Part shown: positions 1 through 24,000 of the stretch, piece after piece
How positions within the stretch are numbered: the stretch's first letter is position 1
Layout: every line of letters begins with the position of its first letter
Assembly: GCF_045039895.1 (NCBI RefSeq)
Contig: NZ_CP108580.1
Location: 6,765,953 to 6,789,952, forward strand
Direction of reading: 5' to 3'
Length of the DNA stretch: 24,000 nt
Source of the DNA: Streptomyces sp. NBC_01190
Lineage (GTDB): Bacteria > Actinomycetota > Actinomycetes > Streptomycetales > Streptomycetaceae
Program-made: the position numbers and the translations under genes
The notes under the pieces: generated by a model
Database searches by the model: none
What the model saw: only the letters and a program-made list of their open reading frames with translations
Told to the model about the DNA's origin: nothing

Positions 1-1
1 C

Positions 2-292
2 GAGGAGCGGATCATCTACCGACTCCTCGGGCTGGGCCGGACCGGGCACCTGGAACTGGTCGAGCAGCGCGAGCACGAGTGGATCGCCTCCGTCGACGGC
101 GCGGCACCGGTCATCCTCGGCGCGATGGGCATCGCGATGCTGCCTGGCGGCCCGTACGAGAAACCGGCAACCCCCCGCGTCGAACACCTCGGCCCCATCC
201 CCGCGGACCGCGTCGGCCTCGTCCGGCAGAACATCGCCGTCGTCCGCGAAGCGGCCGGCAGCAGCGTGCGGATCAGCGGGGCCCACGCATGA
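2..292 (+). CDS. C-terminal fragment of a hypothetical protein (5' end outside window)
   Basis: Frame is open from the window edge (EERIIYRLLGLGRTGHLELVEQREHEW...VRISGAHA*) with GC-rich third positions. Its TGA (290-292) overlaps the ATG (289-291) of the next gene (ATGA). The ORF-track frame 79-288 is Arg-rich and looks like the wrong frame here. Confidence 0.5.
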   Translation, partial: EERIIYRLLGLGRTGHLELVEQREHEWIASVDGAAPVILGAMGIAMLPGGPYEKPATPRVEHLGPIPADRVGLVRQNIAVVREAAGSSVRISGAHA

Positions 293-1356
293 GCCTTCTC
301 CCCGACCCCGTCCTGCTCAAGGCACCGGCACACGTGCTGCTCGCAGCGCCGATCGAGGTCGCCGAGCACACGATGGGACCCGACAGTCTCCTGCGCTACT
401 TAACGATCAAGGTGCATCACCTCATCCAGAACCGCCCCTGGGACACCATCAGCGTGGTCGGTGGCTACGACCGGTCCACCGTGATTTCCAGATTCGAGAA
501 GACCGGCAAGCTGTTCAACTGGCAGCGCCCTACGGCAAAGGCCAGCGGACGCCACCTCACGCTCCAGGCGTTCCCCGGAACGGACTACGTCCACCACTAC
601 GGCCTGATCATCTCCACCTACCTGTCCATGGTCGGCCGGGACGCAGGGCACGTCACCTTCCACGTACCCGCTCCGGATACATGCCGTAAGGTCGTGGAAC
701 TCCTCCACCTCGAACTCGACGGCGACCTTGTCGTGGTCGGCTGGGGTCTGGAGCACCTGGCTCCCGCCGGAGGGCTGTGGACACCCGGGCCGGGCTACGC
801 CTATCAGCGAGCCACCGTCCACGGCCGCCGGGTGGTCTACCTCGGGTTCCAGCACAGCATCTGGGGCGATGTCGCCGGACGGGTCGTCGCCCGGCTCGCC
901 GCGCTCGGCGCTGGCGATGTCGTTTACGTCGGCAAGGTCGGCGCCCTGATCCCCGGTATCGAGCCCAACACCGCACTGGCCACGGGCAACCGCAGCCTGG
1001 TCAGCGGTGTGCTCGTCACGTGGAAGGACTTCTTCGCAGGGTTCGCCGCCGCCCAGCCCGGTGTGCACACCGGCGTCCACGTCACCTCGCCGTCGATCCT
1101 GCTGGAAAACCGGGACTGGCTCGCCCGACACGCCCCGTACGCCTTCGTCGATCCGGAGATAGGCCCCATGGGGGCAGCCGCGCGCGAGGCGGCCATCGGT
1201 TTCGGCTACCTCCACGTCATTTCCAACAACCTCGCCCGTCACTACCCCGCGGATCTGTCCAACGAGCGACACCACGAGGTCATCCAGCGCCGCACCGCCC
1301 TCGTGCACCGGATACGCGCGATCATCGCAGACCGCCTGGCCACCGGCCCCCGCTGA
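289..1356 (+). CDS. Two-domain protein with a C-terminal nucleoside phosphorylase/nucleosidase (PNP_UDP superfamily)-like domain
   Basis: ATG at 289 is coupled to the upstream stop. The C-terminal half shows the phosphorylase-superfamily pattern: VVYLGFQHSIWGD, GAGDVVYVGKVGAL, VHVTSPS and FVDPEIGPMGAAAREAAIGFGYLHVISNN (counterpart of the xxMExxA...ISD block). The N-terminal ~180 aa are not recognised. Confidence 0.6.
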   Translation: MSLLPDPVLLKAPAHVLLAAPIEVAEHTMGPDSLLRYLTIKVHHLIQNRPWDTISVVGGYDRSTVISRFEKTGKLFNWQRPTAKASGRHLTLQAFPGTDYVHHYGLIISTYLSMVGRDAGHVTFHVPAPDTCRKVVELLHLELDGDLVVVGWGLEHLAPAGGLWTPGPGYAYQRATVHGRRVVYLGFQHSIWGDVAGRVVARLAALGAGDVVYVGKVGALIPGIEPNTALATGNRSLVSGVLVTWKDFFAGFAAAQPGVHTGVHVTSPSILLENRDWLARHAPYAFVDPEIGPMGAAAREAAIGFGYLHVISNNLARHYPADLSNERHHEVIQRRTALVHRIRAIIADRLATGPR

Positions 1357-1376
1357 ACACGAGAAAGAAACTGACC

Positions 1377-2066
1377 ATGACGCCGCCACCACCCGAAACC
1401 GCCCACGGCCGGGTCATCACCCTCACCGGCATCGATGGCGCGGGCAAATCGACCCTCGCCTCGCGCCTTCACCAGGCCCTCGCCGACGCTGGCCACCCAG
1501 TCCTCCTGATCGGCAAGAACAACACCACTGTGCCCATGGACACCGAACTGTCCGCCTACCTCGACCGCCTCAACGCACTGGTCTACCGCCGCGATCCCCG
1601 CGTCGCTCAAGCCTGCGGCGACCACTACTGGCTGCTGGCGCTGGCCGCCTGGTACACCCTCCAGGACACCGTCGTGATCCAGCCGGCCCTCGCCGCCGGC
1701 ACCCACGTCATCCTGGACAACGCCCACCACAAGATCCTCGCCCGCTACGCCGTCACCCCCGGCGTCTCCACCCCCCTGGCCGAACAGGTCTTCGCACACC
1801 TCAGCGAACCCGACCTGGTGATCTTTCTGCGGATCGGCGCCCGTGAAGCCCTGGCCCGCAAAGGCGCGTTCACCTCTCTGGAGACCGGGCACTCCGGCGC
1901 CCGCAGGGAGGACTTCGTCCGCTACCAGGACGCGGTCCTGGGCCACCTCCGCGAGCAGGAGCGGCCCGGCGGCTGGCTGTCCATCGACGTCACCGGTATG
2001 GACCGCGATGCCGTCTTCGAAGCGGCGGCAGGCGCGCTCGCCGACCGTCTCCACATCACCATCTGA
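1377..2066 (+). CDS. P-loop kinase, thymidylate kinase (dTMP kinase)-like
   Basis: ATG at 1377 lies 20 nt after the upstream stop. The Walker A ITLTGIDGAGKST is typical of Tmk/deoxynucleoside kinase families. The expected DR(Y/H) motif is replaced by VILDNAHHK, so it is probably not a housekeeping tmk. The ORF-track start at 777 is an Arg-rich over-extension. Confidence 0.65.
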   Translation: MTPPPPETAHGRVITLTGIDGAGKSTLASRLHQALADAGHPVLLIGKNNTTVPMDTELSAYLDRLNALVYRRDPRVAQACGDHYWLLALAAWYTLQDTVVIQPALAAGTHVILDNAHHKILARYAVTPGVSTPLAEQVFAHLSEPDLVIFLRIGAREALARKGAFTSLETGHSGARREDFVRYQDAVLGHLREQERPGGWLSIDVTGMDRDAVFEAAAGALADRLHITI

Positions 2067-2096
2067 CCGACCCCAACCCCACGCGAGGAACACATC

Positions 2097-3014
2097 ATGC
2101 CGGTGACCTGGTCGCAAGGAAGCACCTACGTGTGCCACGGCATCACCTGGGCGACCGGAAACCCCCGTCTCCTGCTCGCCCCGCTCCCCGGCGGGGCGCT
2201 GATCTACGCCGAGATCATGAAGCAGCGACTCGGCTTCCAAGCTGGGGCCGGCCGGTGGTGCACCGGCCGGTACGGCTTCGCCAGCGCCATCCAGGTCGAA
2301 GCCGTCGCCTGCCCCGACCGCGCGCCCGCCAAGCACGGTGGCCAGTGCGCCCGGTGCGCCGCCCAGGACGAGTTCCGCTTCGCCCACCAGTACCACCAAG
2401 GCGGCCATGCTCCGGAAGCAGTCGTCCGGTATATGGCTCAGCCGCACTGGTTGTACCTGGCCACCTTCGCCGACGGTGGCACCAAGGTCGGCACCGCAGC
2501 CGAACCCCGCAAGCAATCCCGACTCGACGAACAAGGCCCGGTGTTCGCCACCTACCTGGCCAGGGCCTCCGACGGCCGCACCGTCCGCTACGCAGAAGAC
2601 GCCCTCACCCAGCGCCTCCACCTGCCCCAGACCGTACGGGCCCAGGCCAAGCTCCGCGCCCTGGCTGATGTCAGCGACTTGTCCGAAGCCGGCGTGGCCC
2701 ACGATGACGCTGTGGACCGCGCCGTTGACGCCCTGGCCGATATGGGTATCCCCCCGGCACCGGAGAAGTGGGCGCCGCCAGCCGAAGGCGACCTGCTCCG
2801 GGCCTTCGGCACGCAGTGCGTGCTTTACCCGCACGACCCGCGTGCGGGCGAGCACGGCTTCACCCCTCTGTCCTGCGTGGGCTCCAACACGCTCGCCGTA
2901 CTGGAGGACACCGAGATGAGTTATCTCCTCGACCTCGGAGCGCTCAAAGGCTGCCGCATCACCTTCGGCGACTTCACCTCCCCAAGGGCAGTCATCCAGT
3001 CATCCCTGTTCTGA
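2097..3014 (+). CDS. Hypothetical protein, DUF2797-like (Cys cluster plus HWLYLATF..GGTKVGT core)
   Basis: ATG at 2097 follows GAGG (2085-2088). Codon bias is good. There is a Cys cluster (C..HGGQCARC) followed by a WLYLATFADGGTKVGTA block, which resembles the DUF2797/T5orf172-type core as I remember it. The family assignment is from memory only. Confidence 0.5.
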   Translation: MPVTWSQGSTYVCHGITWATGNPRLLLAPLPGGALIYAEIMKQRLGFQAGAGRWCTGRYGFASAIQVEAVACPDRAPAKHGGQCARCAAQDEFRFAHQYHQGGHAPEAVVRYMAQPHWLYLATFADGGTKVGTAAEPRKQSRLDEQGPVFATYLARASDGRTVRYAEDALTQRLHLPQTVRAQAKLRALADVSDLSEAGVAHDDAVDRAVDALADMGIPPAPEKWAPPAEGDLLRAFGTQCVLYPHDPRAGEHGFTPLSCVGSNTLAVLEDTEMSYLLDLGALKGCRITFGDFTSPRAVIQSSLF

Positions 3015-3068
3015 CCAGCCGCCCGGATCAGTCGGCCGGGCCCTTCCCCGTGAGTGAGGCATTCCGCG

Positions 3069-3908
3069 ATGACACCACCCGACGCCATCCTCGGCTGGGA
3101 CGAGGACACCACGGCCGAGGCGTACGCCGCCTTCACCCGCAACTTCCCGATGTACCGCTCCACCAGCCGCGATCTCGTATGCCGCGCCCACGTGACCGAC
3201 AGCCGACTTGTCATCGACCTGTGCGGCGGCGCCGGCGCCACTGCCCAAGCGGTCCTCGACGTCGCGCCTGCCCGAACCCGCGTCGTGTCACTGGATTCCG
3301 CAGCCGCCATGCAGCGCGTCGGCCGCCGAACGCTGACAGACTCCCGCCTGAGCTGGATCACCGCTCCTGCCGAACAACTCGCCGACCACGTCCACGAGTC
3401 GGCCGACGCCGTGGTGTGCAACTCGGCGATCTGGAAGACCGATGTTCCCGCCGTTTTCACTGCCGTCCGTCGCGTGCTTCGCCCCAGCGGCCGGTTCGTC
3501 TTCAACATCGGCGGCGGCTTCGCCGGGATCACCCACCCCGACGAGGCGATCACCCACACGAAGCCATCGCTGAACAGCCTGATCCAGCAGATCGCCGCCC
3601 GTGACTTCGGCTACGTCCCGCCCCCCGTCACCGGCTCACCCCCCAAGCTGCCTTTACACAAGGTCACCGAGCATCTGGCCACTGCCGGGATGACCGTCGT
3701 GGAAACCGAGGTCACCGCCCAGCACAGCACGATCGCGGAGAAGAAGGCGTGGCTGTCCATTCCGGTCTTCTCCCGGCCCGACGGAACCCTGACCTTCAAA
3801 CAGCGCATGCAGATCCTCGAGGCGGCGTACGCCCTGATCGATCCCGGCGCACCAACCGTGACGAGCTGGCTCGTCGTCGTAGCGCAACGACCAGGGCGCC
3901 GGCCATGA
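3069..3908 (+). CDS. Class I SAM-dependent methyltransferase
   Basis: Motif I is VIDLCGGAGATAQAVLD, post-I is VVSLDSAAAM, and a VVCNSAIW motif IV-like block is present. ATG at 3069 is preceded by GAGTGAGG (3052-3059). The ORF-track GTG at 3054 is an alternative start. Confidence 0.75.
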   Translation: MTPPDAILGWDEDTTAEAYAAFTRNFPMYRSTSRDLVCRAHVTDSRLVIDLCGGAGATAQAVLDVAPARTRVVSLDSAAAMQRVGRRTLTDSRLSWITAPAEQLADHVHESADAVVCNSAIWKTDVPAVFTAVRRVLRPSGRFVFNIGGGFAGITHPDEAITHTKPSLNSLIQQIAARDFGYVPPPVTGSPPKLPLHKVTEHLATAGMTVVETEVTAQHSTIAEKKAWLSIPVFSRPDGTLTFKQRMQILEAAYALIDPGAPTVTSWLVVVAQRPGRRP

Positions 3909-4444
3909 CTTCCCCTACAGCCGACCTGGACCCAGCGAGCTGCGACCACACCAGCGTCGGGGTGCTCATCTCCGCCCCGGATGGCCTGCTCTTCTTCGAA
4001 CGGGCTACGCCACCAGTCGGATTGGCGCCGGTTGCAGGCCATATCGACCACCACGGCAGCCCGGAGCAAGCCGCCCGCGCTGAGGCGGCCGAAGAGGTCG
4101 GCCTGTCCCTCACCCACCTGCGCCTGCTCCTCACCGGGTGGCGGGCGAACCGGTGCCGCCGTCCCGCCACCGCTGCCGTCGGCCACCAGTGGTGGATCTA
4201 CGAGGCACAGGCGTTCGGCTCCCTCAGCCCGTCCGACCGAGAGGTACGCGCTCCCCGATGGATAGACCCCTACAAGCTCCACCAGCTCGCTCTGCGCACC
4301 GAGGCCTATGCCCAAGGCGGCCTCAGCGATGTCGAGTTCACTAGGCGGCCAGGTATGGCTCCCGTGTGGGTGCGGTTCCTGCACGAACTGAAAATCGTGA
4401 CCCTGGCCGAAGAGGTCCTCGCCGGGATCGACACCATCATCTGA
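3905..4444 (+). CDS. Nudix-fold protein with a degenerate Nudix box
   Basis: ATG at 3905 overlaps the methyltransferase TGA (ATGA, 3905-3908). The Nudix-like segment is GHIDHHGSPEQAARAEAAEEVGL. The EExGL end is kept, but the spacing to the first Gly is non-canonical and RE is replaced by AE. Confidence 0.6.
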   Translation: MTSPTADLDPASCDHTSVGVLISAPDGLLFFERATPPVGLAPVAGHIDHHGSPEQAARAEAAEEVGLSLTHLRLLLTGWRANRCRRPATAAVGHQWWIYEAQAFGSLSPSDREVRAPRWIDPYKLHQLALRTEAYAQGGLSDVEFTRRPGMAPVWVRFLHELKIVTLAEEVLAGIDTII

Positions 4445-4464
4445 CCGGAACCGGGGGAGCAGCC

Positions 4465-4965
4465 TCAACGTGTCGCGGCCACGGGTCTGGACGCGAGTCG
4501 GCGAGCGTACGCGCGAATCCGGGTCCGGTCCTCGGGGAAGACGCTCTCCCACTCCTCATCGAGTGCGACCCACACCGCCGGCTGGCCGCTCTCACCGCTC
4601 AACGGCATGTCACGACCGACGACCGCCACGTAGGACAAGCCCAAGGTGGGCGACCAATCGGAACGGTAGGAGCGGACCGCAGCGGCCCCGGGTTCGGCCA
4701 GCAACTGCGTCCGCAGGCCCGTTTCCTCCTCCAGCTCGCGGGCCGCAGCCGTGCGCGGTGTCTCCCCGGCTTCGACCTTGCCACCGGGCGGCACCCACCC
4801 GCGTACCCGGTGCCTGACTAGCACAACGTGCCTCAAGGCGAGATCGAATACCCAGACTTCGGCGGCGAGGGGATCCATCGGTGCCTGGCGAGCAAGCTCC
4901 AGCCAGGCCCTCGCGTCGTCGAACTCCAGCGCTGCGCACCCCACGTCAGCGGCCACCGCGTCCAT
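4465..4965 (-). CDS. Nudix hydrolase (canonical Nudix box)
   Basis: The box GGKVEAGETPRTAAARELEEETGL fits GX5EX7REUXEEXGU exactly. Start chosen is the ATG at 4965 (MDAVAADV...); a GTG at 4995 is an alternative. The longer ORF-track start at 5184 adds an Arg/Gly-rich extension. It converges on the plus-strand Nudix-like gene with a 20-nt gap. Confidence 0.8.
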   Translation of the reverse strand: MDAVAADVGCAALEFDDARAWLELARQAPMDPLAAEVWVFDLALRHVVLVRHRVRGWVPPGGKVEAGETPRTAAARELEEETGLRTQLLAEPGAAAVRSYRSDWSPTLGLSYVAVVGRDMPLSGESGQPAVWVALDEEWESVFPEDRTRIRAYARRLASRPVAATR

Positions 4966-5167
4966 GAGCACCTGTTCAGTTGCTGCGTACTTCACTCGAC
5001 CGACCCTATGCCGACGCGATCCGAGAGCAGCGCAGGCTCCCCAACGGCACGCTGCACGCCCATCAGGGCCCCGCATGACGGCTGGTGGGCGGCGCCAGCC
5101 CGGCACAGGCGAGAACCCAACGACATACGCGGCGCCACCATGGCGCCCGCTTTCCGAAGGAGCGCCA

Positions 5168-6382
5168 GTGGTCACTGACCTCAACCCCGCCCGCGCCTGG
5201 GTTGTTCTGGGCGGGATTCACCTGCTCAATGGAACCGCGCCGCGTGGCCCGGTCGAACCGATTGTGCTGATTCAGGTGCCCCCGCAGGAGGTATGCGTGC
5301 CAAGCACCACGGTCGTTGTGCCGTGGGCACGTCTCGGCAGTTGCCACGTCACGGCCCTGAAAACCAATGGCGATGAGATCACCACCGGCACGATCCACGG
5401 CAGCACTCTGTTTCCCGACGCCATCGCCGGACACCCGCTTCGCACTCTCGTCGGCGAGGCGGCAGCTCCAGGACTCGTCCCCTTGTGCTACCTCGCCGCA
5501 GATCCTGGCGGCGGCTATCACGTCTATGCGCAGATCCAGTTCCACGCCGAGGACGCCTGCTTCGTCCGCACGACCCGCGAGCCGGTCGGCGCGGGCGCAC
5601 CTCCTGAGGCGCTGCGCTGGCTCGAATCCGCCCTGGCCGCTCACGCCGCGGCAGCACTACGGCTGAACAACCATCAGCGATACTTCCGCACCCACTTCGC
5701 TGGCACCGAACTGGAATACAAGTACAACCTGACGCCCCAAGCGGATATCTGGGCGGTGTCCCACGCTCTACTGCGAGCCTTGACCCACGGCGATGTGCCC
5801 GGCTGCCGACCGGAATACCGGCAGGAGTTCCACAACGCGTACTTCGACAACCACATGTTCGAGGTCACCGGACCCGAGGCAGAGCGTGGCTACGCCTCCC
5901 TCATCCCCACCGCGAACGGTGGACACGTCCTCAAGCGCAAGTGGTTCGACAAGGACGCCCTTGCTCGTCGCGAGCAGATCCACCACCCCGCCATCACGGT
6001 CCAGCCCAACGGCTTCGCGGAGTACCTGCGCTCGGACTTGGGGCTCCAAGTCCGAGCGATGCCCCCCTTCCACAGAGTCCGTTACGACGTGCAGTGCGAA
6101 TCCATGGCCACCGGACACATCTACAGCATCATCTTCGACCGCTGCTCCCTGCTGGCAGCACCCGAAGTGGTCCTGTCCCAATGCGAGATGGAGTACCGGC
6201 GCTCGCGCAGCGTCGTCGAGCGCCCCGAGAGCGAAGTCCTCGACGAGATGGACCGCCTACACCGCTGGCTCCTGTCCTACCTATCAGCGCTCGGTCTCAC
6301 AACCGAAGCCACCTTCTACTCAAAGCTCAGTTTCCTGCGCGACACCCTCGCCGAGCGACCGGACCTGACCCCGCTCCCCTGA
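5168..6382 (+). CDS. CYTH-like (triphosphate tunnel metalloenzyme) domain protein with an unrecognised N-terminal domain
   Basis: GTG at 5168 lies 5 nt after GAAGGAG (5156-5162). The C-terminal ~235 aa carry the CYTH pattern: ExExK (TELEYKYNL), YFDNH, basic strands (VLKRKW, ARREQ, HRVRYD) and a terminal acidic ExE (QCEMEYRR). The ORF-track start at 4751 runs antisense through the Nudix gene and is rejected. Confidence 0.6.
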   Translation: MVTDLNPARAWVVLGGIHLLNGTAPRGPVEPIVLIQVPPQEVCVPSTTVVVPWARLGSCHVTALKTNGDEITTGTIHGSTLFPDAIAGHPLRTLVGEAAAPGLVPLCYLAADPGGGYHVYAQIQFHAEDACFVRTTREPVGAGAPPEALRWLESALAAHAAAALRLNNHQRYFRTHFAGTELEYKYNLTPQADIWAVSHALLRALTHGDVPGCRPEYRQEFHNAYFDNHMFEVTGPEAERGYASLIPTANGGHVLKRKWFDKDALARREQIHHPAITVQPNGFAEYLRSDLGLQVRAMPPFHRVRYDVQCESMATGHIYSIIFDRCSLLAAPEVVLSQCEMEYRRSRSVVERPESEVLDEMDRLHRWLLSYLSALGLTTEATFYSKLSFLRDTLAERPDLTPLP

Positions 6383-6413
6383 GCACCCCGCTTCGTTGTG
6401 AAGACCTCGCTGA

Positions 6414-7574
6414 CTATGCGTTAACAGGCAACGCGACCAGACCACGCACCAGGCGGGTTCGGCGCCATTCCAGTTGGTCGGCCGGGACGGCGAGCCTGAG
6501 CCGGGGGAAACGGGTCAGAATCGCCCGCAGAGCGATGTCAGCTTCCGCTCTGGCGAGCGGGGCACCGACGCAGCGGTGGATGCCGTGGCCGAAGGCGAGG
6601 TGGCCGGTGGCCTCACGGTTGAGGTCGAGCTGGTCTGGGGCCGGGAACCGCTGCGGGTCTCGGTTGGCGGCGCCGAGGGTGATCAGCACGGGAACATTGG
6701 CCGGGATCTCGGTGCCGCCGAGTGTGATGGCTTCGGTGGTGTATCGGAAAGTGGCCGTGCTGACGGGCGAGTCGAAGCGCAGCAGTTCCTCCAAGGCGGC
6801 CGGGATGCTCTCCGGTTTGCTGCGCAGGCGCTCCTGTTCGGTGGGGTGCTGGAGGAGTGCCAAGGCGGCGTTGCCGAGGAAGTTGGTGGTGGTCTCGTGT
6901 CCGGCGACCAGCAGCAGCACCGCCAGAGAGACCAGCTCCTCCTCACTGAGGCGGTCTTCCCCGTCGCGAGCCGCGATGAGGCCGTCGAGGAGTGAGCCGC
7001 CGGGCCGCGAGCGCTTGGCCGCGATAAGCCCGGTCATGTACTCGGCCATGGAGTGCGAGGCTTCGTCGATGAGGTCGGGCTTGCCGGCGGCGAACAACTG
7101 GGCGGACCAGCGCTGGACGTCGGGCCGGTCGGTTTCCGGCACGCCGAGCAGTTCGCAGATCACGATGACCGGCAGCGGTACGGCCAGGCTGGCGACGAGG
7201 TCGATCTGTTCGCCGAGGGGCCACTGATCGAGCAGGCGGTCGGTCGTTTGCGCGATGAACGGGCGCAGTTCAGCGACAGCGCCAGTGGTGAATGCCTTGG
7301 TCACCAGCTTGCGGAGCCTGGTGTGGTGGGGCGGATCGGTGGCCAGCATGTTGTGTGCGACTGCCGGGTGCAGCCGCCGCCGTGAGCCCTTGTCGGCGAA
7401 GAAGGCGGCGGTGTCTTTCGAGAGCCGGGGATCGGCGAGGGCCTGCCGGGCCTCGGCGTAGCCGAGGACCAGGTAGTTGATGTGCCCGCCCGAGCCGGTG
7501 GGGACGGCCTGCACCGGGCACGCGGAGCGCATGGCCGCGTAGGTGGCGTACGGGTCTTGAGTGGGGTCGGTCAT
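6414..7574 (-). CDS. Cytochrome P450
   Basis: Heme-binding loop FGHGIHRCVGAPLA, ExxR (EELLRF) and I-helix LLLVAGHETT are all present. ATG at 7574 lies 4 nt downstream of the preceding gene's stop, which indicates the same operon. The ORF-track start at 7589 is a TTG. Confidence 0.9.
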   Translation of the reverse strand: MTDPTQDPYATYAAMRSACPVQAVPTGSGGHINYLVLGYAEARQALADPRLSKDTAAFFADKGSRRRLHPAVAHNMLATDPPHHTRLRKLVTKAFTTGAVAELRPFIAQTTDRLLDQWPLGEQIDLVASLAVPLPVIVICELLGVPETDRPDVQRWSAQLFAAGKPDLIDEASHSMAEYMTGLIAAKRSRPGGSLLDGLIAARDGEDRLSEEELVSLAVLLLVAGHETTTNFLGNAALALLQHPTEQERLRSKPESIPAALEELLRFDSPVSTATFRYTTEAITLGGTEIPANVPVLITLGAANRDPQRFPAPDQLDLNREATGHLAFGHGIHRCVGAPLARAEADIALRAILTRFPRLRLAVPADQLEWRRTRLVRGLVALPVNA

Positions 7575-7578
7575 GTGG

Positions 7579-8763
7579 TCAGGCTCCAACTGGTTCGGGC
7601 TGCTCGCCGCCGGCGACGCGCGCAGTACGTTGCGAATAGGCGCTGGCCACCTGGAGGAGCCACTGGGTCTCTTCGCGGAGGTCTTTGCGTGACGGGGCTT
7701 CCGCCGGCGGCAGGGCGACTTCCTCGGCGAGGAGACCGGCCTTCATTGCCGCAAGTGCCGCCTTTACGACGGCAGCCTCGATGGTCGCGGCCTGGTCCTC
7801 CGTTACGGCGTCGGTAGTCCGCTGGGCCGTCTCCAGGTCCTTGCGGGAGCGGTAGGGGCGAAGGGCGAGGATGCCGTCGCTGATCTCGATGACCCGGCGC
7901 TGGAGCAGGAAGTCCGCGTCGGTGGATGCGTTGGCGTTGACGTCTTCGGCCGGGAGAACGATCTCCGGCATGGCGGCCGACAGGTCCTGCCAGAGCGGAC
8001 CGAGTGCTTCGAAGGACCGCACCTCCCAGCGTCGGCGGTGGGCCTGACTGACCGGGTAGACCACGGCCGGCAGGGTGAGGCCGACGCAGATCAGGAGAAC
8101 CGCGAGCGCGGGGGACGTCACGCTGAAGACGCAGGGCGAGGACGTCAAGGTCGAGCAGTGCTGGTGATCAGGGATCAGGTGGAATCCCAGGCCCAAGGAG
8201 ACGAGAACCGTCACCTTGTACGCCGCGTAGACGAGCGCGAACAAGCAGCCGGCGGCTGCGAGGCGGAGGCCAAGCCGGACGCTGCTCCGGCGAGTCGACT
8301 TGGACTGCCGCAGAGCCTGCTGCAGGAAGTCGATGATGGCGAAGCCGAGGTAGGTGATGAACACGAGCAGGTAGAGCGCGTACACCTGCGGCGATCGGTG
8401 CGTCATCTGCTCGTAGGCGAAGAGCACCGTCATGCCGAAGACGGAGGCAGCCAGGAGAAGGAGGCGCAGCCGTATGCGGCGTCGTGCTTCCGCGGATTCC
8501 AGGTTGAGCTGGAAGGAGACGGCCACGACGGAGGCGGCGGCGGCCAGGGAGGCGGAGTTGCTCAGCAACCGGGCCACGTCTGGTACGACTGCCTCGACGG
8601 CGTTCTCGACCAGCGGCGCGTAGGAGGCGAAGGCCACCGCGAAGGAGGCGAGCAGGCTTCCCATGGCCCAGGTTCCCGCGGGGCGCGGGGTGCCCCGCCC
8701 GAGGATCCAGTAGCCGGCGGCCACTGCCAGGAGACAGGCCATGCCAAGAAAGAGGGCATTCAT
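7579..8763 (-). CDS. Polytopic membrane protein, MAB_1171c family/DUF6545-like
   Basis: About 6 hydrophobic helices are followed by a soluble C-terminal domain (WEVRSFEALGPLWQDL...LRPY). ATG at 8763 overlaps the ImmA-like stop (ATGA, 8760-8763). This matches the membrane partner usually found after actinobacterial ImmA-like 'toxin' genes (from memory). Confidence 0.7.
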   Translation of the reverse strand: MNALFLGMACLLAVAAGYWILGRGTPRPAGTWAMGSLLASFAVAFASYAPLVENAVEAVVPDVARLLSNSASLAAAASVVAVSFQLNLESAEARRRIRLRLLLLAASVFGMTVLFAYEQMTHRSPQVYALYLLVFITYLGFAIIDFLQQALRQSKSTRRSSVRLGLRLAAAGCLFALVYAAYKVTVLVSLGLGFHLIPDHQHCSTLTSSPCVFSVTSPALAVLLICVGLTLPAVVYPVSQAHRRRWEVRSFEALGPLWQDLSAAMPEIVLPAEDVNANASTDADFLLQRRVIEISDGILALRPYRSRKDLETAQRTTDAVTEDQAATIEAAVVKAALAAMKAGLLAEEVALPPAEAPSRKDLREETQWLLQVASAYSQRTARVAGGEQPEPVGA

Positions 8764-9305
8764 TGTGAGCGGAACCGGCCTTTCTTGATGGGCTGGGCGA
8801 AGAGTGCATCCCAACTGTCCGACCCCTTTTCAGGTCGGCGGGAAGGCGATATGCGTTCGCGGTACATACGCTGGCGAATGATGGTCGCCATCATCTCCGC
8901 TTCGCGTTCATCCGCGGTCGAGTAGCTCGTGCGCCCCGACATGCGCATCACCAGAGTCGGATCCACCCCGAGGGAATGCGCCGTGGAGGCGTCCACTTCC
9001 AGGCTCCCGGGGTGGTCGAGGAACACGTGCATCAGTTCGTGGGCGAGTATGTGCCGTTGATGGTGGACGGACGTCCCCTCCTCGTAGAAGAGGAGGTCGG
9101 CCTGTGGCGTCTCCAGGCGTATGCCGCAGGGGGCGTCGATTGCCCCGAGCGTGTTCAAGGGCTTCAAGAAGATGGGCTTCCCGCGAACTGCGGTTATCGC
9201 TTCACGCAGCTCCCTCGTAGTGAAGCGATACGGCAGGGACAAGCGGTCGACTTTCTGCTCACAGGATGTGCGCAGCAGATTGTCGTCGACCCAAGGCAAA
9301 GACAT
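8760..9305 (-). CDS. ImmA/IrrE-family (M78-like) zinc metallopeptidase, annotated in actinomycetes as a TA-system toxin component
   Basis: HExxH motif in HHQRHILAHELMHVFLDH. The preceding block GKPIFLKPL...LLFYEEGTS and the later YSTADEREAEMMATII are typical of this family. ATG at 9305 is preceded by GAGGGGGG. Confidence 0.8.
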   Translation of the reverse strand: MSLPWVDDNLLRTSCEQKVDRLSLPYRFTTRELREAITAVRGKPIFLKPLNTLGAIDAPCGIRLETPQADLLFYEEGTSVHHQRHILAHELMHVFLDHPGSLEVDASTAHSLGVDPTLVMRMSGRTSYSTADEREAEMMATIIRQRMYRERISPSRRPEKGSDSWDALFAQPIKKGRFRSQ

Positions 9306-9614
9306 GGTAGTTCCCCCCTCAGCCGGAGTTGTTTCAACTGCGAGCGACTGATGAGGAGAGGATGCCAAGAAGGTTGTGGATTTGGTGTTTATAGGAACTG
9401 GTACTTCCGGTTACGCACGGTGTTGCTGCGCCGGGTGTGACGCAAGAGGTGACTGTCCATCGACAACCGCCCTTTGGCTCTCTTGAGGCCGCGGCCCCCG
9501 ATATTTCGGGGGTCGGATCGCGCGCCAAGTCCCCCTCCGTGGGGCCGTCGTCCCTTATGTCTGACTACGGAGGATGACGAACGGGCGATTTTCTGACGGA
9601 AAGTCACGGCATGT

Positions 9615-9630
9615 TGTGACCCACATCACA
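9615..9630. promoter_or_regulatory. Perfect palindrome TGTGA-N6-TCACA directly upstream of the MmyB-like regulator gene
   Basis: TGTGACCCACATCACA at 9615-9630 ends 1 nt before the ATG at 9632. It matches the CRP/FNR-type consensus spacing. It could equally be an operator for one of the local HTH regulators. Confidence 0.4.
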
Positions 9631-9631
9631 G

Positions 9632-10495
9632 ATGGTCGCCCTACGATCTGTCCCTATGGACTCCCGCGAGGGGCGAGGCGATGACAGATTCCGAGGCGAG
9701 TCCCTGACTGAGCTGCTGCGCTCATGGCGCCGGCGCTTGGACCCGCGGGAGGTCCCTGGGCTGGAGTCCACCGGCAGGCGTGGCGATGGTCTGTCCCAAC
9801 GGGACGCCGCCCACTTGGGCGGGGTCAGTGAGCGGTGGTACCGAGCCCTGGAGGCCGGAAAGTCCGCCAACTACTCGGTCGAGTTCCTCGACCGCCTTGC
9901 CATGGGACTGGGGTTAAGCGGTGCCGAGCGGCACGCCCTGTACTTGAGGGCCACCGGAAGGCCGCCAACGCTCCTGGCCGCCCCAGAGCCTGATGCTGCC
10001 GCAGAGATGGATGAGCAGCTCCAGCAGTTCCTGGACACCCAACCTCCCAACCCCGCCTACGTGTCCGACGTGGCGTGGAACATCGTCGGGCGCAATCAGC
10101 CATTTCGCGCATGGTTCCCCTGGGCTGTTCGCGATGGGAATCTCATGCGTTGGATTCTCCTGGATCCGGAAGCACGTGACCGGCTCGTCAATTGGCGCGA
10201 AGACTGGGCCCGTCCGGCCTTGGGGCAAATCCGCTATGCGCTGAGTCAGTATCCCAAGAACGAAGCCCTTCGCCGCTTGGAACGCGATGTCCTTGCGGGA
10301 CCTTGGGACATGCGCGAGATGTGGGGCCGGCGAGAAGTCTACGAACACCCCGAACGCGACGTGCGCAGACTGAGGTTGCCGTACCACGCGGGTCGGGAAG
10401 TCCCGGTCCGAACCATCGATCTGGCCCCCGCGCGCAGCGCACGGCTTCGCGTGGTCGTGTTCATGGAAGGCCGAGGGGGCGCCTCCACTAAGTGA
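9632..10495 (+). CDS. MmyB-like HTH transcriptional regulator (XRE-type HTH plus MmyB-like ligand-binding domain)
   Basis: N-terminal LTELLRSWRRRLDP...GLSQRDAAHLGGVSERWYRALEAGK. The C-terminal domain has PAYVSDVAWNIVGRN, NLMRWILLDPEARD and a terminal RLRVVVF, as in MmyB-family regulators. The start could be the ATG at 9656 (leaderless, after TACGAT at 9642-9647) rather than 9632. Confidence 0.8.
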   Translation: MVALRSVPMDSREGRGDDRFRGESLTELLRSWRRRLDPREVPGLESTGRRGDGLSQRDAAHLGGVSERWYRALEAGKSANYSVEFLDRLAMGLGLSGAERHALYLRATGRPPTLLAAPEPDAAAEMDEQLQQFLDTQPPNPAYVSDVAWNIVGRNQPFRAWFPWAVRDGNLMRWILLDPEARDRLVNWREDWARPALGQIRYALSQYPKNEALRRLERDVLAGPWDMREMWGRREVYEHPERDVRRLRLPYHAGREVPVRTIDLAPARSARLRVVVFMEGRGGASTK

Positions 10496-10535
10496 AGGGC
10501 GGCGCGGGATTCCCGCCCGATGGTTCTGCGGCCGA

Positions 10536-10982
10536 TTATTCGTCGTCCAGCAGCTCCGAGCTGTCCGAGTCGTCCGGCATGCCTTCGAGCCGCCGGGCCT
10601 GGTCGATCACCGCATTCAGCATCTGCAGGCTGGATGTGCTGAGTCCGTTGGCGCGAAGGGCGACCCGGCGCACCTCCTGGTCGCGCATCGCCGCGACCAC
10701 CTTGATCTCGGCCCGCGCCCGCTCCGCCACCTCCTCATCGAAGAAGTAGCCCGGTGGGACGCCGAAGAAGCCCGCCAGTGCGCGGATCGTCTGCATCTTG
10801 GGATTCGTGTTGGTCCCGGTGCGCAGTTGCTGGATGGCGCTCGCCGAGATGGCCACCCCGGAGGTCTCCCGGATGCCCTGTGAGACCTCCGCGTACGTGA
10901 AGGAGCCCCTTCCCTTCGGGCGGACCTCCTGGAACAGGTAGTCGAGCAGCTCCGCGAAGGAGCGCTCCGGTGTCTCGGTCAT
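10536..10982 (-). CDS. XRE-family HTH regulator (the type normally paired with ImmA-like/MAB_1171c genes)
   Basis: FAELLDYLFQEVRPKGRGSFTYAEVSQGI...ISASAIQQLRTGTNTNPKMQTIRALAGFFGVPPGYFFDEE. ATG at 10982 lies 6 nt after AAGGAG; an ATG at 11000 is an alternative. The ORF-track start at 11246 is an over-extension. Confidence 0.8.
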   Translation of the reverse strand: MTETPERSFAELLDYLFQEVRPKGRGSFTYAEVSQGIRETSGVAISASAIQQLRTGTNTNPKMQTIRALAGFFGVPPGYFFDEEVAERARAEIKVVAAMRDQEVRRVALRANGLSTSSLQMLNAVIDQARRLEGMPDDSDSSELLDDE

Positions 10983-11417
10983 CTCCGGCTCCTTCGTCAT
11001 ACCTGCGATCCTATCCACTCCAGTGGCGTCCCTGCTCTCCGGGGCGTCATATCTCGACATTGCAGTTGACGTAGGCGGGTTATTGCGGTGTACGTTGACC
11101 ACCGTATCCGTCCAGTGCAGTGTTCCTTGCCTGGTGGGAGTGGGTGTGAAGGCTGGACTTGTGCCAGGGGTCGCCCTATGGTTCTGGTCCCGGCGCAAGA
11201 TCGCCGGATGCCGGAGAGGCGGGCAGGGAGGGGAGGGGCCATGCATGGACGAGGGCCGTGACGACGGCTGGGCTTAACGCGACCGGCGCCCGGGAGCTAC
11301 GAACTCCAAGGCGCCGGGCCGGCACCGCGAAGGGCGCCGATTCACATCCCGCGGGCGGCGGGGCCTTCTCTGCACGAGAACCGCCGCACCGCGCTCCTAC
11401 GAACAACGGAGTATCGC

Positions 11418-11741
11418 ATGCTCACCGCCCAAGGCGGAAGTTCGGCCTGCCCGGACGCCGACCGCCCGCATCGCCTCGCCGCCCAGCTCGCCGACATGAT
11501 CCCCGGCGTGGCCACCCTGCGCGTCAGCCTCACCGGCCCGACGCAGACCTGGCCCCATCCCCACGCCGTGGCCAAGGACAGGGCGGGGCAGCCGGTGGAG
11601 CTGAGTCGGGCGACCGCGAAGATTGCGGCGCGCTGGATCCTGCGGGTCTGGCCGGAGGCCGACTGGACCCGGCCCCATATCTTCGACGTGGCCAGCGCCA
11701 CGCTTACCCGCAGCGACCTGGTCGCGGGCCGGGGCCGCTGA
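11418..11741 (+). CDS. Hypothetical small protein (first gene of the plus-strand mobile-element operon)
   Basis: ATG at 11418 is preceded by ACGGAG. Third-position GC bias is strong throughout. The stop at 11739-11741 lies 1 nt before the next gene's GTG. No family was recognised. Confidence 0.5.
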   Translation: MLTAQGGSSACPDADRPHRLAAQLADMIPGVATLRVSLTGPTQTWPHPHAVAKDRAGQPVELSRATAKIAARWILRVWPEADWTRPHIFDVASATLTRSDLVAGRGR

Positions 11742-11742
11742 C

Positions 11743-12762
11743 GTGTCACGGATACGCCCCGTAAAGCCCGAGACCTGGACGAGCGAGACGCTCGCTGCGG
11801 TCAGCATCCCCGCCATGGTCACCTTCCTGGCCATGACCAACATGGCCGACGACCATGGCCGTCACCGCGACAACGCGGCAATCATTTTCGGGCTGATCTG
11901 GCCGCTGCGCGCCGAGCACAGCGCGGTCCACGTCGAGGAAGACCTCACCCAGCTCGAAGACGTCGGAGCGATCTGCCGGTACACCGGCTGCGACGGCAAG
12001 CGCTACTTCCACTACCCGACCTGGTTCAAGCACCAGAAGATCGACAAGCCCAGCGCGTCGCGGCTCCCCGCCTGCCCGAAGTGCGCTCCCGAGCGGTGCG
12101 GGGTCTGCAAGGGCCCGTGCGCCCAGCGCGCCGACGCCTCCCCGAAGGCTCCCGGAGGATTCGGGGAGGACTCTCCGAACCTTCCCGGAACCCTCGAACC
12201 GCCCGCGCGGCCCGCGCCGACCCCTCCCGCACCCACCCCGGACACCCCTACGCCCGCCCAGGACGCCCCCGGCGCCCCCGCCACCACCACCCAGGGTGCG
12301 GGTGACAAACCCGCAGGTCAGACGCGACTCGCCGAAACCTCTCCGAAGGCTCCCCGAAAGGTCGGGGAGGGCTCGGCGCCTGGATCTAGGATCTTGGATC
12401 CTGGATCTTTCTTCCCTACGGGGCGCGATGCGCCCAACGCGAGCAGCGTCTCGGCGAAGGAGCTGATCGGCGAGTACGTCGCCTCGTGCCGGGAGCGCCC
12501 GCCGGGCGATGTGATCGGCCACCTCGGGGGCGTCACCAAGAAGCTCCTCGCCGAGGGCATCGCGGTGGAGCACGTGCGGGCCGGGCTGCGGCGCTTCGGC
12601 GAGATCCAGGGGCACCCGTCGCGGCTGCCGAGCCTGGTCAACGACGCGATGAACGCACCCGCCGCCGGTTTGGCCGGTCCGGGATTCCGGCCTAACGTGC
12701 CCGCTCACAGGGCGTGGACCAACCCGGTCGACGCCGCCACCGCCTACGCCGAGGAGCTGTGA
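11743..12762 (+). CDS. Putative replication organiser/initiator-like protein (assigned by context)
   Basis: GTG at 11743. There is a structured N-terminal domain (AMVTFLAMTNMADDHGRHRDN...YFHYPTWFKHQKIDKPSASRLPACPKC), then a Pro/Ala-rich linker and a C-terminal helical domain. The stop overlaps the start of the DnaC/IstB-like ATPase (TGATG), the usual position for a helicase-loader partner. Function is inferred from position only. Confidence 0.45.
   Translation: MSRIRPVKPETWTSETLAAVSIPAMVTFLAMTNMADDHGRHRDNAAIIFGLIWPLRAEHSAVHVEEDLTQLEDVGAICRYTGCDGKRYFHYPTWFKHQKIDKPSASRLPACPKCAPERCGVCKGPCAQRADASPKAPGGFGEDSPNLPGTLEPPARPAPTPPAPTPDTPTPAQDAPGAPATTTQGAGDKPAGQTRLAETSPKAPRKVGEGSAPGSRILDPGSFFPTGRDAPNASSVSAKELIGEYVASCRERPPGDVIGHLGGVTKKLLAEGIAVEHVRAGLRRFGEIQGHPSRLPSLVNDAMNAPAAGLAGPGFRPNVPAHRAWTNPVDAATAYAEEL
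12137..12409. repeat. Cluster of inverted and direct repeats inside the replication-organiser gene
   Basis: There is a 10-bp perfect inverted repeat, CCTCCCCGAA (12137-12146) with TTCGGGGAGG (12160-12169). A related 8-bp inverted repeat is CTCCCCGA (12350-12357) with TCGGGGAG (12362-12369). Both sit in imperfect ~40-bp direct repeats encoding SPKAP..GE. They are followed by four tandem heptamers (T/A)GGATC(T/C) at 12381-12408. Confidence 0.6.
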
Positions 12763-13466
12763 TGCGCACCAAGACCCGCGAACCGCAGACCCTCGGCGGA
12801 TCCGGAACCCTGGAGCGGATGGCCCGGATCCTGGCCGCCCGGAACATCGACCCCGCAGCCGCCGCCGTGGCGGACGAGCCGGAGCCGTACTCGCCGCTGG
12901 ACGCGCTACGGGCCTCGATGCCGCCGCGCTACCGGGACGCGGTGGCCGACCACCCGCAGGTCCTGGCCTGGTGCCGGGAGGTCGCCGCGCAGGCGGTCGC
13001 GCCGGGCGTCGGTGCCCGTCGGCAGGTGTGCACCGGCCCCAGCCTGCTGATGGCGGGGGTGGTCGGCGCGGGCAAGACGCACCAGGCGTACGGCGCGGTC
13101 CGCGCGTTGGTCGGGGCGGGGGTCGGGGTGCGGTGGCGGGCGACGACGGCGGCCGACCTGTACGCCGAACTGCGGCCGAGGGCCGGGGTGGACAGCGAGC
13201 GGGAGCTGGCGGCGGTGGCCCGGGTGCCGCTGCTGATCCTGGACGACCTCGGCGCGGCGAAGGCGTCGGAGTGGACCGAGGAGATCACGTACCGGCTGGT
13301 CAACCGCCGGTACAACCACGAGCTTCCGACCCTGATCACCAGCAACCTGCGGATCGGGGACCTGCGGGCCTATGTCGGTGACCGCGTCGCCAGCAGGCTC
13401 ACTCAGATGACCACGCGGGTCGAGTTCGACCTGGTCGACCGTAGACGCACCCGCGCTGCCGCCTGA
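12762..13466 (+). CDS. DnaC/IstB-like AAA+ ATPase (helicase-loader type)
   Basis: Walker A GVVGAGKTH, Walker B LLILDDLG and sensor LITSN are present. ATG at 12762 overlaps the upstream TGA. Confidence 0.8.
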   Translation: MRTKTREPQTLGGSGTLERMARILAARNIDPAAAAVADEPEPYSPLDALRASMPPRYRDAVADHPQVLAWCREVAAQAVAPGVGARRQVCTGPSLLMAGVVGAGKTHQAYGAVRALVGAGVGVRWRATTAADLYAELRPRAGVDSERELAAVARVPLLILDDLGAAKASEWTEEITYRLVNRRYNHELPTLITSNLRIGDLRAYVGDRVASRLTQMTTRVEFDLVDRRRTRAAA

Positions 13467-13582
13467 CCTGCGGTCAGACGGTCCGGCGGGCCCGCCCCCA
13501 GCGCGCCGCCCGCACGAACTTCCCGACCAGGCACCTCCGCCGGCGCCGACTGCGCGCGGAGGGCGATCGGAGCACACCGCGC

Positions 13583-14149
13583 ATGCCCAGCACGACGAAC
13601 ACCCCTGCCCGACACCGCTCGCTGGGGGACCAGACCTGGCAGAACCAGGCGGTCTGCCAGAGCACCGATTACCACCGGGTCGACCCCGCAATTTTCTTCC
13701 CCTACCCCGAGGAGATGGACAAGATCCGCGCAGCCAAGGCCCTGTGCGCTCAGTGCCCCGTCCGCCAGACCTGTCTGGACGCAGCCCTGGAAAACGGCGA
13801 CACCCACGGCATCCGGGGCGGCCTGACCGGGGAGGAACGTGCCCCGATGCACACCCGGCTCCCCGCTCGCCTGGACTACTCCCGCGTCAACGCCGCCGTC
13901 GCCGGACGCGACATCCACCTCACCTCCGCCGAACGCCAGGCCGTCATCCACGCCGCCTACCGCCACGGCGTGCCCGCACACCGCCTGGCGTCGATCCTGA
14001 AGGTCGACGAGGAGACCGCGCAGAAGCGCTACCGCGAGATCCGCCGTGCGCTGCGCCACCGCGACGCGGAGCCCACCACACCCGCCAGCCCGCCGCCGGA
14101 GCAGGGCGGACAGCACCTGGGCCGCGACGACTTCGGGACGGCGGCGTGA
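13583..14149 (+). CDS. WhiB-like (Wbl) Fe-S protein with a C-terminal HTH-like extension
   Basis: Four Cys in Wbl spacing (C...CAQCPVRQTC) and a GIRGG turn (the GIWGG equivalent). The extra ~100 aa tail contains AERQAVIHAAYRHGVPAHRLASILKVDEETAQKRY, which looks like sigma region 4/LuxR. Confidence 0.75.
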   Translation: MPSTTNTPARHRSLGDQTWQNQAVCQSTDYHRVDPAIFFPYPEEMDKIRAAKALCAQCPVRQTCLDAALENGDTHGIRGGLTGEERAPMHTRLPARLDYSRVNAAVAGRDIHLTSAERQAVIHAAYRHGVPAHRLASILKVDEETAQKRYREIRRALRHRDAEPTTPASPPPEQGGQHLGRDDFGTAA

Positions 14150-15249
14150 GCACCGCCAGCGTGCCGGAGACGGTGCTCGTCACCGGCTGGGACCGCCTGG
14201 CCGTGATCGTCCTGGGCGGCGCCGGGTGCGCCCTGTCGGCCAGCGCCCTGATGCAGATGGCCATCGCCATCCACATCCGCCCCGCCCTGTGCTGGCTCTT
14301 CCCGCTGGTGGTCGACGGGTTCATCGCCTACGGCATCCGGGCGCTGCTGGTCCTGCGCACCGCCCCGCTGCGCGCCCGCCTGTACGTCTGGACGCTGGTG
14401 GGCACCGCGACCGGGGTCAGCGTCTGGGCCAATGCCCTGCACGCGGTCCGGCTCAACGAGACCGCCCCGGCCGGCGGACTGCAGCTCGGCGACACGGTGG
14501 TCGCCTACCTGTCCACGGTCGCCCCGCTCGCCCTGGCCGGAGCGGTCCACCTGTACATCCTCATCGCCCGGGGCCCGGACAACCACGCCGCCCGCACCGA
14601 CCGGACTGGCCGTCACGGTCAGGTCGGTCACCCCGGTCAGGCCGACCGATCCGGTCAGTCTGACCCCGCCAGGGGCATCGCGGTCACCGCGGCTGACCGG
14701 GCCGGTCAGAGGTCACCGCACGCCGGTCAGTCCGGTGCCGGTCAGCCGGTCACCGCGCCGACCGACCCGCCCTCGGCGGCCGGGAACCCGCCCACCCTGG
14801 TCACCCGGTCACTGACCGGGGCCGGTGACCCGGCGGGCGGCACCGGCTCGGTCAGCGGTCACCACGACACCCGCGTTCGACGGACGCAGGCCGCTGACCT
14901 GGGCGGTCAGCCGGACAGCGGCCCGGCGGTCAGTGACCGACCGGCCGCCACCGAGCCGGTCACCACCGGCCCGGTCAGCCACCCGCCGGTCACTGACCGG
15001 CCGGTTACTCCTGCGCCGGTCGGTGACCGCGAGCCCCGCAGAGCCGGTGACCGGCGCCCTGACCTGGACACCGAGGAGCTGCTGGAGATCGCCCGGTCAG
15101 CGGTCAGGGCCCAGGACAAGTTGACCCGGCAGGTGGTTGCCCAGGCCATCCGGGGTCAGCGGATCCCGCTGTCCAGCGACACGCTGACCGCCCTGATGGC
15201 CCAGCTCCGCGAACAGCGCGACGAGCCGGTCACCACCTCCCGCGACTGA
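14146..15249 (+). CDS. DUF2637-like membrane protein with a low-complexity middle region and a C-terminal helical domain
   Basis: GTG at 14146 overlaps the WhiB-like stop (GTGA). N-terminal TM helices (VIVLGGAGCALSASALMQMAIA, LFPLVVDGFIAYGIRALLVL, YVWTLVGTATGVSVWANALHAV) are as in DUF2637 proteins of actinobacterial plasmids and ICEs. The ORF-track start at 13744 is an Arg-rich over-extension. Confidence 0.65.
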   Translation: MSTASVPETVLVTGWDRLAVIVLGGAGCALSASALMQMAIAIHIRPALCWLFPLVVDGFIAYGIRALLVLRTAPLRARLYVWTLVGTATGVSVWANALHAVRLNETAPAGGLQLGDTVVAYLSTVAPLALAGAVHLYILIARGPDNHAARTDRTGRHGQVGHPGQADRSGQSDPARGIAVTAADRAGQRSPHAGQSGAGQPVTAPTDPPSAAGNPPTLVTRSLTGAGDPAGGTGSVSGHHDTRVRRTQAADLGGQPDSGPAVSDRPAATEPVTTGPVSHPPVTDRPVTPAPVGDREPRRAGDRRPDLDTEELLEIARSAVRAQDKLTRQVVAQAIRGQRIPLSSDTLTALMAQLREQRDEPVTTSRD

Positions 15250-15297
15250 CCGCACCGCGCGGGGGCGGGTGACCGGGCCGGACAGCCCGGCCGGTCA
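14617..15297. repeat. Dense array of GGTCA/TGACC motifs, often as CCGGTCA(G/C)
   Basis: Hand count gives 24 GGTCA and 14 TGACC in ~680 bp. This includes two identical 15-bp palindromes, CCGGTCACTGACCGG (14805-14819 and 14986-15000). The motif falls in all three codon phases of the host CDS. Confidence 0.8.
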
Positions 15298-15306
15298 CCC
15301 GCCCCC
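15261..15306 (+). terminator. Very stable GC-rich hairpin after the DUF2637 gene
   Basis: GGGGGCGGGTGACCGG (15261-15276) is perfectly complementary to CCGGTCACCCGCCCCC (15291-15306), and an inner CCGG/CCGG pairing is possible. It begins 12 nt after the stop at 15249. There is no U-tract, which is common in Streptomyces. It contains the GGTCA/TGACC motif. Confidence 0.6.
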
Positions 15307-15352
15307 GAAGTGCCACCTTCCGACTTCCTCCCACCGACTGGAGAGCACGACC

Positions 15353-15577
15353 ATGCGCACCAACCCTGCCGCCCCCGCCGAGGTGGAGACCTGGCTGGCC
15401 GTTCTGCACGAGCGCGGGCACCTCTACCGCGCCGAAACCGGACCCGACCGCACCTGGATCGTGCAGCGAGGCCGTCACAGCCGCCCGTGGACCCTGCACC
15501 ACCCGGTCCTGGCGATGGACTGGATCGAGGACGTCCTGCGCGACGTCCACCAGAGCGAAGCGGAGTCGGATCGGTGA
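15353..15577 (+). CDS. Hypothetical small protein (74 aa)
   Basis: ATG at 15353 lies 8 nt after GGAGAG. Codon bias is good (MRTNPAAPAEVETWLAVLHERGHLYRAE...). No family was recognised. Confidence 0.5.
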   Translation: MRTNPAAPAEVETWLAVLHERGHLYRAETGPDRTWIVQRGRHSRPWTLHHPVLAMDWIEDVLRDVHQSEAESDR

Positions 15578-15644
15578 CCGCCGACGACCCGGTGGCCGCC
15601 ACCCCTGACCAGCAGCGACAGGTCAACTCGGCTCCTGGCGGGTC

Positions 15645-15716
<72 letters not shown>

Positions 15717-15747
15717 AAGCAAGCCGCGAGGGCGTCACCCGGACGGG

Positions 15748-17514
15748 CTACCCGGGAGTCCGCTTGCTGTCACCCGCATGGTGCTGGCGGTGGCACTCGG
15801 TGTGTACCAGGCGGAGGTTGGTCCGTTGGTCCGTGCCGCCGTCTCTCCGGTAAACGAAGTGGTGCTTGTTGAGCATCTTCTTCGACGCCGCGAACCAGTT
15901 GATCCACTCGCGTGGGCTGTCCGGTTCGTATTCGGCTCCGTCGATCAGCGCCAGACCGCATAGAGGGCACAGCCCTTTCTGTACGGCTGCCAGGTACAAG
16001 CTGGTCCTGTCCATCGGCGGCGGCGTTTTCTGGCGGCGACGGCCATGCCAGTAACCGGTCAGGGCCGGATCGTCTGGCGACGAGGCCCCTTTGACCATGG
16101 TGTGTCTGGCATAACGGGTCCAGGCGAATTTAGGGAGGTAGGCGCCGGTATGCCGGACACCGAACACCCAGTAGTCCTGCCTGGACTTGTTGAACCTGCC
16201 GAAATAGTGGTTCTTGATCCACAGTCCCGAACGATTGTCGTGACCGCGTTTCGCCCACTTGTAGAGAAGCGTGAACATGTAGTGGTCCATCGAGCGAAAT
16301 GCCTGATAGGACGCCACACCCCGGTAGTACGCCGTCCAGCCCCGAACGATCGGGGTGAACTTCGCCACCACGGCCATGGAGTTCGCACCCCGCAAGCGGA
16401 GCATCTCCTCCTTCAGCCGCTTCCGGAGCTTGCTGCATGCTTCCCTGCTCGGCCTGATGACCAGCATTCCACCGTGCCGCTGCACGGTGAATCCCAGGAA
16501 GTCGAACCCTTCGTCGAGGTGCACGACACGGGTCTTCGCCTCGTTGAAGCGAAGACCCCTGGGAGCCAGCCAGGTCACCAGTTTCTCCTTGACCCGGTAC
16601 GCCTCTTCCCTGCTGTGGCACAGGGCCACGAAGTCGTCGGCATAGCGGATCAGCACGGGCGCCCCGATGGCGGTATGGCCTTCACGGCCTCTCCGTCCTT
16701 CGAAGCGGAATCCCGCGGCCTGTTCCATCCCGTGCAGCGCGATGTTCAGCAGCAGCGGACTGATCACGCCGCCCTGAGGAGTTCCCTCCCCGGTCGGAGC
16801 GAAACGCCCGCGTTCCATCACGCCGGCCCGCAGCCACGCGCCGATCAGGTCCCTGGCGGGGAACTGTCCGATCATGGCGGTCAGGTGGTCGTGACTGATG
16901 CGGTCGAACGCCCCTTCCAGGTCCGCGTCCAGCGCCCATCGGCGCTTGGCCAGCGGTCCCCGGGCCGTGACCCGGATCGCCGCTATCGCGTCCTGGCAGG
17001 AGCGGCCGGGCCGAAATCCATAGGACCTCGGCTCGAACCGCGCTTCCCACTCGGGCTCCAGGGCGTTCTTCACGCGTGCCTGGAGCACCCGGTCACGGAT
17101 GACCGGGATGCCGAGCGGGCGCTGTTTCCCGTTCGCTTTCGGGATGTACACCCGCTTGACCGGCCTGGCCGTCCACGGCACCGGCGGCCGATGGATCTCG
17201 GTCGCCAGCCTGGCCCTGCCCGCAGGGGTCAGGACCCGTTCGCCGTCGATGCCAGCGGTCTTGCGGCCACTGCTCTGCTGTGTCACCCGCTTCACACTGA
17301 CCAGCGTGTTGCTGCGGCTTTTCAGCATGAGCTTCTGCAAATTGCGGACGCTTTTCAGGTCCCCGTCCTTCGACGCCTTGAAGATCCGCTGCCTCAGCCG
17401 CCGTACGTTGTCCTCGCACCTGGCCCAGTCGATGCTGTGCCAGTCGAGTTTCCCGTCCTCCGGTCCGTTCACCTCGGGCGCGCGGGCAGTCGCTTCTGCC
17501 GCTGTGATGCTCAT
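15748..17514 (-). CDS. Group II intron reverse transcriptase/maturase with a C-terminal HNH endonuclease domain
   Basis: RT motifs include RPLGIPVIRDRVLQ, the FDRISH region and YADDFVALC (YADD). A maturase X domain (RGWTAYYR) is present. The C-terminal part carries CPLCG...HHFVYRRDGG...LRLVHTECHRQHH (HNH). ATG at 17514. Confidence 0.95.
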   Translation of the reverse strand: MSITAAEATARAPEVNGPEDGKLDWHSIDWARCEDNVRRLRQRIFKASKDGDLKSVRNLQKLMLKSRSNTLVSVKRVTQQSSGRKTAGIDGERVLTPAGRARLATEIHRPPVPWTARPVKRVYIPKANGKQRPLGIPVIRDRVLQARVKNALEPEWEARFEPRSYGFRPGRSCQDAIAAIRVTARGPLAKRRWALDADLEGAFDRISHDHLTAMIGQFPARDLIGAWLRAGVMERGRFAPTGEGTPQGGVISPLLLNIALHGMEQAAGFRFEGRRGREGHTAIGAPVLIRYADDFVALCHSREEAYRVKEKLVTWLAPRGLRFNEAKTRVVHLDEGFDFLGFTVQRHGGMLVIRPSREACSKLRKRLKEEMLRLRGANSMAVVAKFTPIVRGWTAYYRGVASYQAFRSMDHYMFTLLYKWAKRGHDNRSGLWIKNHYFGRFNKSRQDYWVFGVRHTGAYLPKFAWTRYARHTMVKGASSPDDPALTGYWHGRRRQKTPPPMDRTSLYLAAVQKGLCPLCGLALIDGAEYEPDSPREWINWFAASKKMLNKHHFVYRRDGGTDQRTNLRLVHTECHRQHHAGDSKRTPG

Positions 17515-18124
17515 GCACGCCTCCGGTGTCTAACTTGTCCTTCGGTTCTGGTGTCTTTGCGTTGGTGCTTCAAGGGCTCACCTGGTCCACGTGGGCTCCC
17601 TTTCGGGCCGGGCCACCAGGGCCCGTATCCGGCGGGTTATGCCGCGTGGCGCGTGGAGACGGCCACCTCGCGGTTTTCCCCTGGCCTTTCGGCCTGCCGG
17701 CATTGGCTTCTTGGACCATCCTGTTCCTGCCGGGGAGTTGGGCTCCCCTTACGGTCGGCTTACCGGGTTTCCCCGGACCCCGACAGGGTTTCCGTGTTCC
17801 GCACGCTGAAGATGCGGCTGGGGTGGGCGCCCCCTCTGTCCCGTGGCCGACGGTGTCCCACAACCGATGTTGCTTGCACCGGAAGCCGTCTGCGCCTCTC
17901 AACGCGGGCCAATCCCTGCCGACAACACGCCATCTACAGGGTTCACATAACGAGACATTGACCGGGGGTTCACACGAGTTCGCCCGTCCAGCCTTCCCCT
18001 CGCCTGTGGCTCCTCGACGGCCGAGAAACCCTTGGGCTTGAACGCTCAGCTCCACACCCTGCCGTTGCCAGCAACGCACGTGAGCGCGGGGACGGAATCG
18101 GGACACTAATCCGGAGGAATTGTC

Positions 18125-18781
18125 ATGCCTGAACCTCTCCACAAGACGGACCTCACTTCAGAACGTGCGGCCTCACGTCGCACAGCAAGTTGTCGCGGTC
18201 GACGGTCCTACGGCCCGTCGATCGCACTTGCCCCCGCCCAGGGGGGCGGGGGAAGTCCGGCTGGTCCCCGCGCGAGGGCGCACGGGGACCAGCCGGAGGT
18301 CCGGCACCAGGGGGCGCCGGTCGCGGGGGGACAAGCAGCCGATCGCGTGCCGCGCGAGCAGCCCAGCCCCAGCGCGCCCGCGTTCCCCGACCGCGCTCCG
18401 CGCCGTCGCTCCCGCAACCCGAGCCAGCGCACCCACAAGCTGACTACGCGCCTGTCCCTCGCCGAGAAGACCGAGATCAGCGCCGCCGCAGCGAAGCGCG
18501 CCGTCACCGTCGCGCGCTTTCTCGCCGCCGCCGCCCTGACCGCCGCCCGCGGTTCGCTGCCCGTGCAGAGCAACGAGCAGCTCGACGCCGCCATCGACGA
18601 GCTGGCCGCCCTGCGCACCGCCGTCTCCCGCGTCGGCAACAACATCAACCAGATCGCCTACGTCTACAACTCCGGCGGCCAGTCCCGCCCCGGCGAACTC
18701 GACCACGCACTCGGCGTGCTGACCCGGATCCTGGCCCGCGTCGATGACACGGCCGACACTCTCGCGCGCGGGCGGCTCTGA
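18125..18781 (+). CDS. mobC: MobC-family relaxosome accessory protein
   Basis: The C-terminal part RLSLAEKTEISAAAAKRAVTVARFLAAAAL...LRTAVSRVGNNINQIAYVYN matches the MobC (RHH plus GNNLNQIA) pattern. ATG at 18125 lies 7 nt after GGAGG (18113-18117). However, the first ~25 codons have poor GC3 and a GC hairpin lies at 18231-18252, so an in-frame GTG at 18347 is a plausible alternative start. Confidence 0.7.
   Translation: MPEPLHKTDLTSERAASRRTASCRGRRSYGPSIALAPAQGGGGSPAGPRARAHGDQPEVRHQGAPVAGGQAADRVPREQPSPSAPAFPDRAPRRRSRNPSQRTHKLTTRLSLAEKTEISAAAAKRAVTVARFLAAAALTAARGSLPVQSNEQLDAAIDELAALRTAVSRVGNNINQIAYVYNSGGQSRPGELDHALGVLTRILARVDDTADTLARGRL
18231..18252. other. 9-bp all-GC hairpin (CCCCCGCCC-AGGG-GGGCGGGGG) in the mobC 5' region
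   Basis: Arms at 18231-18239 and 18244-18252 are perfectly complementary with a 4-nt loop. It lies between the intron insertion point and the conserved part of mobC. Confidence 0.5.
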
Positions 18782-20535
18782 TGGTCCCCAAGATCCGGCG
18801 CGGCTCGCGCACCCACGGCGTGCTCGTCTACCTCTTCGGCCCCGGCAAGCGCGACGAGCACACCGACCCCCACCTCGTCGGCTCCTGGGACGGCTTCGCT
18901 CCCGACCCGGGCCGCGACACCAGCCCCGACCCCGACCCGAAGGCCACCCTCGCCCGCCTGGCCGCAGCCCTGGACCTGCGCGTCACGCAGGCCGGCGCCA
19001 GCGCACCAGCCCAGCACGTGTGGCACTGCTCGGTGCGCACCGACCCCGGCGACCGCATCCTGAGCGACGCCGAATGGAACACCGTCGCCCGCCGCCTCGT
19101 CCAGGCCATCGGCCTGGCACCCGACGGCGACCCGGACGGCTGCCGCTGGGTCGCTGTCCGCCACGCCGAGGACCACATCCACATCGTGGCCACCATGGTC
19201 CGGGGCGACCTTCGCCGCCCCCGCATGAACTACGACTTCAAAAAGGCCCAGGCCGAATGCCGCCGCATCGAGAAGGAGATGGGCCTGCGCCGGCTCAAGC
19301 CCGGTGACGGCACCGCAGCCAAAAACCCCACCAGCGCAGAGCGGTTCAAAGCCGAACGCACCGGCCGCACCGAAACTCCCCGCGAGACACTGCGCGAAGC
19401 CGTCCGCCAGGCCCTCGCCGGAGCCGCCACCGAGGAGGAGTTCTTCACCCGCCTCCGCGACAAGGGGGTGCGCGTTAAGCTGCGCGACGCACCCTCAGGA
19501 GACGTCATCGGCTACTCGGTCGCGCTGCCCGGCGACCGCAACCGCGACGGCGAACCGGTCTGGTTCCCCGGATCCACCCTCGCCCCCGACCTGTCCCTGC
19601 CCAAGATCCGCCGCCGCCTGGCCGACGCACCCGGCGACGATCCGGCAACACCGGGGGCCGGCACCGGCCGAACCGTTTGGTCGCCGCCCGCCCGGGGACG
19701 GCGCACCGCCACCGGGATCGCCGAACGCGCCGCCGTCATCCTGGACAGCGACGACGACGGTGCCGCCGCCCAACTCACCGGCATGGGCGAACTGCTCGAC
19801 GCCGTCGCCCAGACCTCCCCGGCCGCGACCCGCGCCGAGCTGGCCGCCGCAGCCCGCTCCTTCGAACGCGCCACCCGCAGCCACACCCGCGCGCAGCAAG
19901 CCGAAACCCGCGCCCTGCGCTCCGCCGCCCGCGGCATCATCCACGCCGGCGGGGCGCTCGGCCGGGGCGAGGACGGCGGCACCACCGCGATGCTGCTGTC
20001 CACTCTGGTCCTGGCCGCCATCGCCGCAGCCCGCTGGCACTCCGCCCGCGGCCACGCCCAGCAAGCCGAAGCCTCCCGCCAGACCGTCCAGCACCTACGC
20101 GCCGCCTACCGACAGGCCGCCGCCGCACCCATGCAGGCACTGCACGCCCAAGGCCGCGCCCTGCCCGAGGCCGAACGCCGCAGCCACGAGAGCACCATCC
20201 GGAAGGCACTGCCGCACCACCTCACCCACGCCGATACCGATACCCAGCACGACGCGCTGGCCGCCACCCTCGCCGAGGCAGAACAGGCAGGCCACGACCC
20301 CAAGACTCTTCTGCAGCGAGCCATCGACATGCGCGAACTCGACTCAGCTGAGGATGTGAACGACGTCCTGGTGTGGCGACTGCGCCGCCTCGCCGACCTC
20401 CCCGCCCACCCGGGCGACACCGCCCCATCCCGGAAGACCGGCACCGCCCGCACCGCGCCACCGGCTCCCCGGACCGGCGTCCACAGCGCGCCGCCCGCCG
20501 CACGGGACCCCCGCAACCGTCCGCCCCGCCGCTGA
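18781..20535 (+). CDS. Relaxase/mobilisation nuclease (MobA/VirD2-type) with a long Ala/Arg-rich C-terminal region
   Basis: N-terminal relaxase domain: GVLVYLFGPGK, HVWHCSVR and the histidine triad region VRHAEDHIHIVATMV. ATG at 18781 overlaps the mobC stop (TGATG). Confidence 0.9.
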   Translation: MVPKIRRGSRTHGVLVYLFGPGKRDEHTDPHLVGSWDGFAPDPGRDTSPDPDPKATLARLAAALDLRVTQAGASAPAQHVWHCSVRTDPGDRILSDAEWNTVARRLVQAIGLAPDGDPDGCRWVAVRHAEDHIHIVATMVRGDLRRPRMNYDFKKAQAECRRIEKEMGLRRLKPGDGTAAKNPTSAERFKAERTGRTETPRETLREAVRQALAGAATEEEFFTRLRDKGVRVKLRDAPSGDVIGYSVALPGDRNRDGEPVWFPGSTLAPDLSLPKIRRRLADAPGDDPATPGAGTGRTVWSPPARGRRTATGIAERAAVILDSDDDGAAAQLTGMGELLDAVAQTSPAATRAELAAAARSFERATRSHTRAQQAETRALRSAARGIIHAGGALGRGEDGGTTAMLLSTLVLAAIAAARWHSARGHAQQAEASRQTVQHLRAAYRQAAAAPMQALHAQGRALPEAERRSHESTIRKALPHHLTHADTDTQHDALAATLAEAEQAGHDPKTLLQRAIDMRELDSAEDVNDVLVWRLRRLADLPAHPGDTAPSRKTGTARTAPPAPRTGVHSAPPAARDPRNRPPRR

Positions 20536-20540
20536 ACATC

Positions 20541-20573
20541 GGTCCGGCAGGCCGGCGCTCGGCCTGCCGGACC
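20541..20573 (+). terminator. Hairpin after the relaxase gene
   Basis: GGTCCGGCAGGCCG (20541-20554) and CGGCCTGCCGGACC (20560-20573) form a perfect 14-bp stem with a 5-nt loop. It begins 6 nt after the stop at 20535. Confidence 0.6.
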
Positions 20574-20610
20574 GGTCGAAGTCTCTGGACAACCGGCCCC
20601 ACCTGCTGTT

Positions 20611-21045
20611 ATGGATGAACAGACAGGCCTGGAGATGGAGATGACGCTCGTGCCCAGAACGACCGACCACCCCATAGAGGCACCCACCGCTCCGCCTGCC
20701 GCCCCCGTAGACAGCGACCCGCTGCTTCAACTGCGGTACGCGCCCCAGCCTCCCAGTGGTCCCCACGCCTTCCACTACATCCGCCACCCCCAAGAACTGG
20801 CCCTGCGCGGGATTCCAGTGATGTGCACGGCCTGCCGAGCCCGCCGGGACTGGCTCCTGATCAACCAGGGCCGCAACGTCTGGATCCACTGCCGCTGCAA
20901 CAACCAGTGGCACGAACCCGAGATCACCCGCGCCGCCTTCCAGGCCCTGACCCGCCTCCCGGACACCACCACATACGCCAGCGTGGCCGAGGGCGTAGCC
21001 GCCATGGGTTTCGACGGGAGCTTCGCCGGCATCTACCTGGAATAG
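20611..21045 (+). CDS. Hypothetical protein with a Cys/His cluster (possible zinc ribbon)
   Basis: Codon bias is consistent. The cluster is CTACRARRDW...WIHCRCNNQWHE. The start is uncertain (ATG at 20611, 20635 or 20641). A terminator hairpin follows. Confidence 0.5.
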   Translation: MDEQTGLEMEMTLVPRTTDHPIEAPTAPPAAPVDSDPLLQLRYAPQPPSGPHAFHYIRHPQELALRGIPVMCTACRARRDWLLINQGRNVWIHCRCNNQWHEPEITRAAFQALTRLPDTTTYASVAEGVAAMGFDGSFAGIYLE

Positions 21046-21071
21046 CCGGGCGGGGAAGCTGGCAACGCCGA

Positions 21072-21100
21072 GGAGCGCCACCGGGTTCCGGTGGCGCTCC
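21072..21100 (+). terminator. Perfect 13-bp hairpin
   Basis: GGAGCGCCACCGG-GTT-CCGGTGGCGCTCC (21072-21100) lies 27 nt after the stop at 21045 and is followed by the T-containing GTCGTTGTG. Confidence 0.65.
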
Positions 21101-21998
21101 GTCGTTGTGCGGTGGTCAGCCGCGGTTGCTGTGTTTGGGAAGCTGACCCCGGTAGTCGCAGCCCGGACAGGTGTCCTCGCCTTCGATGTGGCCTCCGTAC
21201 CAGCCGTGAACAGCGGCGTGGAGGACCGCGCGCCCGTGGGAGAGGCCCGGCGGGACCGAACAGACTCACCTGCGCCCGGGTCCGTCGCGGGTTCAGGAAC
21301 CTGCGGGCGAAGACCGGCACATCAGCCGGTGCACCGAAACCCACCCGCCGGGCCCCGGACGACCGCCCGGCTCGAAGAACCGGCGGCCCACCACCCGCTG
21401 TGAGGTCCGACGCGTCCTCGCCACCGGCGAGGCATACAGCCGACCCGCTCGCCACAAGACAGGCAGCAACCCGCGTCGCGGCGGTCGATCTTCCACCCAA
21501 ACTCCCCAACACGGACCTGACGATGTTAAATAGCGGCACGGTGAGTGCAAGAAGCAGAAGCGGTCCGACTGGGGCATTCCAAAGTGGATCGTCCTGTTGG
21601 CGACACCGTAGGGCTGGCGCACCAGCTCCTCACCATGGAAGGCGGAATGCTCTGCGGGCGCCTGGACGTGTCGATCAACACTGATCCACGAGATGCCCGG
21701 GTCGCTGCGGCGGTGACAGTGACGGAACTTGCGGCGCGACTTCCACGACACCCGACGTCAGGGTGAGGTGACCGGGGCCCCAGCAGCAGCGGCAGGCACT
21801 GCCCGCGCGCCTCGTAAGCCTCGGCAGCTCCTCGGGAAGGAAGTCCGCCTGCAGGAAGACCGGCAACTCTCCCGCTGTGCCGACGGCCAGTACCAGCGGC
21901 CTGCTCCGCGAGGCTGGCTGCTGAAGCTAGTCAGTTGGTGCTGTCCCAACAGGACAGTCTGACCCCCGCGGACGAGCCCGACAGCAGCGTTCGTTCGC

Positions 21999-22907
21999 TC
22001 AAGGGTGCTTCCACAGCCGGATCGTCTTGTCTTTGCTGCCGCTGGCCAGGATCTTGCCATCGGGACTGAACACCAGGCAGAACACAGGTTCGTTGTGTCC
22101 TTTGAGGGTAGTGGTGAGGGTCGGCGAACCGGTCTTCGCGGAGACGTCCCACAGCCGGATCGTCTCATCGCCGCTGCCGCTGGCCAGGGTGTTGGCGTCG
22201 GGACTGAACGCCACCGAATTCACCGGGCCGGTGTGACCGGTGAGGATGGCGGTGCTGGTTTTGGTCGCTACGTCCCACAACCGAACAGTTCTATCTACAC
22301 TGCCGCTGGCCAGGGTTTTGCCGTCGGGGCTGAACACCACCGCGATCACACCGTCGTTGTGTCCTTTGAGGGTGGTGGTGAGGGTCGGCGGACCGGTCTT
22401 CGCGGCGACGTCCCACAGCCGAACAGTTTTGTCGTAGTGGGCGCTGGCCAGGGTTTTGCCGTCGGGGCTGAACACCACCGCGACCAAATGGTCGTTGTGT
22501 CCTTTGAGGGTGGTGGTGAGGGTCGGCGGACCGGTCTTCGCGGCGACGTCCCACAGCCGGATAGTGTCGTCGAAGCCGGCGCTGGCCAGGGTTTTGCCGT
22601 CGGGACTGAACGCCACCGACTCCACCGCGTCGGTGTGGCCAGTGAGGATGGCGGTGCCGGTCGTGGTGGCCACGTCCCACAGCCGGATCGTCTTATCGTC
22701 GCTGCCGCTGGCGAGGGTGTTCCCGTCGGGACTGAACGCCACCGAATTCACGTGGTGGGTGTGGCCGGTGAGGATGGCGGTGCCGGTCGTGGTGGCCACG
22801 TCCCACAGCCGGATTGTCTTGTCATCGCCGGCGCTGGCGAGGGTGTTGCCGTCGGGACTGAACGCCACCGACTCCACCGCGTCGGTGTGGCCAGTGATGG
22901 TGTCCAG
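21999..22907 (-). repeat. Seven tandem WD40-encoding DNA repeats (~126-141 bp) with long identical stretches
   Basis: Blocks such as GTCGTTGTGTCCTTTGAGGGTGGTGGTGAGGGTCGGCGGACCGGTCTTCGCGGCGACGTCCCACAGCCG and GGTGAGGATGGCGGTGCCGGTCGTGGTGGCCACGTCCCACAGCCGGAT each occur twice verbatim. Differences cluster in a few codons per repeat. Confidence 0.85.
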
Positions 22908-23879
22908 CAGGCGAGGGTCCCGGTGATGGCCGTTGCCCACAATCTTTTCGATGAGGAGGGCCGTGCCGGAAACGCCGGTCAAGAGGCTGAGAAAGACGTA
23001 TCGGCGACGCAGGTTGAGTACAGGCAGCACTGGGGTCGTAGGGGGAGGTGTGTTCCGGTCCTCCGGAGTCTGCCATCCGCGCCGGGGTGGGAATGGCGTC
23101 GTGGGTTCGATGGGCGCGAAGGCGTTGCGGGCCAGGATGAAGCGGTCTGCTTCGTGCCGGATGGACCGGGTGGGTTCCGGATGACGGTCGCGGGCCAGTG
23201 CATCGGCGGCGTGGGTATAGACCACGCCCAGCGGCAGTCCCTGGGGATAGTCGGGCAGGCCCTGCTCAACGACGTCGGCCAGATACTTGGTGAAGAAGGT
23301 CTGCGGGTTGGCGGTGAGCGAATCGGCCTCAAACCCGGCGGTGCGGTACGCGCCGCTGGCTGCCAGCGTGACCGCGCCGGTCCCGAGCGTCGTGGTGATC
23401 ACATCGGCAAGGACGGGCCCGAGGGTATTTTCGGGGTGAGTGGCACGCCCAGCGAAGCAGCAATCCAGGATTACTATCTTGGTCTGTGCGTCGCACTCGC
23501 GCATCGCGGTGCGGACATCGGAAAATGGCAGCCCAATCGTCATGCGCCGCGCTCCCTCCGCAGGCGAATCCCCAAGCGCCAGGCACAGTTCGTCCTGAAC
23601 CAGCTGGCCGTGCCCGACAAAGTAGAACAAGGCGACATCGGTGACATCCTCGAACCACTCCATCAGCTGGTCGGGCAAGCGGCCGCGCCGACGGGCATTG
23701 GGCTCCACCGTCACGCGCTGCTGCGGCCAATCGCACAATGGGCCGGTCAGCAGCCTCGTCATCCGCTTCAGGCTGTTGCCCGCCGCCGGCCGTAGAGGGC
23801 GCAGGTAGGTGTAGTCCGATATGCCGATGAGTACCGCTCGAGAGCGCGAGTAGTCGCGCAACGGGGCACGGTCACTCAT
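21999..23879 (-). CDS. Caspase-like (peptidase C14) protease fused through a predicted TM helix to a 7-bladed WD40 propeller
   Basis: Caspase catalytic dyad context: FYFVGHG (His) and IVILDCCFAG (Cys). After a Pro-rich linker comes a hydrophobic segment, YVFLSLLTGVSGTALLI (~22950-23000). Seven WD repeats follow (GH..V.SVAFSPDG.TLASGS.D.TIRLWDV). ATG at 23879 overlaps the end of the upstream gene (ATGAGTGA). Confidence 0.9.
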   Translation of the reverse strand: MSDRAPLRDYSRSRAVLIGISDYTYLRPLRPAAGNSLKRMTRLLTGPLCDWPQQRVTVEPNARRRGRLPDQLMEWFEDVTDVALFYFVGHGQLVQDELCLALGDSPAEGARRMTIGLPFSDVRTAMRECDAQTKIVILDCCFAGRATHPENTLGPVLADVITTTLGTGAVTLAASGAYRTAGFEADSLTANPQTFFTKYLADVVEQGLPDYPQGLPLGVVYTHAADALARDRHPEPTRSIRHEADRFILARNAFAPIEPTTPFPPRRGWQTPEDRNTPPPTTPVLPVLNLRRRYVFLSLLTGVSGTALLIEKIVGNGHHRDPRLLDTITGHTDAVESVAFSPDGNTLASAGDDKTIRLWDVATTTGTAILTGHTHHVNSVAFSPDGNTLASGSDDKTIRLWDVATTTGTAILTGHTDAVESVAFSPDGKTLASAGFDDTIRLWDVAAKTGPPTLTTTLKGHNDHLVAVVFSPDGKTLASAHYDKTVRLWDVAAKTGPPTLTTTLKGHNDGVIAVVFSPDGKTLASGSVDRTVRLWDVATKTSTAILTGHTGPVNSVAFSPDANTLASGSGDETIRLWDVSAKTGSPTLTTTLKGHNEPVFCLVFSPDGKILASGSKDKTIRLWKHP

Positions 23880-24000
23880 CGAGCAGTCGCTCCAGTAGCG
23901 GGAGGATCTCCTCGACATTGGTCGCGTCCAGCACGAACCGCTGCCCCCGTATGGTCGTCTCGACCCGGATACCCGAGCGCCGCGAGCGGATGAAGTCCGG
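23872..24000 (-). CDS. C-terminal fragment of an upstream gene, EACC1-like (effector-associated constant component)
   Basis: The frame is open to the window edge: PDFIRSRRSGIRVETTIRGQRFVLDATNVEEILPLLERLLDE*. Its stop at 23872-23874 overlaps the caspase-WD40 start by 8 nt. The tail resembles the C-terminus of EACC1 proteins as I remember them (...V.IERDG..V.L......E.IV.AL). Only 42 aa are visible. Confidence 0.4.
   Translation of the reverse strand, partial: PDFIRSRRSGIRVETTIRGQRFVLDATNVEEILPLLERLLDE

What the first reader, a model, noticed from the sequence alone, without database searches (positions are those of the whole stretch)
289..6382. Coupled cassette of atypical nucleotide-handling enzymes: candidate nucleotide-centric conflict/signalling system or modified-nucleotide pathway
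Five plus-strand genes run with ATGA overlaps or gaps of 55 nt or less: PNP/nucleosidase-like, Tmk-like P-loop kinase, DUF2797-like, SAM methyltransferase and Nudix-like. A convergent canonical Nudix gene and a divergent CYTH-like protein follow them. None looks like a housekeeping copy. The kinase lacks the Tmk DR(Y/H) motif. The PNP-like protein has an extra N-terminal domain and ISNN in place of ISD. One Nudix box is degenerate. The CYTH domain carries an unknown N-terminal domain. Together these activities could phosphorylate, methylate, deglycosylate, pyrophosphohydrolyse and act on a triphosphate. That combination fits making or destroying a non-standard nucleotide. PNP-like, Nudix and CYTH/cyclase-type domains recur in published nucleotide-based immune and signalling systems, but I know of no named system with this gene set.
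Basis: partly seen in the sequence, partly recalled or inferred. Interest (0 to 1): 0.7.

Follow-up and report, generated by a model that had tools for sequence, protein, structure and literature searches.

The report
Uncharacterised 7-deazaguanine nucleotide gene cluster
The "odd nucleotide enzymes" are the downstream two-thirds of a conserved actinomycete gene cluster that makes the modified base 7-carboxy-7-deazaguanine and attaches it to a sugar with a phage-type transglycosylase; nobody has described this cluster or its product.

Summary
The cassette is real. The gene order, the overlaps and most domain calls hold. The window cuts the operon in two. On the same contig, directly upstream, lie QueD, QueE and FolE, which make 7-carboxy-7-deazaguanine (CDG) from GTP. 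They are followed by a 272-aa protein whose last 96 codons are window 2..292. That protein (G0) has a tRNA-guanine-transglycosylase fold. It keeps the two catalytic aspartates. Its nearest relatives are phage DpdA3/DpdA4-like "DNA guanine transglycosylases".

The order QueD-QueE-FolE-G0-PNP-like-kinase-DUF2797-methyltransferase-(Nudix)-Nudix(reverse)-(CYTH-like) recurs in 85 loci from at least 16 actinomycete genera and on three Streptomyces plasmids. No QueC or phosphoribosyltransferase was found, and no PADLOC defence system matched.

The defence/signalling reading is not.

My best reading is a nucleotide-level CDG pathway: a base swap by G0, followed by phosphorylation, pyrophosphohydrolysis, methylation and triphosphate clearance. 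The final product could be modified DNA or a cadeguomycin-like nucleoside, and this is unresolved. The cluster type is not described in the papers I could search. I rate it a new variant of a known kind, interest about 0.68.

The parts
2..292 (+). 3' end (last 96 codons) of G0, a 272-aa compact DpdA3/DpdA4-like member of the tRNA-guanine transglycosylase superfamily. The window part holds the LLGLG motif and the putative nucleophile Asp208 (window 95-97).
   Evidence: The full gene is on the source contig, L004 7378-8196. The AlphaFold2 model has pLDDT 89.9. The top roughly 35 solved matches are almost all TGT. The best viral match is a Cellulophaga phage phiST protein, TM 0.77-0.81. tblastn hits a phage 'DNA guanine transglycosylase DpdA'. 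G0 D58 aligns with E. coli TGT D89, and G0 D208 with TGT D264.
289..1356 (+). G1, 355 aa: an unknown N-terminal domain of about 120 aa plus a divergent PNP/UDP-type nucleoside phosphorylase fold. It has an invariant ISNN where MTAN/PNP have the N7-protonating Asp.
   Evidence: Pfam PNP_UDP_1 scores 18.6 bits, below the cut-off. A family profile hits uridine phosphorylase structures at E 0.005. Homologues carry PF01048 and 'nucleoside phosphorylase-I' names. N313 and N314 are invariant. The gene is present in 83 of 85 loci.
1377..2066 (+). G2, 229 aa: a Tmk-like P-loop kinase with GIDGAGKST and an invariant D114-N115 in place of DR(Y/H). It is not a housekeeping dTMP kinase.
   Evidence: Pfam Thymidylate_kin scores 39.9 bits. 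TIGR00041 scores 38 bits against a cut-off of 83. The gene is present in 83 of 85 loci.
2097..3014 (+). G3, 305 aa: a divergent DUF2797 protein with a zinc-ribbon-like cysteine set (C55, C72, C84, C87). Its function is unknown.
   Evidence: Pfam DUF2797 scores 29.7 bits. There is no relative among solved structures and no phage relative. The gene is present in 85 of 85 loci.
3069..3908 (+). G4, 279 aa: a class I SAM-dependent methyltransferase.
   Evidence: Pfam Methyltransf_25/11 scores about 42 bits. The weak best NCBIfam hits include the carboxyl O-methyltransferases BioC, Tam and Mtf2. The gene is present in 84 of 85 loci.
3905..4444 (+). G5, 179 aa: a Nudix-fold protein with a partly degenerate box. 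The metal-binding glutamates are kept, but the first box Glu and the Arg are lost. It is an accessory gene.
   Evidence: Pfam NUDIX scores 43 bits. The gene is present in 68 of 85 loci and carries an in-frame stop in L047.
4465..4965 (-). G6, 166 aa: a canonical Nudix hydrolase (GGKVExGETxxxAAxRELxEETGL). It lies on the opposite strand in every locus.
   Evidence: Pfam NUDIX scores 56 bits. The box is invariant. The gene is present in 82 of 85 loci, always on the minus strand relative to the operon.
5168..6382 (+). G7, 404 aa: a beta-rich N-terminal domain plus a C-terminal CYTH/triphosphate-tunnel fold (about residues 175-404). It has invariant E181-x-E183-x-K185 and a full set of charged tunnel residues. 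It is an accessory gene.
   Evidence: The AlphaFold2 model has pLDDT 95.4. The top Foldseek matches are thiamine triphosphatase (E 3e-6), YgiF and Pct1. There is no Pfam hit. The gene is present in 55 of 85 loci.

Best explanation
The cassette is the nucleotide-processing half of an uncharacterised cluster of about 8.8 kb. The cluster makes a 7-deazaguanine nucleotide from 7-carboxy-7-deazaguanine (CDG). It is conserved across actinomycetes.

Shown:
- QueD, QueE and FolE lie directly upstream on the same contig and in 82-83 of 85 related loci. From established enzymology, these three convert GTP to CDG.
- No QueC was found, so the pathway stops at the carboxylate.
- The next gene, G0, ends at window 292. 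It is a compact TGT-superfamily enzyme of the phage DpdA3/DpdA4 type, with both catalytic aspartates conserved.

Inferred:
- G0 swaps guanine for CDG on a (deoxy)ribose.
- All the conserved partners are small-molecule nucleotide enzymes. I therefore think the chemistry runs on free nucleotides.
- The canonical Nudix G6, and possibly G5, converts (d)GTP or the analogue triphosphate to the monophosphate.
- The Tmk-like kinase G2 re-phosphorylates the CDG nucleotide.
- The methyltransferase G4 methylates it, possibly at the 7-carboxyl.
- The PNP-like G1 makes or breaks the glycosidic bond of a 6-oxo-(deaza)purine nucleoside. It has Asn where N7-protonating enzymes have Asp.
- The CYTH-like G7 hydrolyses a triphosphate. 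The simplest candidate is the inorganic triphosphate that the QueD reaction releases.
- The role of G3 (DUF2797, zinc ribbon) is unknown.

The final sink is unresolved. My rough odds within this reading are:
- a free or secreted cadeguomycin-type nucleoside, 0.3;
- entry into DNA through the dNTP pool, as may happen in DpdA3 phages, 0.2;
- an intracellular toxic or signalling nucleotide, 0.1.

Confidence that this is a CDG-type 7-deazaguanine cluster with a DpdA-like enzyme is about 0.9. Confidence in the nucleotide-level mechanism as a whole is about 0.55.
For: Synteny and distribution:
- The cluster is syntenic on three Streptomyces plasmids, each annotated with QueD, QueE and FolE upstream.
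- The window's own contig shows QueD, QueE, FolE and G0 immediately upstream.
- tblastn over 85 loci from at least 16 genera found QueD in 83, QueE in 82, FolE in 82, G0 in 84, G1 in 83, G2 in 83, G3 in 85, G4 in 84, G6 in 82, G5 in 68 and G7 in 55. The neighbouring P450 and DUF6545 genes are not conserved.

G0 as a DpdA-like enzyme:
- Its model has a TGT fold.
- The best viral fold match is a protein of phage phiST, TM about 0.8.
- Sequence matches to annotated phage DpdA hold in both directions.
- Its catalytic aspartates align with E. coli TGT D89 and D264.

What is absent:
- tblastn with phage QueC, phosphoribosyltransferase and QueF queries found nothing in any locus.

Parallels in phages:
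- In phages, compact DpdA genes sit beside small P-loop kinase-like genes and NTP (pyro)phosphohydrolases.
- In CP220 the order is an HD+kinase fusion, then DpdA3, then an AAA_28 kinase.
- In phage immuto the module holds a phosphoribosyltransferase, a MazG-like enzyme, DpdA and an AAA_28 kinase.
- In Youna2 a P-loop ORF overlaps the start of the DpdA-like gene.
- Per PMC10516641, DpdA3 phages stop at CDG, replace 100% of G, and could not be reconstituted on DNA in E. coli.

G7:
- G7 has a CYTH fold with invariant tunnel residues.

From established knowledge rather than tools:
- QueD (EC 4.1.2.50) releases inorganic triphosphate.
- YgiF and NeuTTM are triphosphatases.
- PNP and MTAN use an Asp to protonate N7, which a 7-deazapurine lacks.
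- Trimeric 6-oxopurine PNPs use an Asn at that position.
Against: - Every TGT/DpdA enzyme characterised so far acts on a polynucleotide (tRNA or DNA). None is known to act on a free nucleotide.
- The phage kinases are not orthologous to G2. Only the P-loop aligns. Kinases and NTP pyrophosphatases are common in large phages, so the parallel could be coincidence.
- The small P-loop partner could instead be an ATPase helper for DNA insertion, as DpdB is for bacterial DpdA (named in PMC10164549, abstract listed).
- No substrate was tested for any enzyme.
- The PNP call for G1 is weak at the sequence level.
- The core gene set contains no transporter, which argues against a secreted product. An ABC exporter is adjacent only in one Streptomyces clade and in L005.
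Confidence: 0.55

Rival explanations
1. This is a classical post-replicative DNA modification module. G0 behaves like other DpdA enzymes and swaps CDG for guanine directly in DNA of the host, plasmid or integrative element. G2 is its ATPase helper, a functional analogue of DpdB. G4 methylates the base on DNA, and the zinc ribbon of G3 binds DNA. The Nudix, PNP-like and CYTH genes do base or nucleotide housekeeping. The purpose would be protection from restriction, or self-marking.
For: - G0 belongs to the DpdA branch of the TGT superfamily.
- Its phage relatives sit in DNA-modification modules next to DNA polymerase genes.
- The cluster is on three plasmids, and in the window it lies beside a relaxase/MobC element.
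- An HhH-GPD glycosylase-like gene is adjacent in 9 loci.
- Bacterial DpdA needs the ATPase DpdB (PMC10164549, abstract listed).
Against: - Five of the eight cassette genes (PNP-like, two Nudix, CYTH, Tmk-like kinase) have no obvious job on DNA, yet they are conserved across at least 16 genera.
- No DpdB, DpdC or restriction (dpdD-K type) genes are conserved nearby.
- No relative of G0 was found in IMG/VR viral contigs.
- DpdA3-type enzymes have never been shown to work on DNA in vitro or in E. coli (PMC10516641).
Confidence: 0.22
2. This is the first reader's main idea: an anti-phage or inter-element conflict or signalling system. The cluster would make a toxic or signalling 7-deazaguanine nucleotide on demand. 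The CYTH domain could act as a cyclase. The separately transcribed Nudix G6 would protect the cell or reset the signal.
For: - The cluster lies on plasmids and next to a mobile element.
- G6 and G7 have their own transcription units in every locus.
- Extra Nudix genes lie downstream in about 30 loci.
- From my own knowledge, kinases accompany radical-SAM antiviral nucleotide producers such as prokaryotic viperins.
Against: - PADLOC matches no system. There are only generic hits to a P-loop, a methyltransferase domain and a Nudix box.
- No sensor, effector or abortive-infection gene is conserved with the cluster.
- The regulators differ by lineage: LuxR-like, GntR or TPR.
- In one large Streptomyces clade the cluster sits at a fixed chromosomal site among ordinary genes.
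- G7, the supposed cyclase, is missing from 30 of 85 loci.
Confidence: 0.1
3. These are ordinary salvage or housekeeping genes that merely sit together, or a known 7-deazapurine antibiotic cluster (tubercidin or toyocamycin type).
For: - Nudix, kinase and phosphorylase folds are common in salvage.
- Tubercidin clusters also lack QueC and contain a Nudix hydrolase (PMC6112128, listed; preprint text).
Against: - Order and orientation are conserved in 85 loci across distant genera and on plasmids.
- All proteins score far below the equivalog cut-offs for housekeeping enzymes.
- tblastn with a phage phosphoribosyltransferase found nothing.
- None of the gene families that recur beside the cluster looked like a UbiD decarboxylase, GMP reductase or adenylosuccinate enzyme. 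These enzymes, with a phosphoribosyltransferase, define the tub and toy clusters.
Confidence: 0.03

Closest known systems
Phage DpdA3-type 7-deazaguanine DNA-modification modules (Cellulophaga phage phiST, Campylobacter phage CP220, Flavobacterium phage immuto; PMC10516641)
   Same: - FolE, QueD and QueE occur without a route to preQ0 in phiST and CP220, so CDG is the branch point.
- The transglycosylase is compact, about 260-270 aa, and lacks the zinc subdomain.
- The G0 model superposes on the phiST protein at TM about 0.8.
- Sequence matches hold in both directions.
- Small P-loop kinase-like genes and NTP (pyro)phosphohydrolases lie next to the transglycosylase.
   Different: - This cluster is cellular (actinomycete chromosomes and plasmids), not viral. 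No relative was found in IMG/VR.
- It has no DpdL, QueC-like, QueF or formyltransferase gene.
- It adds a PNP-like protein, DUF2797, a SAM methyltransferase, Nudix enzymes and a CYTH-like protein, none of which has phage homologues.
- Its kinases and hydrolases are not orthologous to the phage ones.
- Its product is unknown.
Tubercidin (tub) biosynthetic gene cluster of Streptomyces tubercidicus (PMC6112128)
   Same: - It is a Streptomyces cluster.
- It is CDG-based and has no QueC.
- It contains a Nudix hydrolase (TubG).
- It makes a 7-deazapurine nucleoside through nucleotide intermediates.
   Different: - tub attaches CDG to PRPP with the phosphoribosyltransferase TubE, then uses a UbiD-type decarboxylase and a GMP-reductase-like enzyme. 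None of these was found here.
- tub has no TGT-like, PNP-like, Tmk-like, DUF2797 or CYTH gene.
Bacterial Dpd restriction-modification islands (dpdA-K; Salmonella Montevideo, Kineococcus)
   Same: - A TGT-family enzyme is linked to 7-deazaguanine synthesis genes.
- The islands are found on genomic islands.
   Different: - Dpd uses preQ0 and so needs QueC. It also uses the ParB/DndB-like ATPase DpdB, DpdC, and a helicase/nuclease restriction operon. None of these is present here.
- G0 is not recognised by TGT or other curated models.
Cadeguomycin (7-carboxy-7-deazaguanosine), an orphan Streptomyces nucleoside
   Same: - It is the riboside of CDG, exactly the base this cluster stops at.
- A 2025 review lists it among nucleosides with no identified gene cluster.
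   Different: - No link was tested.
- Producer strains were not examined.
- The methyltransferase and kinase suggest a more elaborate product than cadeguomycin itself.

Membership tests
CDG-type 7-deazapurine pathway | FolE, QueD and QueE are encoded together with the tailoring genes | tested here: met
   On the window's own contig, QueD is at L004 5524-5931, QueE at 5931-6677 and FolE at 6731-7378, directly upstream. They are present in 82-83 of 85 loci and are annotated on three plasmids.
CDG-type 7-deazapurine pathway | QueC is absent, so the pathway stops at the carboxylate rather than at preQ0 | tested here: met
   tblastn with a phage QueC found no hit at E<=0.01 in any of the 85 loci, each spanning 20 kb. 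None is annotated on the plasmids. A QueC elsewhere in the genomes was not tested.
DpdA / tRNA-guanine transglycosylase superfamily (G0) | TGT-type TIM-barrel fold | tested here: met
   The AlphaFold2 model has pLDDT 89.9. The top roughly 35 solved matches are almost all TGT, with E 4e-7 to 1e-5 and TM 0.58-0.64. The phage phiST protein matches at TM 0.77-0.81.
DpdA / tRNA-guanine transglycosylase superfamily (G0) | Catalytic aspartates (E. coli TGT D89 and the nucleophile D264) | tested here: met
   In a MAFFT alignment with E. coli TGT and phage DpdA-like proteins, G0 D58 aligns with D89 and G0 D208 with D264. LLGLG aligns with LMGVG. All are invariant in the family.
DpdA / tRNA-guanine transglycosylase superfamily (G0) | Zinc-binding subdomain (C302, C304, C307, H333 in E. 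coli TGT) | tested here: not met
   The CDCYTC segment of TGT falls in a region absent from G0 and from the phage DpdA3-like proteins. This is shared with the compact phage subfamily, so it argues against classical TGT or bacterial DpdA but not against DpdA3-like.
DpdA / tRNA-guanine transglycosylase superfamily (G0) | Base-exchange activity on DNA or RNA | not testable with these tools
   This needs biochemistry. DpdA3 itself has not been reconstituted (PMC10516641).
PNP/UDP nucleoside phosphorylase family (G1) | Pfam PF01048 at the gathering score | tested here: inconclusive
   The score is 18.6 bits against a cut-off of 25.1. A family profile hits uridine phosphorylase structures at E 0.005. 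About 40% of homologues carry a precomputed PF01048 hit.
PNP/UDP nucleoside phosphorylase family (G1) | Catalytic Asp of the hexameric PNP/MTAN type (the ISD motif) | tested here: not met
   The motif is an invariant ISNN (N313, N314) across 23 homologues.
Thymidylate kinase (G2) | Equivalog score and the DR(Y/H) motif | tested here: not met
   The Pfam family cut-off is met (39.9 bits). TIGR00041 scores 38 bits against a cut-off of 83. D114-N115 is invariant in place of DR. G2 is a Tmk-like fold, not a dTMP kinase.
Nudix hydrolase (G6, G5) | Nudix box GX5EX7REUXEEXGU | tested here: met
   In G6 the box is canonical and invariant. In G5 the first Glu and the Arg are lost, but E60, E63 and E64 are kept.
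CYTH / triphosphate tunnel metalloenzyme (G7) | Pfam CYTH profile match | tested here: not met
   There is no Pfam hit for G7 or for ten distant relatives.
CYTH / triphosphate tunnel metalloenzyme (G7) | Tunnel fold, with ExExK and charged residues lining the strands | tested here: met
   The model has pLDDT 95.4. The top matches are thiamine triphosphatase (E 3e-6), YgiF and Pct1, with target TM 0.44-0.51. E181, E183, K185, K258, R267, E269, R303, E311, D324, E340, E342 and R347 are invariant over 50 sequences of 23-64% identity.
Known anti-phage defence systems (PADLOC-DB 2.0) | Match of the component proteins to the models of one system | tested here: not met
   There are only generic partial hits (a P-loop to VakA/PDC-M51B, a methyltransferase domain to mad2, a Nudix box to PDC-S07). 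G0, G1, G3, G5 and G7 have none.
Tubercidin/toyocamycin-type clusters | A phosphoribosyltransferase plus purine-nucleotide conversion enzymes | tested here: not met
   tblastn with a phage phosphoribosyltransferase found no hit. None of the recurrent flank families looked like a UbiD, GMP reductase or adenylosuccinate enzyme. The phosphoribosyltransferase query was distant, so this test is weak.

The most novel reading that the evidence does not exclude
Compact DpdA3-like transglycosylases, both here and in the phages that replace 100% of their guanine, act on free (deoxy)guanine nucleotides rather than on DNA. This actinomycete cluster would then be a cellular, pre-replicative 7-deazaguanine nucleotide factory: a Nudix enzyme supplies the monophosphate, G0 swaps the base, and a dedicated kinase re-activates the product. 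It would be the first nucleotide-level enzyme in the TGT superfamily. It could also be the missing route to cadeguomycin-type nucleosides.
Probability: 0.2. Interest if true: 0.85.

Novelty: new variant of a known kind. Interest (0 to 1): 0.68.

Why it matters
Known 7-deazapurine pathways fall into two camps. One modifies nucleic acid and is marked by a TGT or DpdA enzyme. The other makes antibiotics and starts with a phosphoribosyltransferase. This cluster combines the marker of the first camp with a full set of small-molecule nucleotide enzymes. It is common, occurring in at least 116 species in the genome scan.

Standard models do not recognise G0. Genome-mining rules that use DpdA hits to separate "DNA modification" from "natural product" clusters may therefore misfile this whole family.

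Working out the substrate of G0 would bear on two open questions. One is how DpdA3 phages reach complete guanine replacement. The other is where CDG nucleosides such as cadeguomycin come from. It would also give a function to a DUF2797 protein and to a new CYTH-like family.

Tried and rejected
- PADLOC scan of all eight proteins: no system.
- Sequence-profile searches of solved structures for G0, G3 and G7: nothing meaningful.
- Pfam at E<=10 for G0 and G7: nothing.
- Pfam on ten distant G7 relatives: no CYTH.
I judge this uninformative, because a single-sequence profile is insensitive.
- Idea that G3 (DUF2797) is GIY-YIG/T5orf172-like, from its WLY...KVGT...R...Q motif: no Pfam support in 21 members at E<=10. 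I dropped it to an untested idea.
- Phage homologues of G1 and G3: none. G2 gave only a generic kinase hit.
- Orthology between G2 and the phage kinases next to DpdA3: rejected, because only the P-loop aligns.
- IMG/VR scan for G0: none.
- Riboswitch or other RNA elements upstream or within the cluster: none. The only Rfam hit is a group II intron elsewhere in the window.
- P450 and DUF6545 as cluster members: rejected, present in 6 and 1 of 85 loci.
- Upstream conservon-like, GAF and acyl-CoA dehydrogenase genes: shared only by one Streptomyces clade, so they are neighbours and not members.
- Promoter and terminator scan of 4300-6600: uninformative.
- The MMBR 2024 review of 7-deazaguanines is not held in the library.

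Full report
**Observation**

The window is about 68% G+C, so raw ORF lists are noisy. Third-position GC (GC3) frame analysis and translation give clean gene models.
- A partial ORF ends at 292.
- G1 is 289..1356.
- G2 is 1377..2066.
- G3 is 2097..3014.
- G4 is 3069..3908.
- G5 is 3905..4444.
- G6 is 4465..4965, on the minus strand.
- G7 is 5168..6382.

Pfam confirms Thymidylate_kin, DUF2797, class I methyltransferase and two NUDIX domains above their cut-offs. PNP_UDP_1 falls below its cut-off, and nothing is found for G7. NCBIfam scores are far below every equivalog cut-off, so none of these is a housekeeping copy. The motif remarks hold across homologues:
- DN in place of DR(Y/H) in the kinase;
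- ISNN in G1;
- a partly degenerate box in G5, with the metal-binding glutamates kept;
- a canonical box in G6.

**What the window hides**

A nucleotide search of plasmids found the cassette at 75-77% identity on three Streptomyces plasmids. [quoted passage not shown]

An exact-protein look-up recovered the window's own contig (L004; window position 1 is L004 position 7905). It shows the same four genes immediately upstream. The fourth, G0, is the ORF whose last 96 codons are window 2..292. The source is Streptomyces sp. NBC_01190.

**Conservation**

A scan of one genome per species found 116 species that encode a G3 relative, and 80 loci were fetched. tblastn of all cluster proteins against these 80 loci, the three plasmids, L004 and L005 gives the counts below.

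| Gene | Loci with a hit (of 85) |
|---|---|
| QueD | 83 |
| QueE | 82 |
| FolE | 82 |
| G0 | 84 |
| G1 | 83 |
| G2 | 83 |
| G3 | 85 |
| G4 | 84 |
| G6 | 82 |
| G5 | 68 |
| G7 | 55 |

Order and orientation are the same throughout, and G6 is always on the opposite strand. The loci come from at least 16 genera: Streptomyces, Kitasatospora, Amycolatopsis, Prauserella, Actinokineospora, Lentzea, Saccharothrix, Microbispora, Nonomuraea, Actinomadura and others.

The P450 and DUF6545 genes to the right of the cassette are not conserved (6 and 1 loci). Flanking genes and regulators differ by lineage: LuxR-like, GntR or TPR proteins. tblastn with phage QueC, phosphoribosyltransferase and QueF queries finds nothing in any locus. 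So the core is nine genes, with G5 and G7 as accessories, and the pathway stops at CDG.

**Identity of G0**

G0 has no Pfam, NCBIfam or solved-structure sequence match. It has only a weak hit to a PHROG of unknown function. Its AlphaFold2 model (pLDDT 89.9, pTM 0.89) is a TIM barrel.

Among solved structures, the first roughly 35 matches are almost all tRNA-guanine transglycosylases, with E from 4e-7 to 1e-5. Among predicted viral structures, the second-best match is a 259-aa protein of Cellulophaga phage phiST (E 2e-13, TM 0.77/0.81, rmsd 3.4 Å). Cui et al. defined the DpdA3 subfamily in that phage (PMC10516641). I did not confirm that the matched phiST protein is the DpdA3 gene itself.

At the sequence level, G0 matches two phage proteins:
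- the annotated "DNA guanine transglycosylase DpdA" of Flavobacterium phage immuto, over 93% of its length;
- a protein of Weizmannia phage Youna2.

Both genes lie within the phages' queuosine-type gene modules, next to DNA polymerase. The immuto protein is 44% identical to the DpdA3 of Campylobacter phage CP220. In the reverse direction, the phage proteins hit the G0 position in 84 of 85 loci.

In an alignment that includes the real E. coli TGT sequence:
- G0 D58 aligns with TGT D89 (motif TDSGG);
- G0 LLGLG aligns with LMGVG;
- G0 D208-x3-P212 aligns with the nucleophile D264 (motif FDCVMP);
- the TGT zinc-site segment is absent from G0 and from the compact phage proteins.

I conclude that G0 is a DpdA3/DpdA4-like member of the TGT superfamily. 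I cannot say what it acts on.

**Identity of G7**

phmmer against 1.8 billion representative proteins found a family of 266 clusters. Ten of its distant members, like G7 itself, have no CYTH hit in Pfam. A 50-sequence alignment of 23-64% identity shows an invariant set of charged residues: E181, E183, K185, K258, R267, E269, R303, E311, D324, E340, E342, R347 and K386.

The AlphaFold2 model built from that alignment has pLDDT 95.4. Its best solved matches are human and mouse thiamine triphosphatase (E 3e-6), E. coli YgiF and the Pct1 RNA triphosphatase. Mediator Med18/20 chains also appear among the top hits. The N-terminal 170 residues form a separate domain of unknown function.

**G1 and G3**

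G1 is a divergent nucleoside-phosphorylase fold, supported by:
- a family profile that hits uridine phosphorylase structures at E 0.005;
- precomputed PF01048 hits on many homologues;
- some homologues named "nucleoside phosphorylase-I family".

The Asn at the position of the N7-protonating Asp is notable. A 7-deazapurine has no N7, and trimeric 6-oxopurine phosphorylases use an Asn there. Both points are established knowledge, not tested here.

G3 is a divergent DUF2797 with four invariant cysteines spaced like a zinc ribbon. The literature holds no function for DUF2797. I found no phage relative and no relative among solved structures.

**Mechanism**

The following is shown: three enzymes that make CDG, a TGT-type base-exchange enzyme, and six or seven enzymes whose folds all act on nucleosides, nucleotides or triphosphates. 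All are inherited as one block.

The following is inferred. CDG is placed on a (deoxy)ribose by G0. The cassette then handles the phosphorylation state through the Nudix enzymes and the kinase, and methylation through G4. The weak best hits of G4 include the carboxyl methyltransferases BioC, Tam and Mtf2. G1 handles the glycosidic bond, and G7 handles a triphosphate. For G7 the simplest job is removing the inorganic triphosphate that the QueD reaction releases. That would also fit its accessory status.

A parallel in phages makes a nucleotide-level route plausible:
- In CP220 the DpdA3 gene is flanked by an HD-phosphohydrolase/kinase fusion and an AAA_28 kinase.
- In immuto it sits with a phosphoribosyltransferase, a MazG-like pyrophosphohydrolase and an AAA_28 kinase.
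- In Youna2 a small P-loop ORF overlaps its start.

DpdA3 phages stop at CDG, replace all their guanine, and could not be reconstituted in E. coli.

There are cautions.
- These kinases are not orthologous to G2.
- Such genes are common in phages.
- A P-loop partner could equally be an ATPase helper like DpdB.

**Where the product goes**

I could not decide this. Three things favour a free nucleoside or nucleotide:
- the small-molecule enzyme set;
- the separately transcribed Nudix G6, which looks like a self-protection gene;
- in about 30 Streptomyces loci and in L005, a downstream ABC exporter; those Streptomyces loci also carry extra Nudix genes, and some an APH-type kinase.

Three things favour DNA:
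- the family of G0;
- the plasmid and mobile-element locations;
- an HhH-GPD-like gene in nine loci.

**Comparison with what is known**

A 2025 review lists only the toyocamycin/sangivamycin and tubercidin clusters for deazapurine nucleosides, and it lists cadeguomycin, the riboside of CDG, among compounds with no identified cluster.

A 2026 preprint surveys 966 putative deazapurine clusters in 160 groups. Only five of these groups are characterised families. Its text does not mention thymidylate kinase, Nudix, DUF2797 or phosphorylase as terms, and none of the groups it describes has this gene set. That survey separates nucleic-acid systems from natural-product clusters by DpdA/TGT HMM hits. 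G0 is invisible to the Pfam and NCBIfam models, so this family may be misfiled. I could not test their own HMMs.

The cluster differs from three known systems:
- tub: no phosphoribosyltransferase, UbiD decarboxylase or GMP reductase was found here;
- bacterial dpd islands: none of their other signature genes (QueC, dpdB, dpdC, the restriction operon) was found here;
- phage DpdA3 modules: this cluster is cellular and has a different accessory set.

**Verdict**

The "modified-nucleotide pathway" reading is supported and sharpened to a CDG-type 7-deazaguanine pathway with a DpdA3-like enzyme. The defence/signalling reading is unsupported. The cluster is a new variant of a known kind, is widespread, and has not been characterised.

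Noticed in passing
window 15642-17529 (-): A group II intron. Rfam Intron_gpII domain V/VI is at 15642-15718 (67 bits). The reverse-transcriptase/maturase ORF is at 15748-17529 on the same strand.
   Followed up: partly
window 11600-21050: An integrated mobile element lies right of the cassette. It has an IstB/DnaC-like ATPase (12696-13466), a WhiB-like protein (about 13600-14149), a MobC-like protein (18110-18781) and a MobA/VirD2 relaxase (18748-20535; Pfam Relaxase E 5e-10). Whether the 7-deazaguanine cluster travels with it is unknown.
   Followed up: partly
window 21999-23999 (-), runs off the window: A large WD40-repeat protein (seven or more repeats). By eye, its N-terminal region looks like a caspase-type peptidase. 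This resembles the NLR/caspase-WD40 proteins of actinomycetes.
   Followed up: no
window 6414-10500: A P450 (6414-7574, -), DUF6545 (7579-8763, -), a small HExxH protein that looks ImmA-like (8763-9305, -) and an HTH_31/MLTR_LBD regulator (about 9656-10495, +). These are not conserved with the cluster (P450 in 6 and DUF6545 in 1 of 85 loci).
   Followed up: partly
L021 8266-9282 and L047 11876-12376: In-frame stop codons occur in the G1 homologue of Actinokineospora auranticolor and in the G5 homologue of Lentzea pudingi. These are possible pseudogenes or sequencing errors. They suggest that parts of the cluster decay in some genomes.
   Followed up: no
L033 14605-20640; L044 and L046 14500-20900: In about 30 Streptomyces loci an overlapping-gene operon follows G7. 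It holds an APH-family phosphotransferase or an HhH-GPD-like protein, a Nudix, an ABC exporter (about 660 aa), then a double-Nudix protein or an MFS transporter, and another Nudix. It looks like a resistance and export unit for a toxic nucleoside.
   Followed up: partly
L088 7862-10355 (Campylobacter phage CP220); L086 6393-7711 (Weizmannia phage Youna2): Compact phage DpdA genes are immediately flanked by small P-loop kinase-like genes. In CP220 there is also an HD-phosphohydrolase/kinase fusion. This recurring pairing is not discussed in the phage paper I read, and it may bear on how DpdA3 reaches 100% guanine replacement.
   Followed up: partly
L008, L009, L019 and other Pseudonocardiales loci, about 4200-6800: In the Pseudonocardiales version of the cluster, QueD and QueE are only 40-49% identical to the Streptomyces ones. 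The ORFs called for QueD are longer (about 230-270 aa), and up to about 1 kb of extra sequence lies between QueE and FolE. G7 is absent, and divergent GntR regulators are present.
   Followed up: no
L001 (plasmid NZ_CP107821) 16411-22919: On this 132-kb circular plasmid the cluster sits next to a phage portal protein gene and a giant DEAD/DEAH helicase gene. The replicon may be a phage-plasmid or a conjugative element with anti-restriction cargo.
   Followed up: no

Follow-up and report, generated by a model that had tools for sequence, protein, structure and literature searches.

What does a set of genes for a regulator, a peptidase, a membrane protein and a P450 do at one end of a plasmid-like element? 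The question is raised by a 24,000-nucleotide stretch of DNA from Streptomyces sp. NBC_01190 (the window). On its minus strand lie the genes for an M78-like HExxH protein (181 aa; 8760-9305), with a sub-threshold Pfam M78 match, a DUF6545/MAB_1171c-family membrane protein (394 aa; 7579-8763; PF20182, E 3e-30; NF042915, E 9e-69), and a CYP107-like P450 (386 aa; 6414-7574; PF00067, E 2e-31). The stop of the HExxH gene overlaps the DUF6545 start (ATGA), and the P450 starts 4 nt past the DUF6545 stop. The plus-strand gene of an MmyB-like regulator (279 aa; 9656-10495) is divergent from this protease operon and convergent with the minus-strand gene of an XRE regulator (148 aa; 10536-10982), an EspR homologue. 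The XRE gene is divergent from orf107, the first gene of a plus-strand backbone (11418-21045; Pfam, NCBIfam, PHROGs). The backbone continues with a replication initiator (11743-12762), a DnaC/IstB-like ATPase (12762-13466), WhiB (13583-14149), DUF2637 (14146-15249), NikA/MobC (18125-18781), a relaxase (18781-20535) and orf144 (20611-21045). Pfam and NCBIfam matches bear out the gene content, order and strands given in the original prediction, including the P450 4 nt past the membrane gene and the XRE gene divergent from the module at 11418. A caspase-WD40 gene flanks the window.

The survey covered the 80 closest loci in other species, with evaluable subsets that differ by gene (74, 75 or 78). 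About half of the loci carry the same conserved block of ~12.3 kb, which spans window positions 6424 to ~21230 and is interrupted here by a group II intron. Similarity to the other loci ends at 6424-6439, just beyond the stop codon of the P450, the last gene of both the cassette and the block. The intron (15642-18183, minus strand; RF00029, 67 bits, at 15642-15718) carries an RT/maturase/HNH ORF (15748-17514; RVT_1, GIIM and HNH domains) and is specific to the window; in loci L003-L062 it is absent, and window position 15641 joins 18184. The backbone is collinear and 55-95% identical in ~42 other species. The other half of the loci contain a contiguous XRE/protease/DUF6545/P450 tetrad in almost entirely different neighbourhoods. 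The DUF6545 gene adjoins the protease gene in 75/75 loci, the P450 lies downstream of DUF6545 in 72/75, and the XRE gene is present in 76/78. What the window holds is a copy of a four-gene module widespread in Streptomyces: EspR-like regulator, M78-like peptidase, DUF6545 membrane protein and P450. In the window's lineage the module, together with the MmyB-like regulator, is stably joined to one end of a ~12-kb replication/mobilisation backbone.

The P450 and the MmyB-like gene had been taken for peculiarities of this locus. The former is the rule in the family and the latter in the backbone loci, where it is found in 37/41 as against 0/33 backbone-less loci. The predicted recurrence of a contiguous triad is confirmed: XRE, a "toxin", "regulator component" or "ImmA/IrrE" gene and MAB_1171c adjoin each other on one Pseudonocardiaceae contig and on Streptomyces plasmids. 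From basal triads of Pseudonocardiaceae and some plasmids the P450 is missing, the peptidase never. The cassette and the relaxase/DUF2637/WhiB/replication backbone stay linked even where protease identity is down to 50% and the replication genes differ, and identities of the protease (r 0.6) and the XRE protein (r 0.54) co-vary with that of the relaxase. The tetrad occurs without the backbone in 33/74 loci, representing 31-33 species and 27-31 different flanks, and no recurrent mobile-element gene was seen near these 33 stand-alone copies. The same backbone is found without the cassette on two large plasmids. Since each occurs without the other, neither cassette nor backbone requires its partner.

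The XRE protein is, by sequence, a full-length EspR homologue with an N-terminal HTH, a C-terminal dimerisation domain and an acidic tail. Residues 7-135 align to the full length of PDB EspR 3r1f (E 6.6e-25; 42% identity). At 35-43% identity to the XRE partners of contiguous triads it belongs to the same EspR-like, triad-associated family, and it is better conserved than any other protein of the block (median identity 82%). The C-terminus of EspR is required for dimerisation and action, and EspR autoregulates via spaced TTTGC-type sites (PMC3315491). Upstream of the XRE gene lie four conserved boxes (11015-11124), candidate sites for the EspR-like protein: the palindrome CCACTGGAGTGG (11015-11026), two GTCAAC..GCAAT repeats (11059-11070 and 11082-11099), and AACACTGCACTGGA (11111-11124). 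They are kept in 16 element loci and largely in the stand-alone tetrads too, and are absent from the two cassette-less plasmid copies of the backbone. The backbone operon has a putative promoter (TGGACT, 17 nt spacer, TATGGT; 11154-11182, plus strand) 30 bp from the nearest box. Both hexamers fall in conserved blocks, and the -10 is retained in the plasmid copies. A consensus scan called neither this promoter nor the XRE gene's own presumed one; the backbone promoter was missed because 8/12 positions match. Centred at ~-72 and beyond, the boxes are on the upstream side of the backbone -35, which is no classical repressor position, and no second repressor candidate adjoins this promoter. The orf107 leader contains a hairpin with a 14-bp stem (11283-11317), nearly invariant in 16 loci, and a second hairpin (11355-11387). 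Both are features of the backbone and not of the cassette; in the cassette-less plasmid copies the leader hairpin is retained with compensatory changes. It has no Rfam match, and its folding z-scores are -2.0 (minus strand) and -0.7 (plus strand).

The HExxH protein is best described as a divergent M78 (ImmA/IrrE)-like metallopeptidase whose membership falls below the Pfam cut-off. Its own M78 match has an E of 0.012-0.015. Peptidase_M78 is the sole recurrent Pfam match (E<=1 in 20/23 members, E<=0.01 in 30/83), and every match, the best at 5.4e-6, is sub-cut-off. The name "ImmA-like" has sub-threshold backing. H89, E90, H93, R125, E133, A136 and E137 are invariant among 83 diverse members. 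A Foldseek search of the PDB gave IrrE/PprI or PrpR as all ten best matches (E 0.03-0.2, probability 0.8-0.99) and BlaR1 at rank 37; a profile search of PDB sequences did not recover IrrE. Relatives of the HExxH protein bear the NCBI names "regulator component" or "toxin". In the AlphaFold model of the DUF6545 protein (pLDDT 82.6), seven long helices precede a helical domain at the C-terminus; the prediction is a receptor-like protein of seven transmembrane helices whose DUF6545 domain is helical and cytoplasmic. Foldseek returned weak, generic 7TM/GPCR-like matches (E 0.03, TM ~0.36) and no known transporter fold. C203 and C211, in the loop before helix 7, are invariant. One natural full-length protease-DUF6545 fusion exists (P0422), which could be a gene-call artefact, and in several genomes the TM region has been removed by independent in-frame deletions. 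NCBIfam labels the family "putative transporter". A literature search found no paper on "DUF6545" and, for MAB_1171c, one transposon-mutant study: the M. abscessus mutant had lower cefoxitin and clarithromycin MICs and ~50% less biofilm (PMC8707978). The closest PDB relatives of the P450 are TamI, PikC, Vdh and EryF (E 1e-99 to 1e-86).

The MmyB-like regulator combines an XRE-type HTH (HTH_31, PF13560) with a PAS-like ligand-binding domain (MLTR_LBD, PF17765, E 5e-23) and has no detectable sequence match among PDB entries. Members of the MmyB family recognise pseudo-palindromic DNA and bind a ligand resembling a fatty acid (PMC3406030). A GGAA-N7-TTCC palindrome, CGGAAGTACCAGTTCC (9394-9409), lies 89-104 bp upstream of the protease start and is a candidate MmyB operator; it is the one match in the window, with 0.14 expected. 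Most relatives have a second box, which is degenerate here. Boxes at ~-105 and -90 upstream of the protease operon occur at 38/39 loci with an MmyB gene versus 4/40 without, against a background of 0.012 per 200 bp, and 29 of the 39 MmyB loci have at least two. The boxes are almost confined to MmyB-bearing loci; the MmyB gene is therefore wired into the cassette and does not merely split the triad, as had been supposed. Its restriction to the element-borne form suggests adaptation to the element. The gene contains one TTA codon (codon 87); 10/39 relatives have such a codon, at varying positions with no positional conservation.

The best reading of these data, held tentatively, is a protease-gated EspR-like regulator module that has been co-opted or is carried by the element. 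Bound to the conserved boxes, which lie between the presumed promoters of its own gene and of the backbone, the EspR-like protein would autoregulate and also influence the backbone operon. The peptidase is coupled in translation to the membrane protein, which probably holds or gates it, and would inactivate the regulator by removing its C-terminal dimerisation domain or cleaving within it, as IrrE does with DdrO (PMC12828697) and ImmA with ImmR. In the element-borne form the MmyB-like regulator would additionally set transcription of the peptidase, membrane protein and P450 genes via the GGAA-N7-TTCC boxes, so that production of the protease arm would depend on a small lipophilic ligand. The P450 plausibly makes or destroys this ligand. 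With its ligand-sensing regulator at one end of a plasmid-like element, the gene set may act as a signal-gated switch, and it also occurs alone in many genomes. The idea that the triad is the element's induction switch gains from the XRE boxes adjoining the putative backbone promoter and from the stable linkage in divergent versions. It is weakened by the backbone-less tetrads and by the two plasmids on which the backbone lacks both cassette and boxes.

These last points favour an alternative that we consider rather unlikely, in which the cassette is a self-contained signal or stress module that regulates no operon but its own, the element is just its carrier, and the XRE-orf107 divergence is a by-product of insertion. 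The varied flanks of the stand-alone tetrads, the boxes that travel with the XRE gene, the cassette's place at the extreme end of the block, and a backbone that, without the cassette, retains its own leader hairpins and -10 all agree with such cargo. Cargo usually varies, however, and this cassette has kept its position through deep divergence of the backbone and even replacement of the replication genes. It also sits next to the backbone promoter, where there is no other repressor candidate, and MmyB is confined to the element-borne form.

It is improbable that this is a small-molecule operon with which the cell resists, catabolises or exports a lipophilic compound. The P450 would modify the compound, DUF6545 transport it, XRE and MmyB act as conventional transcription factors, and the HExxH protein be an accessory. 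The NCBIfam name, the MICs and biofilm of the M. abscessus mutant, the tight coupling of a CYP107-like P450 and the fatty-acid-like ligands of the MmyB family fit this role, but the model is a 7TM bundle with a cytoplasmic helical domain that matches no known transporter fold. Moreover the P450 is the dispensable component, whereas the peptidase is always present, with invariant catalytic residues and translational coupling to the membrane protein. More doubtful still is a toxin-antitoxin or abortive-infection system with the HExxH or membrane protein as toxic effector and XRE as antitoxin or repressor. The "toxin" labels of some homologues and the loss of the TM region by independent deletions would suit it, as would the caspase-WD40 gene and the variable regions of stand-alone copies, which sometimes hold McrBC, N6 methylase, nSTAND-WD40, RHS, Schlafen-like helicase, baeRF or AbiEii-like genes. 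Xre-COG2856 pairs have been predicted to form TA-like modules (PMC2701414). Defence-type families, however, are rare among the neighbours (<=2/134 each); PADLOC has no model that fits the peptidase, membrane protein or P450, and XRE matches capH only weakly; a P450 would have no evident function there; and COG2856 proteins were not toxic when tested in S. pneumoniae and E. coli (PMC4257102).

The protease-gated reading can be set beside several known systems. EspR (Rv3849) of Mycobacterium tuberculosis resembles the XRE protein over its full length and has multiple spaced boxes upstream of its own gene (PMC3315491). Canonical espR has neither a peptidase nor a DUF6545 neighbour, the window protein has an extra acidic tail, and its boxes have a TTGC-type core that does not match TTTGC[TC][GA]. 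MmyB of the methylenomycin cluster and MltR (PDB 3pxp) share the Xre-type HTH and PAS-like ligand-binding domain, and MmyB also the pseudo-palindromic boxes beside a divergent operon and a TTA codon (PMC3406030), but the window gene lies outside any biosynthetic cluster and its TTA codon is not conserved among relatives.

In BlaR1/MecR1-BlaI/MecI the logic is similar, in that a gluzincin protease linked to a membrane-embedded sensor eliminates a repressor, and the single protease-DUF6545 fusion recalls it. The window system lacks a penicillin-binding sensor domain, its protease and membrane protein are normally separate polypeptides, its protease is M78-like rather than M56, and the repressor family differs. 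In IrrE(PprI)-DdrO of Deinococcus and CapP-CapH of CBASS a peptidase is likewise paired with an XRE protein; IrrE/PprI is among the best structural matches and XRE resembles capH weakly. Their M78 peptidase inactivates the XRE repressor by cleaving its C-terminal dimerisation region, de-repressing the adjacent operon (PMC12828697; bioRxiv 10.1101/2022.04.27.489752). In those systems the peptidase has a GAF-like or ssDNA-sensing domain and the response is to DNA damage, whereas the 181-aa protein has no such domain and has a membrane partner, and the targets here would be the module's own promoter and perhaps the plasmid-like operon.

ImmR-ImmA of ICEBs1 and related ICE or phage switches (such as TnSmu1, PMC10233336) share an XRE-type regulator, a small HExxH peptidase of the M78/COG2856 type, a mobile-element setting and a regulator gene divergent from the element's main operon. 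In the window the regulator is EspR-like and not CI-like, and the peptidase is only marginally M78. Its gene does not directly follow that of the regulator, the MmyB-like gene intervening on the opposite strand. The conserved block has no integrase or excisionase, the module also exists off the element, and the peptidase is translationally coupled to a 7TM protein and a P450.

The cassette lies at 6414-10982 in DNA of high-G+C, actinomycete-type base composition, and its genes were assigned from an ORF map, from scans against Pfam and NCBIfam, and from the genes called on two public window-identical contigs. Four genes are on the minus strand: an XRE regulator (10536-10982, 148 aa), a HExxH protein (8760-9305, 181 aa), a DUF6545/MAB_1171c membrane protein (7579-8763, 394 aa) and a P450 (6414-7574, 386 aa). 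An MmyB-like regulator (9656-10495, 279 aa) is encoded on the plus strand between the XRE and HExxH genes. The HExxH stop codon overlaps the DUF6545 start, and 4 nt separate the DUF6545 stop from the P450 start. The backbone genes, identified with Pfam, NCBIfam and PHROGs, lie to the right of the XRE gene and are divergent from it: orf107, a replication initiator (PHROG 2149, E 1.8e-27), a DnaC/IstB-like ATPase, WhiB, DUF2637, NikA/MobC and the relaxase. The ORF map, domain scans and public gene calls are concordant; the gene description in the original prediction is therefore correct.

A scan for the HExxH protein, limited to one genome per species, found relatives in 304 genomes, and the 80 closest loci were fetched with 10-kb flanks and queried with all window proteins. 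Among the evaluable loci of these 80, DUF6545 is immediately 3' of the HExxH gene in 75/75, a P450 follows DUF6545 in 72/75, XRE is upstream in 76/78, the replication/relaxase backbone is present in 42/75, and the MmyB-like gene in 39/78. The arrangement is identical to that of the window in 35 loci. The MmyB-like gene was found in 37 of 41 backbone-bearing loci versus none of 33 backbone-less loci. The original prediction had regarded the MmyB gene and the P450 as unusual departures from a contiguous triad; with these counts, both supposedly unusual features turn out to be normal. The P450 regularly forms the fourth member of the cassette and is present 3' of the membrane gene even in a plasmid paralogue of 36% identity, and the MmyB-like gene is a marker of the element-borne form. 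P450-less basal triads occur on one Pseudonocardiaceae contig and on plasmids. Divergent elements with other replication genes (protease 50%, relaxase 52% identity) retain the XRE/MmyB/protease/DUF6545 end. The window locus is not aberrant; it typifies a family that is widespread and uncharacterised.

The cassette is inside a conserved block, 6424-21230, and adjoins the main operon of the element, a layout shared by about 42 species. DNA homology to related loci spans 6424 to 21045-21230, with the left edge directly beyond the P450 stop codon, and is interrupted by a group II intron (15642-18183, minus strand; RT/maturase/HNH ORF 15748-17514) between the DUF2637 region and NikA/MobC. RF00029 matches the intron's domain V/VI at 15642-15718. 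None of the 40-odd related elements has the intron; in them, 15641 joins 18184. In two relatives, the 10 kb to the left and the 10 kb to the right of the protease gene were examined and contain no integrase or excisionase gene. The window has no tRNA gene, and at the ends of the conserved block there are only 9-12-bp chance repeats and no attachment repeats. The ~12.3-kb replication/relaxase block (6424-21230; relatives L003-L062) lacks an integrase, a transposase and detectable terminal repeats, yet its chromosomal location varies and can be the centre of an 8-11-Mb chromosome. In the left flank (1-6382) are genes for a methyltransferase, a DUF2797 protein, two Nudix hydrolases and a 404-aa unknown protein; past the window, a contig extending it (L001, 8884-16506) adds a nucleotide kinase, GTP cyclohydrolase I and a radical-SAM protein. 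Together these look like a 7-deazapurine-type nucleoside or DNA-modification cluster, which is missing beside the 97%-identical element of S. polygonati (L003). Directly outside the element at 21999-23918 (minus strand) is encoded a 639-aa protein with an N-terminal caspase-like region (PADLOC caspase, E 2.7e-7) and at least seven WD40 repeats.

The triad was proposed to be associated with mobile-element genes; a backbone accompanies it in the 42 loci above, and in 33 of 74 the tetrad of XRE, protease, DUF6545 and P450 occurs without one. In 32 stand-alone loci these four genes are contiguous and are bordered by 27 different upstream and 31 different downstream flanks. The 134 neighbour proteins matched 171 Pfam families, each in no more than two proteins, including two integrases, two Schlafen-like helicases, two baeRF and two AbiEii-like ATPases; relaxase, DUF2637 and replication families were not among the listed matches. 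Two further stand-alone tetrads adjoin, respectively, McrBC, methylase and UvrD helicase genes, and nSTAND-WD40 and RHS genes. Thus, the tetrad by itself is an accessory module of variable regions. Like the window element with its adjacent caspase-WD40 gene, the stand-alone tetrad of S. capitiformicae (L084) adjoins a WD40 gene, here for a 1349-aa nSTAND1-WD40 protein. Streptomyces sp. PvR034 (L075) carries two full tetrads in tandem, 5495-9159 and 9421-12842; one copy is 27-48% and the other 54-63% identical to the window proteins, so these are paralogous modules side by side.

The backbone also occurs without the cassette. Plasmid p1 of S. angustmyceticus and p1 of Streptomyces sp. BHT-5-2, both large, have the backbone (relaxase 76-80% identity) and no XRE, protease, DUF6545 or P450 gene. 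The former (L098, 8813-10255) encodes a 480-aa MmyB-like HTH protein whose C-terminal extension is long; its gene diverges from the orf107 homologue, with ~1 kb of non-coding DNA in between, and the latter (L100, 9154-9876) gives a similar MmyB-like tblastn match at the same position. This backbone may therefore have an MmyB-type regulator as its native partner. In Streptacidiphilus fuscans (L088, 9188-9892), a short-chain dehydrogenase gene, one more small-molecule enzyme joined to the cassette, lies between the MmyB-like and protease genes of an otherwise similar element.

NCBIfam gives no match for the HExxH protein, and the protein's match to Peptidase_M78 (PF06114) stays below the cut-off (E 0.012-0.015; 15.5-15.9 bits, cut-off 22). 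The same family is the only recurrent sub-threshold Pfam match among its relatives, found in 20/23 and 30/83 members with a best E of 5.4e-6. Across 83 diverse members with 25-40% identity to the window protein, no variation occurs at H89, E90, H93, R125, E133, A136 or E137. Both the HExxH zinc site and a downstream Glu, putatively the third zinc ligand, in an E-x-x-A-x-x-x-A type helix are present. The ten best Foldseek PDB matches of the predicted structure (mean pLDDT 71.5) are all IrrE/PprI/PrpR (E 0.03-0.2, TM 0.33-0.42). Two family profiles (A1 and A4) found no IrrE/PprI or other M78 structures among PDB sequences. With this result and the sub-threshold Pfam matches, the protein is therefore termed M78-like rather than a proven M78 member. 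The peptidase profile matches 2,800 clusters at 50% identity.

The membrane protein is a clear member of its family (NF042915, 232 bits, cut-off 100; PF20182, 105.7 bits, cut-off 24.4). Its model (pLDDT 82.6) has seven long helices and a cytoplasmic helical domain, and positive-inside reasoning would place the N-terminus and a loop with two invariant Cys outside. The family name implies a transporter; Foldseek returned only weak, generic 7TM, GPCR-like matches and no transporter fold, and PHROGs had no match for either the peptidase or the membrane protein. A literature search found no paper mentioning DUF6545; the published data on the MAB_1171c/DUF6545 family are transposon-mutant phenotypes only (PMC8707978). 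Six proteins considered as Rosetta-stone fusions of protease and DUF6545 (P0097, P0106, P0108, P0110, P0113, P0114) were rejected as independent in-frame deletion remnants. In these remnants, from several Streptomyces genomes, the N-terminal part of the peptidase is joined to the C-terminal DUF6545 domain at five or more different junctions, the transmembrane region is gone, and HExxH has become HGxxH in two. The repeated loss of the transmembrane region suggests that the membrane part may be costly. The only full-length fusion is that of a distant relative (P0422).

The XRE protein is an EspR homologue over its full length (3r1f_A, E 6.6e-25, query 7-135 versus chain 6-133), the similarity spanning the N-terminal HTH and the C-terminal dimerisation domain. 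The original prediction depended on this protein belonging with the XRE partners of contiguous triads, and it is indeed in their family (35-43% identity). Canonical espR was considered as part of the same triad and rejected: in M. kansasii its neighbours are GDT1 and DUF6474 genes, and neither a peptidase nor a DUF6545 gene lies beside it. A literature search found no link between EspR-like proteins and a metallopeptidase in Streptomyces. The MmyB-like regulator combines an HTH_31 with an MLTR ligand-binding domain (PF17765, 82.4 bits, cut-off 26.3; PF13560, 33.2 bits, cut-off 27). Codon 87 of its gene (9914-9916) is the sole TTA in the twelve conserved-block genes checked, reminiscent of bldA-dependent mmyB. 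TTA control was rejected, however, the codon being present in only 10/39 homologues, at varying positions; it is found in the other block genes in 0-6% of loci. The P450 is an unremarkable enzyme of the CYP107 type.

In the MmyB/protease intergenic region, phylogenetic footprinting revealed GGAA-N7-TTCC palindromes, single or paired, near -105 and -90 relative to the protease start; the window keeps one (9394-9409). The boxes were found in 38 of 39 loci with the MmyB gene versus 4 of 40 without it, and three of these four are backbone-type loci or a short contig. This co-occurrence, which agrees with the pseudo-palindromic "B-boxes" proposed as MmyB targets (PMC3406030), argues for control of the protease/DUF6545/P450 operon by the MmyB-like protein. 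Four other conserved boxes, largely common to stand-alone tetrads, lie upstream of XRE (11015-11124). The XRE-nearest box overlaps the predicted XRE promoter, and the farthest is 30 bp from the -35 of the predicted backbone promoter (TGGACT, 17-nt spacer, TATGGT, 11154-11182); since a consensus promoter scan called none, both promoters are assigned from conservation. Upstream of the protease operon, where a shared XRE operator was sought, the motifs vary from subgroup to subgroup. Known RNA families were found in neither intergenic region.

Two strongly conserved hairpins (11283-11317 and 11355-11387) lie in the leader, about 230 nt long, that precedes orf107 and the replication gene. Neither has an Rfam match; the stem of the first is preserved by compensatory changes in the two cassette-less plasmids (L098, L100). 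The orf107 leaders of these plasmids keep the -10 and the hairpin with its 14-bp stem, and lack the boxes found upstream of XRE. T-G pairs suit the strand antisense to orf107, and could indicate an antisense RNA, or else a structure in the DNA itself, for instance an origin.

The reading with the best support takes the cassette for a module in which a protease gates an EspR-like regulator. The model for the proposed action of the peptidase is IrrE-DdrO, in which IrrE cuts the dimerisation domain of DdrO (PMC12828697); the C-terminus of EspR is required for dimerisation and function, and EspR autoregulates via spaced sites (PMC3315491). The DUF6545 protein, because it is translationally coupled to the peptidase and fused to it in one relative, is the obvious candidate to gate or anchor the peptidase. 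In the element-borne form, the protease arm would additionally be under the MmyB-like ligand sensor, and the position of the XRE boxes makes an influence of XRE on the backbone operon plausible. The most far-reaching version is unlikely: DUF6545 would be a seven-helix receptor gating an M78-like protease that destroys the EspR-like regulator, the MmyB-like ligand sensor and a ligand-making or -destroying P450 would feed in on elements, and an extracellular or lipophilic signal, not DNA damage, would turn on element replication and transfer.

Foremost among the rivals is a reading of the cassette as autonomous cargo. That cassette and backbone each occur without the other speaks for it; against it speak the deep retention of the cassette at one specific position and the confinement of MmyB to the element-borne form. 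A toxin-antitoxin or defence module also has some support and fits fewer facts; PADLOC has no match for the peptidase, DUF6545 or P450, and matches XRE only weakly, to capH (8.9e-5) and the RmrA HTH. The same grading applies to a role in small-molecule handling.

Set against known systems, the protease-gated module would be analogous, besides IrrE-DdrO, to two further peptidase-regulator pairs, CapP-CapH (bioRxiv 10.1101/2022.04.27.489752) and the ImmA-ImmR of ICEs (PMC10233336). As in the ImmR-ImmA switch, to which the original prediction likened it, regulator and peptidase are on a mobile element beside its main operon. That switch requires an element-specific module, however, and this cassette is not one, being found without the backbone and missing from two plasmid backbones. 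The interpretation as an induction switch is partly supported, and the observation from which it started is confirmed.

The XRE and M78-peptidase pairs are known as derepression switches of ICEs, phages, the Deinococcus radiation response and CBASS. To our knowledge, all those studied sense DNA damage or an element-encoded signal via soluble proteins. Here, the partners of the peptidase are a seven-helix membrane protein, an EspR-type regulator and, in most cases, a P450. Should the proposed logic hold true, this would be a membrane-gated, possibly small-molecule-gated version of the switch, and would give a first function to DUF6545/MAB_1171c and to non-mycobacterial EspR paralogues. The element-borne form offers a direct read-out, the replication and mobilisation genes, and defined candidate operators. 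The family would be a variant of the XRE/M78-type switch, set apart by the membrane partner, the P450 and the EspR-type regulator.

What the first reader, a model, noticed from the sequence alone, without database searches (positions are those of the whole stretch)
14617..15306. Very dense GGTCA/TGACC motif array embedded in a coding region and its terminator: candidate cis-acting site (clt/oriT/centromere-like)
My hand count gives 24 GGTCA and 14 TGACC in ~680 bp. A rough composition-based guess is that only one or two would be expected. Most copies extend to CCGGTCA(G/C). There are two identical 15-bp palindromes, CCGGTCACTGACCGG, ~180 bp apart. The 16-bp-arm terminator hairpin at 15261-15306 is built from the same motif. 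The motif occurs in all three codon phases of the DUF2637 gene: ggt-cag (G-Q) at 14617, 14635 and 14704; g-gtc-acc (V-T) at 14682, 14748 and 14799; cgg-tca (R-S) at 14711 and 14807. The repetition is therefore selected at the DNA level, and the low-complexity peptide (GQ/PVT/RS) looks like a by-product. Clustered short repeats inside or at the 3' end of transfer genes are how Streptomyces plasmid clt loci are recognised by the TraB translocase. From memory, the 8-bp TRS of pSVH1 is GACCCGGA, which resembles GACCGG here. Alternatives are parS-like centromere repeats, iterons, or a binding array for the WhiB-HTH or DUF2637 C-terminal domain.
Basis: partly seen in the sequence, partly recalled or inferred. 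Interest (0 to 1): 0.75.

Follow-up and report, generated by a model that had tools for sequence, protein, structure and literature searches.

The report
Short-motif DNA array inside mobilisation gene
About 38 copies of the 5-7 bp word CGGTCA are written over the 3' two-thirds of a membrane-protein gene just upstream of the relaxase genes of a widespread Streptomyces mobilisable element. They are conserved at the DNA level rather than the protein level, so this is most likely a protein-binding cis site for DNA transfer whose binding partner is still unknown.

Summary
There are 24 GGTCA and 14 TGACC in 14617-15297, against about 2.6 expected from dinucleotide shuffles. Two 15-bp palindromes and a 22-nt-arm hairpin are built from the same word.

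The peptide does not explain the enrichment. Codon-preserving nulls give 13.1±2.3 (synonymous permutation) and 6.7±2.1 (codon-usage resampling), against 36 copies observed in the gene.

Seven orthologous elements at 60-92% protein identity keep 27-38 copies. Synonymous third bases inside motifs are retained far more often than elsewhere (A/T-ending codons 67% vs 35%). Motif bases in the linker are more conserved than non-motif bases. Copy number is held while individual positions turn over.

More distant relatives of the same gene carry different words at the same place (CGGACA, CGGACC), or no array at all.

The gene encodes a DUF2637 four-helix membrane anchor, a disordered linker and a family-specific three-helix C-terminal domain. 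It always sits just upstream of MobC and a relaxase. No TraB/FtsK, coupling-protein or ParAB gene lies nearby.

Best reading: a lineage-specific, multi-copy protein-binding platform belonging to the mobilisation module. The binder is probably the gene's own C-terminal domain, tethering oriT-proximal DNA to the membrane. It works like clt or sps but is a member of neither. The binder and the function are inferred, not shown.

The parts
14146..15249 (+). DUF2637 gene (367 aa). Residues 1-145 form a four-helix membrane anchor. Residues ~146-300 form a low-complexity linker rich in GQ, PVT and DR. Residues ~300-367 form a conserved three-helix C-terminal domain. The start codon overlaps the whiB-like stop (GTGA).
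   Evidence: Pfam PF10935 at 2.2e-08. Translation. 100% identical protein from Streptomyces sp. NBC_01190 and more than 1,500 homologues. C-terminal domain: AF2 pLDDT 72, three helices. That domain is found only at the C-termini of this family.
14617..15297 (.). Motif array: 38 copies of GGTCA/TGACC, consensus cCGGTCA(G/C). Both orientations (24 + / 14 -), all three codon phases, irregular spacing (median 15 bp).
14805..14819 (.). 15-bp palindrome CCGGTCACTGACCGG (head-to-head half-sites with a 1-nt spacer)
   Evidence: The same arrangement recurs 2-4 times per array in all eight clade-A loci.
14986..15000 (.). Second copy of the 15-bp palindrome CCGGTCACTGACCGG
15061..15249 (+). Part of the array that overlies the structured C-terminal domain: 7 copies, including CGG-TCA-GCG-GTC-AGG, which is built with the rare codons TCA and AGG. 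The stop codon lies inside cTGACCg.
   Evidence: TCA is kept in 7 of 8 orthologues; the R(AGG)/K(AAA)/S(AGC) variants keep the leading A of the word; the stop-codon context TGACC is seen in about 24 of 33 loci across clades.
15260..15307 (.). Perfect-stem hairpin immediately after the stop codon, with arms containing GTGACC...GGTCAC. It is probably a U-tract-less terminator separating the upstream operon from the mob operon, and possibly a protein-recognised or oriT inverted repeat.
   Evidence: a hairpin at this position is present in most of the 33 related loci examined, but several (L009, L012, L016, L031/L032, L040, L041) show no strong stem there. GTGACC/GGTCAC is also found in the arms of clades that have no array.
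13583..14149 (+). WhiB-like protein with a ~100-aa C-terminal extension (weak sigma-70 region 4 / HTH similarity). It is translationally coupled to the DUF2637 gene and is a candidate binder.
   Evidence: Pfam Whib at 2.1e-20. Sub-threshold HTH hits. Present in many but not all array-bearing loci.
12714..13466 (+). IstB/DnaC-like AAA+ ATPase of the module
11623..12762 (+). Conserved 379-aa protein of unknown function, first gene of the upstream operon
   Evidence: no Pfam match
15353..15577 (+). 74-aa conserved ORF, first gene of the mob operon
   Evidence: 56-91% identity in L001-L012. Annotated as a hypothetical protein in NZ_CP104318.
15642..18183 (-). Group II intron (GTGCG...AC; RT-maturase-HNH ORF at 15748-17514). 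It is inserted in antisense orientation about 70 nt into mobC. It is not part of the array.
   Evidence: Rfam RF00029. Pfam RVT_1/GIIM/HNH. Exact junction from comparison with intron-free L001, L003, L006 and L007. Intron ends read.
18184..18781 (+). MobC/NikA-like ribbon-helix-helix relaxosome accessory protein. Its 5' end is displaced by the intron.
   Evidence: Pfam NikA-like 6.9e-08 and MobC 1.2e-05. Annotated MobC in L001.
18781..20535 (+). Relaxase (MobA/VirD2-like nuclease domain)
   Evidence: Pfam PF03432 at 5e-10. Syntenic with the DUF2637 gene in essentially all 42 related loci.
20611..21045 (+). Conserved 144-aa protein of unknown function downstream of the relaxase

Best explanation
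The array is a cis-acting, multi-copy protein-binding site belonging to the mobilisation module of an integrative mobilisable element of Streptomycetaceae. It is written over the coding sequence for the disordered linker and the C-terminal domain of a membrane-anchored DUF2637 protein, and it ends in the hairpin just upstream of the small-ORF/mobC/relaxase operon.

Proposed mechanism (inferred, not shown):
1. An element-encoded DNA-binding protein coats the roughly 35 half-sites and palindromes. The most likely candidate is the cytoplasmic three-helix C-terminal domain of the DUF2637 protein itself.
2. Because that protein is anchored in the membrane by four helices and a long flexible linker, binding tethers the oriT-proximal DNA to the membrane, where a helper element's transfer apparatus can take it.
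3. Placing the sites inside the binder's own gene keeps protein and site linked. This allows lineage-specific word changes (CGGTCA, CGGACA, CGGACC).

Shown here: the array exists, it is constrained at the DNA level, the word is lineage-specific, and its position within the mob module is fixed.
For: (1) The enrichment far exceeds every null. The gene holds 36 copies, against 13.1±2.3 for synonymous permutation (maximum 23 in 5,000) and 6.7±2.1 for codon-usage resampling. The same holds in all 8 clade-A loci, with z = 6-9 and 10-17 respectively.

(2) Rare codons are recruited. GGT makes up 58% of Gly codons in the array, against 8.9% in 11 reference genes. TCA and AGG are used inside the structured C-terminal domain. 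Amino-acid variants R(AGG)/K(AAA)/S(AGC) keep the word intact.

(3) Synonymous third bases inside motifs are retained more than elsewhere. In orthologues at ~63% amino-acid identity, retention is 67% vs 35% for A/T-ending codons (p = 6e-6) and 90% vs 72% for G/C-ending codons (p = 2e-6). Linker motif bases are 78-85% identical, against 60-66% for non-motif bases.

(4) Positions turn over while copy number is kept. Each ~63%-identity orthologue has 24-32 in-gene copies (27-36 including the hairpin flank). Of these, 7-17 lie where the window has other bases. There are 67 distinct aligned sites, 20 of them unique to one locus.

(5) Copies extend into non-coding DNA. The hairpin arms carry the word, and L006 and L007 have extra copies there.

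(6) Other clades of the same gene carry other words at the same position, also in several phases and on both strands: CGGACA in L008 and L010; CGGACC in L013, L018, L028 and L043.

(7) The DUF2637-(small ORF)-MobC-relaxase synteny holds in about 40 loci.

(8) The protein architecture fits a tether: four membrane helices, a linker, and a C-terminal three-helix domain. By the positive-inside rule the C-terminal part is cytoplasmic (sequence; fold). The best, though non-significant, fold matches are HTH and winged-helix DNA binders.

(9) There is precedent for binding sites inside the binder's own gene: SpdA2/sps of pIJ101 (PMC4170104), and clt overlapping the 3' end of traA in pWTY27 (PMC3583192).
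Against: No binding is demonstrated.
- The C-terminal domain has no Pfam, PDB-sequence or significant fold match. Its helix 2 to helix 3 connection is longer than in a classical HTH.
- Covariation of the array with the DUF2637 protein is trivial, because the two are physically the same locus.
- Arrays are absent in some clades that keep the C-terminal domain and the hairpin (clade D and the L024 group). An array is therefore not essential to the module.
- In L031 and L032 the 'array' is a true 24/72-bp tandem repeat in one codon phase that encodes a Gly-Pro-rich peptide. It is nearly explained by uniform codon use. Slippage therefore contributes at least in some lineages.
- The orthologue comparisons are not phylogenetically independent, so the p-values are overstated.
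Confidence: 0.4

Rival explanations
1. The array is a relaxosome or oriT-associated array. The hairpin would be the oriT inverted repeat, and the repeated word would be bound by the relaxase or an accessory factor (MobC/NikA-like RHH, the small ORF product or hyp144). This would load or stimulate nicking, or define the leading region.
For: The array lies immediately upstream of the mob operon and is always syntenic with MobC and the relaxase. A strong inverted repeat sits at the 3' end. A hairpin at this position, and the TGACC stop-codon context, occur in most clades, including clades without arrays. RHH proteins typically read short repeated sub-sites (general knowledge).
Against: MobC type does not covary with the array. 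L004 and L005 carry a 32%-identical MobC but the same CGGTCA array. L013 and L030 share a MobC type but differ in array and hairpin word. No conserved nic-like sequence was found next to the hairpin or elsewhere in the non-coding DNA; the only conserved 10-mers are MobC coding sequence. Thirty-eight sites over 700 bp is far more than any described oriT accessory site set.
Confidence: 0.2
2. The array is a by-product with no DNA-level function. A slippage-prone, low-complexity linker expanded from a founder unit that happened to use GGT, GTC and ACT codons. The word, its codons and its palindromes are then inherited rather than selected.
For: Short tandem patches exist in the window: periods of 9, 15 and 30 bp at 14616-14644 and 14910-15005. 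L031 and L032 are clear 24/72-bp tandem arrays in one phase. About half the copies are positionally conserved among orthologues. The linker length varies by indels.
Against: Most copies are not in tandem units. Spacing is irregular and the copies use both strands and three phases. Copies lie in the structured C-terminal domain and in non-coding DNA. Synonymous and motif bases are preferentially conserved. Copy number is maintained through positional turnover. Clade D linkers have normal codon usage and no array.
Confidence: 0.15
3. The array is a clt mimic. It would be read by the C-terminal winged helix of a TraB/FtsK-type translocase from a co-resident conjugative plasmid or AICE, so that the element can be moved as double-stranded DNA.
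For: Known clt loci are clusters of 5-9 bp repeats plus inverted repeats, at or overlapping the 3' end of the transfer gene, with plasmid-specific words. Examples: pWTY27 has 4x TGACACC plus CCCGCCC; pJV1 has 9x 9-bp repeats; pSVH1 has 8-bp repeats (PMC3583192, PMC4447253). The module has no translocase of its own. The hairpin arm GGTCACCCGCCC contains CCCGCCC.
Against: No TraB is linked, so the defining partner is missing. The element has its own relaxase and MobC, which implies single-strand transfer. clt repeats are direct repeats numbering 3-9, not ~38 copies in both orientations. The CCCGCCC resemblance is low-information in 69% G+C DNA.
Confidence: 0.1
4. The array acts as a single-strand structure element. 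The mixture of direct and inverted copies would make the transferred strand or the mRNA fold into a dense set of hairpins. These could serve as a priming or sso-like site, a single-strand promoter, or an mRNA stability or attenuation element.
For: The segment 14600-15250 folded as ssDNA gives -216 kcal/mol against -174±6 for shuffles (z = -7.4). The adjacent 651 nt give z = +0.45.
Against: The excess folding follows automatically from having the word in both orientations. The recurrent palindromes have a 1-nt spacer, which suits a dimeric duplex binder and not a hairpin loop. No conserved base-pairing architecture is evident, given positional turnover. Several clades have strongly one-strand-biased arrays: L008 10/2, L013 4/18, L043 25/2.
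Confidence: 0.07
5. The array consists of iterons or a centromere for replication or partition of the excised element, read by the hyp379/IstB-like proteins or a Par system.
For: An IstB/DnaC-like AAA+ ATPase and a conserved unknown protein lie upstream. Streptomyces plasmid origins can use 7-8 bp repeats plus inverted repeats (pWTY27, PMC3583192).
Against: Arrays occur in loci lacking hyp379 and IstB homologues (L008, L013, L014, L018, L033, L015, L042, L043). They are absent from loci that have them (clade D and the L024 group). No ParA or ParB is present in the module.
Confidence: 0.05

Closest known systems
clt loci of Streptomyces conjugative plasmids (pSVH1 TRS, pJV1, pWTY27, pIJ101), read by the TraB/TraA FtsK-like translocase
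   Same: Clusters of short (5-9 bp) plasmid-specific repeats plus inverted repeats. They lie at or overlapping the 3' end of the gene for a membrane-anchored transfer protein whose C-terminal domain reads DNA. They act in cis for transfer.
   Different: There is no FtsK/SpoIIIE motor in the protein or the module. The module is relaxase-based. There are ~38 copies over 700 bp, against 3-9 copies over 50-175 bp. Copies run in both orientations. The array is almost entirely overprinted on coding sequence. The word is different.
SpdA2-sps of pIJ101 and related plasmids (PMC4170104)
   Same: A palindromic binding site lies inside the coding region of the protein that binds it. The site is conserved at the DNA level. 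Its phenotype is mild or accessory.
   Different: sps is a single 12-bp palindrome (CGTCACGTGACG) present in 1-3 copies and identical across plasmids. SpdA is a small soluble protein. No SpdA2 homologue exists here. Here the word is lineage-specific and about 10-fold more numerous.
oriT accessory-protein sites (MobC/NikA RHH proteins; StbA-stbDR of R388)
   Same: Repeats next to the mob genes and an inverted repeat, in a module with a MobC/NikA-like protein and a MobA/VirD2-type relaxase.
   Different: MobC type does not track the array. No nic-like conserved sequence was found. The number and extent of sites are much larger, and they lie inside a gene.
Repeat-array plasmid centromeres (omega heptads of pSM19035, parC of R1, tubC)
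   Same: Many short sub-sites in direct and inverted orientation, thought to be coated cooperatively by a small DNA-binding domain.
   Different: Those arrays are contiguous, regularly spaced and non-coding, and they partner with a ParA/ParM/TubZ NTPase. Here the spacing is irregular, the array is coding, and no partition NTPase is present.
FtsK KOPS / SpoIIIE SRS
   Same: A short oriented word read by a C-terminal helical domain of a membrane-anchored protein. A moderate strand bias is seen here (24:14).
   Different: KOPS and SRS are genome-wide 8-mers with chromosome-scale polarity, not a local 700-bp cluster. There is no motor domain here.

Membership tests
[quoted passage not shown] | Recognised by a TraB/TraA FtsK-SpoIIIE-type translocase encoded by the same element, usually adjacent | tested here: not met
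   No FtsK_SpoIIIE domain was found in any window ORF scanned, nor in the flanks of L008, L013, L022, L028, L031 and L036. As a positive control, pIJ101 Tra gives an FtsK_SpoIIIE match.
[quoted passage not shown] | Cluster of short direct repeats with inverted repeats at or near the 3' end of the transfer gene | tested here: met
   38 copies plus palindromes plus the terminal hairpin, at the 3' end of the DUF2637 gene. However, both orientations are used and the copy number is far higher than in described clt loci.
[quoted passage not shown] | Required in cis for transfer | not testable with these tools
   Requires mating assays.
oriT of a MOB relaxase | Adjacent to the relaxase and accessory genes, with an inverted repeat | tested here: met
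   The hairpin at 15260-15307 lies 45 bp upstream of the small-ORF/mobC/relaxase operon.
oriT of a MOB relaxase | Conserved nic sequence a few bases from the inverted repeat, cleaved by the relaxase | tested here: inconclusive
   Sequences flanking the hairpin are poorly conserved among orthologues. A k-mer search of the interval in 39 loci found only MobC coding sequence. Cleavage itself is not testable here.
SpdA/sps system | sps palindrome CGTCACGTGACG | tested here: not met
   The word here is CCGGTCA-S-TGACCGG. sps is found in pIJ101 at 8140 and 8173, and its sequence is given in PMC4170104.
SpdA/sps system | SpdA-family DNA-binding protein encoded at the site | tested here: not met
   BLASTP of pIJ101 SpdA2 against all ten module proteins gives a best E-value of 0.23.
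ParABS-type or repeat-array centromere | Partner partition NTPase and centromere-binding protein in the same module | tested here: not met
   Pfam and NCBIfam scans of the module found an IstB/DnaC-like AAA+ ATPase only, with no ParA/ParB/ParM/TubZ.
Replication iterons | Co-occurrence with the cognate initiator gene | tested here: not met
   Arrays are present in loci without hyp379/IstB homologues and absent from loci that have them.
DUF2637 (PF10935) protein family | Match to the Pfam model above the gathering score | tested here: met
   34.6 bits against a cut-off of 22.8. pIJ101 SpdB is not a member.

The most novel reading that the evidence does not exclude
This would be a self-encoded 'cis-anchor'. 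A motor-less membrane protein has the 3' coding sequence of its own gene overprinted with about 35 copies of the binding word for its own C-terminal domain. The protein therefore locks the DNA that encodes it, and the adjacent oriT, to the membrane. It would act as a functional analogue of TraB-clt or of a coupling protein, for relaxase-based mobilisable elements in mycelial actinomycetes. Protein-word pairs would diversify by lineage (CGGTCA, CGGACA, CGGACC) in the manner of a specificity or incompatibility code.
Probability: 0.2. Interest if true: 0.8.

Novelty: new variant of a known kind. Interest (0 to 1): 0.66.

Why it matters
Relaxase-based mobilisable elements in Streptomyces are poorly understood, because Streptomyces conjugation is dominated by the TraB double-strand system. 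This module is very common: more than 1,500 homologous proteins, on many Streptomyces, Kitasatospora and Actinacidiphila chromosomes and on giant plasmids. Yet DUF2637 is mentioned in only two papers of the searched library; I read neither, so whether any function has been assigned to it is unchecked.

If the array is a binding platform, three things follow.
1. It gives DUF2637 proteins a testable function as a membrane tether or adaptor for DNA transfer.
2. It provides a clear example of a dense regulatory or structural DNA code overprinted on a coding region in all three frames.
3. It offers a natural system of lineage-specific protein-DNA recognition that could set mobilisation specificity.

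There is also a practical point. Annotators and codon-optimisers should know that this 'low-complexity linker' carries DNA-level information.

Tried and rejected
1. SpdB2 or Spd identity of DUF2637. pIJ101 SpdB and SpdA give no DUF2637 match. Rejected.
2. SpdA2 homologue in the module. None found.
4. Search for a conserved nic site between the DUF2637 stop codon and the relaxase in 39 loci. Only MobC coding sequence is conserved. A resemblance of the post-hairpin GAAGTGCCACC to MOBQ nic cores is not conserved in orthologues. Dropped.
5. MobC as the specificity determinant. Contradicted by L004/L005 and by L013 versus L030.
6. WhiB-HTH as an obligatory partner. It is absent by tblastn from the array-bearing loci L008, L013, L014, L018, L033 and L015, and no Whib domain was found upstream in L013 or L008.
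7. Helical phasing of sites. None found.
8. The same array or palindrome in other contexts. The plasmid database gave only the two orthologues. IMG/VR gave 83 mostly single chance hits and no array with more than 11 copies per 700 bp.
9. Verification of the pSVH1 TRS sequence. It is not in the readable papers.
10. Canonical promoter and terminator scans. Nothing found in 13400-15700.
Full report
**1. The observation**

The window is 68.6% G+C and matches the chromosome of Streptomyces sp. NBC_01190 (a 100% identical protein). Between 14617 and 15297 there are 24 GGTCA and 14 TGACC. That is 38 of the window's 112 copies. The other 23.2 kb predict about 2.4 for a stretch of this size. Dinucleotide-preserving shuffles give 1.5±1.2 and 1.1±1.0.

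Thirty-seven of the 38 copies are followed by G or C. Thirty extend to CGGTCA and 18 to CCGGTCA. The consensus is cCGGTCA(G/C).

The two 15-bp palindromes (14805 and 14986), two more head-to-head pairs (14653 and 14928), and the hairpin (arms 15260-15281 and 15286-15307, -57.5 kcal/mol, z = -4.8, no U tract) are all as described. Overall the + strand copies fall in phases 0/1/2 as 10/4/10 and the - strand copies as 1/3/10.

**2. Context**

The gene is 14146-15249 (367 aa). It encodes a DUF2637 four-helix membrane domain, a ~155-residue low-complexity linker (GQ, PVT and DR peptides), and a conserved ~60-residue C-terminal domain.

Upstream on the same strand lie three genes:
- a conserved 379-aa unknown protein;
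- an IstB/DnaC-like AAA+ ATPase;
- a WhiB-like protein with a C-terminal extension, whose stop codon overlaps the DUF2637 start.

Downstream, after the hairpin, come four more:
- a 74-aa ORF;
- a MobC/NikA-like ribbon-helix-helix protein;
- a MobA/VirD2-type relaxase;
- a 144-aa unknown protein.

In this copy a group II intron (15642-18183, minus strand, GTGCG...AC, RT-maturase-HNH) sits in antisense orientation about 70 nt into mobC. Intron-free versions of the module exist on S. angustmyceticus plasmid p1, where the genes are annotated. They also exist in 42 loci from Streptomyces, Kitasatospora, Actinacidiphila and Streptacidiphilus genomes.

The order DUF2637-(small ORF)-MobC-relaxase is kept in essentially all of them. 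One relative has a large serine recombinase upstream. No TraB/FtsK, coupling protein, T4SS or ParAB gene was found in the window or in the flanks examined; the neighbours are cargo-like genes. The module therefore looks like the core of an integrative mobilisable element that depends on a helper for the transfer channel. That last step is inference.

**3. Is the repetition a peptide effect?**

No. Holding the protein fixed, permuting synonymous codons within the gene gives 13.1±2.3 copies (maximum 23 in 5,000). Resampling codons from the window's own usage gives 6.7±2.1. The observed number is 36. All eight clade-A loci exceed both nulls, with z = 6-9 and 10-17.

The word is built with rare codons:
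- GGT is 8.9% of Gly codons in 11 reference genes but 58% in the array. All nine G-Q and G-H dipeptides of the linker use GGT.
- Inside the structured C-terminal domain, the peptide R-S-A-V-R is encoded CGG-TCA-GCG-GTC-AGG, which makes two words with two rare codons.
- TCA is kept in 7 of 8 orthologues. Where the last residue varies (R, K or S) the codons are AGG, AAA or AGC, all of which keep the A of GGTCA.

Copies also lie in non-coding DNA. The hairpin arms carry the word, and L006 and L007 have additional copies there.

**4. Comparative evidence for DNA-level constraint**

I used codon alignments of five module genes between the window and four orthologues at ~63% protein identity. Among codons encoding the same amino acid, those whose third base lies inside a motif are identical in 67% of cases for A/T-ending codons, against 35% elsewhere (Fisher p = 6e-6). 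For G/C-ending codons the figures are 90% against 72% (p = 2e-6).

Within the fast-evolving linker, motif bases are 78-85% identical and non-motif bases 60-66%.

Copy number is maintained: 27-38 per locus when the 80 bp after the stop codon are included, and 25-36 within the gene. Positions, however, turn over. There are 67 distinct aligned sites across eight loci, 20 of them unique to one locus. Each distant orthologue has 7-17 copies where the window has other bases.

The four orthologues are not independent samples, so these p-values are optimistic. Even so, the direction is the same in every comparison.

**5. Do relatives have their own arrays?**

Yes, and this is the most informative result. 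An unbiased k-mer enrichment of the linker/3' region against each locus's flanks gives the following:
- CGGTCA in the window and L001-L007;
- CGGACA in L008, L010 and (weakly) L016;
- CGGACC/CGGTCC in L013, L014, L018, L028, L031, L032, L042 and L043;
- GGGGACC in L015;
- weak CGGTCA in L022 and L036;
- no array in a large Kitasatospora clade (L017, L020, L029-L030, L034-L039) or in the short-linker group L011, L024 and L025.

Several non-A arrays are also multi-phase and exceed the codon-preserving nulls. For example, L028 has 44 copies against 25±3. Its peptide GPVR is encoded GGTCCGGTCCGG, which places two adjacent 5-mers in different frames.

L031 and L032 are a caveat. Their 61-69 copies are a true 24/72-bp tandem repeat in one phase, encoding a Gly-Pro-rich peptide. 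They are nearly reproduced by permuting their own uniform codons. Slippage clearly contributes in some lineages.

In most of the loci examined a strong hairpin follows the stop codon; several (L009, L012, L016, L031/L032, L040, L041) show none there. GTGACC...GGTCAC is present in its arms in clade A, in the array-less Kitasatospora clade, and in L018 and L033. The stop codon itself lies in TGACC in about 24 of 33 loci. This suggests an ancestral 3'-end site from which arrays expanded. That is inference.

**6. Who reads it?**

This is not resolved.
- **MobC is unlikely to set specificity.** L004 and L005 have a MobC only 32% identical to the window's but the same array. L013 and L030 share a MobC type but differ in word.
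- **hyp379 and IstB do not track arrays**.
- **WhiB-HTH** is present in many array-bearing loci but not all of them.
- **The DUF2637 C-terminal domain is always present.** It is predicted to be cytoplasmic by the positive-inside rule applied to the sequence. It folds as three helices (pLDDT 72, core ~80-86). In all 37 family matches it lies at the C-terminal end of the protein.
- **That domain has no Pfam, PDB or significant fold match**. The non-significant top fold hits are mostly HTH or winged-helix DNA binders.

The domain's linkage to the array is absolute because both are the same gene. That fits the logic of SpdA2/sps and of clt overlapping tra genes, but it also makes covariation uninformative.

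**7. Other properties**

Spacing shows no helical phasing. The commonest arrangements are the head-to-head palindrome with a 1-nt spacer, and direct copies 7-9, 15 or 24 bp apart. A 1-nt spacer suits a dimer on duplex DNA rather than a hairpin loop.

As single-stranded DNA the array folds far better than shuffles (z = -7.4, against +0.45 for the neighbouring 651 nt). This is expected from mixed orientations, but it keeps a single-strand structural role open.

**8. Comparison with known systems**

The array works most like a Streptomyces clt. Both have short element-specific repeats plus inverted repeats at the 3' end of a membrane-anchored transfer gene (PMC3583192, PMC4447253). It also resembles SpdA2/sps, where the sites lie inside the binder's own gene (PMC4170104).

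It is not a member of either:
- there is no FtsK-type translocase;
- the word is different and there is no SpdA homologue;
- there are about ten times more sites, and they run in both orientations.

It fits oriT by position and by the inverted repeat, but no nic sequence could be identified. Centromere and iteron readings lack their partner proteins. DUF2637 is mentioned in only two papers of the searched library; I read neither, so I cannot say what they report.

**9. Verdict**

This is a real, DNA-level-constrained, lineage-specific short-motif array that belongs to the mobilisation module of a widespread Streptomycetaceae element. The most likely function is a multi-copy protein-binding platform for transfer. 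The gene's own C-terminal domain is the favoured but unproven reader. Membrane tethering is the proposed mechanism.

Approximate confidence:
- the array is a functional DNA element: ~0.75;
- the specific binder and mechanism: ~0.3-0.4.

It is a new variant of known cis-acting repeat arrays, of moderate to high interest, and it is directly testable by EMSA and synonymous recoding.

Noticed in passing
window 15642-18183 (- strand): A complete group II intron (GTGCG...AC, RT/maturase/HNH ORF at 15748-17514, domain V at 15642-15718). It is inserted antisense about 70 nt into mobC, so it cannot be spliced from the mob mRNA. An ATG at 18125, inside the intron end, could give a chimeric MobC. This copy of the element may be impaired for mobilisation.
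   Followed up: yes
window 15244-15251; stop-codon regions of L001-L036: The DUF2637 stop codon lies within cTGACCg in about 24 of 33 loci. This holds across clades with different C-terminal residues, and in clades without an array. It suggests a conserved 3'-end site.
   Followed up: partly
L013 ~8058-8085, L014, L018, L033, L017, L030, L035 (downstream of the first hairpin): A second conserved hairpin, GACTTCTGCCGA...TCGGCAGAAGTC, follows the first in the Kitasatospora-type clades. It explains the GCAGAA k-mer enrichment there. It could be the terminator or an oriT repeat of those elements.
   Followed up: no
L031 7777-8470, L032: 558-562-aa DUF2637 variants whose linker is a 24/72-bp tandem repeat (GGTCC in one phase). 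It encodes about 300 residues of GGP/SGP/APAGP repeats.
   Followed up: partly
window 13464-13476: A tail-to-tail pair TGACCTGCGGTCA overlaps the IstB-like stop codon, 107 bp upstream of whiB. It is conserved only in the closest relative, L003. The IstB-like stop also lies in TGACC in 6 of 8 clade-A loci.
   Followed up: partly
window 7154-10500 vs L003, L005, L007: Nucleotide homology with other species extends leftwards through the DUF6545 gene, the MmyB-like regulator and the Xre-type HTH gene. It ends on the right at about 21,200-21,230. The element, or a conserved neighbourhood, is therefore larger than the mob module. No integrase lies in the window.
   Followed up: partly
L013 3064-4989: A large serine recombinase (Resolvase/Recombinase/Zn-ribbon domains) lies upstream of the module in a Kitasatospora relative. 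This indicates an integrative element.
   Followed up: no
L122 8560-8620 (IMG/VR contig); L086: One viral contig carries two copies, 33 bp apart, of TGACCGGTCACTGACCGGTCAGCG, which contains the same 15-bp palindrome. Another has five dispersed copies over 7.9 kb. The neighbouring ORFs have no Pfam match.
   Followed up: partly
L042 ~7900-8000: A run of N (assembly gap) falls inside the array of this relative. Such arrays are evidently hard to assemble.
   Followed up: no
L129 (S. alboflavus pMDJK44.2) 6025-7086: A 36%-identical DUF2637 protein with the same C-terminal domain sits in a different context (MOBF plasmid; DUF4326/DUF6195 neighbours; no adjacent MobC or relaxase). It has only a weak enrichment of CCGTCC (8 copies vs 0.75 expected).
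   Followed up: partly
window 21091-21684: An ORF at the right edge of the conserved region has a short match to a putative transposase family (NF041680). It may mark the element boundary.
   Followed up: no

Follow-up and report, generated by a model that had tools for sequence, protein, structure and literature searches.

A two-gene EACC1-caspase module with a WD40 propeller and a candidate transmembrane segment in Streptomyces sp. NBC_01190

Introduction

At one edge of a 24,000-nucleotide stretch of the Streptomyces sp. NBC_01190 genome (hereafter the window), the gene for a caspase-like protein with a WD40 propeller overlaps the end of a small upstream gene. Is this pair the visible end of a larger NTP-dependent conflict system or a complete system of its own, and which of its two products senses and which kills?

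As described by Kaur et al. (2020; PMC7159879), the EACC1 system combines a constant caspase with about 50 alternative C-terminal domains, has transmembrane (TM) helices in at least 33% of the EACC1-associated caspases, and is strongly biased towards multicellular bacteria, which account for 650 of the 671 organisms that carry it (Table 1 of that paper). In their model EACC1 acts as a membrane sensor, and the caspase processes itself and thereby deploys the variable domain. For a pair from Ktedonobacter, a preprint reports that EACC1 is cleaved in a caspase-dependent manner, with the cleavage site at Asp49, that the C-terminal fragment is toxic, that liposome leakage is caused by cleaved EACC1 only, and that toxicity depends on EACC1 and on the catalytic Cys (bioRxiv 10.1101/2025.11.14.688446). 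The preprint also describes fusions of EACC1-associated proteases to DnaK-like and EccC-like domains, and suggests roles beyond phage defence.

Results

The caspase-WD40 gene and its overlap with EACC1

Two in-frame ATGs lie inside a minus-strand open reading frame (ORF) at 21999-23918. We favour the ATG at 23879 (23877-23879), which gives a product of 626 aa, because the same 8-nt overlap with the upstream gene recurs in 56 of 80 related loci, a survey set drawn from different actinobacterial species; the start giving 639 aa was dropped in its favour. Codon-position GC in the frame of the 626-aa gene is 0.61/0.54/0.81. Since coding-type codon-position GC is confined to this minus-strand frame, we read a plus-strand ORF of 596 aa (22005-23795) as a shadow cast by the true gene in high-GC DNA. 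The gene is intact and, as the original prediction had it, its product joins a caspase-like domain via a Pro-rich linker and a single (marginally) hydrophobic segment to seven WD40 repeats (Table 1). The only plasmid match that megablast returned for 21000-24000 was a 230-bp transposase fragment. Look-ups of identical proteins gave no match to either the 626-aa or the 639-aa product, and scanning genome contigs with the single protein gave no relative.

Table 1. Features of the EACC1-caspase locus (positions in the window)
Feature	Position	Strand	Evidence
3' end of EACC1 gene, last 42 codons + TGA	23872..24000	-	translation, Pfam PF19953, syntenic-EACC1 HMM, identity to L001
8-nt overlap ATGAGTGA, EACC1 stop / caspase start	23872..23879	-	sequence; same in L001-L005 and in 56/80 loci
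Complete caspase / linker / hydrophobic segment / WD40 gene, 626 aa	21999..23879	-	ORF list, codon-position GC, domain matches
Caspase-like domain (clan CD, C14), 'EACC1-associated type', residues 13-253	23121..23843	-	NF047832, Pfam, AF2, Foldseek
Predicted catalytic His90 codon (FYFVGHG)	23610..23612	-	invariant in 72 homologues
Cys140-Cys141 codons (ILDCCFAG)	23457..23462	-	both invariant in 72 homologues
Pro-rich linker ending in LNLRRR, residues 254-293	23001..23120	-	sequence; AF2 pLDDT 24-48
Marginally hydrophobic segment YVFLSLLTGVSGTALLIEKIVG, residues 294-315, candidate single TM helix	22935..23000	-	KD19, Hessa scale, relatives
Seven-repeat WD40 beta-propeller, residues 322-626	22002..22916	-	Pfam WD40, AF2 strands, repeat dissection
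Tandem DNA repeats, period 126/138, encoding WD40 units	22129..22902	.	TRF, 74-79% matches
NikA/MobC + relaxase	18110-20535		

The upstream minus-strand frame reads ...PDFIRSRRSGIRVETTIRGQRFVLDATNVEEILPLLERLLDE* and continues past the window edge at 24000; 42 aa of EACC1 are visible, and the remaining ~70 codons lie beyond that position. The tail matches positions 65-106 of the 107-position Pfam EACC1 model (PF19953) with E=0.0023, and its 18.4 bits, obtained from 42 aa, fall below a gathering score of 23.6 that is the cut-off for a full domain. Against an HMM built from 71 EACC1 ORFs of related loci it scores 52.2 bits (positions 73-114 of 114), and it shares 76% identity with the C-terminal end of the syntenic, Pfam-annotated EACC1 in one of them (L001). 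The expectation of an EACC1-like upstream tail thus holds over the visible residues. The overlap was also read correctly: the EACC1 TGA (23872-23874) and the caspase ATG both lie within ATGAGTGA, an arrangement that probably couples the translation of the two genes. In the EACC1 proteins of the relatives, a conserved acidic residue in GELGALD stands just before the hydrophobic core, a position that from the sequence appears compatible with the reported cleavage site at Asp49 (bioRxiv 10.1101/2025.11.14.688446).

The caspase domain

Residues 13-230 match positions 1-210 of the 211-position NCBIfam model NF047832 ('caspase, EACC1-associated type') with 158.4 bits, above its cut-off of 140 bits, and Pfam Peptidase_C14 (PF00656) is matched with E=1.5e-6. 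The AF2 model of the domain (pLDDT 92.1) was matched by Foldseek to Arabidopsis metacaspase 9 (AtMC9; E=1.1e-10), MALT1, caspase-9 and legumain, and as modelled it has the caspase/hemoglobinase fold of clan CD. Neither the caspase domain by itself nor a profile of 21 sequences gave a meaningful match when solved structures were searched by sequence. The motifs of the dyad, G-H-G and D-x-C-x-x-G, are present as G89-H90-G91 and D139-C140-C141-F-A-G144. His90, Cys140 and Cys141 are invariant in an alignment of 72 homologues, and the intact His/Cys dyad of the original prediction (H90/C141) therefore survives a proper alignment. On the model of the metacaspase motif D-x-C-H-S-G, we predict Cys141 to be the nucleophile. 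Residues 143-165, a loop that follows the catalytic Cys, are modelled with low confidence, in which they resemble the inter-subunit linker of caspases.

The WD40 propeller

Pfam WD40 matches seven stretches of the C-terminal region (E=1e-94) and dissection of the repeats gives seven GH...WD units. The propeller is modelled confidently by AF2, with four-stranded blades (strands 348-624, pLDDT mostly 80-96), and its last blade is probably closed by the N-terminal strand LLDTIT. Among themselves, the first six units are 70-90% identical in DNA and 58-88% in protein. Differences between the WD40 units cluster at unit positions 3-8 and 21-25. These positions belong to the loop that follows GH and to the turn that precedes the conserved Asp, and so to the top face of the propeller.

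The hydrophobic segment

A Pro-rich linker, which is probably disordered, separates the caspase domain from the hydrophobic segment. The Kyte-Doolittle 19-residue mean (KD19) of segment 294-315 is 1.57; only 17 uncharged residues are followed by Glu-Lys, and the Hessa-scale sum is +0.7 over the 17-residue core and +4.8 over 19 residues. The flanks carry three Lys/Arg on the N-terminal and two on the C-terminal side. In the full-length AF2 model no helix or other secondary structure was found in the segment (pLDDT 24-35) or in the linker, and the model gives no support for or against a transmembrane or buried helix.

In 13 of 19 WD40-bearing relatives a hydrophobic segment occupies the corresponding place, directly behind a Pro-rich linker and an Arg cluster. 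The majority of these segments are strongly hydrophobic (KD19 up to 2.46), and that of the present protein is the weakest (1.57 versus 1.62-2.46). Across 40 homologues with a single segment, Lys/Arg average 4.05 on the N-terminal versus 1.2 on the C-terminal side, the former exceeding the latter in 34. These family-wide flanking charges favour a caspase inside and a propeller outside, the protein's own segment being borderline. The earlier argument from LNLRRRY for the same topology is thus weak in the protein's own sequence, and it is the charge pattern of the family that supports it. WD40-bearing relatives with similar propellers and no hydrophobic segment also exist (L033, L057, L084 and L086), so the propeller need not be extracellular to function. 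An RR pair stands ahead of most hydrophobic segments in the family; because Arg is the default basic residue in high-GC actinobacteria, it does not discriminate Tat from Sec export.

Related loci and neighbourhoods

EACC1 is encoded directly upstream in 75 of the 80 related loci. Hydrophobic segments occur in 36, and the combination of a hydrophobic segment with WD40 in 13; with TM helices also reported for at least 33% of EACC1-associated caspases (PMC7159879), the arrangement of caspase, hydrophobic segment and WD40 is not unusual, contrary to what had been supposed. After the caspase, the homologues carry WD40, HATPase_c, cyclophilin, Sel1, kinase or multi-TM regions, or no domain, and identity to the closest species-level relative is 68% for the caspase versus 54% for WD40. 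This pattern of a constant caspase and a variable C-terminus fits the EACC1-caspase family.

Five homologous neighbourhoods are annotated (L001-L005), and they have no conserved neighbour except EACC1. An nSTAND1/AAA_16 gene is nearby in L001 only, two genes upstream, with a NACHT gene downstream; in L005 (Nonomuraea) the module adjoins an integrase, NikA and a relaxase. Downstream of the pair, the remaining 22 kb of the window yielded no EAD or NTPase gene. On this locus PADLOC returned only two models, a generic 'caspase' and a repeat, and none for EACC1.

The NikA/MobC-relaxase mobilisation module in the window is ~78% identical to one on a Streptomyces plasmid. The EACC1-caspase pair adjoins this relaxase module, which contains an intron and a transposase remnant.

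Discussion

The pair is best read as a self-contained EACC1-caspase two-gene system (System 4 of Kaur et al. 2020) rather than as a piece of a STAND/EAD NTPase system. It is an ordinary further copy of an already known two-gene suicide module, with nothing essential new. The original prediction of an EACC1 and caspase pair of the conflict or cell-death type is supported by the NF047832 match, the EACC1 tail and the synteny. The same prediction regarded EACC1 mainly as the partner of EAD proteins in NTPase systems; in the 2020 description it instead defines a two-gene system of its own (PMC7159879). The roles within the pair also have to be reversed. The caspase-WD40 protein had been called an effector/sensor, but in one homologous pair the caspase was shown to cleave EACC1, whose C-terminal fragment then makes a membrane pore (Evans et al. 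2025). On that precedent EACC1 is taken as the effector, with the caspase fusion as sensor and activator.

We consider it likely that the complete module is a protease-gated cell-death system of the abortive-infection type, situated next to a mobilisation module. Gene anatomy, family membership, conserved synteny, fold and dyad are established for the present locus. In this proposal EACC1 (~114 aa) would be an autoinhibited and harmless monomer, and the 8-nt overlap would let it be translated together with the caspase fusion. We infer that the WD40 propeller, with seven near-identical units that vary at few top-face positions, may be the ligand-recognition part, and that ligand binding would gather the caspase domains and switch them on, as in other induced-proximity caspases; the trigger and the topology are likewise our suggestions. 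The caspase (His90/Cys141) would then cut EACC1 mid-protein, probably after the conserved acidic residue of GELGALD, and the freed C-terminal fragment, which includes the visible stretch, would oligomerise into a membrane pore that kills or arrests the cell. The cleavage and pore steps come from the literature on one homologue: such systems had been thought mostly untested, but the EACC1-caspase module has been tested for one pair (bioRxiv 10.1101/2025.11.14.688446). Against the proposal, this biochemistry is reported in a preprint on a single distant homologue that senses through a STAND ATPase (Avs12) and not through WD40, and the predicted cleavage site and Gly-rich hydrophobic core of the present EACC1 fall beyond the window.

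In a rival reading, the pair would be the downstream end of an NTP-dependent, EAD-coupled system with its STAND NTPase and effectors beyond 24000, EACC1 would be a membrane sensor or adaptor, and the caspase would free a WD40 effector by autoproteolysis. Membrane sensing and auto-processing are what Kaur et al. proposed (PMC7159879), nSTAND1 NTPases are 'sometimes' present in EACC1 systems, L001 has its nSTAND1/AAA_16 and NACHT genes, and loop 143-165 is poorly modelled, like a caspase inter-subunit linker. We nevertheless find this very unlikely, given that the same authors class the system as a two-gene one (PMC7159879), that EACC1 was both substrate and toxin in one pair (bioRxiv 10.1101/2025.11.14.688446), that the propeller has no obvious toxic activity, and that neither the rest of the window (EAD or NTPase) nor four of the five annotated neighbourhoods (STAND NTPase) provide the missing components. 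The STAND NTPase once expected upstream need not be there, since a single neighbourhood of the five has such a gene and nothing but EACC1 is conserved. Improbable, too, is a module that does not act on phage and instead serves cell death in development or social life (the dismantling of hyphae, or conflict with kin or competitors), or acts as an addiction module that stabilises its mobile element. The predominance of multicellular organisms among those with EACC1 systems (650 of 671; PMC7159879), the DnaK-like and EccC-like fusions (bioRxiv 10.1101/2025.11.14.688446) and the adjoining relaxase module with its intron and transposase remnant would suit such roles. However, a tail-connector protein of a phage is what sets off the one homologue tested so far (bioRxiv 10.1101/2025.11.14.688446), no antitoxin-like partner is present, and WD40 repeats that are internally conserved and variable at the surface fit the recognition of rapidly evolving non-self ligands.

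If segment 294-315 spans the membrane, the caspase would be cytoplasmic and the propeller outside, in a single-pass receptor. The same module could also operate with caspase and propeller both in the cytoplasm, the segment acting as a peripheral anchor, docking element or linker and the sensor seeing intracellular phage or stress proteins, as in the characterised Avs-type relatives. This is consistent with the KD19 of 1.57, the 17 uncharged residues ahead of Glu-Lys, the Hessa sums (+0.7 over 17 and +4.8 over 19 residues), the lack of an AF2 helix and the flanking charges of 3 versus 2, and in its propeller the segment-less L057 (45% identity) resembles the present protein more than several segment-bearing relatives do. 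All characterised bacterial WD40-bearing sensors that we know of are cytoplasmic, which counts in the same direction. We still judge the cytoplasmic arrangement somewhat unlikely, because the segment is found at the same place in 13 of 19 WD40-bearing relatives, mostly in a strong form (KD19 up to 2.46), because the charge bias is strong family-wide, and because a strong segment is mostly missing there from those homologues whose C-termini are typical cytoplasmic domains (HATPase_c, cyclophilin, Sel1, kinase).

We tentatively raise the possibility that the propeller does lie outside the membrane, as part of a single-pass 'death receptor' whose outer, fast-evolving WD40 surface binds an external ligand, clusters, activates the cytoplasmic caspase and licenses the EACC1 pore. 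Its ligand would be a phage particle or tail protein met during adsorption, a protein secreted by a competitor, or damage to the wall, and sensing from the outside would precede genome entry. Outside-in sensing was not found as shown for any experimentally characterised protease-effector module in the literature that we consulted. In actinobacterial Rieske proteins, a folded domain is exported via an internal Tat-type signal-anchor. As pure speculation, RRRYVFLSLLTGVSGTALLIEK (a twin-arginine, a weakly hydrophobic Gly/Ser/Thr-rich stretch and then a basic residue) could be such an internal signal-anchor, exporting the folded propeller.

The system itself is already known, from a computational description in 2020, a dedicated NCBI annotation model and the biochemistry of a homologue in 2025. 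The main value of the locus is its correct annotation, with EACC1 as a latent pore toxin and the caspase-WD40 protein as sensor and activator. Of wider interest are the loci that recurrently place a hydrophobic segment between protease and WD40 propeller, a subclass of 13 among the 80 species-level loci. If such propellers face outward, they would be bacterial receptor-like suicide switches that read extracellular cues, and this locus, or the relatives L037 and L041 with their stronger segments, would be a simple two-gene system in which to test the idea.

Comparison with known systems

Like the system of Kaur et al. (2020), the locus has a small 5' EACC1 gene overlapping a 3' gene for a constant caspase with a variable C-terminus, in an actinobacterial host. 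It also shares the hydrophobic segment after the caspase (at least 33% of members) and a superstructure-forming repeat domain in the variable position. The combination of a single hydrophobic segment with seven WD40 repeats, found here in 13 of 80 loci, is not singled out in the text of that paper that we consulted, and the functional model proposed there, with EACC1 as sensor and the C-terminal domain as effector, is superseded by experiment. EACC1-KrAvs12 of Ktedonobacter racemifer is likewise protease-gated, in that cleavage removes an autoinhibitory N-terminal part of EACC1 and the C-terminal fragment forms a pore, but there sensing falls to Avs12, a STAND ATPase that works in the cytoplasm and detects the tail-connector proteins of phages (bioRxiv 10.1101/2025.11.14.688446). 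The protein described here has, in contrast, a WD40 propeller behind a possible transmembrane segment and no NTPase.

More distantly, bacterial gasdermin and protease pairs, and caspase/gasdermin pyroptosis in eukaryotes, share the principle of a protease, of the caspase family or another, that is often fused to a repeat or NLR-type sensor and cleaves an autoinhibited neighbour to open membrane pores. EACC1 (~114 aa) is, however, to our knowledge unrelated in sequence to gasdermins. In NLR-type sensors of fungi and bacteria, such as the HET-E/NWD family, tandem near-identical WD40 units with few variable surface positions are associated with fast-evolving recognition domains. By analogy, the present WD40 units, near-identical in DNA and variable at few predicted surface positions, may play a similar role, although here no NACHT/NB-ARC NTPase is present and the propeller is joined to a caspase via a linker and a hydrophobic segment.

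The EACC1-caspase gene pair

The ORF listing gives a single long minus-strand frame (21999-23918) with two in-frame ATGs, and the ATG at 23879 yields the 626-aa caspase-WD40 protein. A second minus-strand frame enters from the window edge at 24000, reads PDFIRSRRSGIRVETTIRGQRFVLDATNVEEILPLLERLLDE in translation and ends at a TGA (23872-23874). Because ATGAGTGA contains both this upstream stop and the downstream ATG, the EACC1-like ORF overlaps the caspase gene by 8 nt, as in the original prediction. The caspase-WD40 frame has a codon-position GC of 0.61/0.54/0.81. Given that coding-type codon-position GC is found only on the minus strand, this frame is the coding one, and an antisense plus-strand ORF (22005-23795, 596 aa) was rejected as a high-GC shadow frame.

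The 42 visible residues of the upstream ORF match positions 65-106 of 107 in Pfam EACC1 (E=0.0023, 18.4 bits), under the gathering score, as expected for a domain fragment. In every case where caspase homologues were traced to their contigs, a PF19953 EACC1 gene of 111-115 aa was directly upstream, and at the traced loci L001, L002/L003, L004, L005 and P0099 it overlaps the caspase gene by 8 nt, as here. The tail shares 76% identity with the C-terminal end of the L001 EACC1, and an alignment of four sequences shows no substitution in 31 of 42 columns. An HMM of 71 EACC1 ORFs collected at related loci matches the tail at positions 73-114 of 114 (52.2 bits). Given these Pfam, synteny, identity and HMM results, it is very unlikely, judging from the visible residues, that the upstream ORF is anything other than the EACC1-like gene proposed.

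The Pfam Peptidase_C14 match of the caspase domain is weak (E=1.5e-6). Against NF047832 ('caspase, EACC1-associated type'), a curated NCBIfam model with a cut-off of 140 bits, the 626-aa protein scores 158.4 bits. Aligned with 71 homologues, it shows no variation at G89-H90 and D139-C140-C141...G144; the His/Cys dyad (H90 and the predicted nucleophile C141) is intact, as claimed. Sequence searches of solved structures gave no meaningful match. An AlphaFold2 (AF2) model of residues 1-262 (pLDDT 92.1) matches Arabidopsis metacaspase 9 (E=1.1e-10), MALT1, caspase-9 and legumain, and these fold matches and the invariant residues bear out both the dyad and a fold of clan CD. What was shown at this locus itself is thus the family, the conserved gene order, the fold and the catalytic residues.

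The loop directly past the catalytic Cys (residues 143-165; window ~23385-23453, minus strand) has low confidence in both AF2 runs. It could be a candidate autoprocessing site, since caspases have their inter-subunit linker at this position.

Features of the window and of the 626-aa protein
Feature	Position	Strand	Remarks
DUF2797-like	2067-3014		
SAM methyltransferase	3054-3908		
Cytochrome P450	6414-7742	-	
MAB_1171c-family putative transporter	7579-8829	-	with DUF6545
Mobilisation block of plasmid type	~11750-21045	+	~78% identical to Streptomyces angustmyceticus plasmid p1 (NZ_CP104318.1)
Hypothetical protein	within ~11750-21045	+	gene of the block
IstB-like ATPase	12696-13466	+	
WhiB	13445-14149	+	
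Group II intron	15642-17529	-	RT/maturase/HNH ORF and Rfam Intron_gpII
NikA/MobC	18110-18781	+	
Relaxase	18781-20535	+	
Small ORF	20611-21045	+	
Caspase domain	residues 13-253		Pfam Peptidase_C14 and NCBIfam NF047832
Linker	residues 254-293		Pro-rich, LNLRRR at its end
Hydrophobic segment YVFLSLLTGVSGTALLIEKIVG	residues 294-315		sole hydrophobic stretch outside folded domains
WD40 propeller	residues 322-626		seven units, Pfam E=1e-94

Related loci and the WD40 propeller

A profile scan with one genome per species gave 271 loci encoding a caspase relative, and features were counted by script in 80 of them, all actinobacterial. An EACC1-like ORF lies immediately upstream in 75 of the 80, and the overlap is exactly 8 nt in 56. 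At least one hydrophobic segment past the caspase (19-residue Kyte-Doolittle mean >= 1.6) is present at 36 loci, WD40 repeats at 19 and both at 13, so the architecture is not unusual, contrary to the original reading. The layout of caspase, single segment and seven WD40 units recurs in Streptomyces natalensis (L007), Nonomuraea (L037), Amycolatopsis thermalba (L051) and others. At species level, the nearest relative is L007 (identity 68% in the caspase, 54% across the propeller). WD40 members without a hydrophobic segment include L033, L057, L084 and L086.

The seven blades predicted for the propeller were recovered as Pfam units and are confident in the full-length AF2 model. Tandem DNA repeats at 22129-22902 (period 126/138, matches 74-79%) encode WD40 units, and units 1-6 share 58-88% protein and 70-90% DNA identity. 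Differences between units concentrate at unit positions 3-8 (directly past GH) and 21-25 (next to and at the B-C turn Asp, which is conserved); in WD40 structures generally, such positions are on the top, ligand-binding face. Such a distribution would be expected if a recognition domain were evolving fast via repeat shuffling, and the near-identical DNA repeats suggest repeat recombination with surface diversification.

Whether it faces outward is the single interesting point about the propeller of this recurrent segment-WD40 subclass. The topology first proposed, with the protease in the cytoplasm and the propeller outside, is plausible because of a charge bias in the family, the recurrent position of the segment, and homologues with cytoplasmic domains that lack a strong one. 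Among 40 homologues with a single segment, the mean K/R number in the 15-residue flank is 4.05 on the caspase side versus 1.2 on the other, and the N-terminal count is the higher in 34. Of 19 WD40-bearing relatives, 13 have a segment at the equivalent place, usually a strongly hydrophobic one. Homologues ending in typical cytoplasmic domains (HATPase_c, cyclophilin, Sel1, kinase) mostly have no strong segment there. The need for the caspase to encounter EACC1 in the cytoplasm also counts in favor of an external propeller.

Against this, residues 294-315 are marginal (best 19-residue Kyte-Doolittle mean 1.57, only 17 uncharged residues) and form the weakest segment of the set, with a flanking charge balance of 3 versus 2. 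Propellers closely related to that of the 626-aa protein also occur without any hydrophobic segment. The full-length AF2 model is neutral on a membrane helix, given that linker and segment have a pLDDT of 24-35 and no helix. We regard the external propeller as plausible but not established, at somewhat less than an even chance.

Genomic context

The EACC1-caspase pair is cargo adjoining a mobilisation module. The counterpart block on p1 encodes a hypothetical protein, an ATP-binding protein, WhiB, DUF2637, MobC and a relaxase, whereas the cargo past the relaxase and small gene is different on p1. The match to p1 is split in two pieces (67% of the query covered), and thus the group II intron appears to interrupt the block. 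Its ORF (15748-17529) has Pfam RVT_1, RVT_N, GIIM and HNH domains, and the Rfam match (15642-15718, 67.3 bits) lies just downstream. A 230-bp stretch (~21226-21458), located past the relaxase block and before the caspase gene, shares 83% identity with genes on several Streptomyces plasmids annotated 'NF041680 family putative transposase'. It is probably what remains of a transposase gene, and a search there gave no intact ORF that matches a family. Farther away, a small metabolic or transport cluster (2067-8829) has no relation to the pair.

NTPase partners, originally expected beyond the window, are probably not part of the system: neither a STAND NTPase nor an EAD gene turned up elsewhere in the window, and a STAND NTPase is near the pair in only one of five annotated relatives. 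Caspase relatives occur in 39 plasmid records, mostly actinomycete, and the Nonomuraea locus L005 likewise adjoins integrase, NikA and relaxase genes. The L001 locus (7207-8454, 13511-15580) encodes, besides an integrase, proteins of the nSTAND1/AAA_16 and NACHT types, with UPF0102 gene fragments on both flanks. At L005 (15831-17575) there are integrase, relaxase and PAPS_reduct/DpdA genes, and a helicase-family gene (6239 residues) extends past the locus end. Both are EACC1-caspase-WD40 loci and appear to lie in defense or mobile islands.

Proposed mechanism and comparison with known systems

According to Kaur et al. 2020 (PMC7159879), EACC1 is the 5' gene, and the caspase encoded by the 3' gene can carry any of up to 50 alternative domains at its C-terminus. 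TM helices are present in at least 33% of these caspases, and multicellular bacteria are strongly overrepresented among the hosts of the system (650 of 671 organisms). These authors proposed EACC1 as a membrane sensor, with the C-terminal domain released by the caspase. A pair from Ktedonobacter, with the caspase fused to Avs12, was tested by Evans et al. in November 2025 (bioRxiv 10.1101/2025.11.14.688446). There, toxicity is triggered by a phage tail-connector protein and depends on EACC1 as well as on the catalytic Cys of the caspase. Cleavage of EACC1 by the protease, putatively at Asp49, yields an N-terminal fragment of 5.7 kDa and a C-terminal one of 7.1 kDa; only the latter is toxic, and only cleaved EACC1 causes liposome leakage. 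EACC1 is therefore the effector (a latent pore-former) in that pair, and the caspase fusion is sensor and activator.

In the consensus of the 71 related EACC1 sequences, a highly conserved acidic residue in GELGALD, just before a Gly-rich hydrophobic core and in a region beyond our window, is plausibly the counterpart of Asp49. The EACC1 and caspase-WD40 genes here most likely form a complete module. We infer that a ligand would be recognized by the propeller and that the caspase domains would then be activated, probably through induced proximity. By analogy with the one characterized homologue, the caspase would cut EACC1 mid-protein, and the freed C-terminal part, including the 42 residues in the window, would make a pore.

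The available parts of the two papers do not specifically describe a TM-WD40 subclass. The original reading is right about the family, but the roles it assumed are outdated, given that EACC1 is the effector in the Ktedonobacter homologue. The pair belongs to an already known, curated and recently characterized kind of system.
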